From: Diplonema japonicum
Lineage: Eukaryota > Protista > Euglenozoa: Diplonemea
Length of the DNA: 64,000 nucleotides
Assembly: GCA_964019335.1 (NCBI GenBank)
Contig: OZ025655.1
Coordinates: forward strand, 796,771-860,770
Direction: 5' to 3'
The translations under genes were made by a program, and so were the position numbers. A model generated the notes under the pieces. It was not told where the DNA came from and did no database searches. It saw only the letters and a list, made by a program, of their open reading frames with translations. Within the stretch, counting starts at the first letter, position 1; each line of letters starts with the position of its first letter. This document shows, in pieces, positions 1 through 64,000 of this stretch.

Positions 1-3000
1 CTTCACTATGGCGTGCAAGGTCGTTTCTTTCATTCAAGACCACTTCGTTTAGCAGTTGATCCCTCAACCCGTCCAATGTCACACCAAAGTTAATGACCAT
101 CGACTTCCCGAAGATCTCAGGTGTGTAGTTGGGGTTCGACAGCTTCGTTGTCATGAACAGCCTGAAGTTGTTGTCGTACTCGATGGACTTGTCGCCTACT
201 CTGATGAGTCTCTGGCCCGATTGGTAGATGAACTTTTTCTCCAAGATGGGGTCCAAGATGGGATCGATGAACTCGTCCACATTCTCGAACAAGAAAGGGT
301 TCCCGTACTGTATCGCGGCCTCCAGGCGTTTTGGGAAGTCTGTGGTCGTGTGTTATGTGTTGTCTTCCATACTTGTCTCCGCGAAGGTGGCTACTTCAAA
401 CTTCGGGCTATTCTCAAACATCCTCTTGATCCACCCGACAGCCTGCTTCTGCGGGTCGATGCACAGGGGGAACGTGGACGCCCTTGTGGCCAAAATGCCG
501 TTCTGAATAGACAGCTCGTCTGATGGCAAACCATCCGCATTCCACTTCGATATCAGGACGTCAGTAGCAAGGAGCTTCACAAGCGTGAATTCCTCGTTCT
601 GTGATGTGTTCTCGTGCTGTGCTTCCGCATACCAATTCGATATCTCGCTCTTTCACATCATTTCTCAGGAACACCATAAGCTTGTCTCTGAAGTCGAAGG
701 TGAAGGCACCAAGGTAGCTCAAAAAGCTCGCGCCAAGCAGACAGTCGCCCACCTGTGTGATATATATGTGTTGTGCAAGAAAATTATACCAGCTTCTTCC
801 TTGACTTCCCCAGCTGATCGAAATCGTCTGTCCAACGCTGCCTCTCCGACGCCAGTCCTCCGATCAGCCTCTTCGCATTGTTGAGTCGCTTTTGCATGAT
901 CCGCGCATCATCTTCCAATCGCTTGGCCTCTGACTGTCCCCTCTCCAGTCTTTCTGTGAGCATTTCTTTCATATCGTTGAGCGCCCTCACTTCTGCCCTC
1001 AGGTACTCCAGCTCCTTCTCAAGCTGTGCTAGATTCTTCTCCAAACGCTGCACCAACATTTTCTTGGGTTCGACCTTCTTCGCAACTGAGTAGTAGGCCA
1101 CCAGAGCCATCACCCACCCGTACAACCCAGCAGCCGCAATTGATGCTGCCTGGATTGACTGGTCATTGAGGTCCTTGTTCCTGGACCTGATAGCGTTCAC
1201 AGCCGTGATTCTCTTCTCCGTCAAAGAGTCTTTCGGGAACTTCTTCAGCTTCTCTGTTACGAAGTTGGGGTTTGTAAGGTCAGCTTTGCAGTTGCCCCAC
1301 GACGCCGTCTTGCCTTGCATCACACAGTACATCTCAGCAACAGCCACGATCTTTTCGGAAGGCTTCGCAAAGGTACGTAGCTCGTCCATGTCCTTCTTCT
1401 GAATCTTGTCGAGTTCTTTCTCGGCCGCCATGACAGCAGGCATGGCCTCTTCGAGCACTTCTTCTGCTTCCTTCATGTTTTGCATAACATTAACCTTCGT
1501 TTCTGCCACCTCCTTCTCTCTTGTTGTCGCGCGCTCTGACTTCTCTTCAGCATCAGCCTGCTTCTTGGAAAGGTCAAGCACGAGTTCGTCATTGGCGCGC
1601 TTCATCTCATCCAAGTGCACTTGCTGCTCGGACATTTTAATCTGCATCTCCACCACCGTCTCTGCTGCGTCCTTCAGCTTGTCAAGACCTGTCCGCAGCT
1701 TGCCTCGCAGCTCGTCGATGCGGGTCCTGTTCTCATCGAGAAGCGACGTGTAGTTGGAGATGTAATCAAGGAAGTTCTTCGGTGTCACATAGTGCATTCT
1801 CTTCATGGAATCCTTGTAAACACCGCACTGCTCGTCGCAGCTGAGGTGCGTGAAGACCATGTGGTCCACGACAAGATCCTTCAAGTACTGCGGGAAGGAG
1901 TCGTCAGCCTGCTCGATTTTCTTCTCCCCAATCTCACGAGCGGCGGCTTTCTCTTTCTCAACTTGCTTGCGCTTGTCATAGTCTTCCAGGTACCGGTGGC
2001 TCACAGCCTTCAGTGCCTGATCCGGCCACTTGGTGAACCAATCAATGACAGTGTTGTTCACAAGGGCTGGGAAATTCCTGCAACGCGTCCTGAGCTTATC
2101 GCCACTGGGACTCATCGAGAGCACAATGTGCAGATTGTCGCGGCAACGGGAAACAAAAGTGTTCCACTTGTTCTCCTTTGTGGGTATCATGCCCAAAGCT
2201 TCCACTTCAGCAATCACTGCATTGCAGCAAGTTTCCTTCTCGTCGTCTGCGAACAGCGCTGGCACCATCCCAGAGGCGAGCATGTTGTTCACGGCCTCCA
2301 GGAAGCTCTCCATCACCACGTGGCTGTCCGTAAATAGGAAGACCACCTTCGAACCGCCGCCCTCAACGCCAGCAATGCGGTATAAATCTTTAAGGTTCTC
2401 ACGGAAAGAGTCCTCGTTGTAACCTCTGGAGATTGTTATCTCGAACACTGTGGGAATACCCGCTGCGTGTGTCCCAAGGTGTGTCAACGACTGCTTTCCC
2501 GACCCGCCCACCCCAACGAGCAGAGCGTTCCCCCTCGGCAGCGTGAGGATCCTAACTATCCTGACTAGGTGGTCGATGGCCATGTCGAACATCACTAGCG
2601 ACATCTTCATGGACGGCGTGTTGTACTCGTCAAGGATGAGCTCTGCGAGGCTGCGAACTGCATCGAAGTTGCCCATGTCGTCGTACAGGCAGAGCCTCTC
2701 GTCAGATTCGAAATCGGCGAAGTCCCCGAAAAGGATGGGGTCGGCTAAAATGGATTCTTCATCTCCTGTGCAGTGCTCGCCTACGAGCTTTTTAAGTTTC
2801 GAGACAACAATAAGCTTGTCGTCAATGTCAGGCATCCGATCATGAAAGACCCTCAGCACCTCGTTGCGCCACAATCTCATTAGCTGCGCGACTGTCTCGA
2901 ACCTATCTGGCGTGGTCCTGCACAGCCCTTCGTACACCCTCGAGAGGTCGCGCAAGTTGAAAATATAATGGAACTTGGCAGGTGTGGGCGGAAGTTTTTC

Positions 3001-6000
3001 GCACAGCAGGTTGTACACGCTCATAGTCATCTGACACAGCTTGGGGATCTGTGCTTGCAGAGCTGCCGCGTTGGGCCCTTCGAAGGAGGTGAGATGCGTT
3101 TTGAGGATTTCGTTGTAGATCGTCTCCAGCGACTCAGTGGCGGGGAATGGGATGTTGAAGCATGCGAAGAGGGATATGAACCTTGGGTCCAAGGCGTTAC
3201 GGCCACCCCCAGGCGGGGCCATTGCGGCCACGTACTCCACGTCACGGATGTTTTTCCACATAAGGTCTTTTCTGTCGTACCAGCCACCCATCTCAATAAG
3301 CAGCTTGAGGAACGTGATGGGTTGCATTGTGCCATAAGTGTCCACCACAGGCATGTTGATATCGTCAATGAACACAACGAGCTTCTTCCCAGGCGGGGCC
3401 CCCAAGATGGTTGCTGTTCTTTTCTCGACGTTGTCCTCCAGCGTGCGCTGCACGTCAACACTCATTGTTCTGCTTGAGAAATTCATCTCCAACACCATCT
3501 CGTCAAGCTTTACTTCGTCTTTGTCCTGCTCCGAGCGGTCTCTTTCTTTAAGGTCACGCAAGTACTTCTGAATTGTCACTGTCTTTGCGGTACCAGAGGC
3601 ACCGATGTAGAGAATAGGTGTCTTGTTGCTGGTCTTCGGGTCGGGGGACTGCTTGTCGATTACTAAGTCAAGGAAGAAGCTGTTACGCACAGTATCTACT
3701 GTGGGAACAAGAATGGAGGAGAACTTTCCATCCTTGGGTGGGACATAGACTGGTATCATGGAAGGGTCCTTCCAAGGAATCCACTTTGCCATCTCGGTGT
3801 TGAAGCAGAATTCGTACAATGTCTTCTTCTCAGGAAGCTGCCCTGCAGACACAGGCTTCAGGTCATCGGACGGTTGGAGGTTCTTCCCCGACTTGCTCTT
3901 CAGAACCTGATCAAACCTTGGGCGGTCGTTCTCAAGGATACACGCGCCAAAACTCCACACGCATGCGAAGATGAAGACACCTTCAAGGGATCGCTGCTCC
4001 AATTGCTGGTCTTGAAGCATGCAAGTGAGCAGCAAGCACAGCTGCTTGACCATGTTGCAGTCGGTCAGAGGTAACGCCATCTTTGGCGTAGGTACAATGT
4101 TGCCATCAATATCAATGCCCTCTAAGACAAACGACTTCAAGGTTCCAATGTACTTATCAAACAGCTCCTTGAGGCTGTCTTGCTCCTCCTTAGATCTGGT
4201 GGACACCCACTTGTGAACATAAGGCTGCCACTGCAAGTTCTGCGGATCTACGTACACCATACCCACACGTGACACGGTGGCAGGAGATGCGTACTGGAGG
4301 TCGCCTACCTCAAAGAGAAGCGAACACATCGGGTTGTTGAGCCTGATACGATCACCGTTGGCCAGTGTCAGCAGCTTGTTATCATCCATTACCGTGTTCA
4401 TGTTCTCAACCCACAAGGCGTCCACGTCCCCGTCGAACACCACATACCGTCTAGAAGACTCGTTCCCTTGCTCCTTTTCTCTCTCCGAGTCTCTATTGAT
4501 GTTACGGAAGATGTTCGAGAAGATCCCGTCTGTCCACGTACGCGTCATGGGGTCGAGCACACCATACAGGCAGCTGATGTGCTGGGCTTTGGCGTTGAGG
4601 ACAAATAGTTTTGTCTGAAGTTTCAAGGCATCCTGGGCTTGCTTCAAGTATTGGATAACAGTGGACTTCCCGCCCGACGTCGGCCCTACAACCATCGTCG
4701 TGTGACGTGTCTGCATGGTCTCGTACAACTGTACCACCTTGTCGATCTGGTTCGACACAATGAGGTCCTTGTTCTGTGTGATGCACTCACGCACAGCTTT
4801 CGCAAGCTTCTCGTTCGGCACTCGTGTTGGGTCAAGCCCAGGGAACAAGTCTCCAATGAGACCAGCAAACAAAGGAACGTCTTCAAACACGAACTTGGGG
4901 GCGTTCATGTCACGCAGTGCCCTCATGAGGACCACGTCTTCGGGAAGAGCTGCGTCACTGCGCTTCAAAGCACCTGCCATCACAAGTACGGCCTTCAAGG
5001 CTCTCAGACCCCAGTCGTAGTGGTACTGCTTTGAGAGTTGCCCCTTTGCCAACTTGTAAAGGGTTACCATCTTTTTGGCTAGACCTCGCGCCTGTTTGAA
5101 GCCTTCCGCGTACAACATGATCTCTGCAATGAGTTCCAAGTTGGGAACCACCATGACCACGGGCCTGAAAAGAGCTTTAAGGTTGTCAGGCAGTTCTACA
5201 CGCCCCGCATAGCCGGGGTTCATTGTGATAAATACGCCGACATTGGGGTCAAGCTCGATCTCCTCAGGAGCGCCTTGGATCTCGCACTTCTTTTGTCCGT
5301 GCTTCAGCGCATCCTGCATCGATCTCAATTGCTCGGAGACAACACTGAGCACCGGCAACTCAATCCTGTTGAACTCGTCGAAGCACCCCCATGCACCACA
5401 CTGCCCAAGACCGCAGAAGATGCCCGCCATCGCTTTGTAATCAAGACCTTCACCGCAGTTAAATACCACGCAGTAGTACGAAAGAGCTTTTGCTAAATCC
5501 TTCACTGATTCCGTCTTTCCCGTACCAGCAGGACCCCCAGGTGCGCCGCCCAAGTGGTAGGATAGCGCTTGAGTGAGAGTCATGAAGCACCTGTCGGTGA
5601 GCGGCGTGATGACCAGCCTTCCATTCAGCCCCATGAACTCGTAACCGTAATTCAACACGGCAGTGCACTGCTGGATTACACAGTTGTCGACGTCCTTCTT
5701 CCAGTAAAATCTCAGTTGGCTTTCCCAAGCGAAGTCCCTTGCGTCTAGGATGGCGTCGCGCACGAACTTGTCCACGATGTCACGCCCGTGCACATCCACG
5801 ATAATTAGCGTATTGATCTTCTTTCGAGTAATAGACGTGAGCTGCTTGTCCATCTCCATCACCATCTCGTCGAGCTGTACACTCAGCTTCACAACTAGCT
5901 CCTTAACTGCGTTCTTCCTCCCTTTTTTCACTTTGATGAACGAGTCTTCCACTTGATACGTCCACCAAATCTGCGACCCTGCCAAACTGCACATCCCCTT

Positions 6001-9000
6001 TGTCTCATCTATCCACTGCAGCCTCGGCTTTTTCGGGTAATGAAAGACGGAGGCCTTAAGTAGCCCTTGCAAGGTGCTCTTCACTTCCGTAAGTACCAGC
6101 GTAAGCCACTTCTCCACAGGAAGACCCTCTGTGTTGATGGCATTGTCGAAGTTAAGCGGTTCTCTCTCTTGGGAAGATGACCCTTCCACAGAGTCACCGC
6201 CTGGCTTGAAGTACAGCACCGCACAGTTCTCAAACATTTTAAGCATGTGCTCTTGGACAGAGCGTGGATTCGAGGAACTGAGGATAGAGAGCAAATCGTC
6301 GTCTGAGATGAAGTAGAACCTGGGGAAAGCCATTCGCTTGGTGTTCAGGTAGTCGGTAAGACCTTTCTGGCATTCGTCAAGTTTGTCAGATATCCATTTA
6401 AGCTCCATCAGCCTGTCCGGTGCGTGGCAGGCTGAATCGACAAGGGGCGACTCCGCAGTGCCCTTCATAATGTTCAGCCACTTCTTGTCAAGGTCGTCAA
6501 ACTTCTTGGCTTCTTTCGGTAACTGTGCAGCAATGTCCTCGCCTCCCACGAAGATCGACTCTAGGTATATCCACTTCTGCTGCACCACAATCCACTCTGC
6601 AATCACGTCGGTCATAGTGTTGAGCTTCCTCTCCCAGAGTCGCACGTCATCCAAAAAGGGCTTCACCCATTTGAAGTTTGCAATGGATTGTAGGTTCATT
6701 GTGTGCTCGTCGATAGCTTCCTGAATATCTTTCGTGTCTGCCAACAGCTTTACGCGCTTCTTTTGAATAAGTTCGAACGAAGTTATCTGCCACGTGTCTC
6801 TGATCGCCTTCAGGGAGTTCTCAATATGCAGCTCTCTGGTCGCACCCGCCACGATTTCATTAATGTCTTCCTCGAACTCAAAGGGGCGCATCTCGATCAG
6901 GGATGCGAGTGTGAAGTTCGCAAAGTCGAACGACTTGCCTGTCACATCCATCAGCTTCTTCCAGTGCCTATCCCGCAAGGCTTCGTTCTTAAGCTGCGTG
7001 AACAAGGGAAGCGACGTGAAGAAGTTGGTAACCACCTCTTTCATGGCAGAATACGGAGGGAGCTCGCCGAACTCTTTGTACTTCTTCTTCAGCTTCTGCA
7101 TCATGGATTCTGTCCCTTTGCGCATGACGTCTATCTGGATATCAGCCCACTGTGTGCCTGACCACCCCATCACAAGCTCCTTCCATTCGCTGTACATCTC
7201 GAACACTTGATTCAGTTGGAACAGCTTTTCTTCCACCTCCTGCAACGCTGGGTAGATCGTGATGTCAAGGGCAAACAGCTTCTCAGACTTCACCAATCCC
7301 TCCCTCTTCTTCTGTTTCTGCAGAAGGTCGATCTTCCATTCGTTGATCAACTCAAGGCCCTTATCCAAATCCAACCCCGAGCGTCCAGGGCCGTTGTTCA
7401 CGAAGTCATCTCTTGCCAATTGAAGCTCTTCTGTGAACTTCTGCACGCTTGCCACAGTAACTTGTCGGAACGTATCCTTGGTGGAGGCTAAGTCCTCGTC
7501 TTTCTTCTTAGCCGTCAGTTTCAAACTTTCCCAATGCGCCCGAAGCCCCATTGCCATATCCCACTCCTCCTGTGGCACCTCGATGTTGTACTGCCTCAGA
7601 GTGCAGTAGCAGTTCTCGATCTCGCGGTACTGAAGTTCGATGTCCATCGACTGCGAGTACATAGTGTCGATGGTAGACAACACCTTCTTCAGGTCGTCGA
7701 TGAGGTCGGGGTTGATGCTCAGCTCCTCTTCGCATTTATTGATACGTGAGCTCAGTTTTTCAAGCTTGGTTCTGAACTGTTCGTTCAGTTGCTTGCCTTC
7801 CATCTGGATCCATGTTCTCGCTTCTCTCTGTATCTCAGCCAGCAGGGGGTTGCAATCCAAACACAGGAAGTCGATGTTGCGTTCTTGAGGGTATTGATCC
7901 AAACCCCTGATCAGTCTTGTGAAATCCGCGAACCGGGCGTCGTATTCTAGCCAAGGGAGGTTCTTGGCACCGAGACGCTCGATGAACTTTTCCTTTGGAA
8001 CATGCCACAGGTCCTTGTACTTCCTCCACGACTGTAAGTGCTTGTGCACGTAGAAGAACGTCTTCTGAATGCCTTGATTCACCTTTGTTTTGAAGGCAAT
8101 GACCTGGCCGCCTTTGTGAATGTCGTTGTAGAAGGTAAACGGCTGGTACTCGCTGTCGTCTGCAGGCCTCGGATGGATTTCACCCTGAGTGCACTCGATA
8201 CATGTGCCGTCCATCCACCGAACGAAGTGTTTCGTAGCCTCAATGATGTTGTTCATGATTTTACCCGTCAGCGTGTGCAGGATTTCCTTCATTTCCGGCG
8301 AAACACCGATCTCACCAGCAACAAGGGAGGCGGTCACTTTGAAGAGGGGCGCAGGTTTGCGGTGCGACTTGTGCTTTTTAGAAGGGTTGATGTTGAGGAA
8401 GGAGAGGAACAGCGACAGAGAGATCATCACCATTCTGTTCAACGCTTTGTAGATCTTCTTCTCCCAGTGGTAGTAGTAAGACTTTAGTGCAGGCGCTTTA
8501 CCAGTGTTTGTATTTGTAACGATCCCTTCAATTTTCCGCAGGAGGGGCGAGATTCTGGCGTACTGTTTTGTTAGCTTCTGTACTTGCTTGTTCCTATAAG
8601 CCTCAAGCGACTCAGCAAGATCATTGAGATCTAACAGGCCCTCTGTACCAGAGGAGCTTAGTTTCTGCGGGTCGACAAGCCACGTGGTCGATATCTGTTG
8701 CACCACTTGCGAGATGTGTGTAGAGTTCTTGTGGATTTCCTTCGATTTGGCGTGAAACTCTCCGATGGCCGCCAGGGCTTTGTTGATGTACTCCTTGATC
8801 CCGAGCGAGTTCCAGTTGAGGGTCTTCCACCCGGGCTCGATGGCACACTCGAGTTGAGCAATGTGGTCCCCTAGAATAGCCCTTTCAGGAGCCTCCACCA
8901 CGGCAAGTGTCTCGTGGTACTTTGCGAGCATGGACTTCAGATTCTCGACAAAATCGTGGTACTTCTCGTCAAGCAAAGTGACCCTGAGGGCAATACCGGG

Positions 9001-11463
9001 CACATCGTACCCCAGTCTATCTAAGTACTTCGCCTCTTGGATAATTTGGAATAAATTGTTGTCGAAGTTTACGGCGTAGGCAGTCTCACCATCGCACTTC
9101 TCGACACTGAGGATGTTTGCCTTCAAGTAGTCAATGGTGTGCGTGTTGACATCGAGCTTCCACTTGTCGTACAAGTTGACGGCGTACTCCTTCATCATCT
9201 TCGCCACGCCCACGTACGTCTTCCGCACATCCTTGCCTCGAGATGTTGCGAGGATGGAGTCTTCTGCTTCGAGAAACTTCTTAATGGGACCCTTGATGCG
9301 CTGGAACAGCGACTCAGACCAATGGATGGCCCCCGCCACTGGCGGTTGGTTCTTCGTGAGGGGTGGTGCATTGCAGTTGTCTTTGAAGATTTGTTCCACG
9401 TCCTTCACTTCGTCTTTGTACCGGTCAAGGATCCCTTCGCTCTTCTTGAGGAGTAAATTGTTCAAGTTCCAATCGCTATCGGTGCCACCTCCAGGGGGGA
9501 GTGTCTTGAAAGACTGCAGCAGCTCAAAAGCTGCTTCCGAACTGCGCAGCTGCTTAAATGAGCTTTCAATAAATTGCCGTGTGTGGGCGTTCATTTGATC
9601 CACTTGACGCTTGAACTTTTCGAACTGCGCCGACCAACTAGGCTGCGCACGCTCATCGAAAATGTCGAAAGCCACCGTCTCGATAGGCTTCTTGAGATCC
9701 TCGACTCTCTTCATGACTTGGTCAATGCCCACTGTGTCCTTTGTGACCGCCTTCAGTTGGCTACCTAGGACGGTATGGTAGTACTCCAGTGTTGTCACTA
9801 TCTCAAGCAGCTCCACGCACCTCACTGCCATGTAGTCGGTGGTTCCGAATAACCTCTTCTTGTCAAACTCCCAACGTGCATCTCGCTCAGTCTGCTCGAT
9901 GTCCTGCCTGGTTTTCTGGTAACTTTTCTTCCATTGCTCTAGCACAGCTTGTCCCTCGACAATCTTCCGTTTCGCATCTTCAAAGCCTTGACCGTCCTGT
10001 TGTTTTTTTTTGTTTGTTTTGTTTTTTTAAACTTGTGTTTATATGTATACCCTTCCGCAGGACAGGATGGAGGGCTGCCCGGGGGTGCTTTTTACGTTGA
10101 TATGCCTGCTCACTTTTTCGGTGATGGTGTTAGCAATCTTTTCCAGCAGACGCATCATTTTCTCGTCGGTGTTGTAGTAGCGCGAGATGGTCCAAACCTG
10201 TTTGTTGTTCTGTTGTGCCTTACAGCAACATACCATTCGTATGGCGGTCATCATGGACGGCAGAGTGTCGATAATGGGTTGCAAAGAGTTGCCTGGCTGG
10301 ACGTTCGTGACAGCACGAAAGTGTCGCTCCAAAGTAGAAAGGAACTTGACGTTGTCCTTAGCCTCATGGTACATCTTCGCCAGTGCGTTGTAGGATATCT
10401 CGAAGTTGGGGTACGAAGTTCCGACGTCTGACTCTTTAAGCACCTTGAGCATAGTCTTCACGTGGGGCAGGTTAAGCTGTTCGTAGATTGCACTCAGCAC
10501 TGCGTACTTGTCTTTCCAGAAATCGATTTCACTCAGAGGGTTCTTCCCTGTCGCCGAATCGTTCTGTTGCTGCGCCTCGATCACAACAGTGATGTGTGAG
10601 TTCCATTTCAAAACATGTTCATCGATTTCCTGCAGCAGGTCGTCGTTGTCCTGCGCCTGCTTAATGTCTTGCTCGGTGTCCCCTATGTGAATGTGCGTGG
10701 GGATGTTCAGCTTCCTGTCGCCTGATATCTGATGGATCACTGTAGTGATGTTCTGTGCCAGCCGCTGCACCGACGACTTCACATCCTCCTGGAGTTGTAT
10801 TTGTAGCTGTGTCATCTTTTCAGATTCCAGCACCTCGCCAGGGCCCGGTGCACGGTACGTTGTCGTCTCTATTTCGTTTTCTGGTGAACTTGCTTCCCCG
10901 TCTTCGAGCTTGGGCTGTGCCTCGGGTGACAGCGTTGCGTCGCCCTCAGCTGCCTGGTTAGGTCTCGGGCCAGTATTGTCGATTGATGGCAAGTATACCG
11001 ACATGATCAGCTCCTTCACTGTCTGCAGTCTGGGGCAGTCCATTACCCCGTACTCGATCCCCTTCTCCATGGGATTGCCAGGGATGTCTATCTGACCCTC
11101 CATCTGTGCCCGCGTGATGGCTTCGGGTGCTGCCTTGATAAAGTACATGCACATCATGTTCTCGTTCAACGCCAACTCAGGAGGCAAGTGGTCAATCGCG
11201 ATGCAGAGCTTTCCGCCCTTTTTGTTCCTCCGAAGCTCGTCTTCGTCATAACCATCATCATAGCCGTCATCAAGCCTATCGCTGCCCTCGACGTAGAACA
11301 GGCACACGGAACACCTGTTCTCCTGATTTCCATCTGTCTCACAAAAGGTGCACAGCAAGTCCTCGTTATCACTTCTCGCCATGCAATCTGTTATGGCTGC
11401 CTGTTCCACTTTGCGTAGCCCCCATCGTGCTCTTTGTGACAGCCATTCTAATCTTGGATCCAT
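1..11463 (-). CDS. DNAH10: Axonemal dynein heavy chain, DNAH10 (inner-arm I1/f alpha)-like; multi-exon, 3' end runs off the window
   Basis: ORFs 10039-11568, 784-9945, 561-752 and 353-580 join in frame through GT-AG introns at 10198-10233, 9997-10050, 753-789, 599-632 and 340-372. DHC_N1 segment [19 protein letters not shown]-loops [24 protein letters not shown] and GVGGSGKQ, stalk coiled coil. Start MDPRLEW inferred. Paralogue assignment is from motif recall only. Confidence 0.9.
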
Positions 11464-11554
11464 TTGCCACCTCCCCAAGGAAGTGGTCCTGTATTGAGTT
11501 TGCAGAGGAACAATAAATAGAAAGATCATAATAAAACAGACTGGTGTAAATGTC

Positions 11555-11908
11555 TTACTCTTTTTCAAGGCTCTCGAGGGCAGCTTTCAGGCGTGCAAGC
11601 TTCGAAGGCTCCGAAAAGCTGCCTTTTTCATTCCTTAAGAGCGCCGTGTTCACATGTCGCTGGAGGTACAAAATGGAAAGCTTGACATCAGCGATAGTAT
11701 CGTCGAGGTGCGGGTGGCACCAATCCCTTATGGCGACGGCTTTCAATGCCAGCTGCTGTTTCATCCGCAAGAGCCCCAGAAGGTGCTCCCGTGTTGCTGC
11801 TCGGCACAGCTTGTATTTCTCCTCCATCATTATTGCTATTTGCAGCTCGCGCTCGCCAGCAGAACACGATGCCGCACTCCGCATGTGAATCTCATCCAAA
11901 TCAAGCAT
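11555..11908 (-). CDS. Hypothetical protein (possibly with an upstream exon)
   Basis: ORF MLDLDEIH... begins right after a pyrimidine tract plus CAG, on the same strand as the cluster. No recognisable domain. Confidence 0.4.
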   Translation of the reverse strand: MLDLDEIHMRSAASCSAGERELQIAIMMEEKYKLCRAATREHLLGLLRMKQQLALKAVAIRDWCHPHLDDTIADVKLSILYLQRHVNTALLRNEKGSFSEPSKLARLKAALESLEKE

Positions 11909-12184
11909 CTGGAATGGGTTAAAAAGAAAAGCGAGAAACAAAACAAACAACAAAAAGGGCAATACATCAAAAAGAAAAGGAATTACGTCGCAACTTTCTT
12001 GTTGTATGAAAGCACAAGGCTCTCTGTTGCTTGACTTCGCTGTCGCAAGGCTCAGTAGCTTATACTGCTAACTTAACTGCGCCAGGAAGCATACAAGTGG
12101 AAAATGAACAGCCGTTGCGTAAACTGACTGCCCATAACGTCTAGGAGTTAAAAATAGTTAGGCAAGCATAAGACTGTTAACATC

Positions 12185-13345
12185 TTATTCCTCACGAGGG
12201 CGCTTCCTTCTGCACTGCACCGCTTTTGCGAGCGAAACAAGAACATCCTGTTGTTAGTGTCGGCACTGCGTGTTTTAGCATACCTTCGTCGCTGCAAGGT
12301 CCAAGCACTCATCGGTGATGGACTTCCCGTAGACAAGACCCTTCTTGCCCTCTGGACCCAGCTTCTGGTTCCCCGCCACGATATGAGACTCGATCATGAC
12401 CCCTGCGATTCCACGGGACCCCGAAGAAATCTGCGCAGCAATATCTTTCGCCACAATGGGCTGGTTCTTGTACTGCTTCTTAGAGTTCCCGTGAGAGCAG
12501 TCGATGATAACCTTCTGTGTCGTAACACCCCTTTTCTTCAAGTTCTTAATAACTTCGGTCACATCTTCAGCGGCATAATTTGTTCCACTCGCACTGCCTC
12601 TCAGGATCACTGTGCAGTAGGGGTTTCCGTTAGTGTGCACAATGGCGGCAAGCCCTTGCTTTGTCACGGACAAGAAGGAGTGCGGGTGTTTAGCTGCCTG
12701 CACAGCATCACACGCGATACTAATGTCGCCTTGTGTGCTGTTCTTGAAGCCCACAGGCATGGATAGGCCACTCGACAGCTCCCTGTGGACCTGCGACTCT
12801 GTGGTCCTCGCCCCGATTGCACCCCAACTAACGAAGTCAGCAAAGAACTGCGGGGAGATGGTGTCCAGGAATTCGCAACCGCAGGGCAGCCCTATCTCGT
12901 TGACCTCTGCGAGGAACTCCCTAGCGGACCTGAGGCCCTTGTTGATCTTGAAGGTACCGTCCAAGTCGGGGTCGTTGATGAGACCTTTCCACCCGACCGT
13001 GGTTCGGGGCTTCTCGAAGTAGACTCTCATCACAACCACAAGATCGTTGCTGAGCTCATCAGCGATAACTTTCAACTTCTGTGCGTACTCTTTCCCCGCT
13101 TCGATGTCGTGGATGGAACAGGGGCCCACAATCACAATGAGTCTGTCATCGGTACCCTTGATACAGTTCGTGACATCAACACGGCCCTTAACTACTGTGG
13201 CAGAGGCTGTTTCCGTAAGAGGCAGCTCGTCGAGCAGGATGCTGGGGGGGAGCAAGGGTTGCAACTTTTTAATTCGCAGGTCATCCACTGACTGCAGCTC
13301 GTCCAGTGACATCGTGGACTCCTGACGGGGGGCTTTCGCGGCCAT
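12185..13345 (-). CDS. 3-deoxy-D-arabino-heptulosonate 7-phosphate synthase, class I-alpha (AroF/G/H, ARO3/4 type)
   Basis: Motifs VGPCSIHD, RVYFEKPRTTVGWKGLINDP, IGARTTESQVHRE, DCSHGNS, GVMIESH, YGKSITD. A 36-nt intron at 12248-12283 leads to the last exon DVLVSLAKAVQCRRKRPREE*. Confidence 0.95.
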
Positions 13346-13560
13346 TTTGTGTTTCTAAACCTGTTGCGTCTGATAGCACCCGGGGAAAACAATTAAATAA
13401 GGTACCGTACACTTAGTAACCAAAGTTAGACTATAAACCATTTTGTTGCAAAGTAATCAGGGGCAAGGAAAAAGAAACAAGAAAAAAGGGGGAAGGAGGA
13501 AACATAAGAATGAAAAAAAGGAAGCCGATTGTTTGAAACAGGAATAACAAGAATAATTAA

Positions 13561-14919
13561 TTACTGAGCGTATGTGAATCCTGGGACAGGCACATGTGTG
13601 GCCTGCCTCCACATGCGGTCCAGGTAAACCATGAGGCAGTCAAAGGAGCTGCCGTTCACGGTGCCCCACAAAGTACCTACAGTTCTTTTAATGTCATCAG
13701 TGAACTGACCGAACTGATACACGTACCCGTTGAGAGTGTAGATCTGGATGCACGGCTGGCTATTGGACACTGCAGAGTGGTAGGTGACGATGTTGGTGAG
13801 GCTGTCGAAGAACGAAGGCTGCGGTTGGCCTGCAGAGCGCGATGGTGTGAAGGAAAAGTGCTTCGTTGAAATAAATAGTGTGCCTTGGATCTGTTTCTCA
13901 CCACCATTCACATAACTGCACTTGTACCCACACTCTAAAGTATCTCTCTCTGCCAGAGAAGAAAATACGGAGCGCCAAAGAGCAAGCAGCTCTTCATCAT
14001 CGTGCTTCCTCAGAGCAACTTCAGCACTGTGCGTCGTCTCTTTGACGAAGGATGTCGTGTGATGTGCTGCGGCCGAGATGCCCGATGAGAGCTTCGACAT
14101 GAACCCCTTTGGAGGGGGCTGCTGCTTCTTTGCGGAGTATTCAGCCTCTCGCTTCTCCTTGTCTGTGTTTATTTTGTCGATGTGCGCCCTCCACTTCTCC
14201 GTGGGTGTCGGTGCGTTGATCGCGGGTCTGTGGTGTGTTCAAGTGCTGTCTACGACATACGGTGGAACGGGTGGGGCTCCTGTGTACCTGAGGGGGCCAT
14301 CAGGATTAGTTTTAATCTGACACGGAGTGATCTGGGGTTGGTGGATGGGCATTGAATGGCCAGGGATGTACTGCGGCGCCATTGCTTGCGGAGGAGGTGC
14401 CGTCGCTTGAGGGGCTCCCGGGGGCGCTTGAGGGGCTCCTGGGGGAACTTGAACCTGATGCTGCGGTGGCGGCGGTCGTGGGTTGGTGGGTGCCGGGGGC
14501 GGACCTGGCATGGGCGGCGCCGTTGGCTGTGGAACATTCGCTGAGTCGAAGAATTTGCCTTGGGGTGCAGCCCCTTCAACATGAATCTGGAATGTTAGAG
14601 TGCCAACATCAATATCGTTTGAGGACAGCATCAGCTGGGTGGACTCATTGTTGTGGATTGTAGGGATATCACTTAAACGCGTTGTTATAGTTGCAATTTC
14701 GTTGCTCCCATTAAGCACGCTAAAGAGAATGTTGTCGTTGGTGTCAGTACACGGTAGCCTCATCTCATGTGCCCCCCATGTCATCCCGATGTTGCTTGGT
14801 GACCCCTGCGGGGTGCACTTCAGTTGGCTGCCTATGCTGATCTTACACACTGTGGCATCTGACGAAGGCCCTTTCCACTCCAGAATCCTGACAACGGCTT
14901 CTTGCCCATGACCCGACAT
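13561..14919 (-). CDS. C2-like domain + Pro-rich linker + GRAM-like domain protein
   Basis: ORFs 14239-15102 and 13561-14100 join in frame through a 33-nt intron at 14228-14260. YKCSYVNG..IQGTLFISTKHFSF resembles GRAM; the N-terminal beta-rich region resembles C2. Confidence 0.65.
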
Positions 14920-15144
14920 TAAACAAGTGGAAACAAGTGCTGGGATAGATAGTAGCAGAACAAACAAGTTAATAACACAAGCACAAAATTGTTTTACGCA
15001 ATAGATCGGCATGCCGTCGGTGCACCAGTGTGGCGACGATACCATGACGCCAAACACAAGAAGCACGCTCGAGCATGCTACGGCAATACTGAAATGTAAC
15101 AAACCGGAAAGATAAGAAATACAGAAGTTTATACTACAGGGTAC

Positions 15145-17023
15145 CTAGCGACCTTCATCAAAGGTGAAGCTGCTAATCATATCAGCGAAGACACTATCCG
15201 CCAAGTGAGGGAAGTAGGTGACGGAAGCAACGAACTCAAGAACGAACTTAAGGCCTTGTTTGATAGTGATCATCCTGAGCACCGTTGCGCGACTTGGCTG
15301 CGGCATAGCGAGCTCAAGGCATCCCTTGTAAGGTTGTGAGTCGGCTGTGAATACAACCTCTAATGCAGGGTACGAGGCGAGCTGGGTTACGGTCGAGTGG
15401 TGAACGGTGGCTTCTTGGGTTGCCAACTCACCCATTTCTGCGACTAATATCTCTTGTAGGCATTCGTTAGGGTCATGGGGGACGTCAGTGTCCAAAGTGT
15501 CGAGAACACGCACTTGCACGTAGAACTCTCGGAGCAGCCTCCCTTTTCTGTCGGGTTCCTTCCCCAACAACCTTGACCCAGATGGCAAACAGAACACTAC
15601 ATATGGGTCGCCTATAAAAGGCTCGAATGCTCGCATTTCTGTTGGAAGCAACAGCGAAAACCCATGTGTGGGAGAGTAGTACTTGAGCGATGAAGCTGTG
15701 TGTTATTGTGTTATTATGCAAGTGTTGGTGCATACTCTGGCCATGTTTTTCATCACATCGCATCGTATTAGCAACGTTGTAGACAGACCGTGCCACATTT
15801 ACCCGTTCGTCGCTGTGGCAGACCGAAGACAACACGAACAAGTCTCCTTTCCGGAGCCACATGTAAACAATAAAGCAAAGACTTGTGTTTCCGGAGCACG
15901 ATTTGTAATAAGAGAATGCTACTGCATCCAGCTCTTCGGGTCCTTTTAGGACCAGTGATCGTGTAAGAGAGTTGACGATGTCAGTGGAGACGCGCCTGCC
16001 CTTCTCGTCGGGGATGAGGCAGTTATCATTTTCTTCGTCCACATCGAGCCGTGCCCACAGGATGACATCTTCTGCCGAAGGTGACTCTTGTAGCACTTGC
16101 TGGCGATACAGCTGTGCTGCATATCTGATACCTGCAAGTGCAGATTTCTGTTTCCGCTCCCTTGGGGGGGACACTGTTGGGTTCTCGAAATTGATGACCG
16201 GCAGATCTGCCGGTTCGGCATCGAGTCGAAGGATTGATGCACCGCCCTCTGGCTTTTCGACCGTGCTGAACTGCACAACTTCTCTCCAAGACCTGCCGCC
16301 CGTTGCCGGAGTGGACTCCACATGGTATTGGGAGGCAGGTACTTGAAGAGACACGCCGTACTTTGGGTCTGTAAAGATCAGGGACGAGTCAGATGGTGAT
16401 GGGGGGCGAATCCTGATGCGAGAGGCAAATCCTTTGACTTTTTCAAGCGACGAAAAGGAGGTCACAGGGCTAGAGTAACTGAGGCTGTACACAGCGCTTC
16501 CAAGCTGAGCAACGACTGAGAACACCTTCCGCTTAACACCGTCGCCGTCAGCGCAGTGGTAGCAGAACTGAATAGCAGGCAGGTTCCCCAGCAGTGTCTC
16601 CTCGAACATGTCCACGTCAAGCTCTTCGTCTTCCATCTCTTCCAACGTGCGTAAGCTCTTGTCCACATACTCCTGCAATGAGGTGGGTTCTTCAGTCGAG
16701 CAATCGTGGACTTGCACAGTCACAGCAGCCCCTATTGCTGCGTCTCCAGTGTCTTCCAATACGCGAAATTCTAAAACAGCAAAGGGTGCCCTCCTGTGCA
16801 CGGGCTCCCGCAGCACCATAGCTGCGGGGTCATACAACAGCACTATCCCTATTCGCTTCTCCTCCCACCTCGAAAGCCCATCGTTCTTCTGGCGCTCTTC
16901 TGATTTTTGCCGTTTTTTTATCAACAACCGTCTGCCCGTGTACCAGAGACATGCAGCTGTCCCTAACAAGCCTGCCAACCCACCTGCAGCCCTGCCCACA
17001 ACCAGGATCCTACTTTTTTTCAT
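15145..17023 (-). CDS. Membrane-anchored protein with repeated PsbP/Mog1(DcrB)-like domains
   Basis: N-terminal TM helix. Three similar units start with x-x-x-G-(I/V/F)-(S/V)-L-x-x-P and end near F...(A/I)SS(I/F). A 40-nt intron at 15696-15735 joins the two ORFs in frame. Confidence 0.55.
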
Positions 17024-18631
17024 GGCTACGATCTCCTAGTGCTGAATATGAGCCTAAATGAAGAGAGCAGAATTAGAGAATAAATCATAACTTAATAAAG
17101 AACGAAATTGTGTAAATAACTGAAGGGATTCTCAACAGATATTTAGTAGTAACTATTTATTGCGCCACACATCTCTAACCGTCAGCAAGGCCGGGCTTAG
17201 GGATTTGAAGAACCTTCCAAAGATCGGTTGAGATTCCTTTCTGAAAAATAATTCATATCTTCTCATCATCGGGGAAACATCCTTTCCGAGGCGGGTTAGG
17301 AAAAGAAATCTACAAAGAAACTTTTTGTATTTGGCAAGGTGTTGGAGGGGTGCCTCTTCTGTGTTGTTTCCCAGGCGGGTTAAGGATTGGAATCGAGAGG
17401 AGGGGACTTCACCCTGACTTGGGGTGGCTCGACGTTTGGCTGCTCCTGACGGTTCACGTAGTCCTCGAGGATGGCTTTTGACTTCCAACACTGCCTGTCG
17501 GGCTGATTTTCTTCCAAAGTGCACATTGAGGTTCTGTACTCGAAATCTGGTCATCAAACAAACCGACCATGCCCAGTCTCCCGTGTTGAACCGCAAACTC
17601 TGACTGCCGACGCTGTGAAGTGCGGGAAACAGGTGACCGCAAAGCGAGATGTGTTGCAATTGAGTGCTGGCTTCCTTGAGCCTTGAAGCGCTCGAAGGCC
17701 GACCTCAGTATGCGGGTAGCAAGACGAATTTGTCGATGACAAAAACGACAGTCGCGAAAACACTGCATAAACAACTTACTCAAACCGTTTGCATGAAGAC
17801 TGCACAGATGATGAACAAAGTAGCTCGTAACAAGCGTTTTGTGCAATGTTAGCACTAGGTTTCTTTGATGCTTCTCGGCACAGACGACGAGACTCATAGG
17901 ATTCTCGATAGGGGCGCAAAGAGGGAGAAAGGGCTCACGAGGGGGCAGAACAGCCTGTGCCTGGCAATTTTCGTTCGCTGGGCCACCCTAATGGCCTGGC
18001 GTCCGCGAAAGTATTTTTGAAGGATTACCGCTGCGACACTTGTTAGTGATGCAGGGGGGGTGGAAGGACAGACGCTTCGTCAGTGGTTGATGATGTTGAG
18101 TGGGTGGTGTAGTCAAATTCATCATCTTTACTGCTGTACTCACACACCTCCTGTAAGTCGATCACACATCCGTTCTGTGATTCTGCCAGGTCAGGGGGCT
18201 CTGGTGCATGCCACAAGTTATCTCGTTTTGTTCACAGGTCGGTGATCACATCCTTCTTCGTCTTTCCAACTACGGGGAGTGTGCTCACCCGCGAGAACGA
18301 GCGCCTCCTCTCGTTCATTTGTACCTATTTTACTTAAATGTACTACAAGAATGATCTAATAGAAGTAACAATATGTTACACAAGCCTCAGCACTCATCCA
18401 AACAACTGGGCCAGACAATGAACGCAACATGCAAAAGAGAAATGAGAGAGAATGGAAGAAAAAAGAGAGAAACTATAAAGAAGAAGAAATAGTGTTTGCT
18501 ATTAAGTCCTAGATCCTGAACGAACAGAAGCAGAAGGTGGTCAGACAAAAGATTCCATAACAAATTTCTAGTTCCACAAACCTGCTAAACAAATAACGGC
18601 GAGTCATAAGTCATAACTACAGCTGTTGCTC

Positions 18632-21600
18632 TTAGATTACAGCTTTTTGCTTCGTACGTGCGCTTTCAACGAGCTGCGTAAAATCAGGGGTAGCCGGCAG
18701 ATTGATGCGCTTTGCCCGTTCTGCAGATGGTGCCGCCGAACCGGGTGTATATGGGGAAGTAGGCTTCGAAGACCTTTTGCTGGAAATAGGGGGCGCTTCG
18801 GAAACACGGGAAGGTGTGAAGCTTCCCTGTCCAGCACGGCTTTGTTCTCCATTAGATAAGTATTCGAAGGCCCCAAACTTTTCGTCGCTATTGCTAGAAC
18901 CGAACTTATCGCTCGTCTGGGAGTACGCTGGACGGGCGCGAGAACGGTTGGTGTTTGTGTCTCCGTTGGTCCTTTTGCTGGACTTGCTGAAGAAATCGGA
19001 CGTATTCCCCACATCATTCGCATCATCATCATCTTTCCACGGGTCATAGGGGTGCACGCTTTGTGCCGGCACATGCGACCCAAGCTTTCTCTCAGGCAAG
19101 CTGGGATGCTCTTCAGGCTGCCACTTTGGCCGCTCATGGTAAGTTGAAGGTGGCTGATGCGGCCGTTGCTGCGGTGTGTTAGACTGCACAGCTAGGTGGC
19201 GCCTGCCATTAGATGAATAGTACGTCTCATCAGGGATGGCAGGGAAGTCATGTTTAGGTCTTGTATCAGATCGGCTGGAAGGCCTTTGTAACTGTTGATT
19301 CTTTCTTTTATCCATTTCGAGCTGCTCGATCTTCTGCTTCAGTAACTTCGATTCCTTTTCCATTCTTTGGATACGGCCTACACGCTGCCTGTCAGATGCA
19401 GTTGTAGGGACGCCTGTACTATAGGGAGCAAGAGGGTTCATTCTTGGTGTTGGCGGCAGTGGCGCCGGTTCTTTTATCTCAATCGCTGGAGGGAGCTCAA
19501 CTTCGGACACGGGGCTGAGAATCTTAGGATTTGTAATCTCCTCAGGTGGTGGTGTCTTGAGATCGGGGAGTGCACGACCAAAAGCAAGAGCCAATGAAAC
19601 TTTTTGCCAGTAGACCGACCGCAGGCTCGACCACAAAACGATAGACTTCGTCTTAGAGCGTAATCTGCCCCACCTTCTCTTCGCTCTGGTGCTTGCGTTA
19701 TCGGGTGCTTCTATCTCAAAGGTCACAGCGTGGTTTGTGAAGGAAGCGAACTTGAATGTGTTCGGGATCAGCTCAGGGAATCTCAGAGGGAACTCGCCTT
19801 CGTACTCGAAACACCTTCCTCTTAACAGCACCGTGTACGTCGTCTCGGGATGCAGCTTGAATTGGTTTACGGCATCCCACGCAAAACCAGTTGGGTCCTG
19901 GAGGTGTCCACATCCTCCTTTTTCGGCCACCTTCCTAATCGACTTTTCATCCCACTTTTCAAACAAGGGGTCCAGCGCCATAAGGATCCTTGCCGCCTGA
20001 ACTCCGCACTGTTTCCACAAGGAATTCGAAACTGATTTGTTTTCCAGCAAAAGTTCTAGCTTCTCAGGTGAGAGATAAATAACATGGCACTCGCTCGTGG
20101 TGACCACATCGTCAAACCTCGACGAACCTGTCAACAAGCGTTGCAGCCCTACGGTGTACCCTGATCCGTATTTGAAAATTTTCCTGCCGACTCTAACCTC
20201 GAGGATACCGCCTACAATGAGAAAGATTCCTCCTTTAAGCATTTCACTCAAATTCTTCTTCGCCTCGATGGTTTGGCTTGAGCCAGCAAAAGCATTGTTG
20301 ATCATCGACTGACCATGATCATCGCACTCCTCGAACCACTTAGCTAAATGCACTGCCTGACTGTCACTAGGGAGGAGCAGGTCGTTCGGGAACTTGTTCT
20401 TGAGCTTTTTCATTTGCGACTCGATCATCGGCACAAGTGCCATTCTGTCCCCTTCGTCCAGTCTCCCTTCTTTGGCCATCTTCTGTGTGGCGTGTTTCAT
20501 GGAGTTCAGTATGGACCTTGCAGCGTGTTTGGTTTTGATGCTTACACTGATGCTGGGCATCATAGCTGTGTTCTCGTTGATGATCTTCCTTGTCTCCGTG
20601 ATAACCCGTTTGCAGTGCGTCTCTATCCTGGAAGCGACTGCTCTGTCGCATAATTGCCTTACGTGCGTCTTAGCTAACTCGTGGCAGTGAGCGAAACCAA
20701 GCGACACTTCCAAGGCATGCACAAGCTTCCACAGAGACATCCTCCTACCAAGCGATGTACCAGCGAGTCGTTTGATGGCGAACGTGTCCTGGAAGAAGAG
20801 CCTAGCGCTGTCAACCTCCATCATCCCAGCCTTGTCGTATGAGGTGAAGGCCAAGTGCTCCAGATCACGTGCTACACTAGAGCCCAGTTGCCCGTAGGCA
20901 TACTGCTTGTGGATCCCACTGTGTATCGAGTTGTAGTAAGCGCTGAGTCCCTCTTCCCACAGCTTTTCCTCAATCATATCATCGTGTGGGTCAAAGACTT
21001 TTTCTTGTTTGCTCATGTAGGGGTTTTGGGATTTCGAGGGCAACAATGTTCCGGGGTCCGTGTACTTATTAACAAACTCCCAGTTGCAGTCATAGTAAGC
21101 TGTGGCAGTCATTTCGTTCCATCCAAGATTCTGAATTTCGGCTTTTCTAAACTCCTGCAGCTTGGAATAAGTATCACGCATTATCTTCTTTCTTCTCTCT
21201 GAAACGGCGTCGAGCTCAAAGTACTTCACGAGGTTCTGAGTGGTAACGCCATTGACAAGCAGTGTCAAAATCACTATCCCAGCAACGTGGAAGATGAATT
21301 TCTCACGCACGTTCTCCACCACCACCCTGTCGTCGGCCTGTTATTAGGTGTGCTAGTTTAGTTATTTAAGTACCTGAATAATAAGTGCGAGCGCAAGACC
21401 GACAGCACCCCTCAGCCCACCCCATGCCACGAGAGCCGAACTCCCAAGATCGAGCTTGTACTCGAAACGCCTAAGTATCGGCGTGAAGAGAATGAGGACG
21501 AAGGTTCTCACCACATTTATCTGTAATAATTTAACTATTTAATGTCCGCGCTGCATACCGTGACGTAGATGATAAGTAGGTAGACCACATCCCTACCTGT

Positions 21601-23690
21601 GATTGTGTCGAATGCCTTCAGGGCGACGATCATGCCAGCCAGCGCAAAAATGCATGTGTTGGTCAAGTAAACGGTCATGGTCCAGAATTCGTGGAGAGAA
21701 TGCTCTACTTCGGGAGAGATACATTGCTTATAATACGACATATAGCAGCCCAAGACCACAAGTCCAAGCACACCACTTACATGCAAAAATCCTTCACAGA
21801 CGAAGAAGGTGATGTAAGCTGAACATAGTGTGGCAGTGATCTCAATCAGACTGTCGTTGAACACACGGCCCACGCCGTTCACTGTGATGACGCCGAATAT
21901 CAATCCAACCAGTGGGCCGCCAAAAGACACCTTGCAGAACTCGATGATAATTTCGATGACATTCAAGGGGATCTTGCAGTCCACGGTGCACTCGCATTGA
22001 TCGTAGCAAGTATCCCAAACTGCTTCGCAGCCCCCACCAGAGCCCCTCTCAACGGACGATTTCAGCACTGTGAAGAATACTATAGCCGTCCCGTCATTGA
22101 AAAGAGACTCGCCCTCAATCATGGTAGAGATCAACGTAGGGGCGCCCAGATCCTTAAGTAGCGCAACGACAGCCACAGGGTCTGTCGCCGACAGGATGGT
22201 CCCAAACAGCAGACACGCAGGGAAAGTCCAGTTGTAATCCGTAAAGACGGTGTGCGCCACCAGGCCTGTAATGGTAGAGGCGACGATAAGTCCAGGACCC
22301 GCAAGCAGAATGCACTGCCAAACCACTTTTTTGAACACAGGTATCTCCATAGCGAAAGCGCTCTCAAAAATAAGAACAGGTAGAAAGATGTAGAAGATCA
22401 TATGAGGGTTCATAAAGGCAAGTTCTTCATATCTTTCCATCTTGTCTTTCATCGACTCCAGCTTCCCTAAACTACCATAGCCGATCCCGATAAGGAATAC
22501 CACAACCGTGTAGGGCACCTGTGTGTGTGTGTGGTATGCAGTTGGACATACCTTTGTGTCAAGAAAGATAAAGCGGACGAAGGCACCCATGGTGAAAGTG
22601 CCGAAAATCACAAGTATGTTGTAGGGTGGGGCTGTTTGATTTGAGTGGTTTGTGGTTTGTGCATACCTCCGTGGTTCAGCTCATGCTCAATGGTTCCGTC
22701 GGATTCAAGGTTCGCAAAAGCGGGCACAACGATGTGCTTGTTCTGTTCCACCTCCCGGTAGTTCTCAATGTCAATTAGAACTTGAGGCGAGACGTGATCT
22801 GGGCACGATTTTTCGAACCAAGTGAAATTATCTTTCCTGTTTACGTCCCAATGCACCGGGACGCAGTAGCCGAACTCTATTGTGTGCATTTCTGTCTCGC
22901 ACCTAGATTCACAACGATGTACTTTCGGGTTGTACGTGCAGCCGTGTGCGTGATCGCAGTGCTCGCGATCAGCGTCATTGCATGCTCTGCAACTCCCTTT
23001 CACCCACCAGCAGCCGGTTTCGTTGCATTCCTCTTCTTTACCGTCGAGCTTCACACACGTTGCTTCACTAATTTTATCCTGCACGGCTGGTGGTAGCACA
23101 GGTGCCGCACTAGAGAGAGGGACATAGAAACTCTGTGCTCCTGTCAACCCGTGGTACCCAAAAGTTGTGTTGACCACAGGCAAGTTGGCACCTGTGGCAC
23201 TGATCATATCAATTTGGGTAGCATTGATGTCAAAAGAGTAGTACTTCCCAGACAAGGACCTGCTCAGTGTCACAGTCCTCCAGTTGCCATTCAGTACGTT
23301 GCTTTGGATAGATACATCATTAGGTACTGACGTGCCCCGCGTCCCAGCACCCAGCACCCACGTCTCGATCACTGAAGAGCCTGACGCAACAATGGTATAC
23401 ACATCCTGCATACTTGCTGCCCCGGTGGCGGTTGTGTTTTCGCTGAAGCCGACAGCGAACCAGCTGTTTGAAGGTCCCTTGATGGTGATAAGGGCAGTGT
23501 CAACATTGGGGTCAAGGGTGATATCCAGTTCGTCTATCCATGGCACAGGGGGGACAGGCCCTCCTCCGTGCACATCATCAAGCAAGGGCGCGCCTTGTGG
23601 TGTCGTTGGGACACTGGGGGTAGTTGAAGCACAGATAGTAGTACACAGTAACAACAAGAGGACACGCACAAGCCATATAGAAGAATCCAT
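18632..23690 (-). CDS. SOS1/NhaP-type (CPA1) Na+/H+ antiporter with N-terminal signal peptide, DOMON-like and Cys-rich ectodomain, and cytosolic cNMP-binding-like tail
   Basis: Motifs FLPVLIFESAF, SATDPVAVVALL, EGESLFNDGTAIV, SGVLGLV, WGGLRGAVGLALAL. Introns at 22632-22666, 22519-22551, 21521-21558 and 21338-21373 join the three ORFs in frame. WFAVGFS...NWRTVTLSRSL is DOMON-like. Confidence 0.85.
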
Positions 23691-23738
23691 CTCCGCCTGA
23701 ATAAAGGTTAAATGCGTGCATGGATAAGATGCATCAGT

Positions 23739-24426
23739 TTAAATAGTCTCGGTGGTGCCGTTATGGTCACCATCTGTAGGGGGGGTTCTAATGGGGTTGC
23801 GTCTTAGGGGGGCGCGCAATGGCGCTCTTGACAGTGGGCGCTGAGGTTGATGGGGTGCATCTGTTGCACTTGACGAAATACTAGAATTAGAGACTCCGCG
23901 CCTCTTAGGCATGGGGGGCATTTTCATATTTCTTTTTATTTCTGGCTGTTTTTCTGCAGCTGGTTTTTTCCCTTCTGCACCACCTCTGCTCAGACGCTGC
24001 TTTTCAAGGATGTATTCCTTCGCCTGCTTTGCGGCAGTGTTATCTGTGGTGTCTTGTGCTGCATATTTTCCTTTTGGGACGACAGGTTTCTTGTCCTGCG
24101 GGTGGTTGCCTCTCACCCGTGCCCTTTGTTGGGTTGCCATCTTCGTTTGTATAATCTCGCTATGTTCGTGGTTTTGTTCTATCCACTTCCACGCTACTGC
24201 CAAGTCAGCAAACGATCGCGCCATCCTCCGCTTCCCTTCTTCATCCAATGCAGGGTTCATGTCAGGGTGCATCGCTTTTGCCAATTTCCGATACTCTGTT
24301 TTGATGGCAGGCAGGTCAAAGTCCCTTCTCACACCGAGCAGCTGTGAGCGTGTTTACTTGGTTGGTCGATACCTTGTAGGGGTCCGCCCCTGGAGCCGCA
24401 AGGCAACGCAGTGTCCCACGTAACAT
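23739..24426 (-). CDS. DnaJ (J-domain) protein, probable mitochondrial targeting peptide
   Basis: MLRGTLRCLAAPGADPYK, 31-nt intron at 24342-24372, then LLGVRR...YRKLAKAMHPD with the HPD motif. Confidence 0.8.
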
Positions 24427-24474
24427 GTTCCCTGACTAGTGATATGCATTGAAGCCAGCAAAGATAGATAGTAA

Positions 24475-25041
24475 CTATATCACAACAAGCTGCTCTTCGG
24501 GCTGAAACAAGTCCGGCCGGAAATAGTAAATTAGGTAGAGGTGTAATGCAATCATCAAAATGGGTATCGACATGACAACCCACAGCGGCAGCAGGGCCTC
24601 CGGCGTTAATGGGGCTTTAGTTCGCTCAGACATGGATGCTAAAACACGTTGCCTAGCAGCCTCGTTGTTATTTGCCTTAAACTCCTGCATCTGGATATCA
24701 TTCAATTGTTCTTGCGTAAAAACCTGTGGACAAAAGGTCTGCTTAAGGTTAGAGGTCCTGTTGATGCTTTGGAGCCGTATTGGTCGGTCACGCGTGTTCA
24801 CCATAAAGTCCTCCATTCTTCGGACTTCGTCCTTCGTGATACCTCTTCTACTGACTGGCCACATCCACGAGAATAGCAGCTCCCTCTTGCCCAATCTTCG
24901 CGGCTTCACCTGATTAATACCAAGCAGTTCCAACGGGATGGGGTTCTCCTTGTCCACGTGTTGACAGCTGCCTTGGTCGACCATCGCTTTTAGTTCAATC
25001 TCGCCTGCCAGCACAGCAGCTGCTTCGTCGTTCTTATGCAT
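24475..25041 (-). CDS. Hypothetical protein with C-terminal TM helix
   Basis: 188-aa ORF on the cluster strand; hydrophobic segment LLPLWVVMSIPILMIALHLYLIYYF. Confidence 0.6.
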   Translation of the reverse strand: MHKNDEAAAVLAGEIELKAMVDQGSCQHVDKENPIPLELLGINQVKPRRLGKRELLFSWMWPVSRRGITKDEVRRMEDFMVNTRDRPIRLQSINRTSNLKQTFCPQVFTQEQLNDIQMQEFKANNNEAARQRVLASMSERTKAPLTPEALLPLWVVMSIPILMIALHLYLIYYFRPDLFQPEEQLVVI

Positions 25042-25086
25042 CTTGCTCTGCGAATGTTGTACTCGATGTCAAGCTCAAAAACTTTA

Positions 25087-26451
25087 CTATAGGATAGGTG
25101 ACGAAGCTGCTTTCGTGGTTAACGATGACTGTAAATTGTCTTTCTACCGTATTATGTTGCATACTTTGCTAAAGCGATAGTAGCAGTACAAACCAGCAAG
25201 GTGCGTGAAGAAGAGCAGTGTAAACCCTGTGCAGCGTTAAACTACTGTTTCTAGTAACATACCAGATGTGTTGTCTTTCTGGGCACCTGTAAAAAGAAAG
25301 ACAACGACCAGGAAGTTCATCGGGAATCTAAAGAAATTCGAAATAGCAGCACGAGACTCTTCTGGGATGTGTTGAGCACGAAGTGATGCGTATGTGGGGA
25401 AGAAAAGACCACACATGCATTCAAACAGTAGAAACGATCCAAACACCAACTCCTTGTTGTCTGGGAGCACAATTGGAATAAGCGATGTCAAGGCAGGCAC
25501 GCCATGTAGAACGTACGGCAGTTGTGGGACGGGCGTCAACGTCGAGACCTCAAAGACCAACGACCCGACCATGATGCACGTCATAAACGATGCGAAGATG
25601 ACACCGTAGGGCAGGCTGGCCTTGGTTTGTGGCGTACTTATGGCGGGAGTCCACAAAAATACCCATGTGAACATAGCAGCCTCAAAACATGACTGTGCGA
25701 GCCCTAACCACATTAAGTGCGAACTAGATTTTAATAACTCGTATCCTCGTGCAACTGGTGAGACTGAGCGGTTTCCGAAGTTCTCCCCCCAAGAGCACAT
25801 AATAACTGCAATGATAACTAAAAGGGGCAACACTGCTAGAACAAATGGTGCCACGAAACCATACATGTCCGCCACCGTAGACGCAGCCATCCCTGCCAGG
25901 ACAGCAACTAGCCCGTTGATCTGTGTTGCCCAAGCAAAGGTGTTGTCCAGCAAGTTTGCTGCGTAGCCCCGTGAGCGATGTTCAGACACCATCCAAGCCT
26001 CGAATGTGGTTGTTAGCAACGAAGTAGCGATGCCCGCCAGAACCCGTCCAAACATCAGCACCCAGTAGTTGGGAACAAGCTTTGTCAGTGCAGATATCAT
26101 GTAGGTTAAGCAGAACACTAGACACATCAGCTTCCTGCCGTGCTTGTCGCTAATGGCACCGCAGTACGTCCCACAGATCATAGAGCTCAGGAAGCCTGCG
26201 ACGAACAGCTCCGCGATGTCCTTCTTGGTGAACCCGTAAGAGTCGTAAAGTGCGTACACATAAGGGCCTTTCAACCAATCGCTGAACATGACCAGCCCAT
26301 AAACAAGGAGGTAGTTTCGTTGGAATCCCCTGAACTGTCCGTTTCCACCTTTCGCTGAATCATCTTTTTTGTCGTCTCTCTTTCCAGACCGCAGTGTAAT
26401 CCAGCCACACACGTAAATCCCGATGAGGACCACTAAGGCACCATGGTACAT
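25087..26451 (-). CDS. MFSD5: MFS transporter, MFSD5/MOT2 (molybdate-anion transporter) family
   Basis: FQRNYLLVYGLVMFSDWLKGPYVYALY, GRVLAGIATSLL..FEAWMVSEH, IPEESRA. Two 36-nt introns (25227-25262, 25129-25164) complete the C-terminus. Confidence 0.85.
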
Positions 26452-27161
26452 TATGCTGGCAAGTCACTTGAACAGACAGAACGAAAGAAAAAAGTGAAGA
26501 AAAGACGAAGTTAAATAGGGCGAGGGGGGGGGGGGGGGGGGGCTAATACACTGCTACTGCTTCCTTGCTCTCGAAAGACAAGGCCTTGTCGCCTTATTCA
26601 TTCACAATGCCACAGGTGGCATTAATGTATCGTGACAATGCCGCTCAAACCGCACTCGGGTCATACGAGCGATAGTGACAGGCATGCAAACACTTCGACT
26701 GTTTATGTGGAAGCAAAAGGAAAGACCAACTGTTCTGTTAAATCTAGCTAAAGAAGGAAAGGGGTGAAGGGATAAAAGAAATAAAGGAGTGGAAACATAA
26801 AAGAAAAAAGAGGGGATAGCAACAAAAAAGAGAGTAAACGAAAAAACACAGACAGGAATGATGGATCTCAGAACTACTTGTGGATGTTGTTGTCAAAGCA
26901 GCAGCTACGCAGCACGGCGCCCTTGCTAAAGGGTTGCCTACATAGGAGTAGTTCTTTCAACTCTTGCAGAATGAACCAACACAGGCCATTCTGCATCATA
27001 AATTAATTCACAGGCTGTTCTGTGCATCTATAAATTAAAAGAGGATAGAAGAGTGGATATTTACAAGGCATTCTTAGCCGTGTCTCGTTCTGTCTTCTAT
27101 GGATAGTGATCCGTCGACGGCTTGATGCACAGGAACAAAAACAACAAAAGGGGGCGACAGC

Positions 27162-27827
<666 letters not shown>

Positions 27828-28048
27828 TTAACCCAGATACCTTTGTGGTTGACGAGGAGTATGGCTTCACCATGTTAAGCGGGTCTAAAATACAACATTT
27901 AAGCGCTGATTCTTCATCCCAATGTCAAACAAGAAGGGGATACAATAATCAAGGGAACGGGATACAAACAAAGGGAACAGAGAATCGAATCGTTGACGCT
28001 GCAACTAAATTTTCTGAGCAGAAAGGCTGCTTTCTTCTTAAACAGTGC

Positions 28049-29179
28049 TCAGTAACCAGTTGTCTCCCTTGCTCTCCTTGGGGAGCCTTTCGCGACAGCA
28101 CCTCTGTTGAACCTGTCGGATACTTCTTGGAACCTAGCTTTGCTGATCCTCATCTGGTCATGCTGTCTTTCCATCTTCACTTCTTCTTCGATAAGTTCTC
28201 GCTCTTCGGGGTCAAGCACCTGCTTCTTCTCTGCTGCTTCTGCTGCGCGTTCACGCAGACGCGATATTTCCTCCTCCAGCCCCCTATTCGCTGCCTCCAA
28301 GTCATCCAACTCACGTTTCAATTGAGCATCTCTGCTCTGGCACTGGTTAACTCTTTCATAGCTCTGCTGGATCTGTGCGGCTTTTGTACTTATTGTGCCA
28401 TACCTGGTGCTGGATGGCATTCTCTTCTTCGCTATTCCTTCCTCTGAAGTACAGGCAGTCCAGTGTGTTCGGGTAGATCAAGCCCCAGTTTGCCCACTCG
28501 TCGTAGGTGATCTTCCCATCCCTGTTCAGGTCTGCCTTGTAGAACAGCTCGCCAACAGTATTGCTCGAAAAGTCTAACCCACGCTCTCGGAATGCCTGTC
28601 ATGGTGTTTATTCCTTATTTCATTATTTCCCCTCCAAACCTTTTCAAGGTCGCCGTATTCTAAGAAGCTCTTTCTGCCAATGTCAAGCTCGTCGAACGAG
28701 ATGCGTGCTTTGTCATCAGGAGCTAGGTTGGCCCTTTCCGATAATGTTCCTTGGGTATATTGGTAAGGCACAGGTGTAGCGGGGTTCCCTCTTGCGGGTG
28801 CAAGGCCCTGTGGCGGAGGGATGGTAGAAGCAACAGCATTCCCAGCAGTAGGCGGTCGTGGCGCTGGAAGGTCCTGCTGTGTGTCTATCTGCCATGGTGT
28901 CTGTGCTTGGAAAACATATATTTGATCGTATTCGTGAAGCTGCTGTGTGCTGATGAGATCTATCCACTTTAGCTGCACATCATCGTAGATCTGCAGCCTG
29001 CTAACCTTGATCCCGTCAGGTGGCAGCGCAGCACCAGCCGGCCTGATAGAATGCATCTCCTGCGTGCAAACAGTTTCAATCCTTCTGGTTAGTTCACCTA
29101 TGGTGGGCACTGCAGAAAAGGTAATCTCAAGATTCACCTTCGCACCGAACATATCGGAACATACTAGCAGTGTAAACAT
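28049..29179 (-). CDS. BILBO1-like protein (ubiquitin-like NTD, EF-hands, coiled coil)
   Basis: N-terminus CSDMFGAKVNLEITF..PTIGELTR...QIYDD...WIDL...QL..YDQIYVFQ matches the trypanosome BILBO1 NTD pattern. EF-hand DLNRDGKITYDE. Introns at 28596-28639 and 28373-28403. Confidence 0.85.
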
Positions 29180-29595
29180 TTTGTTTGGTGTCCTGCGGTA
29201 TTCTCTTTAAGATTGCATGCATCAAAATAATAACCCCTCCACCTACGTTTCATGTCTTCACATGTCTTCAGAGCCACACAAACTGTCAGCACAAGCAATA
29301 CTGTGGTCGGAAAGGTGTGTGACTTCTTCCGCATCATGTGATGAATCCAATACATGATCAACGCAAAACAAGTACACATAGCTAGCCCTAGAGCTATCAG
29401 GGGGTAGAAGAAGTACAACACGGTCACAGGGAAGACTAACGCACCTGCAGCATCTAAGAGGATGTGCAGCTCGTAGATGTTACTGTTCAAGTAATCGACG
29501 ATGCCCAATCCTGCCAAGAAAAACCCAAAACCCATTAAACCTGCTTGCATGGCTGTCACATGTAGGCCTGCATCCTCTTCCCCATCAGAACTCAT
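29164..29595 (-). CDS. Hypothetical multi-pass membrane protein
   Basis: MSSDGEED... with about 4 hydrophobic segments. The 3' end overlaps the BILBO1-like start by 16 nt, so the true end is uncertain. Confidence 0.5.
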   Translation of the reverse strand: MSSDGEEDAGLHVTAMQAGLMGFGFFLAGLGIVDYLNSNIYELHILLDAAGALVFPVTVLYFFYPLIALGLAMCTCFALIMYWIHHMMRKKSHTFPTTVLLVLTVCVALKTCEDMKRRWRGYYFDACNLKENTAGHQTKCLHC

Positions 29596-29740
29596 AACTG
29601 GTAGAATGATAAGTAGGTATTTGAAATGCAATGCACTAATAGGATGATACTTATCAGCATCCAAAGATCTGCACGAAGTGCCGAGGAAACTCGAGACGCT
29701 GATGTGCAGCAGGCGAGAATACGTAGTCGTCATTATAAAG

Positions 29741-32700
29741 CTAGCTAAGTGCACAACAAGGTTCTTGTTTCGTTATGGCACCCGAGTTGGTTTTTGGAGA
29801 GCAGCAGCAACCTGGCTGCACGGACTTTTTTTTAGAGGCGGGGCTTGCCACGCGCTTCCATGTTGAGCTTTTGACATCTGCAATATCAACAGGCTGGGCA
29901 TTGGGAAGGGGCGCCCAGAGAGCTTCGACGGGAACCTCGTTGAAATCATCACGGGAATAAAAAAGCAGGTACGCTTTTTCGGACACAACTTGTGCTTCGT
30001 CAATGGGAGTTGTCTCAGTGTCGTTGAGTTGGTACCACGTATCGTTTGCTTGTTTGACGTAGGCATAGTAATGTCCCCACGAGGTACGTGCTCCTTCGTG
30101 GTTCACAACAGCGTACAGGCTATAGGTTGTCTTGTCACGCGAGACAAGTTTTGTGGAGTGCGCTTTGTCAGCAGCCCCACTCCCGTCTGACAGATAGGGT
30201 TGAAGATCTAGACCTTTCAGCGGACAAGCAACCTTCGTACGAATCTTTTGGCCGCCACTTTCTGTCGTCCATGTGAAACGTTTCAGCTGGATAACTAAGA
30301 TAGGGGGAAATGCCCAGGCTCGGATGGTCTGTGTCTGCGGCGTCGTTTGCTTACAGCCCTCACATTTGGTTTTCTCTAAGACGGAATTCGTTTCGAAAAA
30401 TCGCTTCAGGCAACTGTCAAGGTCGCATATCTGTTCAGCATCCTCTTCTTGTTTGTAAGCTTGCACGCTCTCGTCTTCTTGGAAGGCAGAAGCAACTTTC
30501 CTGTTATAGTAGTTTTCGAAAGCGTTCTCATTCCAATCGATCCCAACGGTGTCCCTGTGCAGCACGCCATGCCATTCTCCGTTGTCTTGTATTTTGCACC
30601 CGATGCACCCCCGTAACCATCCACAGTCGGAACATGACAACCCATCGACAGTGACACGGGTCAAGACAAAGGGGTAGCCATTAGAGCGATCGTACCCTGG
30701 CAGCACTTGCTCAACCTGTGACCAAACTTCTTCGTATAGGTACTGCCCCGTACCTCGCGATATGCAAAGCATAAGAGGAGTGCCGAAGAGCATGGGCTTC
30801 CAAGGTGCTGAGAAAAGTCGGTCTTGACGTATCAGTCTCCTATTCACAGCTTGAGCAAGGAATCTTCTTGGCCCTTTCACACTAAGATTGTAACCTTTGG
30901 CTTCATAAATATTAACCGTTGCACCTGGTTTCAAGCGTTGCAATTTTTTGACAACTTCATCTTTGCTCCTCCAAACCGGCAGCTCAAAAGCAGTGCCATC
31001 AGGTGTCAGCTCCAAGGCTACAAGATTCGAAGGAGGTATTGCATCATTGAGTACTTTAGATACTGCTGATGTGAGGTCGTGTGTGGTGCCCTTCGAATTG
31101 AGCTTGACCGTTACATGAAGCATAGTCTTCGCGGGTCGGTGCAAACAAATCTTAACAAAAGTATGATCGTAGCACGGGAGAGCCAGAGATAGAGGTGGGA
31201 CAACAGTTTCAATCCTACGTGTGACCTTTGCACAACTGGAGCAGCAACGTGTTGACTTGTGTTGCCATGCAAACAGCGCTGTAAGGAAAGAGTGCTCTCT
31301 TGCAATATGTGCATTCCAAGATTCATCGGCCAGTTGGTGGTCAGTGGACACTTCGGGTTTCAATTTCTGTTTTAATTACTATCATATTTATATCTAAAAC
31401 AAAGCACACCAGTTGAACAGTTTGCTTCGTCCCAACTCTGTTGATATCTTCACCCAACCCTTCCAGTAAAGCAAGAAGGAAATCCTAAATAATTAATTAT
31501 GTCAGTACAAACATAAAGCATACATTGGCGTCTTGTTGCTGTGTTGTTGCAAAGTCAGACCTGAATGACCCCACGAGGCTTCTAAAATAGCGTGGTGCCA
31601 GAGACTGCTTGTCGGTGGTCCAAAGTCGTTCAACCTGTTCGGTGTTCGGTGTTCGGCGCGGTGCCGAAACGTTGCCATACCAATTCCGTGAATGCAACAG
31701 CAAGCTTCCCACCCATGCTCCACTGTGAATCTCTGTTTAAGTCGTAAACATAGAGGCCGCTGCAGAAGTACTCTCTGAGAAGCCGTGTGTGGCTCAGAGC
31801 TTGAATTGTAGAATTCAGATAACAGGTATTAGTTAGGTTTTGTAAGCCCACCTTTCCAAAGCTGTTGGTGTCGTGGTCTGCAATCTTTCGTGTAACCCAT
31901 GTGCTGGGTATGAACACAGAATGTTCTGTGCGGTAGGGAACAACTTTCAACCTATTCGCTTCTTTAGATAGCACAGTTGCCTTTGTTGTACGACTGGCCT
32001 GTGCCTTGTTTTTGTCATATAAATAACATTCAATACGGGAGCCACAAATAAGTGCTCTAATGTCCTCTTCTAAGGTATTTGTTTGCTTCAAGCATTGCCC
32101 GCCAGCAAATGTGCTTTCGACACCTGACAAGCTAAGAAATGCTTGCAGCTCTTTCAAGTTTCGATCATGTTCAGCAAGTGGCAGGTTTATGGTTATGTCG
32201 CCGTTGCATCTCAGGTGCTGCCCTTCTTGCTCTATGAGATCGATCCCGCTATACGTCATCTGCCCTACGCTCATCATAACTCCACTTTTCGCATCCATTT
32301 TCACTGTGACCAGTCCATCTTCGTTGTTAAAGCTGATGGTCTCCTCCAACAAGGCGGAGCCAATCATAAAGGATGACCCGTCAACAACATCATGCTGCTC
32401 GAGTGTTGTGTCCATCTTCTCCGCATTCACCCTCTGCCAACCACTAGCCTCCTCCCATAGAACCACATCTTCAGGACCCATATTAAATATTTCAGCGGCT
32501 GATTCAGTCAGTTCTGAAAACTTTGTTGTGACGGAAAAAGAAGCTTCAACGGTAGCCCAGGTGCTGAACTCACGAGATGGGCTCCCATTAATAATGCTGT
32601 AGTTTTTTATATGTTGCTGCAAAAGGTGTAGACATACATGAGTCGTGGCGGGTGCAATTCTAGCATTTTACGACCATCAATCTCTATCACTTGCCGAGCT

Positions 32701-34253
32701 ATTTCGCTCTCTGCGAAACCTCCAAACCATGACGCAAGTGCCCTCCACGCTCCTTGGGTGATAAGTTCGTAGTCTTTACCACCATCTTCTCCTGCCCAAT
32801 CTATATTTCTCCGTAATTTACCTGACTCTCTTAATAAACGTTTGTTGTCCAACTGCGGCATTGCCCTGCCGCCAACCCAGTTAGCTTCATCCGCCTTTTC
32901 TGTAGGTTCTTGCGAAGCAGACACGCTCTCTTGCCATTCCTGCCACCACCGTGCATCGATCAGACACCATACAGTTCCTACAGCCCCTGGGTCTTCAGGC
33001 GAAAAGTGCCGGTTCAGATTTTCTATTATGTCGTGTTCTTCTTTTGGCGTCGAGGGACGGACTCTCATATCGATGAACGCTATTTGCCACACAGCTTGTG
33101 TGAACTGCATCCCAAGTTCATGGCCCACAGCCCAAGTCAACAATTCATCTGGTGTCAAGGTTGTCTTTCCAGGCGGGAATGCGGTATCCAGAAGTATAAC
33201 AACTTTTGGACTCACTCTGGGGCTAAGGATTGTGGAGACGTCTTTACCCCCGCTTGCAGATCGGTAAAGGGTCTCCACATTCCATAGGGATTCAATCATT
33301 TTTTTAAAGTCTTCCCTTGTCAGCAACCCATCATTGTCAGAGTCAAAAAGACGGAAGCAAAATGTAAGCTTCTCCTGTGCAGTACCGTGGCAGCACACAG
33401 CAACTGCAGCAAGCAACTCTTGTAAACTGACGCTCGATGTCATCGTTACATCGAGAGCCTTGAACATTTGAGACTTCAGGCCGTCAGGGACAGAAGGGAG
33501 TGCTCTCTTAAAAGTCTCTTCGTCCACAATGCCTGTTGGCGACAGTGATCGCATGTTCTGATACACAGATTGGAGTTCTTCAACCTTCGCATGCGACAAC
33601 CCCAATGTCTCTGCAAGCGACCTGCTGGACATGTCGCACCTGCGCATCACATTAGTATGAACCAGGTTGTGGTGGTGGGACCGAATGCCTTGTCGTTGGA
33701 GAAGGTCTTCGAACTCATAAATCCATGCCACCACTGAGAAGGAGATATTTGGGTATGCACTTGCCGTTTTTGTCGTCCACACTGAGAAGTCATTAATATC
33801 AAGTTGTGTTTGCACGTTTTCATTTTCGAGCCCTCGCACGACGATATCATCATCAGGGAAGAGCTTAGCATGTTCTAGAAGCTCTTCTTTTTCTATGTAG
33901 CCGTCGTGGTTGCTATCATAGGCACTGAATACCAACTGCAGTCGTTCTTCAGCTGTACCGTTCCGGAGAATTGCAAGGCCTTGCACGAAGTTTTCTTTAC
34001 TAATCACCTGAGCCCTGTCCATGTCAAATGCTCGGAACAAAGCATGCCCAAGCTGTGTAGGCACAGCTGGGAACACTGACCCTATGAAAGACTTGAGAAA
34101 AACATCAAAAGTCATGGTTGACTCGCCTTTTGTCAGCTGATTGAAATCCTCAAGAGCCTCAACGCCCCCATCAGCAAATCTGGCTTTAGCGTTTTCATAC
34201 GATATCAGGTGCCCAGCTTTTTGAGACAGCGTCTTTTTCGGATCTTCATGCAT
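29741..34253 (-). CDS. USP32-like deubiquitinase (EF-hands, DUSP, UBL, USP catalytic domain, CaaX)
   Basis: EF-hands DSNHDGYIEKEE and DSDNDGLLTRED; DUSP WCLIDARWWQEW; Cys box GLQNLTNTCYLNS; QQQDA; His box NHEG...GHYYAY...WYQLND; ends CALS. Four short introns near 32.6, 31.65, 31.5 and 31.39 kb join the ORFs. Confidence 0.85.
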
Positions 34254-34365
34254 GCACTCACCCTCCCTCCTGTTAATGATTTGTTGCGAAGCACGTGATC
34301 TGATGGAAATAGCAAACGCGGCGTACACAGAATACTGCCTAGTGAATACTAACTGAAACTAGAAG

Positions 34366-34686
34366 CTAAAGCTTTGCTAAGTCTTCAAAGCTGCCTAGTA
34401 GATATGGTCGTAAACTCTGAATGAGCACAAGGTCGTGCTGTTTTTTAAAGGCGACAGTTGCATCGTTGCCGCCATGTCTGGTAATCACATCGGGGCCACC
34501 CACATGCGTTATCGCAAATCGCGTTATGTCGTACACCATCTCTTCAAGCACAATCCAACAATCAGAAGGCGATCGATGTTTTGCCAGTTCTGCTGCGGAT
34601 ATTTTCCTGCACTTGTTAGTCTCGCTTCTGCTGACAACACCTCCTTGGTTTGCCTCATCTAACATGAATGCGTAAGCATCGGCCAT
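34366..34686 (-). CDS. Cytochrome b5-like heme-binding protein
   Basis: ELAKH..PSDCWIV....VYDITRF...HVGG......GGNDATVAF...H. Confidence 0.85.
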   Translation of the reverse strand: MADAYAFMLDEANQGGVVSRSETNKCRKISAAELAKHRSPSDCWIVLEEMVYDITRFAITHVGGPDVITRHGGNDATVAFKKQHDLVLIQSLRPYLLGSFEDLAKL

Positions 34687-34765
34687 TTTCCTTTTACTCC
34701 TCCCCTCCTCCTTCGTGTGTAAATTTACTTGCTCATTAAACCTGGACAAGCGGTAAACATGCGAA

Positions 34766-34972
34766 CTACTCTTTTGCATTGAAAGCTGCATTGAATTCTT
34801 CTCTAAGAAAACACCACCGGAACATTGACGGGCGCGGGTCTTCATCTCCATCTTCACCTTCGATTGGCGTAAGTGACACCCATGGCGGGTTTACTAACTG
34901 AGCTGGTAACAACCAATTGTGTTCTGTCATCCCATAAACACGTGGGTGGAGACTTTGAAGGTTCAGGTCCAT
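34766..34972 (-). CDS. Small hypothetical protein (68 aa)
   Basis: ATG-initiated ORF on the cluster strand that fills the intergenic slot. No known motif. Confidence 0.35.
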   Translation of the reverse strand: MDLNLQSLHPRVYGMTEHNWLLPAQLVNPPWVSLTPIEGEDGDEDPRPSMFRWCFLREEFNAAFNAKE

Positions 34973-35021
34973 TCGAATATAATTGATGATTTGGGTTGCA
35001 TAGTATGATAGCTGTGTATAG

Positions 35022-35487
35022 CTAGCAAATTTGTTCCTTTTTTTTTAAGTATACCGTGAAAAAATATGTTATTATCAGGCCTATCACGATCCCGTACGTC
35101 AGCTGAAGAAAGCGCAGTGTTTGGACTTTGAAAGTCCTATATCTCTTGGGGAGCCTGGACTCGGTTAACACTCCCTTCCACCTTTTTTCCTGATTCACAG
35201 GTGGCAGTACTTCACCCCAGATTCCATAGGAAACGCTCCGCCTCACTAGTTCAGCCTCTGGAATTTTCGCAATTAATTCCTTTCTGCGCAGTGATCTATC
35301 AGGTGTGAATGCATCCTTCATGTACCTGTGCTTCTCCTATAAATTGATAACCATACTCTTGATAAACTTCGTATCTCTCGATCTGTTTCGCATGTGCCAC
35401 GTTCGGGTCCACCGTTAGCTTCGCATCTCCAACAACTTCTATTGCTTTTTCGCAGTAGCGCCGAACTACTCCTGAAGAAGCTCTCAT
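35022..35487 (-). CDS. Hypothetical protein with C-terminal TM, possibly mitochondrial
   Basis: MRASSGVVRRYC... joins YMKDAFTPD... through a 31-nt intron at 35326-35356. Confidence 0.55.
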
Positions 35488-35790
35488 ATCATCGTTCTGA
35501 AGTGCATGGAGTAACGTGGGAGCTCTAAGAAAATAAATTATGTATGAGTATTTAACACGTCTAAGTCTATTGCTTTGCCACCGCAGTAAAGGGGCAGGCA
35601 ATAAAAACAAGAAATTACAAAATGTTGTTGACAACGACCGCGTGGCCGGTGGGGAGGGTGGCCAGAGTGGCCAGAAGGGTTGATCTTGTTCACAAGAAAG
35701 GTTATTTATGAGCACAACAGACATTTCAAAACCTGGAAGTGAACCAAGAAAAAGGGAGAGGATATCTAATGCGGAATACAGGCTTGGCGG

Positions 35791-37017
35791 TCACATAACT
35801 GTCCTCCTGAGACCAGCAGAAACAAGCGGCGGTAGGTGCGTCAGCTCTGACTTCATATTAACATCAGCCAGGAAGTGGAAGAGGTGCTGCCTCAGAGACA
35901 ATGGTTCGAGCTCTATTTCAACACAGTCATTGACGTAGCCGTTTCCTGTAACGCACCCGCCAAAGGTGATCAGTGTGTTGTTCCATTTTACTGTAGTAGG
36001 ACGTGTGCGCCCGCCGAATTTAATTTCGGAATCAAGACGGTCCCAAGTCATTGTCTCAAAGTTCAGCTGGTGGGAGTCCTCGAAGTATGTAAAAGCACCT
36101 CCGGTGAAGATAGCGAGCGTTTTATTGTGGTAGATTGCCGTGCTGCACATTCTGTTAGCAGGAGGTGTGCCCTTCACTGGTAGCAGCTTTGCTGTCATGC
36201 GCGATAGGTCGAGTTCATGGACTTCGTTCAGAAAGCCGTTCTCAGCTCTGCCACCAAACAAGATCATATTGTTATGATCGCCAATAACACACGTGTGGTA
36301 CATCCGCGGCACTGGGATCTGCCCCGTGTAGTCACAAGCTGTCCATCGCTCAGTCTCGAAGTCTAGTTCCCAGATATCATTGAAGAGCAGCAAGGAGTTG
36401 TTGGCGTCATCTTGCCCACCTCCAAACACATACATTTTGTTGTTGTGAACTACTGCCGTGTGGCCCTTTCGTCTGTCAGGCGTTAGACAGCCGAGGGAAG
36501 GGATGCGGGACCATTCATACGTCTTCAGGTTCAGTGCCCACAGGTCATTCAACCACCAGTTGTGCACTCCTGCGTGGTCAGCTACCCCTCCGAAGATGTA
36601 CATTATGTCATTGTGAACAACAGCGGTATGACCAGCTCTTGGGATGGGCTTCTGAGCAGATTGGTCAACACTTTTCCATGTCTTAGTTGTGAGGCAAAGA
36701 AGCCACAAATCATCAAAACACTTGTTGTCCCTGCCACCGAAAACAATCATTGTGCCTTTATGAACTACTGCGGTGTGACCAAACCTCGGCTGTGGGGTGT
36801 CCTTGGCCTTGCCCTCTTTCACAACATGGCTATTAAGCTTCTGCTTGAATAAACGCTTTGCTGGACTCACAACGTTTTCACGGAAAGGCAACACAGGCGT
36901 CCTGAAGTCGTCGTCATACTCGCCGTCAGTGCTGATGTCTTCATATGTCATCTCATTTGTCAGCTCCGCTGATGAGCAGGGACTATTCGGTGCGGAATCT
37001 TGTAACAGGCATGCCAT
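35791..37017 (-). CDS. Kelch-repeat beta-propeller protein
   Basis: Repeated PR.GHTAVV...(M/I)(I/Y)(V/I)FGG...ND(L/I)W units. Confidence 0.9.
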   Translation of the reverse strand: MACLLQDSAPNSPCSSAELTNEMTYEDISTDGEYDDDFRTPVLPFRENVVSPAKRLFKQKLNSHVVKEGKAKDTPQPRFGHTAVVHKGTMIVFGGRDNKCFDDLWLLCLTTKTWKSVDQSAQKPIPRAGHTAVVHNDIMYIFGGVADHAGVHNWWLNDLWALNLKTYEWSRIPSLGCLTPDRRKGHTAVVHNNKMYVFGGGQDDANNSLLLFNDIWELDFETERWTACDYTGQIPVPRMYHTCVIGDHNNMILFGGRAENGFLNEVHELDLSRMTAKLLPVKGTPPANRMCSTAIYHNKTLAIFTGGAFTYFEDSHQLNFETMTWDRLDSEIKFGGRTRPTTVKWNNTLITFGGCVTGNGYVNDCVEIELEPLSLRQHLFHFLADVNMKSELTHLPPLVSAGLRRTVM

Positions 37018-37483
37018 GTTGATGTACTACACCTGCTTGTGCTTGGGGGTAGAAATGTAACTTGTGATGTACTTAATAAAACTCTTAAAACTCGATGAGA
37101 AAATCAATAAATTGTGGAGTGCTAAAACCTAAAGAAGCAATACTGATCATTTGGGGGAAAGAGGAAGAAGAAAAGTAAACCATGTAACGAAATAATAATT
37201 AAAGTGTGTTGACACAGGGAAGGGAACAAGAAACCCACCTGCCAGATCCCAAACCATAACATATACCCACTTACCACCAACATCATTACTAAGGAAGCAT
37301 GCTACCAAAGGCAGGTGTTAACAAACAATCTCCAACAAAACACCTCCATCCCCCCCTATTGTGTTGAAGTCTTGATGCATGAACAGGGAAACGTTTCCAT
37401 TTCAGTTTCCTTATTTTTCAGATACTTAACCCTTATCAGCCCGGGGGGGGGGGGGGGGGGGGGGGGGGTCATAAGGGGGTCGT

Positions 37484-37868
37484 TTTTTGCCATTTTTCAG
37501 TTGCTTCCAAGGGCATTTTGGGCCCTTAAAAACAATGTAACCACCCCAAAAGTGCCCACAAATCACCCAAACCCCCGTTTCCCGATGGTTTCCGGCCCCA
37601 GAAGTGCCCAGAATCATGTTCTAATTTTGGGGCCCCCGTTTGGTACTATCCCAGTGTAATCCTGGGGAACGTAAAAAAGGGGTCCATAGGATTACACTGG
37701 GATAGTACCAAACGGGGGCCCCAAAATTAGAACATGATTCTGGGCACTTCTGGGGCTGGAAACCATTGGGAAACGGGGGTTTGGGTGATTTGTGGGCACT
37801 TTTGGGGTGGTTACATTTTTTTAAGGGCCCAAAATGCCCTTGGTGAAGCAGCTGAAAAATGGCAAAAA
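37484..37868. repeat. Long near-perfect inverted repeat (~180-bp arms, 24-nt spacer 37664-37687)
   Basis: ...GGTACTATCCCAGTGTAATCCT / AGGATTACACTGGGATAGTACC... with complementarity extending out to TTTTGCCATTTTTCAG / CTGAAAAATGGCAAAA. Confidence 0.95.
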
Positions 37869-37974
37869 GTGGCCCTTTTTAACCATCTACCAACAGTGTT
37901 GTTACGAGAATGGGTTGCCCCCCGAGATTTTCGGGGGGGCACAGGGGGGCAAATCCAGGGGGGCAGGGGGGCAA

Positions 37975-38480
37975 AAAAAATTTTTTTTATAGTGTCCAAA
38001 AAAGTTTTTTTTTCCACCCAAAAGAAGTTGTCAAAGACACCCAAAAATTGATTTTTTTTTCTCAAAAGTACCCTAGGCCTTAATAGAGGCATTTAGTGAA
38101 GTGGGGTGAAAGTGAGAAGTTTGGGGGTCAAAAAAAAAGGTGCCCAAAAAAAATTATTTTTCACATGAACAAGTGGTCAAAAACACCTGAAAAGTTGTTT
38201 TTTACCTCAGAAAAATTGATTTTTTTCCATAAGGGTACCTATATCAGGCCTAGTAATGGTCTATCTTTTGGTTTTCTCTCCTTTATGACTTACCCTTCTC
38301 ATTCTTTGTAATTACCCCCCCTTTTTGTTTACTGTACTTTATTGGGTGCATGGGGTGCTGGAAAAAAAAAAAAAATAGTGTCCAAAAAAATTGTTTCCTC
38401 CCAAAAAAAAGTGGCCAAAAGCACCCATAAATTGATTTTTTCTCAAAAAATAATTTTTTTCCCCCTCAAAAGTACCTATT
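37975..38480. repeat. Three diverged A/T-tract-rich direct repeats
   Basis: A unit GTG(T/C)CCAAAAAA...AAGT(T/G)G(T/C)CAAA...AATTGATTTTTT...GTACC recurs at about 37990, 38140 and 38380. Confidence 0.6.
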
Positions 38481-38807
38481 CTAGACAGGGTTGGTCAGAC
38501 TGGACTGGTAAAACCGAAAATACGGGTCTGAGGGGTCTACCAGTCTGACTGGTCTGATGGGTCTGGCCAGTCTCACGGGTCTGGCCCCAACTTTTTTTTT
38601 TCCCTTTGTCAGGCATCCTGCCACACACCATAGGTACCCTTAAATGTCTTTTTTTTTTTTTTTTTTTTTTTCTTCTTCATACCACAGACATGCACAGCTC
38701 CACAGGGGCAGTGTTGGTCCAGACCCTTGAGGGACTCAGGGGACTCCAAGGGACAGGACAGGACAGGAGTCCCCTGAAATTTTCAGGGGTCTGGAGGGGA
38801 CTCAGGG

Positions 38808-40880
38808 CAGTGATGGGTGAATCCTAATTAGGACTAGACCGGACTGGACCAGACCAGACCGGATCCAGCATGAATTTCGACCCAATTATGCCAGACTGAC
38901 CAGACTGACCAGACTGGACTGGACTGGACTGGACTGGACTGGACTGGACCGGACCAGACTGGACTGGACTGAACCGGTGGACAAGATACAACCACAACAC
39001 CACATCCCCCCCTTTTTTTTTGCTGCAGAGTTCAAACATATAAACAGATGTCTACAAGAAAAGATGTTACACAGGTACTGAGAGACAACAACAACAACAA
39101 CAACGAGAAACAAAGGAAAAAGAAAAAAAAAAAGAAAAAAGAAGAAAAAAAAACCTTTATCTTCTTTTTCAGGTGGTGGGGATAACATGAAAATATAAGA
39201 AAAACATCAGATGTGTTCGCTGTTGACCTCCTCATCAGTCATCACCAAGCAAACCACATGAGTGCAGAATCTTGGTTACCCAGGGTGCCCCAGCTAGGGT
39301 TGGTTGTAGCTTCTTCTGCATTCTGTGTTGTGTCCTTAATGTGTGCAGTGTTCAGTTCAACCCCAGCCAGGGCGTCCCGGGTAACCAAGATTCTGCTCAT
39401 GCAGGGGTGGGTCGTTTTGTTCCCTTCCACCAAACTGAAAAGTCGGAACTTGGTGGAATGGTGGAACCGGAACTTGGCAGACAGGGAATTCCTAACCTAT
39501 TTTTTTTCTTTTTCTTTCCCCCCCCCTTTTTTTTTCCTCTTTGCATCATCAAGGTTGAAAGTGGTGACTATATCACCACAACACTGACAGCACAATATTC
39601 CATGTCGTGTTCTTAATGTGTGCAGTGTGCAGCTCAACACCAGAGCATCTGCAATACGTTCCTCCACTCGGGTGCTACCAGTGATGACCAACATGGAGGT
39701 CAACAGCGAACAACACATCTGATGTACTTCTTATATTTTCCATGTTATCTCCACCACCTGAATGATATATATATGAGTTAAAAGAGGCCAGTGTTGGTGG
39801 CACCCTGCACAAGAACTGTCTACTTGATTACAGGGGGCACCGCAGCCGGGTTGTAGCTTCTTCTGCATTCCGTGTCATGTCTTTAATGTGTGTGGTGTAC
39901 AGCTCAACCCCAGCCGGAGTGTCCCAGGTAACCAAGATTTGGTGCTTGTGCAGTTTGCTGCCTGTTTGTCACCCTGAGCATCTGCATTATGTTCTTCCAC
40001 TCGGGAGCTACTGGTGATGACCAATGAGGTCAACAGCAAACAACACATCTGATGTTTTTCATGCTATCCCCACCACCTTTGGAATAATATACAAGAGTTA
40101 AAGGAGGCCGGTGTTGGCAGTGCCCTGCACAAGAACTGTCTACTTGATTACAGGGGGTGCACCACAGCCAGGTTGTAGCTTCTTCTGTGTTCTGCATCGG
40201 CTGTGGTGATTAAGGACAATAGGAAAAAAAAAAAAAAAAAAAAAAAAAAAAGGTAAGGAATTCCCTGTTCCACCAAGTTCTGGTTCCGCTGTTCCACCAA
40301 GCTCCGACTTTTCAGTTTGGTGGAAGGGAACGGAACGACCCACCCCTGCACGAGCAGAATCTGGTTACCCAGGACGCCCCGGCTGGGGTTGAGCTGAACA
40401 CCGCACACATTAAGGACACGATGCGGAATGCAGAAGAAGCTACAACTCGGCTGTGGTGTACCCCCTGTAATCAAGTAGTCTTGTGCAGGTCCTTTAACTC
40501 ATATATCTCTCACCACGGCCGGGTTGTAGCTTCTTCTGCATTCCACGTTGATCACCACAGCCAGGTTGTATTACATCCAAATACAACATTTCCAGACATA
40601 TGTACATACCTGCAGCTGCAGTGCACCAGAGTAGATAGGTGCAAATGGCTTGATGGAGCTGTGCATGTCTGTGGTACAAAGAAGAAGAAGAAGAAAAAAA
40701 AAAAAAAAAAAAAAAAAATCATTATCCAATGAAAAAAAAGTGTTTGCAGGTGTGTCAAAAATTGCAGAAAATTTTCGAGTCCAGTCAGTCCGGTCAGTCT
40801 GGCCGATCTGGCCGATCCGGTCAGTCTGGTCAGTCTGGTAAAATGGGTACACCGGACCAGACTGGATTCACCCATCACTG
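38808..40880. mobile_element. Non-autonomous TIR DNA transposon, family A copy 1 (hAT/P-like)
   Basis: 17-bp TIR CAGTGATGGGTGAATCC / GGATTCACCCATCACTG; 7-bp TSD CTCAGGG at 38801-38807 and 40881-40887; GGAC(T/C) subterminal repeats; empty site at about 41951-41980. Confidence 0.9.
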
Positions 40881-41873
40881 CTCAGGGGACTCTTGGGACC
40901 AAAAAATTTCTTTGTGTTTTTTGTGTCACAAAGGCCCAAATTTAGGCTGGGGCTTGCATTTTTTTGGCACTTTTGGTTTCAAAGGTTCAAAAAAAGAGGT
41001 CCTAGGTTTGGGTGGGATCTGAGGCAAGGCTCACACTACCTTGTTGTGACTATGTAAAAAAAAAAAAAAAAAATTAAAAAAAAAATTAAAAAAATTTCAG
41101 GGGGTTTGGAGACCTGCTTTGAAAAAAATATTAAAAAGAGGCCTTTGTAAGAAAAGTACAATGCAAAAGAAAAAAAAAAAGTAAAAAAAGGGATGGGCAG
41201 TGTTGGTCAGTCCCGTCCTGTCCCCTAAAACGGAATACGGGCCTGGATGGGACTCACGGGACTCCATGGGACGGGACTCAACGGGACTCATGGGACTCAC
41301 AGGACTCTCCCCAACACTGTCATTATTTTTGATAGTTTTGCAACTTTTTTTTTTTTTTTTTTTTTTTCCAAAGGAAAAATGGGGGAAAAAAAAAGAGAAA
41401 AAAATCCTTGATTTTTTTTGACATACATGATGTGTTTACCTTTTCTTTTTTTTTTCCTTCTTTTTTTCTTGTCTTCTCACATTTTTTCGCACACCTAAAC
41501 CAAGCTGTTGTTTCTGCTTTCCACATCAAATGTTGTATTTGGATAGGCTTCTTCTACGTTCTGCATCGTTTCCTTAATCACCGTGACCGGGATGTAGCTT
41601 CTTCTGCATTCCACATCATGCCCTTAATCACTGCAGCCAGGTTGTAACTTCTTGCATTCCGTGTCATTTCCTTAACCACCACGGCCGGGTTGTAGCTTCT
41701 TCTGCATTCTGCGTCGTGTCCTTAATCACCATGGCCGAGTTGTAGCTTTTTGTGTTCCGTGTCATTTCCATAATCACAATGGCTGGACGGCCGGGTTGTA
41801 GCTTCTTCTGCGTTCTGTGTCGTGTCCTTAATGTGTGTGGTGTTCAGCTCAACCCCAGCCAGGGCACCCCAGG

Positions 41874-42132
41874 CAGTGTTGGTCCAGACCCTTGAGGGAC
41901 TCAGGGGACTCCAAGGGACAGGACAGGAGTCCCCTGAAATTTTCAGGGGTCTGGAGGGGACTCAGGGGACTCTTGGGACCAAAAAATTTCTTTGTGTTTT
42001 TTGTGTCACAAAGGCCCAAATTTAGGCTGGGGCTTGCATTTTTTTGGTACTTTTGGTTTCAAAGGTTCAAAAAAAGAGGTCCTAGGTTTGGGTGGGATGT
42101 GAGGCAAGGCTCATACTACCTTGTTGTGACTA

Positions 42133-42169
<37 letters not shown>

Positions 42170-42472
42170 AAAAAAATGTCAGGGGGTTTGGAGACCTGCT
42201 TTGAAAAAAATATTAAAAAGAGGCCTTTGTAAGAAAAGTACAATGCAAAAAAAAAAAAAAAAAAAAAGTAAAAAAAGGGTTGGATGGGCAATGTTGGCCA
42301 GACTGGTGGTCTGAGGTCTGGCCCACAAACCACCCCAACACTGCAAATTTTCGACACACATGATGTATGCAACACAGGGTGCACAACACAGCACGTGTTT
42401 TATAACATGTACCACTATGCTGCACAGGGAAAAGCAGGTGTCACAATGTGCACCTCCTGGTGCACAATATAC

Positions 42473-42503
<31 letters not shown>

Positions 42504-43621
42504 GAAGAAAAAAAAATTTTTATCTTCTTTTTCAGGTGGTGGGGATAACATGAAAATATAAGAAAAACATCAGATGTGTTGTTCGCTGTTGACCTCCTCA
42601 TCTGTCATCACTGAGCAAACCACACAAGCACAGAATCTTGGTTACCTGGGGTGCCCTGGCTGGGGTTGAGCTGAACACCACACACATTAAGGACACGACA
42701 CAGAACGCAGAAGAAGCTACAACCCGGCCGTCCAGCCATCGTGATTATGGAAATGACACGGAACACAAAAAGCTACAACTCGGCCACGGTGATTAAGGAC
42801 ACGACGCAGAATGCAGAAGAAGCTACAACCCGGCCGTGGTGGTTAAGGAAATGACACGGAATGCAAGAAGTTACAACCTGGCCAGTGATGGGTGAATCCT
42901 AATTAGGACTAGACCGGACTGGACCGGACCGGACCGGATCCAGCGTGAATTTCGACCCAATTATGCTGGACTGACCGGACTGACCAGACTGGACCGGACC
43001 GGACTGGACCAGACCGGACTGGACTGGACTGAACCGGACCGGACAAGATACAACCACAACACCCTTTTTTTTTTTGCTGCAGAGTTCAAACGTATAAACA
43101 GATGTCTACAAGAAAAGATGTTACACAGGTACTGAGAGACGACAACAACAACAACAACGAGAAACGAAGAAAGAAAAAAAAAAAAACTTTTATCTTCTTT
43201 TTCAGGTGGTGGGGATAACATGAAAATATAAGAAAAACATCAGATGTGTTCGCTGTTGACCTCCTCATCTGTCATCACCGAGCAAACCGCATGAGTGCAG
43301 AATCTTGGTTTCCTGGGGCACCCTGGCTAGGGTTGAGCTGAACACCGCACACATTAAGGACACGACACGGAACGCAGAAGAAGCTGTGGTGTACCCCCTG
43401 TAATCAAGTAGTCTTGTGCAGGTCCTTTAACTCATATATCTCTCACCACGGCCGGGTTGTAGCTTCTTCTGCATTCCACGTCGATCACCACAGCCGGGTT
43501 ACATCCAAATACAACATTTCCGGACATATGTACATACCTGCAGCTGCAGTGCACTGGAGTAGATAGGTGCAAATTGCTTGATGGAGCTGTGCATGTCTGT
43601 GGTACAAAGAAGAAGGAGAAG

Positions 43622-43653
<32 letters not shown>

Positions 43654-44539
43654 AAAAAAAAAATCATTGTCCAAAAATATTTGAAAAAAAAGTGTTTGCA
43701 GGTGTGTCAAAAATTGCAGAAAATTTTCGAGTCCGGTCAGTCCGGTCAGTCCGGCCGATCCGGTCAGTCTGGTCAGTCCGGTAAATTGGGTACACCGGAC
43801 CGGACCGGATTCACCCATCACTGACCTGGCTGCAGTGATTAAGGGCACGATGTGGAACGCAGAAGAAGCTACATCCCGGCCGCGGTGATTAAGGAAACGA
43901 TGCAGAACGCTGAAGAAGCTACAACTCGGCTGCGGTGCGCCCCCCTGTAATCAAGTAGACAGTTCTTGTGCAGGGTGCTGCCAACACCAGCCTCCTTTAA
44001 CTCATATATTTATCTCCTATATATTATTTTCAGGTGGGGGGGGGGACAACATGAAAATATGTGCAACAAACAGGCAGTGCGATGCAGGGGTTGAGCTGTA
44101 CATCGCACGCATTAGAGGCACGGCGCTGAAAGCAAGGAACCGATCTGTTTACACAGGTTGTATAAACATACACACCCTCCTCTTATACATATTATTTATT
44201 ATTTCCCCCCTTTTCTATTACATCCAAATACAACATTTGATGTGGAAAGCAGAAACAACAGCTTGGCTTAGGTGTGTGAAAAAATGTGAGAAGACAAGAA
44301 AAAAAGAAGGAAAAAAAAAAAAAAAAGGTAAACACATCATGTATGTCAAAAAAAATCAAGGATTTTTTTCTCTTTTTTTTTTCCCCATTTTTTTTTTTTT
44401 TTCCAAAGGGAAAAAAAAAAAAAAAAAAAAAAAAAGTTGCAAAACTATCAAAAATAATGACAGTGTTGGGGAGAGTCCCGTGAGTCCCGTCCAGGCCCAT
44501 ATTCCGTTTTAGGGGACGGGACGGGACTGACCAACACTG
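41874..44539. mobile_element. Non-autonomous TIR DNA transposon, family B (contains family A copy 2)
   Basis: TIR CAGTGTTGGTC / GACCAACACTG; 7-bp TSD CCCCAGG at 41867-41873 and 44540-44546; empty site present as the reverse complement at about 42631-42660. Further partial B copies start at 38709 (same orientation) and 41198 (inverted). Confidence 0.85.
42883..43823. mobile_element. Non-autonomous TIR DNA transposon, family A copy 2 (internally shorter)
   Basis: Same TIRs; 7-bp TSD ACCTGGC at 42876-42882 and 43824-43830; empty site present as the reverse complement at about 41631-41650. Confidence 0.9.
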
Positions 44540-44749
44540 CCCCAGGTAACCAAGATTCTGCGCTTGTGTGGTTTGCTCAGTGATGACAGATGAGGAGGTC
44601 AACAGTGAACAACACATCTGATGTTTTTCTTATATTTTCATGTTATCCCCACCACCTGAAAGAAGATAAAAGTTTTTTTTTTTTTTTTCTTTTTTTTTTT
44701 TTGTTTTACCAATAGTCAGCACCCCCATGCACACTGAAATTTTATTGTT

Positions 44750-44754
44750 TTTTT

Positions 44755-44796
<42 letters not shown>

Positions 44797-45409
44797 GCAA
44801 ATAACAATGGACCCACCCGTGCGAAACTAGGGGGAAGAAACTAAAGGGAGGAGGATATCGGGGTGCACGGCGGAGTGAACAAGGGACGGGAAAGGCTTTT
44901 TTTATTTACTTTCGTTCTTTCTCGTTCACTGGGAACCAAGGAGAGGTAGGGGGGGAAAAAGGTGAAAAGAAGTTCAAGAAAGTTGGGGGGGGTGGGAGGG
45001 CTATCGAAACTTGAGAGGAAGAGATGGAGGAGGGAAAAAGAATTAATTAATTTTTTTTTTTTTTTTAAAACCTAGAACCCATATCAAACAATCTTTTTCA
45101 TTTTCTTTCTTTTAAACTTTTAAACTAGGAAGATTAAAAATTTTAAGATAGAAAGAAAAATAAGAAAAAGAAACAACATAAAAAAAAAAAAAAAAAAAAA
45201 AAATTAATTAATTAAAAATAAAACTAAAAATAAAAATAAAACACAATTTAAGACTAAAACTAAAATTAAAAATAAAAATAAAAATAAGCTCGATGATTTA
45301 AAGGAAGCTGGTTGGGGCACCCTTTGACTAAAATAAATAAAAATAAAAGTAAAAATAGAGAGGGAGAAGAGAAGCAGACAATCAATTGCTTTCTTCTCTT
45401 TCTTTTTAT

Positions 45410-45443
<34 letters not shown>

Positions 45444-45498
45444 CCCCTTCCCTAAAGAACGTTTTGACCAAAACATTGTTAAGGGAAAACAAGGACTA

Positions 45499-45529
<31 letters not shown>

Positions 45530-48500
45530 TAAAATGCATGTATGGGGGAGCGCTTTAACGAAAGCATACTAACCCTGTTTCTCTCCCTCTCTTCTTTCTC
45601 TCTTTCTTTTTCTTTTTCTTTTTTTTTTTTTTTTTTTTTTTTTCTCCTTTGTAGTTTTCCCTATTTAACTATCCCTCTCAATTATACTCGCTGTCATCAA
45701 CCCCCTCCATCTGAAGGGGGATGGGGCTTCGGGGGGTCGCGCTTTGGGAGCCCCCCTCCGAAGATGATGGTGACAACCTCCCGACATAGGTGTCCATCTC
45801 CTCCTGCGCCTCCACCCCACGCGCAGGGGCGAGCTGTTTCCTGGACTTTTGGACCTCCACCGACTTCCCTTGTCCGTCCGGGGTTCCCACCATCGTCCCC
45901 TCGCTCCCCTCCCTCTGCCTCTTGTTTGCCCCTTCCTCCTGTTTCACCCGCCTCATCCCCGCCGCGAAATCCCTGTGTCTTTTCCGCGCCTCCAAGACCC
46001 TCTGGTACTCCGCCACGGGGACCACTTCCCCACCCTCCTCTTGCACCTTCACCAGGTGCAGGTTCCCTTCGGTGCCGTTCGCCATGTTGCTCGCGACTAT
46101 CCTCCACCTGAACACCTCGGGATCCACGTCGGGCTGGGTATTGAGAGTGTAGCTCACCCCCTCTTCCGCCCCCGTGGGGAAGATAGTCACCCTCCTGCCT
46201 CCAGGCCGGACCTCCTGTGCTTGCTCTATCCTCGCCACAAGGTCGTACAGCCTCCCCTCTCCCCCGTCCGACGTGGTGCACTCGTCGCGCAGCAGCTGGG
46301 AGTACTCTTCGCTCTCCTCCCCGCTGCACTCCTCCATCACTTGTTTCACCCTCTGGAGCCACTCCTGTGCGTCGAACTGGGTCTCCCCTTCCGCGACCAC
46401 ATCCCTGTGGTGCGTGGCGACGACGATGTACGGCTCCTTCGGGTCACGCAACTCCATCTCCGGAAGAATGGCTTGGCTTCCCTGTGCGTCCTCGGCTTCG
46501 ACCCCGTCGGCTGTGTGTGTTTGGATTGTGCCTGTCGTGGTCTCTGCCTGCTGGTCCTTCCCCTCGGTGCGCTGGTTAGCTGTTTGATTGTTTTCTGTGC
46601 CATCCACCGCCCCCTGGTTCCGGGCCCCTCCTTCCTCTCCGCTCCTCACAGGGCCAGCTTTTGTGTTTTGGATTGTGCCGCTCCCTGTCTCCTCCTCTCC
46701 CATCTCCGCGTCCACCCGCTCTGCCGCTGCTTTTGCTGCCGCTGACGCTGCTGCTACCACCGCCGCGGCCGCCAGGTTTGCGGTCCTCCTCTCTGCCTCC
46801 TCCTGGAACTTGTTCTCCGCCGCCTTCGCCGCGGCCAGAGCAGCCATCCCTGTCAGGTAGAACGCCGCCTCAGCTACCTCCTCCATTCCTGTAGCCGCAG
46901 CTTCCCGTTCCATCGCCTCCTGATCCTCCCGCTCCCTCCTCTCCTCCTGGGAGTGCTGCTCCGCTTCCGAGTCCAGTTCCATCTTCTCCACCAGAACCTT
47001 CCCCTTCCTAATGGCCGCCCTCGCCACGCCCTTGACCACGGCCGCCGACACTGCGGCCTTCATGTCGTTGAAGACCTCCACCCTGTGTCGTCGCGTCCTC
47101 TTCGCTGCTTCAGATGCCACCTCCTTCAAGAACCCCCTGGCCTGCCCTGCCAGACCCCCAAACGTTTCCACCGCAAAAGGGCGGAACTGCTTGTGAGCCT
47201 CCTTGCACGCTTCCATGTGCTCCTTGTTCGCAGCGTAGCCAGCAGTTTTTGAGGCCTGTTCCAGGTTGCCCACCGTCCGAGGGTGCACCACTGTCACATC
47301 CACCGCCAGCCCGTGGCCGTTTCCTTGTATCCCGCTCGGGAGGAGGATGTCCGCTGGCTTTGCCGATGAGCCAGCCATGATGTGCTTCTCCTCCCTGACC
47401 ACATCTATTGCCCCCTCCCTGCACTGGTCATACAGGACGTCCCTCACCCCGTTGTGGCGGTGTTGCGTGGTCCCTCCGTTCTTGCAGCACTGCGCGTGGT
47501 CTCCTCGGGCGTCCATTTCCTCCCCGCAGTTCAAGCACTGTGTGCCCTCTTGGTATAGAGGCGCCCCGAGCCACCACCTCGTCGCCACCTTGAACTCCTC
47601 ATCGTTCATCAGATTGCCATGGGTGAGGGGCCACCAGCCATGCCCCGGCTCCTTGCATCGCCGTCCCGCGGATCCTGGCCTTGTCTTCCTTCCCTGCCTC
47701 CCCCAGGAGGCCTTGCCATGCGCTGTCCTCGAGAATGAGGGACAGGAGCCTCTGCTGAGCTGCCTTCGGGTAGTCCTTCAAGAGCCCCACGCTCATCAGG
47801 GCCGCCTCGCCCGGGACCTTCTCGTTCAGCCACCTGCAGTGCTCCTCCCAGTCTGCCGCGGAATCCCAGTCGTACATGGGGTCGATCTCCTGGGGGATGT
47901 TCCGCGTCGCCACCAGGGATGCGATGTTCGCCACTCTCAGGTGCCCCTGGCAGCTCCTCAGGCCCAGCCCTCCCCTCCTTACTGCTAGGCTTGCTTGTTT
48001 CCACTGGTGCCCCTCCAGCTCCCCTCCCGCCAGGCACCCCATCGTCGATCTGACCAACTCGTCGAACCTCTGCATGGCGTCCCCAACATGGGTCTCAGGG
48101 ATGGTCCGCATGAAGTGCACCATCTTGCCGAAAGACTGGCAGCTGCGAAGGAGGGTGTACCCCGACTGTGCCCGCATCTTCGACTGCATCCGGAAGGTCT
48201 CCGCCAGCCTGTCGATCTTCCTGTGGGGGAAGGCGGTCGTGTACTCCGGTGTGCCGATCGGTGCCCCTAGCAGCTCGAAGTTGCCGGCGCGGGACACTTT
48301 GTCCTTTCTGAAGCCCTTGAAGCCCCACTCGGCTGGGTCGTTGGGCTTCTCCCCGCGTACCCAGATGAGTTCGCATTTCGCCGGCTTCACTGACAGGTGA
48401 ACATCTGCGCTCAACTCCGTCAGGATGTCCACCGCCTTCCTCACTTGCTCCACCTCGCCCGCGAAGACCCCATCGTCCAGGTAAAACTGACAGATGTCCA

Positions 48501-51500
48501 AGTCCGTCTGTTCCTTGACCTTTTCAATGATGGGTTGGAGGGCGAGGGAGAAGAAGAGGGGTCCCAGAGGATCCCCTTGCTGCACACCCTCCTTCGACTG
48601 CAGGACCTTCCCATCCCTGTACAGCAGGTTCGTGGGATTCTTGTAACAAAGTTGCGCCCATTTTTCCGCCCCAGCAGCCTTCGCCCTCACTTGTCGCAAG
48701 ATCCCGTGCCTGCTCATAGAATTGAAGGCGTTCGTGTAGTCCACCTTCACGATTACCCTGTTTCCCTCTCCCTGTTCCCTCTCCCTCTTCACGTATTGCC
48801 TAAAGGTGTGCACAGCCGCTTCCATGCCCGCCGGCACCGCCACCCCCAGTTGACCACCTTTCCTCAAGTACTCCGTGGCAACTGCAGGGGCTATTTTCAT
48901 GACCGCGATTGGGTGAACTCCCTTGTCCGGCTTCTTCAGCGGAGTAAGTGGACCGCCTGCTAGGAACGGGACGACGTCACTCGGGACCCCCCCCTGGACC
49001 ATCACATTGCACGTCCTTGTCAGCGACTCTGTGATCCCTTTCGCCTTCGCCCTGCCCTCCACAGCTGCCCGGAGATGTTCCACGCTGAGGCCCGAAGGGC
49101 CCGCCGACTTCCCCTTGCCCAGGTCCTGCAGGGTGCGGACACACCCCAGGGGTGTAAGCACTTCCGCCTCTTCCGGCCCCCCCAGGTCCAGCAGGCTCGG
49201 GTCATGCATTGGTCTCGGGTGTAGCGCCTCGAGTTTCCTCTCTGTGTCCTTGTTGTCGTCCGCTAGCCCTACCGCCGTCAAGGCCGCATTCGCCTGGGAG
49301 AATCTCATCTCCCTGGTCAGCGTCTCCGCTCTGCTCAGGCGTGTCTCCTCCGTCGGCTCCTTCGGAGGTTCATACTTAGGCTTCGGCAGGTCCTCCCACA
49401 GCTCCTTGTGTTCTCCCCTCAGCCACTGTGCGAGCTTGTTCTTGTTGTTCTTCTCGTTGGTCTTCCTCCTATCCTTCCCACCCTTGCGCTTCGAGAGGCA
49501 CACCTTGGGGAGCATCATGAGCATGACCCAGGACTCGTAGGTCTTCTCTTCCACTACCCTGTCCATGCATTGTTTGGGTGCCACACTCCAGTCCCTCCTC
49601 AGGCTGTCTGGGGCCCACTTCAGCACCCTTACTTTTGCCGACATCACTTCATCCAGGGAGGGGGGCTCCGACCTGTGCGGCGCCGCGCATCTCTCGGTGG
49701 GGGCGAACTCTCCCATCTCCTTCAGGCACTCCTCGTGCGCACCCTTCTCCGTGCTCGCCAGTCTCCCACAGACACACGGGCGCAGGCCTATGCCCCGCAG
49801 ATCCGCCTGTGATACCTCCGACTCCATCAGGTGATCGTTCAGGTGCTCCGTCAGGGTCGCGAACGACATGAAGGCCCTCCCCTTCATCCTTAGCGACCTC
49901 TCGCACCCATACACGGGGCAGTACAGGTCTGTCTTTGACTTCAACGGGGCGGCTTCCTCCGCTCTTCCGACCCCCGGGTCCACTCTTTTCTCTACTGGAT
50001 CCGATACCTTCATGAAGTCTTCGCTAGGTGCCGCTGCGGGTTGCACCCCTGGCGCCTGTGACCTCACGCTGTAGGCCCACCCTCTCATCCTTTCCATCTG
50101 TTGTGTGTCTGCCTCCACCGGGTCATAGTGCTCGCCGTTGAAGCCCATGATGATGTGCGACCCTGCCGTCCCCAGGTCCACACCCTCTGCCGCTATCTCC
50201 AGCACCGACCACTCGCCTCCCACCACCACTAGGATAGGCCCCTGCCAAAGATCCGAGGCCGCCACCAGACATACGTGGTCTCCCCACGACTTGTCCTTGC
50301 TCATCTCCCTGATGTATTCCTCCAGGCCCTGGCTGCCCTCCTCCATGAAAGGCGAGTACTTCCCAGCCTCGGCCCGCATGTGCTCCATCACTTCTGCCCT
50401 CACCTCTGCGTGCCTCTGTTCATCTCGGTGGAGGAAGTGGGCGATGGCTCGGAACATACAGTTCCCGTCTCCTGCCACTGGGACCAGTCTCGCGCCCGTG
50501 AACGATATGAGTGCATCCATTGTTGCTCTTCCGTCACCCTGGGGGCCTGGCTTGGCCTGCTGGGGCTTCTTCTTCTTCGACTTGGTTTTCCCGGCACCCG
50601 CCTGGTTCGAGCATTCCGGACACTTTTTGCTGCTAGCCGCGCATATTCCCGGGCAGCTCTTGCATATTCCAAAACCCATCTCCACTACCTGCTCCGCCGT
50701 GATGCCGTCTTGCTTCCGCCAGTGACCAGCGACATGGTACCGGAGTCCCCCCTTGGTCTTTGCCTTGAAGTTGCAGCTTTTGCACTCGAATGCTGCCCCT
50801 CCTCTCAAGGCACTCCCTGGGAGGGCGACACTGCGTCTCGAGCATGGGGGGGGCTCGGCGGTTGCTTTCAGCCCCTGGTGGAAGGGGAGGGGAAGGGACT
50901 GGGGAAACGGAGGAGGAGGGGGTAGTGGAGACGAGGGGGGGAAGTGAGGGTTAGAAGAGCTCCTGCCCCCAGCCTTGAATGAAGGTCTGCCAGGCCTTCT
51001 ACCCACCCACCTTCTCCTCGTTCTCCTCGTGGGGCGCGACCCTTCCCCTTGTGCACTTGAGTGGCCACCAAGGTCTGGGGCAGGGGCGAGGGTGACAAGG
51101 CAGCATAGAAGGTGGAACAGAATGGGGGGGGCAACCCTCCACCCACCGCTCTCCACTTCCCTTTCCGCCTGCCTTTCCTCCAACCTCCTGCGCCTCGTTC
51201 TTGCTTCCCTCCTGCCTGCGTTCTTCGCTTCCCTTCTTGCTCTCTTCCTCTCCTGCCTCCCTGCCTCTTCCCTGTCGGCCTCTGCTTCCCTGGCCGCCTG
51301 CCTCCTCCGCCTCCTCGCCTCCAGAGCAGCCTCCGTCCTCCTCCTCTTCCTCTCCTTCTTCTTCGGGGCTGCCTCCTTCTTCCTCCCAGTTCGCACACCC
51401 CTGCGCCTTTCCCTGGGTGGGTTCCACCGGGTCGCCCTGCCAGCCGTTTTCACCGTGTTTCCTCCCACTATTCCTTGGAGTGGGGGCAGGGCGTGCGTGG

Positions 51501-52410
51501 ACGGTGGGCGCGGTCCCTCTTGGGGTCTCCCCAAAGTCCTGAGGTAGACCTTATTCCCCATATGCACGTCTACATAGGGGGGAAGGGGTGCCTTCGCTGG
51601 GGCAGGTGCGGGTCGGGTGTGTGGCCTAGGGGCAGGGTCCCGGTGGCTCTCAGGGGGGATGGGTATGTCTCCTACAGGGGGTGGGGGTGGAGTTATTAGT
51701 GGGGGGGGGCTGGTGGGGGGCTGCACATGAGTGGGCTTGTCCTTTTCGGGGGAGGAGGGTGGGTTTGGTAGTGGGGGGGGTTGGTGGGGGGCTGTACAGG
51801 GGTAGGGAGGGGGCTGGTCTCACGCGGGTCCTCCGGATGGCAGGGGGTTGGGTCGGGGACACATCTGAGGGTGACGGAGACCCTCCGGCCCTCCATCGCT
51901 CCTGCCGGGATGGTGTGTGTCCACCCGTGCCTCGCTTCCCCCTCCAGCACCGCCCACGACCTGGGGGGGACGTGGAAGCGTGCTTCCTTCCCACCCTTTT
52001 GGAACACCATTTTCGTTGGTGTTCCGAACGAGAGGATCAGCATGATCCCCCCCAGCACCCGGTCGTCGGTGTGCTCTGCGATCCCCACCCCAGGCTGGTA
52101 GCTATTAACCAGCACCTGGTTGGGGACCCCCTCCAGCCCCGCCTCCTCCCACGCCCTCTTCACCCAGGGCACAACCCCCTCGGGGATGCCCCTGGTGGGC
52201 CTCACCACCCCCCTCTTCCTCCACTCCCAACCCCACTGCTGCACCCTTCGACCGGTGCCACAGTGGACGAGCTCCTCTCCCTCTTGGGTGAGGAGCTCCA
52301 CCGGGAGCTGGGGGGGGAACGGCCCTGTCCGCATTCCCCCCGGCCTTTCCCCCTTCTCGAGCCACCAGGGGGCGCCCTTCCTGCCGTCCTTCCTTTCCCC
52401 GTTTTTTCCC

Positions 52411-52443
<33 letters not shown>

Positions 52444-52560
52444 AAATGAAAAGAGAGAAAAGAGAAGAAAGAAGTTTTCTAAGTTTATTTCTTGTGGATT
52501 TCTATGTAGAAACAAATAACAACAAAAACAAAAACAACAACAAAAAAAAAGAAAAGAAAA
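44750..52560 (-). mobile_element. CRE/SLACS-clade non-LTR retrotransposon, element 1 (AlkB-OTU-RT-RLE), degenerate; outer boundaries approximate
   Basis: GC-rich coding body at 45678-52412. RT GVQQGDPLGPLFFS...YLDD; CCHC knuckle CLNC...HAQC; RHN..RD, KPADI, AVDVTV, FRPFAVETFGG RLE motifs; A-rich 3' flank on the minus strand. Confidence 0.85.
45678..52412 (-). pseudogene. Element 1 polyprotein broken into three ORFs (51696-52412 AlkB; 47599-51726 ZnF-OTU-RT; 45678-47609 RLE + tail)
   Basis: Frame changes fall in homopolymer runs (about 51700-51725 and G4 at 47627-47630). An in-frame loss of about 13 aa in the RT (PIAV^MKIA vs PIAVGESLRRLVGKAILDK in element 2) lies at about 48900. Confidence 0.75.
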
Positions 52561-52621
52561 AGGAAAATACAGGGGTTTCTAGGTGACTTTTTTTTTTTTT
52601 TCAGATGAACACAAACAACAA

Positions 52622-52676
52622 AACCAACGATTCTAAAGCTACAGTTTCTGTACTTTATTGTTTCTGTACTTTATTG
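52622..52676 (+). other. Complete 39-nt spliced-leader exon copy (52622-52660) plus 16-nt SL relic (52661-52676)
   Basis: AACCAACGATTCTAAAGCTACAGTTTCTGTACTTTATTG + TTTCTGTACTTTATTG. The 3' half CAGTTTCTGTACTTTATTG is the conserved kinetoplastid/diplonemid SL end, and the AACCAACG start is diplonemid-type. Not followed by GTATG, so not an SL RNA gene. Confidence 0.92.
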
Positions 52677-52817
52677 GTCGTCTGTGTTTTTGTTGGTGCC
52701 TGCTGCGTCCGCTCGGTGTCCGTTCGTCGTCGTCTGGGGGGGTTGTTTCGGCCCGGCCTGCCTGCCGTTTAGCAAAGGATCCCCTCCCCCCTCAACACAA
52801 AAAAAAAAAAAATAAAA

Positions 52818-55800
52818 ATGGACCCTAGACGAAACGTCGTCGGAGACCGCCGCCCGCAGGAGGAACGCCTACGAGAGACGCCGACCAAGCCGACCACCCG
52901 ACCAGACCGAAATCTGGCCGGGCAGTATGACCCCTCCCCTCCCCTTAGATCCCCTCTAGATGTCGTAAAAAATAATAAAAAACATAAAAAAATAGAACCA
53001 CCCGCAGCCAGCGCGCCCGCTCCTGATTCCGCAGCCACCACCGCCACCCGCCTGAAGACTGAGAGGGGGGAAAAAAAGAAAGAAGGAGGGTGGGTGCTCA
53101 CGGGAGGGGACCACCCCCCGGGCTTAAGAACAGGCCCAGCTCCCACCCACCCAGAGACCTTGCTCTCAGGGGGGTGGGAGTCCATTTCGGGGAACAAAGG
53201 GAGGGAAACCCTCCAATTTGGTTTCAGGTGGGTGGGTGCCCGTGCCAAAGTGCGCCGCACCACCCCGATCCCAGAGGGGGCCAGGGGTTGGGTGGCGGAG
53301 GTGGCCACCGCAGCGGGGCTGGGGATCACCCCAGACCAGGTGCTCGTAAATCGATACGAGCCTGGGTGTGGAATCGCCCACCACACCGACGACGTGAGGT
53401 TGGGACCAGTGGTCCTCATCCTCTCGTACGGTGCAGAGACCATGATGGTCCTGAAGAAGGGGTCCAGGGTATCGAAGTACCTGGTGCCTCCCTTCACCTG
53501 GGCCATTCTGGAGGGTGAGGCCCGCTACGAATGGACCCACCACATCCCTGAAGGGTGTTCTTCGGGCTCCAGGGTGTCGATCACCCTGTGGACGGTTGGC
53601 TGCCCCGTGCCCCTCCCCTCCCCCTCTGTGTCCTCTGTGGAGGAAATAGAAAAAAAAAAAACTGTGTTTGTGGGGAGAAGGAAAGAGAGTGCGAAGGAGG
53701 TGTCCCCGAGAGAGGGAGGCGCCCCTTCCCCCCCTTCCTCCGCTTCTTCTTGTTCTTCTTTCTCTTGTTTATCTGTCCCCCCTCTTGTAAACTCCCCCCT
53801 TGTAAACCCCCCCATTGTAGATTCCCCCCCCTTTGTTTCTTCCCAGGGGGAGGACAAGAAAAAAATAGGTAAGGGTGCACTCCCGAGAGAGGGTAGCGCC
53901 CCTTCCTCTGCTTCTTCTATCTCTGGATTATCTGTCTCCCCTCTTGTAAACTCCCCTTCCTCCGCTTCTTCTTTTTCTTCTTTCTCTTGTTTATCTGTCC
54001 CCCCTCTTGTAAATTCCCCCCTTGTAAACCCCCCCCTTGTAGATCCCCCCCCCTTTGTTCCCTCCCAGGAGGAGGATAAGAAAAAAAAAAAAGGGAAGGG
54101 TGCACTCCCGAGAGAGGGTAGTGCCCCTTCCTCTGCTTCTTCTATTTATGGTTTATCTGTCCCCCCTCTTGTAAATCCCCCCCTTGCAAACCCCCCCCAA
54201 GTGGATTCCCCCCCCTTTGTTTCCTCCCAGAAGGAGGATAAGAAGAAAAAAGAGAAGGGTGCTCTCCCTAGAGAGGTTAGCGCCCCTTCGGCCCCCCCAT
54301 TGTCACCCCCCCTTTACACCCGGATCCGAATGGGTCCGGGACTTTTTTTGAGGGTGGAAAATAAACAAAAAAACACACCCACACTCACTAACAGGAGGGG
54401 GGTCCTGGCCCCCGTTTCCACCACCCTCCAGGGGGTGGTGGGGGCGGTGGCCCAGGAGGAAAGATGGAAGCCGGAGCGCGCCCCGCAGGGGAGGAATGGA
54501 GGGGGAGTACCCTGGTTGGCCCCGGGACCCCGGAAGACGAGGCAGACGGTGACGAAGGGCCGGAGGAGGAGACACCGTAGCGAGGCCACCCTCCAAAGGC
54601 GCCACGAGGAGAGGGCCCAGGCCAGGGAGAAGGCTAGGGAAATCGCTGACAGGGAGCGGAGGAGGCTGCACCGCCAGAGAAGGGTCGAGAAGAGGAGGGA
54701 AAGGGAAGCCTGCAAGAAGAAGGGGTGCGGTCCCGCCCCTCCAGCTGTTGCAGCCCGGCTCATCGGGATAGCGGAAGCGGAGGAGAGGGCTGCGATGGCC
54801 AGGAGGGCCATCAGGTCGAGGGCCGGGAAACACCTTGCGAGGAAGAGGTGGGTGGCCAGGAGACGTTGGGGGCCCTATACCAGGGTGGTCTATCGGAGCC
54901 CCGTGCCCCCCCTCCCCTTAGAAGCCTCCTCGCTCAAAGGCGGAGCAACGCTTTCCCAACCCCCACCCCCGCCTCCGCCCCCAGGCGCAGCCGGAGGCCC
55001 CCCCGCCACCAGTAGGAGCACGGCCGGGGCTTCCCAAAGGACCGACGGAGTGTGGGAGTGCCTGCTGTGTGAGAAGGGTAAGAAAGAGCACTCGTCGAAG
55101 GCGGGCTTGCAGTACCACCTGTCGAAGACCCACGCCGGAGAGCTCACGCCAGAGAACGCGAAGGCGATGGGTTTCGCGATCTGCGGAGGGTGCAGCGTGC
55201 TGTTCACGGCGGGGAACAAGGAGTGGTGCGTGAATTGCCAGCCCAAGCCCGAGAAGGAGCCCTCCCGCCTCGTCCGTGGGATATCGGGCTCGTCTGTCAC
55301 CAGGGAGTCGATCCTGCACGAGGTGGGTGCCAAGGAGGAGGATGCTGGGGGCGGAGGGGATTGCTTGTTCCGCTCTCTGGCGGTGGTGCTGCTGGGGGAG
55401 AAGGAACGACACGGAGAGGTGAGGAGTCGGGTGGTCAACCACATAAGGGACAACAGGGGCAGGTTCGAGAGCTTTGTGGATCCAATCGGTTTTGAGGCCT
55501 ACATCCACTACATGGCAAAGCAAGGGGAGTGGGGGGACCACCTTTGTCTGCAGGCGGCGGTGGAGGTCTGGCAAAAGACGGTCGTGGTCGTGACCGGGGG
55601 TGACGCCCAGGTCTTGAAGCTCGGGGAGGCAAGGGAACCGGAGGATACGGTGGTGCTTGGCTTCACGGGATCCCACTACAGGCCTGTGTTGGTCTTGGAG
55701 GGCGGAAAGTCCACCCTGGTGGATTGGGCGGTGGAGGCGAGGCTAGCCCCCTCGGGGACCAGGCCCACCATCCTGGACCTCGCCCACCTCCTGATGCCGG

Positions 55801-58800
55801 AGTCCTCCATCAGGCCCAACGGACACCACATGAAGGATGCCCCACGACTGGACAGCAAGGTCAGGAGTTTCCAGTGCCCGGTGAGGGGGTGCGAGAGGTC
55901 GTCCCACATGGGAGGCCCGGCGATCTTGGGGTGGGAACTGCTGAAGTCCCACTTGAACGACCACCTGCTGGACGAGGAGGTACTCCCGCAGGAGCTGAAG
56001 AAGTTTGGCCTCAAGACCTGCGTGTGTGGGTCGGTGGTGGGCGAACAGGAGGCGGCTCACGTCAGGTGCATCGCCAGGTACAGCGCTCCTGGGGGTCCCG
56101 TGGATGTGAAGGCGGCCCCTAGCCGGGACGCACTTCCTTCTCTGGAGGAGGTGGCCACCCGGAAAGTGGGCCTCATGAAGCACATCCCCGTCCCGCTCCA
56201 AGGGTTGTGGAGTCTGGCGCTGAAGACGGCACTGGTGAGGGTGAAGCAGGAGAACTCCTACCTGTCGTGGGTGCTGCTCCTGATGCTTCCGAAGGCTTGC
56301 CTGGGCAGACGCAGGGGTGGAAAGGCACGTCGGAAGTCCGGGGAGAGCAGCGCCAAGCAGAAGTTGGAGGCCTGGATCAGAGGGGAGTACCAGCAGGTGT
56401 GGAACGGAGTCCCCCTATCGGAGAAGAGAGTCTCGAAGGATCCAGACGACGAATCCAGGCTGAAGAGAGGGGAGACGCTGTGCAGGGATGGGCGCTTCTC
56501 CAGAGCCAACGCAGCGCTAACTGCGGGAGGGTTGGCGGAGGACTCCACCGAGACCTTCGAGAAGCTCCTGGGCCTCCACCCTGAGGCATCGGTTGACCCC
56601 TCGGGGCTAGAACTGAATCCGGCTGACTCCTTCGAGGACGTCACGGCCGTCGACGTTCTGAGCATGGTCCGGGACTTTGACAAGGGGAAAGCGGCTGGGC
56701 CGACTGGGTTGAGCGCCCAACACCTGAAGGACGGGGTGGACGGCGTGGTGACGGAAGTAGGGGCCCTGGCGGCTCTCACCGAGGTGTGCAATATCATGGC
56801 CAGAGGTCAGACTCCGGCTGAGGTGGCACCGGTGCTACTAGGGGCGAGCTTGATTCCGCTGCGGAAACCGGACAGGGGAGTCCGTCCGATCGCCGTAGGA
56901 GAGAGCCTGAGACGACTTGTAGGGAAGGCAATCCTTGACAAGGAAGGGGCGGAAGTGGCCAAGTCCTACCTGAGGAAGGGGGGCCAGATCGGGGTGGCGG
57001 TCCCCGCGGGGATGGAGGCGGCTGTCCACGCGACAAGGCAGTACGTGGAGAAGGCGAAACAGGACGACGTATCCCGAGTGGCGATCAAGATAGACTACGC
57101 AAACGCCTTCAACACAATCAGCAGGTACGAGATGCTAAAGGAGGCGTGCGCGAAGGTTCCCAAGGGGTACAAGTGGGCCGAATCTTGCTACAGACACCCA
57201 TCCAAGCTGTTCCACGAGGGGACGGAGCTACTCTCGAGGGAGGGGGTCCAGCAGGGCGACCCGGTGGGTCCGTTGCTGTTCTCCCTCGCGCTGCAGCCAG
57301 TACTGGAGAAGATAAGGGCGGATACAAGTCTGGACCTCCAGTTCTTCTACCTCGATGACGGGTTCCTGGCCGGAGAGAGGGGACAGGTGGAGAAGGCCTA
57401 CCGCATCGTGGTAGAGGAGTCGGCGAAGCGAGGCCTGAAGGTGAAGCCGCAGAAGTGCGAGTTGATCTGGGTGTCTGGTGAGAAGCCGACCGACCCAGAA
57501 GAGTGGGGCTTCTCCGGTTTCTCCAAGGAGAAAATGAGCTCGGATGGGAACTTCAAGCTCCTGGGGACCCCCATAGGGGACGCGGAGTACACGAAGGCCT
57601 TCTTGGCAAAGAAGCTCGAGGCCCTGGGCAAGACCTTCGAGATGCAGAAGAAGATGAGGACCCAGTCGGGCTACGCCTTGGTGAAGAACTGCAGCTCGTA
57701 CAGCAAGATGGTCCACCTCATGCGCACGGTACCGCACACGCAGCTAGCGGGCCCCTTGACGGAATTCGACGGCCTGGTGAAGGGGGCGATGGAGCACCTT
57801 CTTGCCCGGGAGCTCGGGGAGAGGGAGTGGAGCCAGGCGAAGCTTGCGACGAGGAGGGGAGGGATGGGCCTTCGCAGCTGCAGCGAACACGCCCTAGTGG
57901 CGAACATGGCCTCGCTGGCGGCGACCCAGGAGCTGGCGTCGGAGATCCTGGGGGGGTACGACTGGGACGCTTCACTGGCGGGTGGCTGGGAGTGGGGGGT
58001 CGAGTGGTTCAACAGCCACCTCGCAGCCGACGATCCTGACAGGCTCTCCGTGGACCTGCTGCGAAACACCCCGAGGCTGTACCCTCAGAGGAAGATGTCG
58101 CAGATCCTCGAGGAGAAGTCCTGGGGTGCGCTGTTCGGGAGCTCCCCGGGTGGTAGGGACAAGGCCAGGTTGAACTCGCTGAAGGTTCACAAAGCAGGGG
58201 CTTGGCTGACGGCGATCACGGGCTTGAATAACGAACTAAAGAACGATGAGTTCAGGACGCTGACCAGCTGGCTCCTTGGCACCGCAGTCGGGTCCGAGGG
58301 GAAGTGCCCGATGTGCGGTGAGGACAACGACGCACTAGGCGACCATGCCATGGTTTGCAAGAGAGGTGCGGTCATGACGAAGAGGCACGACAGGGTGAGG
58401 GACATGTTGGTGAAGCACTGCTACAGCGGCGGGTTGCAAGCGGTGAAGGAGCAACAAGGCCTCCTGGGTGACGGGAGGAAGCCTGCTGACGTTTACCTCC
58501 CGATGGGGGTGGAAGGCGAGGGCCCTCTGGCCATCGACGTGACGGTGGTCCACCCGTGTGCGAGCGCCCACCTGGCGGCGGCAATGGCGGTTCCGGGGGC
58601 GGCTGCGGAGAAACAGGCGGAGTCGAAGCGGGCGAAGTACGCGAGCGACTGCGAGAGAGCCCGGATACGGTTCACCCCCTGTGCTCTGGAGACGTTTGGC
58701 GGGTTCGGGACCGACGCCAGGAGGGTGCTGAAGAGGATCGCGGCGGAGGTGGCGAAGAAGAGGCAGCGGGACGCGACGGAGGTCTATAGGACCATGACAG

Positions 58801-61785
58801 AGGAACTGAGCGTAGCCCTCATGAGAGAGGTGGCAGTGGAGACGAGGAGGAGGCACCCGATCAAAGAGACACAAGCACCGCCCGACCCACCCCCGGCCCC
58901 AGACATCCCCCCCGATGGCCCAGGAGACGAGGAAGCCCAGGCAGCGGGCGCCCCCCCACCCTCGACGGAGGACGCGTCAGGCACGACAAAAACCGAATCA
59001 GCCGACATGCCCGCTGGAGAGGAGGAAGTGTGCACGACGCAGGATGGCCCCAGCGCGATGGAGGAGGACCCGGCAGAGGACATGCCAGAGGAGCAGGCGG
59101 AGTTGCAGACAGGCCCTCTCTCATTGGGGGGAGGACTTCGGCTTGATGGAGGTGGAAAGCGAGGACGGGCTGGAGGGCGGTGCTCCGCAGGCGGACATCC
59201 CCGCCGCCCCCCCGGTCGTCGGAGGGACGGACTTGGCCCCCGCGGGGGAGGGGGGGACCCCTGACGCGACGGAGGTGAGGGAGCCCTGGGAGGCAGTGCC
59301 GCTACCAGACGTCTCCAGCCCCGACGCGATGGAGGATGATACGGCAGGGAGCTCGCTCGCAGAAGGGTGGGTCCCGCAGGCAGGCCCCGCTGCCCCGCGG
59401 GTGGACATCTCAGGTTCTAAAGAAAACGAAACAGCCGACTTGTCCATGGGGGAGGGAAGTCCTCAGGAGGAGGAGCCCGGCTTGATGGAGGAGGACACGG
59501 AAGAGAGCGGGGATGGGCAGGGCGGAGGGACGTCGCTGGGATACACCTCCACCCCGGCGGAGGAGGTGGGCCCGACCGACATGTCCGTGGAGGAGGAGGA
59601 GGAGAAGAGTGATTCGATAGAGGGTGGGGAACCCATGGAGGGGACGTCTCAGTCGGACGCCTCCGACTCCTCCTCGGAGGGCAACACTGGCACAGAAAAC
59701 ACCATCCAAGCCGCATTGCCTGAAGGAATGGAGGAGGAGGACGCGCAGGGAACGGACCGGATGGAGGTTGAGGGGGGCCTGACTCCGCCGCAGGCATCAG
59801 AGGGGAACACTGGCACAGAAAACACCATCCAAGCCGTATTGCCCGAAGGAATGGAGGAGGAGGGCTCGCAGGGGACGGTCCAGACGGAGGTTGAGGGGGG
59901 CCTAACCCCGCCACAGGCATCAGAGGGGGATGAGCCTATGGGGCCACTCCTGCTCGAGGGACGGGCTGAGGTAAGTGGAGAACCGAGCAACCACCAGTTT
60001 CCCCTCTCTCCGTCCCCCTCGGGAAGGGAGGACGACCAGATGTCGTGGCAGGGGCCGCAGGAAGGGGAGGGGGGGCCCTCACCGTCATCTTCGATGGAGG
60101 AAGTCCTCTCGTCCGCCCCAGAGTCCAGCAGCGAAGGCCCCGGGGTCGGAGAAGGGGACGCAGAGTTGCAGAGCGCCGGAGGGGAGGGAGGTTCGGAGTC
60201 ACCCGGGTCGGCCAGCCCGATGAGGGAGGACGAAGGGAGCCCCGATCTGGAAGCGGCAGAAGCCGGAGGCCCGCCAGCGGCGGTGAGCCAGGAGGTGGAG
60301 CGGACCGGGCTGGGCGCGTTCTCTAGGGAGCAGATCATGGCGATCCTGGGGGCGGATGTCTTCTCTCCTGTACCCGCGGGAGAAAGCGGCCTGGGGACGA
60401 CACAACCCTCACAGGGAGCGGCGGTGCTAACCCCAAGGGCCTCCCAGTCGGTGCTCGGAGGAGGGTGCGACTCCCCCATTGTGGCGGCGGTGTTGGAAGG
60501 GGCTGCCCGAGGCCCCCCTTCGTCGGAGGGGGACAGGGCAAGGCTTGGGGGAGACCGTGAGTCAGGCTCTCCGGAGGCCAGGAGCACGGGGAACACACCG
60601 TCCGTGACGCTTGTGGGAGCCATCGGGGAAAGCCTGGTGAGGAAGAGGGTCCCGTCCAACGAGGCCCTGTCCGCCCAGAGGGATCCCAAGGTACAGAGGC
60701 ACCCAGCGTTGCTGGACGTCAGGGGGCCTGCGGTCCGCCCCTGGTTCCCAGTCCAACTAGAGTCAGACGAAGTTTACGTGGCGCGGGTTCTCTTCGAGGC
60801 GGACGGGGAGGAGGAGTCCCCCATCCAGTCGGAAGGCGTCGAACCCCCTATCCAGGCGGAGGGTGGTGAGTCCCATGTCCGGGAGCTCCCCGCCCAGGAG
60901 GAGGAGGCTGGGTCTCCCACCCAGGCGGAGGTGGGTGAGTCCCCCACTCAGACGGAGGGCAGTGGATCCAGCATCCAGGTGGAGGATAGCGAATCCCCTA
61001 CTCAGTCGGAGGGTGATGAGTCCCACATCCAGGAGGAAGGAGGGGAGTCCCCTGCCCAGGCGGAAGGTGAAGCTAATGAGCCCCCCATCCAGACGGGAGC
61101 GGCGGTGGAGGACGGGACCGCGCCCGAGCCCCTCGAGATTGATTCGCCGGAGGTCAGTGGGAACAGGGGTCTGGCGAGGAAGAGGGTGCCCTCGAATGAG
61201 GCTCAGTCCGCCCAGCGGACCCCAAAAGTGAAGAAGGGTCGCGGCCAGCTGGACGTAAGAGAATCGAGCCTGGCCGCTGGCATGCGCGTGCTGTTCGGAG
61301 CGGTTCCGCCCCCTTCCCTGACCCCCTTGGCCGTGGGTAGCAGGCCGCCGCAGGAGGAAGGCGAAACGGCGCAATCTCCCATTCCGGGGGCGAGCGGTGC
61401 AGGGCTCTACTCTCCAGAGGCGAGGTTCCCGGAGGCGCCCGTGGTGTCCATGGCCGCGGACCTGTGCGAGTCGGACGGGATGGAGGCACATTCGGCCCCC
61501 TCCGGTGTGGACAGAGAGCCTTCGCCCGCTCGTCCGTCGCAGTCTCCCGTGCTGGGGGCTGAAGGCGGGGGGCGCCTCTCTCCGGAGGTCAGTACCCCAG
61601 AAACCTCCAACCCCGATGTCCGGGTAGAGGGCGGGGAAAAGGTCGCCAGAAAAAGGGTACCTTCCCACGAGACCCAGTCGGCCCAACGCGCCGCTAAGGT
61701 CGGGAAGGGCCCTGTCCAACGAGATGTGAGGGGGCCCCAGGGTGGTCGATCCACCCCCCTGGGCTCGCAAGGGCCCAGGGCTTGA
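52818..61785 (+). CDS. Element 2 polyprotein: AlkB (~53210-53590), Ser/Pro repeats, Arg-rich region, LKGG|A, ZnF, OTU (~55320-55690), ZnF, RT (~56470-57580), CCHC+RLE (~58305-58740), acidic tail; one frameshift near 59110-59135
   Basis: The 2148-aa ORF 52818-59264 continues compositionally into the acidic 58915-61785 frame. AlkB NRYEPGCGIAHHTD...WTH...RVSITL; OTU GDCLFRSL...WGDH...GSHY. Confidence 0.85.
53700..54290 (+). repeat. In-frame tandem repeats inside the element 2 ORF
   Basis: About three copies of PREG(G/S)APS..SS...PPLVN.PL.NPP.VD.PPFV.SQ.EDKKK. Confidence 0.85.
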
Positions 61786-61968
61786 GCAGCCAACATTAAG
61801 GGTTCCTGAGGGAAGCCCTCTTTAGAATTCCCCCCCCTTTTTTTTTTTTTTTTTTTTTTGCAAGAACGAGTCTTTGACTTGTCTAAACAAAAGGGGAACG
61901 TTGGCAACGTGTTTCGGGTTGACAAACGTCTCCAGGTTTTACCCGGCACGTACAAACAACGGCCAGTC

Positions 61969-62032
<64 letters not shown>

Positions 62033-63310
62033 CCATTACAACAAAACGACAAAGGGGAAAAAAAAAAAAAAAGAAAGTTAGCAAAAGAAAAAAAAAAGGG
62101 GACCGGGAGTTTTCCCCCTGAAGTTCCTTTGTTAAAACATGTTTGCTGTTGGGTTTCCGTTTCTTTTCTTTTTGGTTTTACTAGGAGTTTTCCTTCTACA
62201 GATTGTTTGCTGATGGTTTTGAGTTGATTCTTTTTTATTTTTTATCTTATGGTTTAACTAGAAGTTTTCCTTCTACAGCTTGTTCGCTGACGGGTGGGTT
62301 TATCAGGCGGGCTTCCATAGCTGGTGACCTATGGAAGCCTTCCCAAATTTTTTCTTTTTTTCAGGCCGGGCTGGGGAAGGACGGCAAGACCACCAACGGA
62401 GGAGAAACCGCTGCAGAAAGGGGAAAGGTGCAGGAAGACGAAGAGGACGAGAGGGCGTCTCACAAAGACTCCCTTCAATTCATATATCTTTTATTTTCTT
62501 TTTATTTTTCTTTTCTTTATTTTCTTTCTCCCAACCCTACCCCCCCTCGAAAAAAAAAAGAAAAGAAAAGAAAAGATTCATTCCTCCCTAGTTTATTATA
62601 TTTTGCATCAGGTTCGCCGAGAAAATAAAAGGAAAAACAAGGAAAGAGAACGGCAACCAAATTTTAAATTTTTATTTTATCATCAAAGGAGGTTTGAAAA
62701 AGAGAAAAATTAAAGAGAAGAAAGAGGCCTTTTTCTCCTCTATCGATAAGTGATTCACGAACTCGAATCTTTATCACCACTTTTTTGTGCATGCCAGATT
62801 TTTTTTTTCTCCCGCCTTGTTAGAGAAGTTTTAATTTACTAGTAAAAAAATAAAAAAAGTGAAAAGAGGAGTAGAAGACGATCCGGTGGGGGGCATGGGA
62901 ACCATAAACCGTGTCTTCCATCGCGATCGGCAAGGCGGGGGCTTTTCCGTCCCATGGGTGAAAAGAGGCGGATAAAACCACTATTCCGGACCCCCCCCAA
63001 CACTGAGCATGCACTTTTTCCCCCATACATACCTCTCTTGTTTATCAAAATATCACCAATTTTACGGCGGACGCCAAGAAAAAAAAAAGCCAAGGAGAAG
63101 GAGTTTAGGGAAATAACAAAAGACCTACGGCCCCAAGGAAGGCGGTGAAAACAGCCATGGTGGGCCAGCCCTGGCAGACAGGGAGCCTGAACACCAAGAA
63201 CACCGCGGAGCCAAATTTGCATCCGGAATTTTCGGTTTTCAAACTTACAAAAACCCCCTGTAGGCATCTGCGTCCGTCCAGCCCCATTTTGGCACCCCTT
63301 TTGGGTGCGG

Positions 63311-63361
<51 letters not shown>

Positions 63362-63416
63362 AAGGAAAGAAAAGGAAAATAAACAAGTCTACTTTTTTTT
63401 TTTTTTTTTTTTTTTT

Positions 63417-63802
63417 CTAATGGGGGCTTGCCGACTTTGACTTGACCGAAGCTGTCAGGGGTCAACGCAGTTGTGTCGGGCTTTTCGCGGCCTGGGGTAG
63501 GGGGCCGGGGGTGAGGCTGCTCGGCTGGCGTCTGATATGAGACGCTGGTGGGGCTGAGCGCCGGGACTTGGGGGTGGGAGGAAGGAGAAAAACACCAGAC
63601 AGCGCGCACAGCAGCAACACAGCACCGACGAACCACACAGCAACACCACACCCACAGCGTTCGACTGCCTGCCGCCTATTTTTTTCTAAGGGAGTTTGCC
63701 GACTTTGACTTGACCGAAGTTGTCAGGGGTCAACACAGTTGTGTCGGGCTTTTCGCGGCCTGGAGTAGGGGGCCGGGTGAGGCTGCTCAGCTGGCGTCTG
63801 AT
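63417..63802. repeat. ~118-bp direct repeat (63417-63536 and 63686-63802)
   Basis: CTAA.GG.G.TTGCCGACTTTGACTTGACCGAAG...GGCGTCTGAT occurs twice with few differences, each copy preceded by a T run. Confidence 0.9.
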
Positions 63803-64000
63803 GCAAACCCGCAAACCCGCAAACCCGCAAACCCGCAAACCCGCAAACCCGCAAACCCGCAAACCCGCAAACCCGCAAACCCGCAAACCCGCAAACCCGC
63901 AAACCCGCAAACCCGCAAACCCGCAAACCCGCAAACCCGCAAACCCGCAAACCCGCAAACCCGCAAACCCGCAAACCCGCAAACCCGCAAACCCGCAAAC
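63803..64000 (+). repeat. Perfect (AAACCCGC)n / (TTTGCGGG)n telomere-like array, about 25 units, running off the window
   Basis: Direct observation; no variant units. Confidence 0.97.

Follow-up and report, generated by a model that had tools for sequence, protein, structure and literature searches.

AlkB and OTU domains in two CRE/SLACS-like LINE families of Diplonema japonicum

Introduction

Why would a retrotransposon carry an AlkB-type dioxygenase and an OTU protease ahead of its reverse transcriptase (RT)? The question is raised by a stretch of 64,000 nucleotides from Diplonema japonicum (contig OZ025655.1), hereafter the window, in which a first-pass annotation had placed two divergent families of CRE-clade retrotransposon, each combining both domains with an RT and a restriction-like endonuclease (RLE). 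AlkB also occurs in replicases of plant RNA viruses of the Alpha- and Betaflexiviridae and Closteroviridae, in some of them together with OTU, and the annotation proposed a virus-like accessory module of old and retained architecture, whose AlkB would remove RT-blocking or silencing methyl marks from element RNA while its OTU processed the polyprotein or countered ubiquitin-mediated degradation.

Two LINEs with a common domain order

Two CRE/SLACS-like LINEs lie head to head in the window, E1 on the minus strand and E2 on the plus strand (Table 1). AlkB, OTU, RT, a CCHC knuckle and an RLE were found in both, and the common domain order proposed for them is borne out by Pfam matches and motif positions; two zinc fingers, the YLDD box, the knuckle and the RLE motif are each seen in E1 and in E2. 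Both elements extend beyond the 45678..61785 originally assigned to them, and in the window E1 is spread over three frames and the E2 tail lies in a second one. The RT was matched by RVT_1 above the Pfam cut-off in both (E 6.8e-15 in E1, 6e-19 in E2), the nearest solved RT structure being that of R2.

By tblastn the elements are 39-49% identical, depending on the domain: 49% over AlkB (168 aa), 43% over the segment from zinc finger through OTU and RT to the thumb (ZnF-OTU-RT-thumb; 1097 aa) and 39% over CCHC-RLE (211 aa). The linker between AlkB and ZnF-OTU-RT aligned poorly. Judged by identity and motifs, AlkB is as well kept as ZnF-OTU-RT and appears to have been retained since E1 and E2 split. 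E2 also contains in-frame internal repeats, at 53731-54289 in the Pro/Ser linker (about 225/162 nt) and at 59674-59928 in the tail (123 nt); one 225-nt unit of the linker repeat is absent from the X1 contig.

Table 1. Positions of the two elements and their features in the 64,000-nt window.
Feature	Position	Strand	Basis or remark
Element E1, decayed copy	45644..52412	-	three frames here; 5' end uncertain
E1 frame 1	52412-51696	-	ORF list; AlkB
E1 frame 2	51819-47599	-	ORF list; OTU and RVT_1
E1 frame 3	47777-45678	-	ORF list; CCHC and RLE motifs
E1 AlkB-type 2OG-Fe(II) dioxygenase	51855..52364	-	HxD...H present, as are the two Arg of the C-terminal motif; Pfam, PDB match, alignment
E1 LxGG motif, candidate protease site	50797..50808	-	just before zinc finger 1
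E1 zinc finger 1 and OTU	50125..50784	-	Pfam, alignment
E1 zinc finger 2, RT (YLDD) and thumb	47602..49920	-	36 nt missing at 48903 here
E1 CCHC knuckle and restriction-like endonuclease	47022..47537	-	followed by acidic tail to 45678
E1 3' terminal 15-nt motif and poly(A)	45620..45658	-	13 of 15 nt common with E2 3' end
Element E2	52622 to about 62072	+	from 5' leader to likely 3' poly(A)
39-nt presumed spliced-leader exon, E2 5' end	52622..52660	+	length, abundance, unrelated continuations
16-nt relict leader	52661..52676	+	identical to the part of the leader that follows the internal AG
E2 coding region	52818..61785	+	frameshift at 59126 in window copy
E2 first frame	52818-59264	+	AlkB, OTU, RVT_1; acidic tail in second frame, to 61785
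E2 AlkB	53091..53594	+	last motif Arg is Trp here
E2 LxGG motif, candidate protease site	54933..54944	+	Arg-rich segment before it, zinc finger 1 after it
E2 zinc finger 1 and OTU	55059..55690	+	Pfam
E2 zinc finger 2, RT (YLDD) and thumb	55875..58260	+	Pfam, structure match
E2 CCHC knuckle and restriction-like endonuclease	58305..58850	+	followed by long acidic tail with no Pfam match
E2 likely 3' terminal motif and poly(A)	62043..62072	+	13 of 15 nt common with E1

Reading frames and other copies in public sequencing runs

E2 or part of it was present in 14 of the 17 public runs listed, with no RNA run among the holders, and the nucleotides that join the frames were read from contigs of four runs belonging to two studies. 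E1 contigs add one nucleotide behind 51775 and two behind 47626 in all four runs, and a further 36 nt at 48903, shown for two of the four; E2 contigs add two nucleotides behind 59126 in three runs, the fourth having no visible cover. Because the added nucleotides join the frames arithmetically, each family is likely to consist of one ORF, which we infer to be about 2,260 aa long in E1 and about 2,990 aa in E2. A single X1 contig of 6,443 nt runs from the AlkB of E2 into its tail and includes the frame-joining 2 nt; in E1 the join between AlkB and the linker is bridged by one contig, and no contig spans the full element.

Both window copies are broken. Assembly error was weighed as the source of the breaks in E1, but the differences between window E1 and the run contigs (among 40 of 183 rows) are non-synonymous in 29 of 39 cases and mostly transitions, which fits a dead, drifting copy. 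Low-depth X1 and X2 contigs contain AlkB copies with frame-breaking deletions; either of these two runs may itself be the source of the window. E1 has less contig depth at its AlkB end than at its 3' end, which is compatible with 5' truncation and is not a copy count.

The AlkB domain

AlkB enzymes share an RxxxxxR motif alongside HxD...H. Checked against the Pfam profile 2OG-FeII_Oxy_2 (PF13532), both elements score above the cut-off of 31.2 bits, at 43.3 bits for E1 (E 6.1e-11, first frame) and 36.2 bits for E2 (E 9.6e-9, first frame). The Fe ligands are present in both, in agreement with the first-pass annotation; the sequence RVSITLW that it quoted for an intact E2 motif, however, ends in Trp (53589-53591) at the position of the final conserved Arg. 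All three runs with coverage here, each from a different study, keep the Arg (one at depth 2.2). HxD...H is likewise given as the family motif in the available part of PMC9289625.

Among PDB entries the element AlkB is nearest by sequence to human ABH8 (E 1.3e-8 for E1), an enzyme that modifies tRNA according to the entry's title, followed by ALKBH6 and Schizosaccharomyces pombe Ofd2; Caenorhabditis elegans NMAD-1 and ALKBH5 are also among the matches, ALKBH5 far lower (E 0.13). The matches to ABH8 and ALKBH6 are 21-23% identical, too low for assignment to a subfamily. A structure model built from the two sequences (pLDDT 61, as against 44 for a single-sequence fold) retrieved the AlkB fold from the PDB with Foldseek at E 4e-7, again with ABH8 and ALKBH6 first, and at the level of this model the fold is confirmed. 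With these two as nearest solved relatives, there is no pointer to a simple repair substrate.

Weak searches for further relatives of this AlkB returned none among 533 candidate long proteins, none among 7,993 scored proteins longer than the domain (a crowded search), and none in viral, metagenome and prokaryote contigs and phages. Clustering by protein features put the domain near clusters of mostly viral members, which is no evidence of origin; by the same clustering the whole protein fell near RVT_1 clusters only, all below 0.9.

The OTU domain and a candidate cleavage site

The OTU domain is matched by PF02338 at 57.4 bits in E1 (E 2.8e-15) and 42.7 bits in E2 (E 1e-10), against a cut-off of 23.3, and alignment to OTUD3 places the catalytic Cys and His in both, so that the Cys/His pair originally reported holds up. 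The third residue of the OTU triad is usually Asp or Asn, two places after the catalytic His; this position is Asp in E1 and Arg in the window copy of E2.

For the proposed processing of the polyprotein by OTU, a candidate site lies between AlkB and OTU-RT in both elements, a first and indirect sign in favor of that proposal. The motif, LxGG, resembles the C-terminus of ubiquitin. Among the seven OTU-bearing families with upstream sequence (an eighth begins inside the OTU), six have L/M-x-G-G after the Arg-rich part and ahead of the ZnF/OTU, four of them in the strict LxGG form, and only P0158 has none. We note that the motif is short and was chosen post hoc, that shuffled sequences contain it at a frequency of 0.08-0.36 per family, that the families are related, and that its offset differs among them.

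Relatives and the order in which the domains were acquired

The E2 residues from the zinc finger to the RLE were used as query against 1.84 billion representatives, giving 17,763 matches of which the best 150 were taken. Within this best 150, the top relative comes from Diplonema papillatum and carries the annotation 'SLACS 132 kDa' (38% identity), a fragment from D. ambulator reaches 48% identity, and six relatives carry OTU. E1 and E2 show the traits of CRE-type elements, namely an RT followed by a CCHC knuckle and RLE, N-terminal zinc fingers, a 3' poly(A) and, as inferred from contigs, a single ORF; we call them CRE/SLACS-like on this architecture and on the automatic 'SLACS' label of their neighbors, the tree containing no named CRE-clade reference RT. 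In that tree (FastTree, 151 RT segments, midpoint root, with shorter matches such as P0158 omitted), E1 and E2 are sisters with support 1.0, inside a ten-member clade (support 0.947) in which seven members carry OTU.

Among the sequences examined AlkB, in contrast to OTU, was confined to E1 and E2. Pfam detected it in none of 57 related proteins, a two-sequence profile in none of 269 proteins and 80 loci, and Pfam again in none of 37 upstream frames, these coming from 14 of 15 loci chosen among the 80; P0112 was too long for the Pfam searches and was omitted. Most relatives are too short upstream to reveal an AlkB, and the three OTU bearers with about enough room (P0214, P0158 and P0222) are without it. 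OTU thus occurs in relatives that have no AlkB, the D. papillatum family examined included, which makes AlkB dispensable for this RT group. Together with the sister position of E1 and E2, it also suggests that OTU is the older of the two and that AlkB was likely gained once, after OTU, in the common ancestor of E1 and E2. The earlier view of an old and retained architecture therefore stands in that the architecture has been kept since the two families split, but sister elements represent one acquisition and not two independent cases.

Ubiquitin-family proteases are a common cargo in this RT group. Three related RT proteins have a C-terminal USP/UCH domain (P0210, P0214 from D. papillatum, and P0189), with OTU and USP occurring together in P0214, and Ulp1 is found on two proteins (P0143, P0129) and one locus (L033:6247-7503). 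Other cargo on related RTs comprises Prim-Pol (P0061, P0074), MLLE (P0066, P0070), RFX with PHD (P0179) and RNase H (P0075), and a 2A-like motif is present in P0001, P0060 and P0066.

The idea of a virus-like AlkB+OTU module was not supported by these comparisons. OTU occurs alone in relatives and would predate AlkB; its nearest matches are cellular OTUD3/5/1 (E 2e-8 to 7e-7), with viral OTUs trailing at E 5e-4 or worse; and the AlkB, nearest to ABH8 and ALKBH6, is only 12-19% identical to those of plant RNA virus replicases in structure alignments, giant-virus and a few other AlkBs reaching 23-26% in comparisons with viral models. The likeness to the plant-virus replicases, in which AlkB is likewise part of an RNA-copying polyprotein (PMC9289625, in the part available), would accordingly reflect convergence rather than a shared module.

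A spliced leader and its relict at the 5' end of E2

E2 begins with a 39-nt segment that we take to be the euglenozoan spliced leader. Summed contig depth is about 45,000-58,000 over this segment, as against 250-2,500 on the adjoining E2, and in each of two runs there are five contigs that depart from E2 behind 52660 and go on into different sequence. The spliced-leader exon of D. papillatum is also 39 nt long, according to the accessible part of PMC10161547; a diplonemid leader sequence was not found in the literature searched, and Rfam gave no match for the segment or elsewhere in the window, which also has no tRNA. Behind the leader stands a 16-nt relict, which is absent from E2 contigs of three runs, where the leader is joined straight to the element. 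A full leader followed by a truncated one is the signature described for repeated trans-splicing and retroposition (PMC3229502, text seen in part), and E2 was likely copied from trans-spliced RNA, twice.

It could be argued instead that the leader reflects targeted insertion into spliced-leader genes, as practiced by CRE, SLACS and CZAR. The closest named relative is labeled 'SLACS 132 kDa', trypanosomatid CRE elements do insert in SL RNA genes (PMC12278014, available portion), and the direct junction of leader and element in the contigs of three runs would suit such an origin. However, the leader has a single match in the window, at the 5' end of E2, with none behind either poly(A), and the 16-nt repeat, in tandem at the 5' end, takes up the leader sequence from the position right after the internal AG, so that we consider targeted insertion unlikely. 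By eye, no target-site duplication was recognized at the ends of E1 or E2. A short leader-like fragment lies near 38331-38346.

What AlkB and OTU may do for the element

We suggest, with a probability of roughly one in two, that AlkB acts in cis, clearing the RNA of its own element of RT-blocking methyl groups, and that OTU cuts the polyprotein at the LxGG site, removes ubiquitin, or does both. Host read-through transcription would supply the element RNA, which would be trans-spliced as mRNAs are. AlkB would bind this RNA and strip the pairing-face methyls that stall the RT on a template of 7-9 kb, and target-primed reverse transcription would then copy the RNA up to the first base of the leader, the copied leader providing a splice acceptor for the next round. 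Cleavage by OTU at an LxGG-type site would free AlkB together with the Arg-rich piece, which may act like an ORF1 protein, and OTU may in addition remove ubiquitin. There is precedent for such an activity in the AlkB of an orchid Gypsy element, an RNA-binding enzyme that removes the methyl group of m6A in vitro, and in plant-virus AlkBs, which demethylate RNA (both from the available part of PMC9289625). That AlkB was kept at 49% with intact motifs while the linker eroded counts for a role in the element.

A first alternative is that AlkB is an anti-silencing eraser, acting on m6A in element RNA or 6mA in DNA, and that OTU only shields the protein from degradation. The orchid enzyme is indeed an m6A demethylase (PMC9289625, as far as available), NMAD-1 and ALKBH5 figure among the matches of the element AlkB, and the USP/UCH and Ulp1 domains on relatives suggest repeated selection for ubiquitin-family proteases. 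ALKBH5, however, trails ABH8 widely (E 0.13 as against 1.3e-8), and human L1 is promoted by m6A and suppressed by ALKBH5 (PMC7873242, in the part at hand), which makes the earlier proposal of m6A as a silencing mark doubtful and this alternative, on balance, fairly unlikely.

The matches to ABH8 and ALKBH6, first by both sequence and structure, and the Arg-rich segment adjoining AlkB might rather point to a hydroxylase or to a non-catalytic, ABH8-like RNA-binding module acting on translation or RNP assembly. We regard this as distinctly unlikely: both families retain every Fe and 2OG ligand, a point in favor of catalysis, and the identities do not reach the level of a subfamily. A passenger AlkB, captured but of no use to the element, is very improbable, for although it is absent from all relatives examined, decayed AlkB copies exist and selection is judged from identity and motif retention, the domain came through at 49% identity and with intact motifs a split that eroded the neighboring linker.

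Returning to demethylation in cis, the idea can be taken further. A hypermethylated spliced-leader cap is known from trypanosomes. One may imagine a LINE lineage adapted to the spliced leader as a whole, in which OTU self-cleaves at a ubiquitin-mimicking LxGG, the AlkB-basic protein strips RNA methyls including those of the hypermethylated leader cap, and the RT proceeds to the first leader base, so that each copy would carry its own trans-splice acceptor and need no promoter; taken as a package this is speculative and quite improbable.

Relation to known systems

The CRE clade of trypanosomatids (SLACS, CZAR, CRE1/2; PMC12278014, in part) resembles E1 and E2 in its single ORF, zinc fingers, RT, RLE and poly(A), and differs in that E1 and E2 have AlkB at the N-terminus and that the window copies are not flanked by leader on both sides; AlkB and OTU are not mentioned in the available part of that mobilome paper. 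Closer still is the D. papillatum 'SLACS 132 kDa' family (KAJ9436461.1, KAJ9439003.1), with the same ZnF-OTU-ZnF-RT order, but with AlkB in none of 14 members examined by the two-sequence profile or of seven examined by Pfam, and with a C-terminal USP/UCH where E1 and E2 have an unmatched tail. The genome paper of that species, in the part available, mentions SLACS RTs and AlkB genes separately (PMC10161547).

In the literature searched, AlkB on a transposon was found only in the orchid LTR family and OTU only on DNA transposons. The Phalaenopsis Ty3/Gypsy element also carries an AlkB-family dioxygenase, but is an LTR element whose ALKBH5-like enzyme occupies a separate ORF (PMC9289625, portion available), whereas E1 and E2 are LINEs with an ABH8/ALKBH6-nearest AlkB in frame with the RT, and with OTU in addition. 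Ginger1, Helitron/Helentron and Mutator elements with OTU or Ulp1 share the fusion of a ubiquitin-family protease to a mobile-element enzyme, but are DNA transposons that, in the parts available of PMC2836005 and PMC6431247, have neither AlkB nor RT. Dinoflagellate retrogenes show, as E2 does, a full leader and then a leader cut at its internal AG (PMC3229502, PMC6050394, both in part), and in E2 this arrangement stands on an autonomous retrotransposon. An RLE-type LINE with AlkB and OTU, which the first-pass annotation held to be undescribed, was likewise not found in the literature searched, Repbase and Dfam lying outside that search and possibly holding an entry. What these elements would add is the full and relict leader with which E2 begins and the candidate LxGG between AlkB and OTU-RT.

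If AlkB does act on element RNA, LINEs join some RNA viruses and one LTR family in having evolved an RNA de-modification enzyme of their own, and the notion that base methylation limits long target-primed reverse transcription becomes testable; an RT fused to a demethylase would also be of practical interest for copying modified RNA. OTU with its candidate LxGG would allow a single-ORF LINE to produce an ORF1-like protein, and the leader with its relict would show a retrotransposon cycling in a polycistronic, trans-splicing genome.

Surroundings of the elements

An 8-mer is repeated perfectly in tandem, 24.8 times, over 63803-64000, up to the end of the window; this array is preceded by two repeats of about 127 nt (63410-63536 and 63679-63802). 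Neither window copy touches the array. One X3 contig, however, joins E1 at 46921 to the 8-mer repeat, and the D. papillatum protein P0052 ends in the translated repeat; in all three cases the C-rich strand follows unique DNA. The array may be either telomere-like or a satellite.

On the other side, a repeat-rich non-coding stretch (about 37,100-45,500) separates the two elements from host genes on the minus strand. It includes a near-perfect palindrome of 385 bp (93%) at 37484-37868, preceded by a run of 26 G and bordering the gene cluster, and between 38300 and 45500 a mosaic of short, non-coding dispersed repeats in both orientations, with 50-nt units, 5- and 9-nt tandem repeats and A runs. 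The host cluster itself (784-37026, minus strand) has few, short GT-AG introns and encodes a dynein heavy chain, a class I DAHP-synthase family protein, a Na/H exchanger with a cNMP domain, an MFS transporter, an EF-hand/DUSP/USP protein and a Kelch protein.
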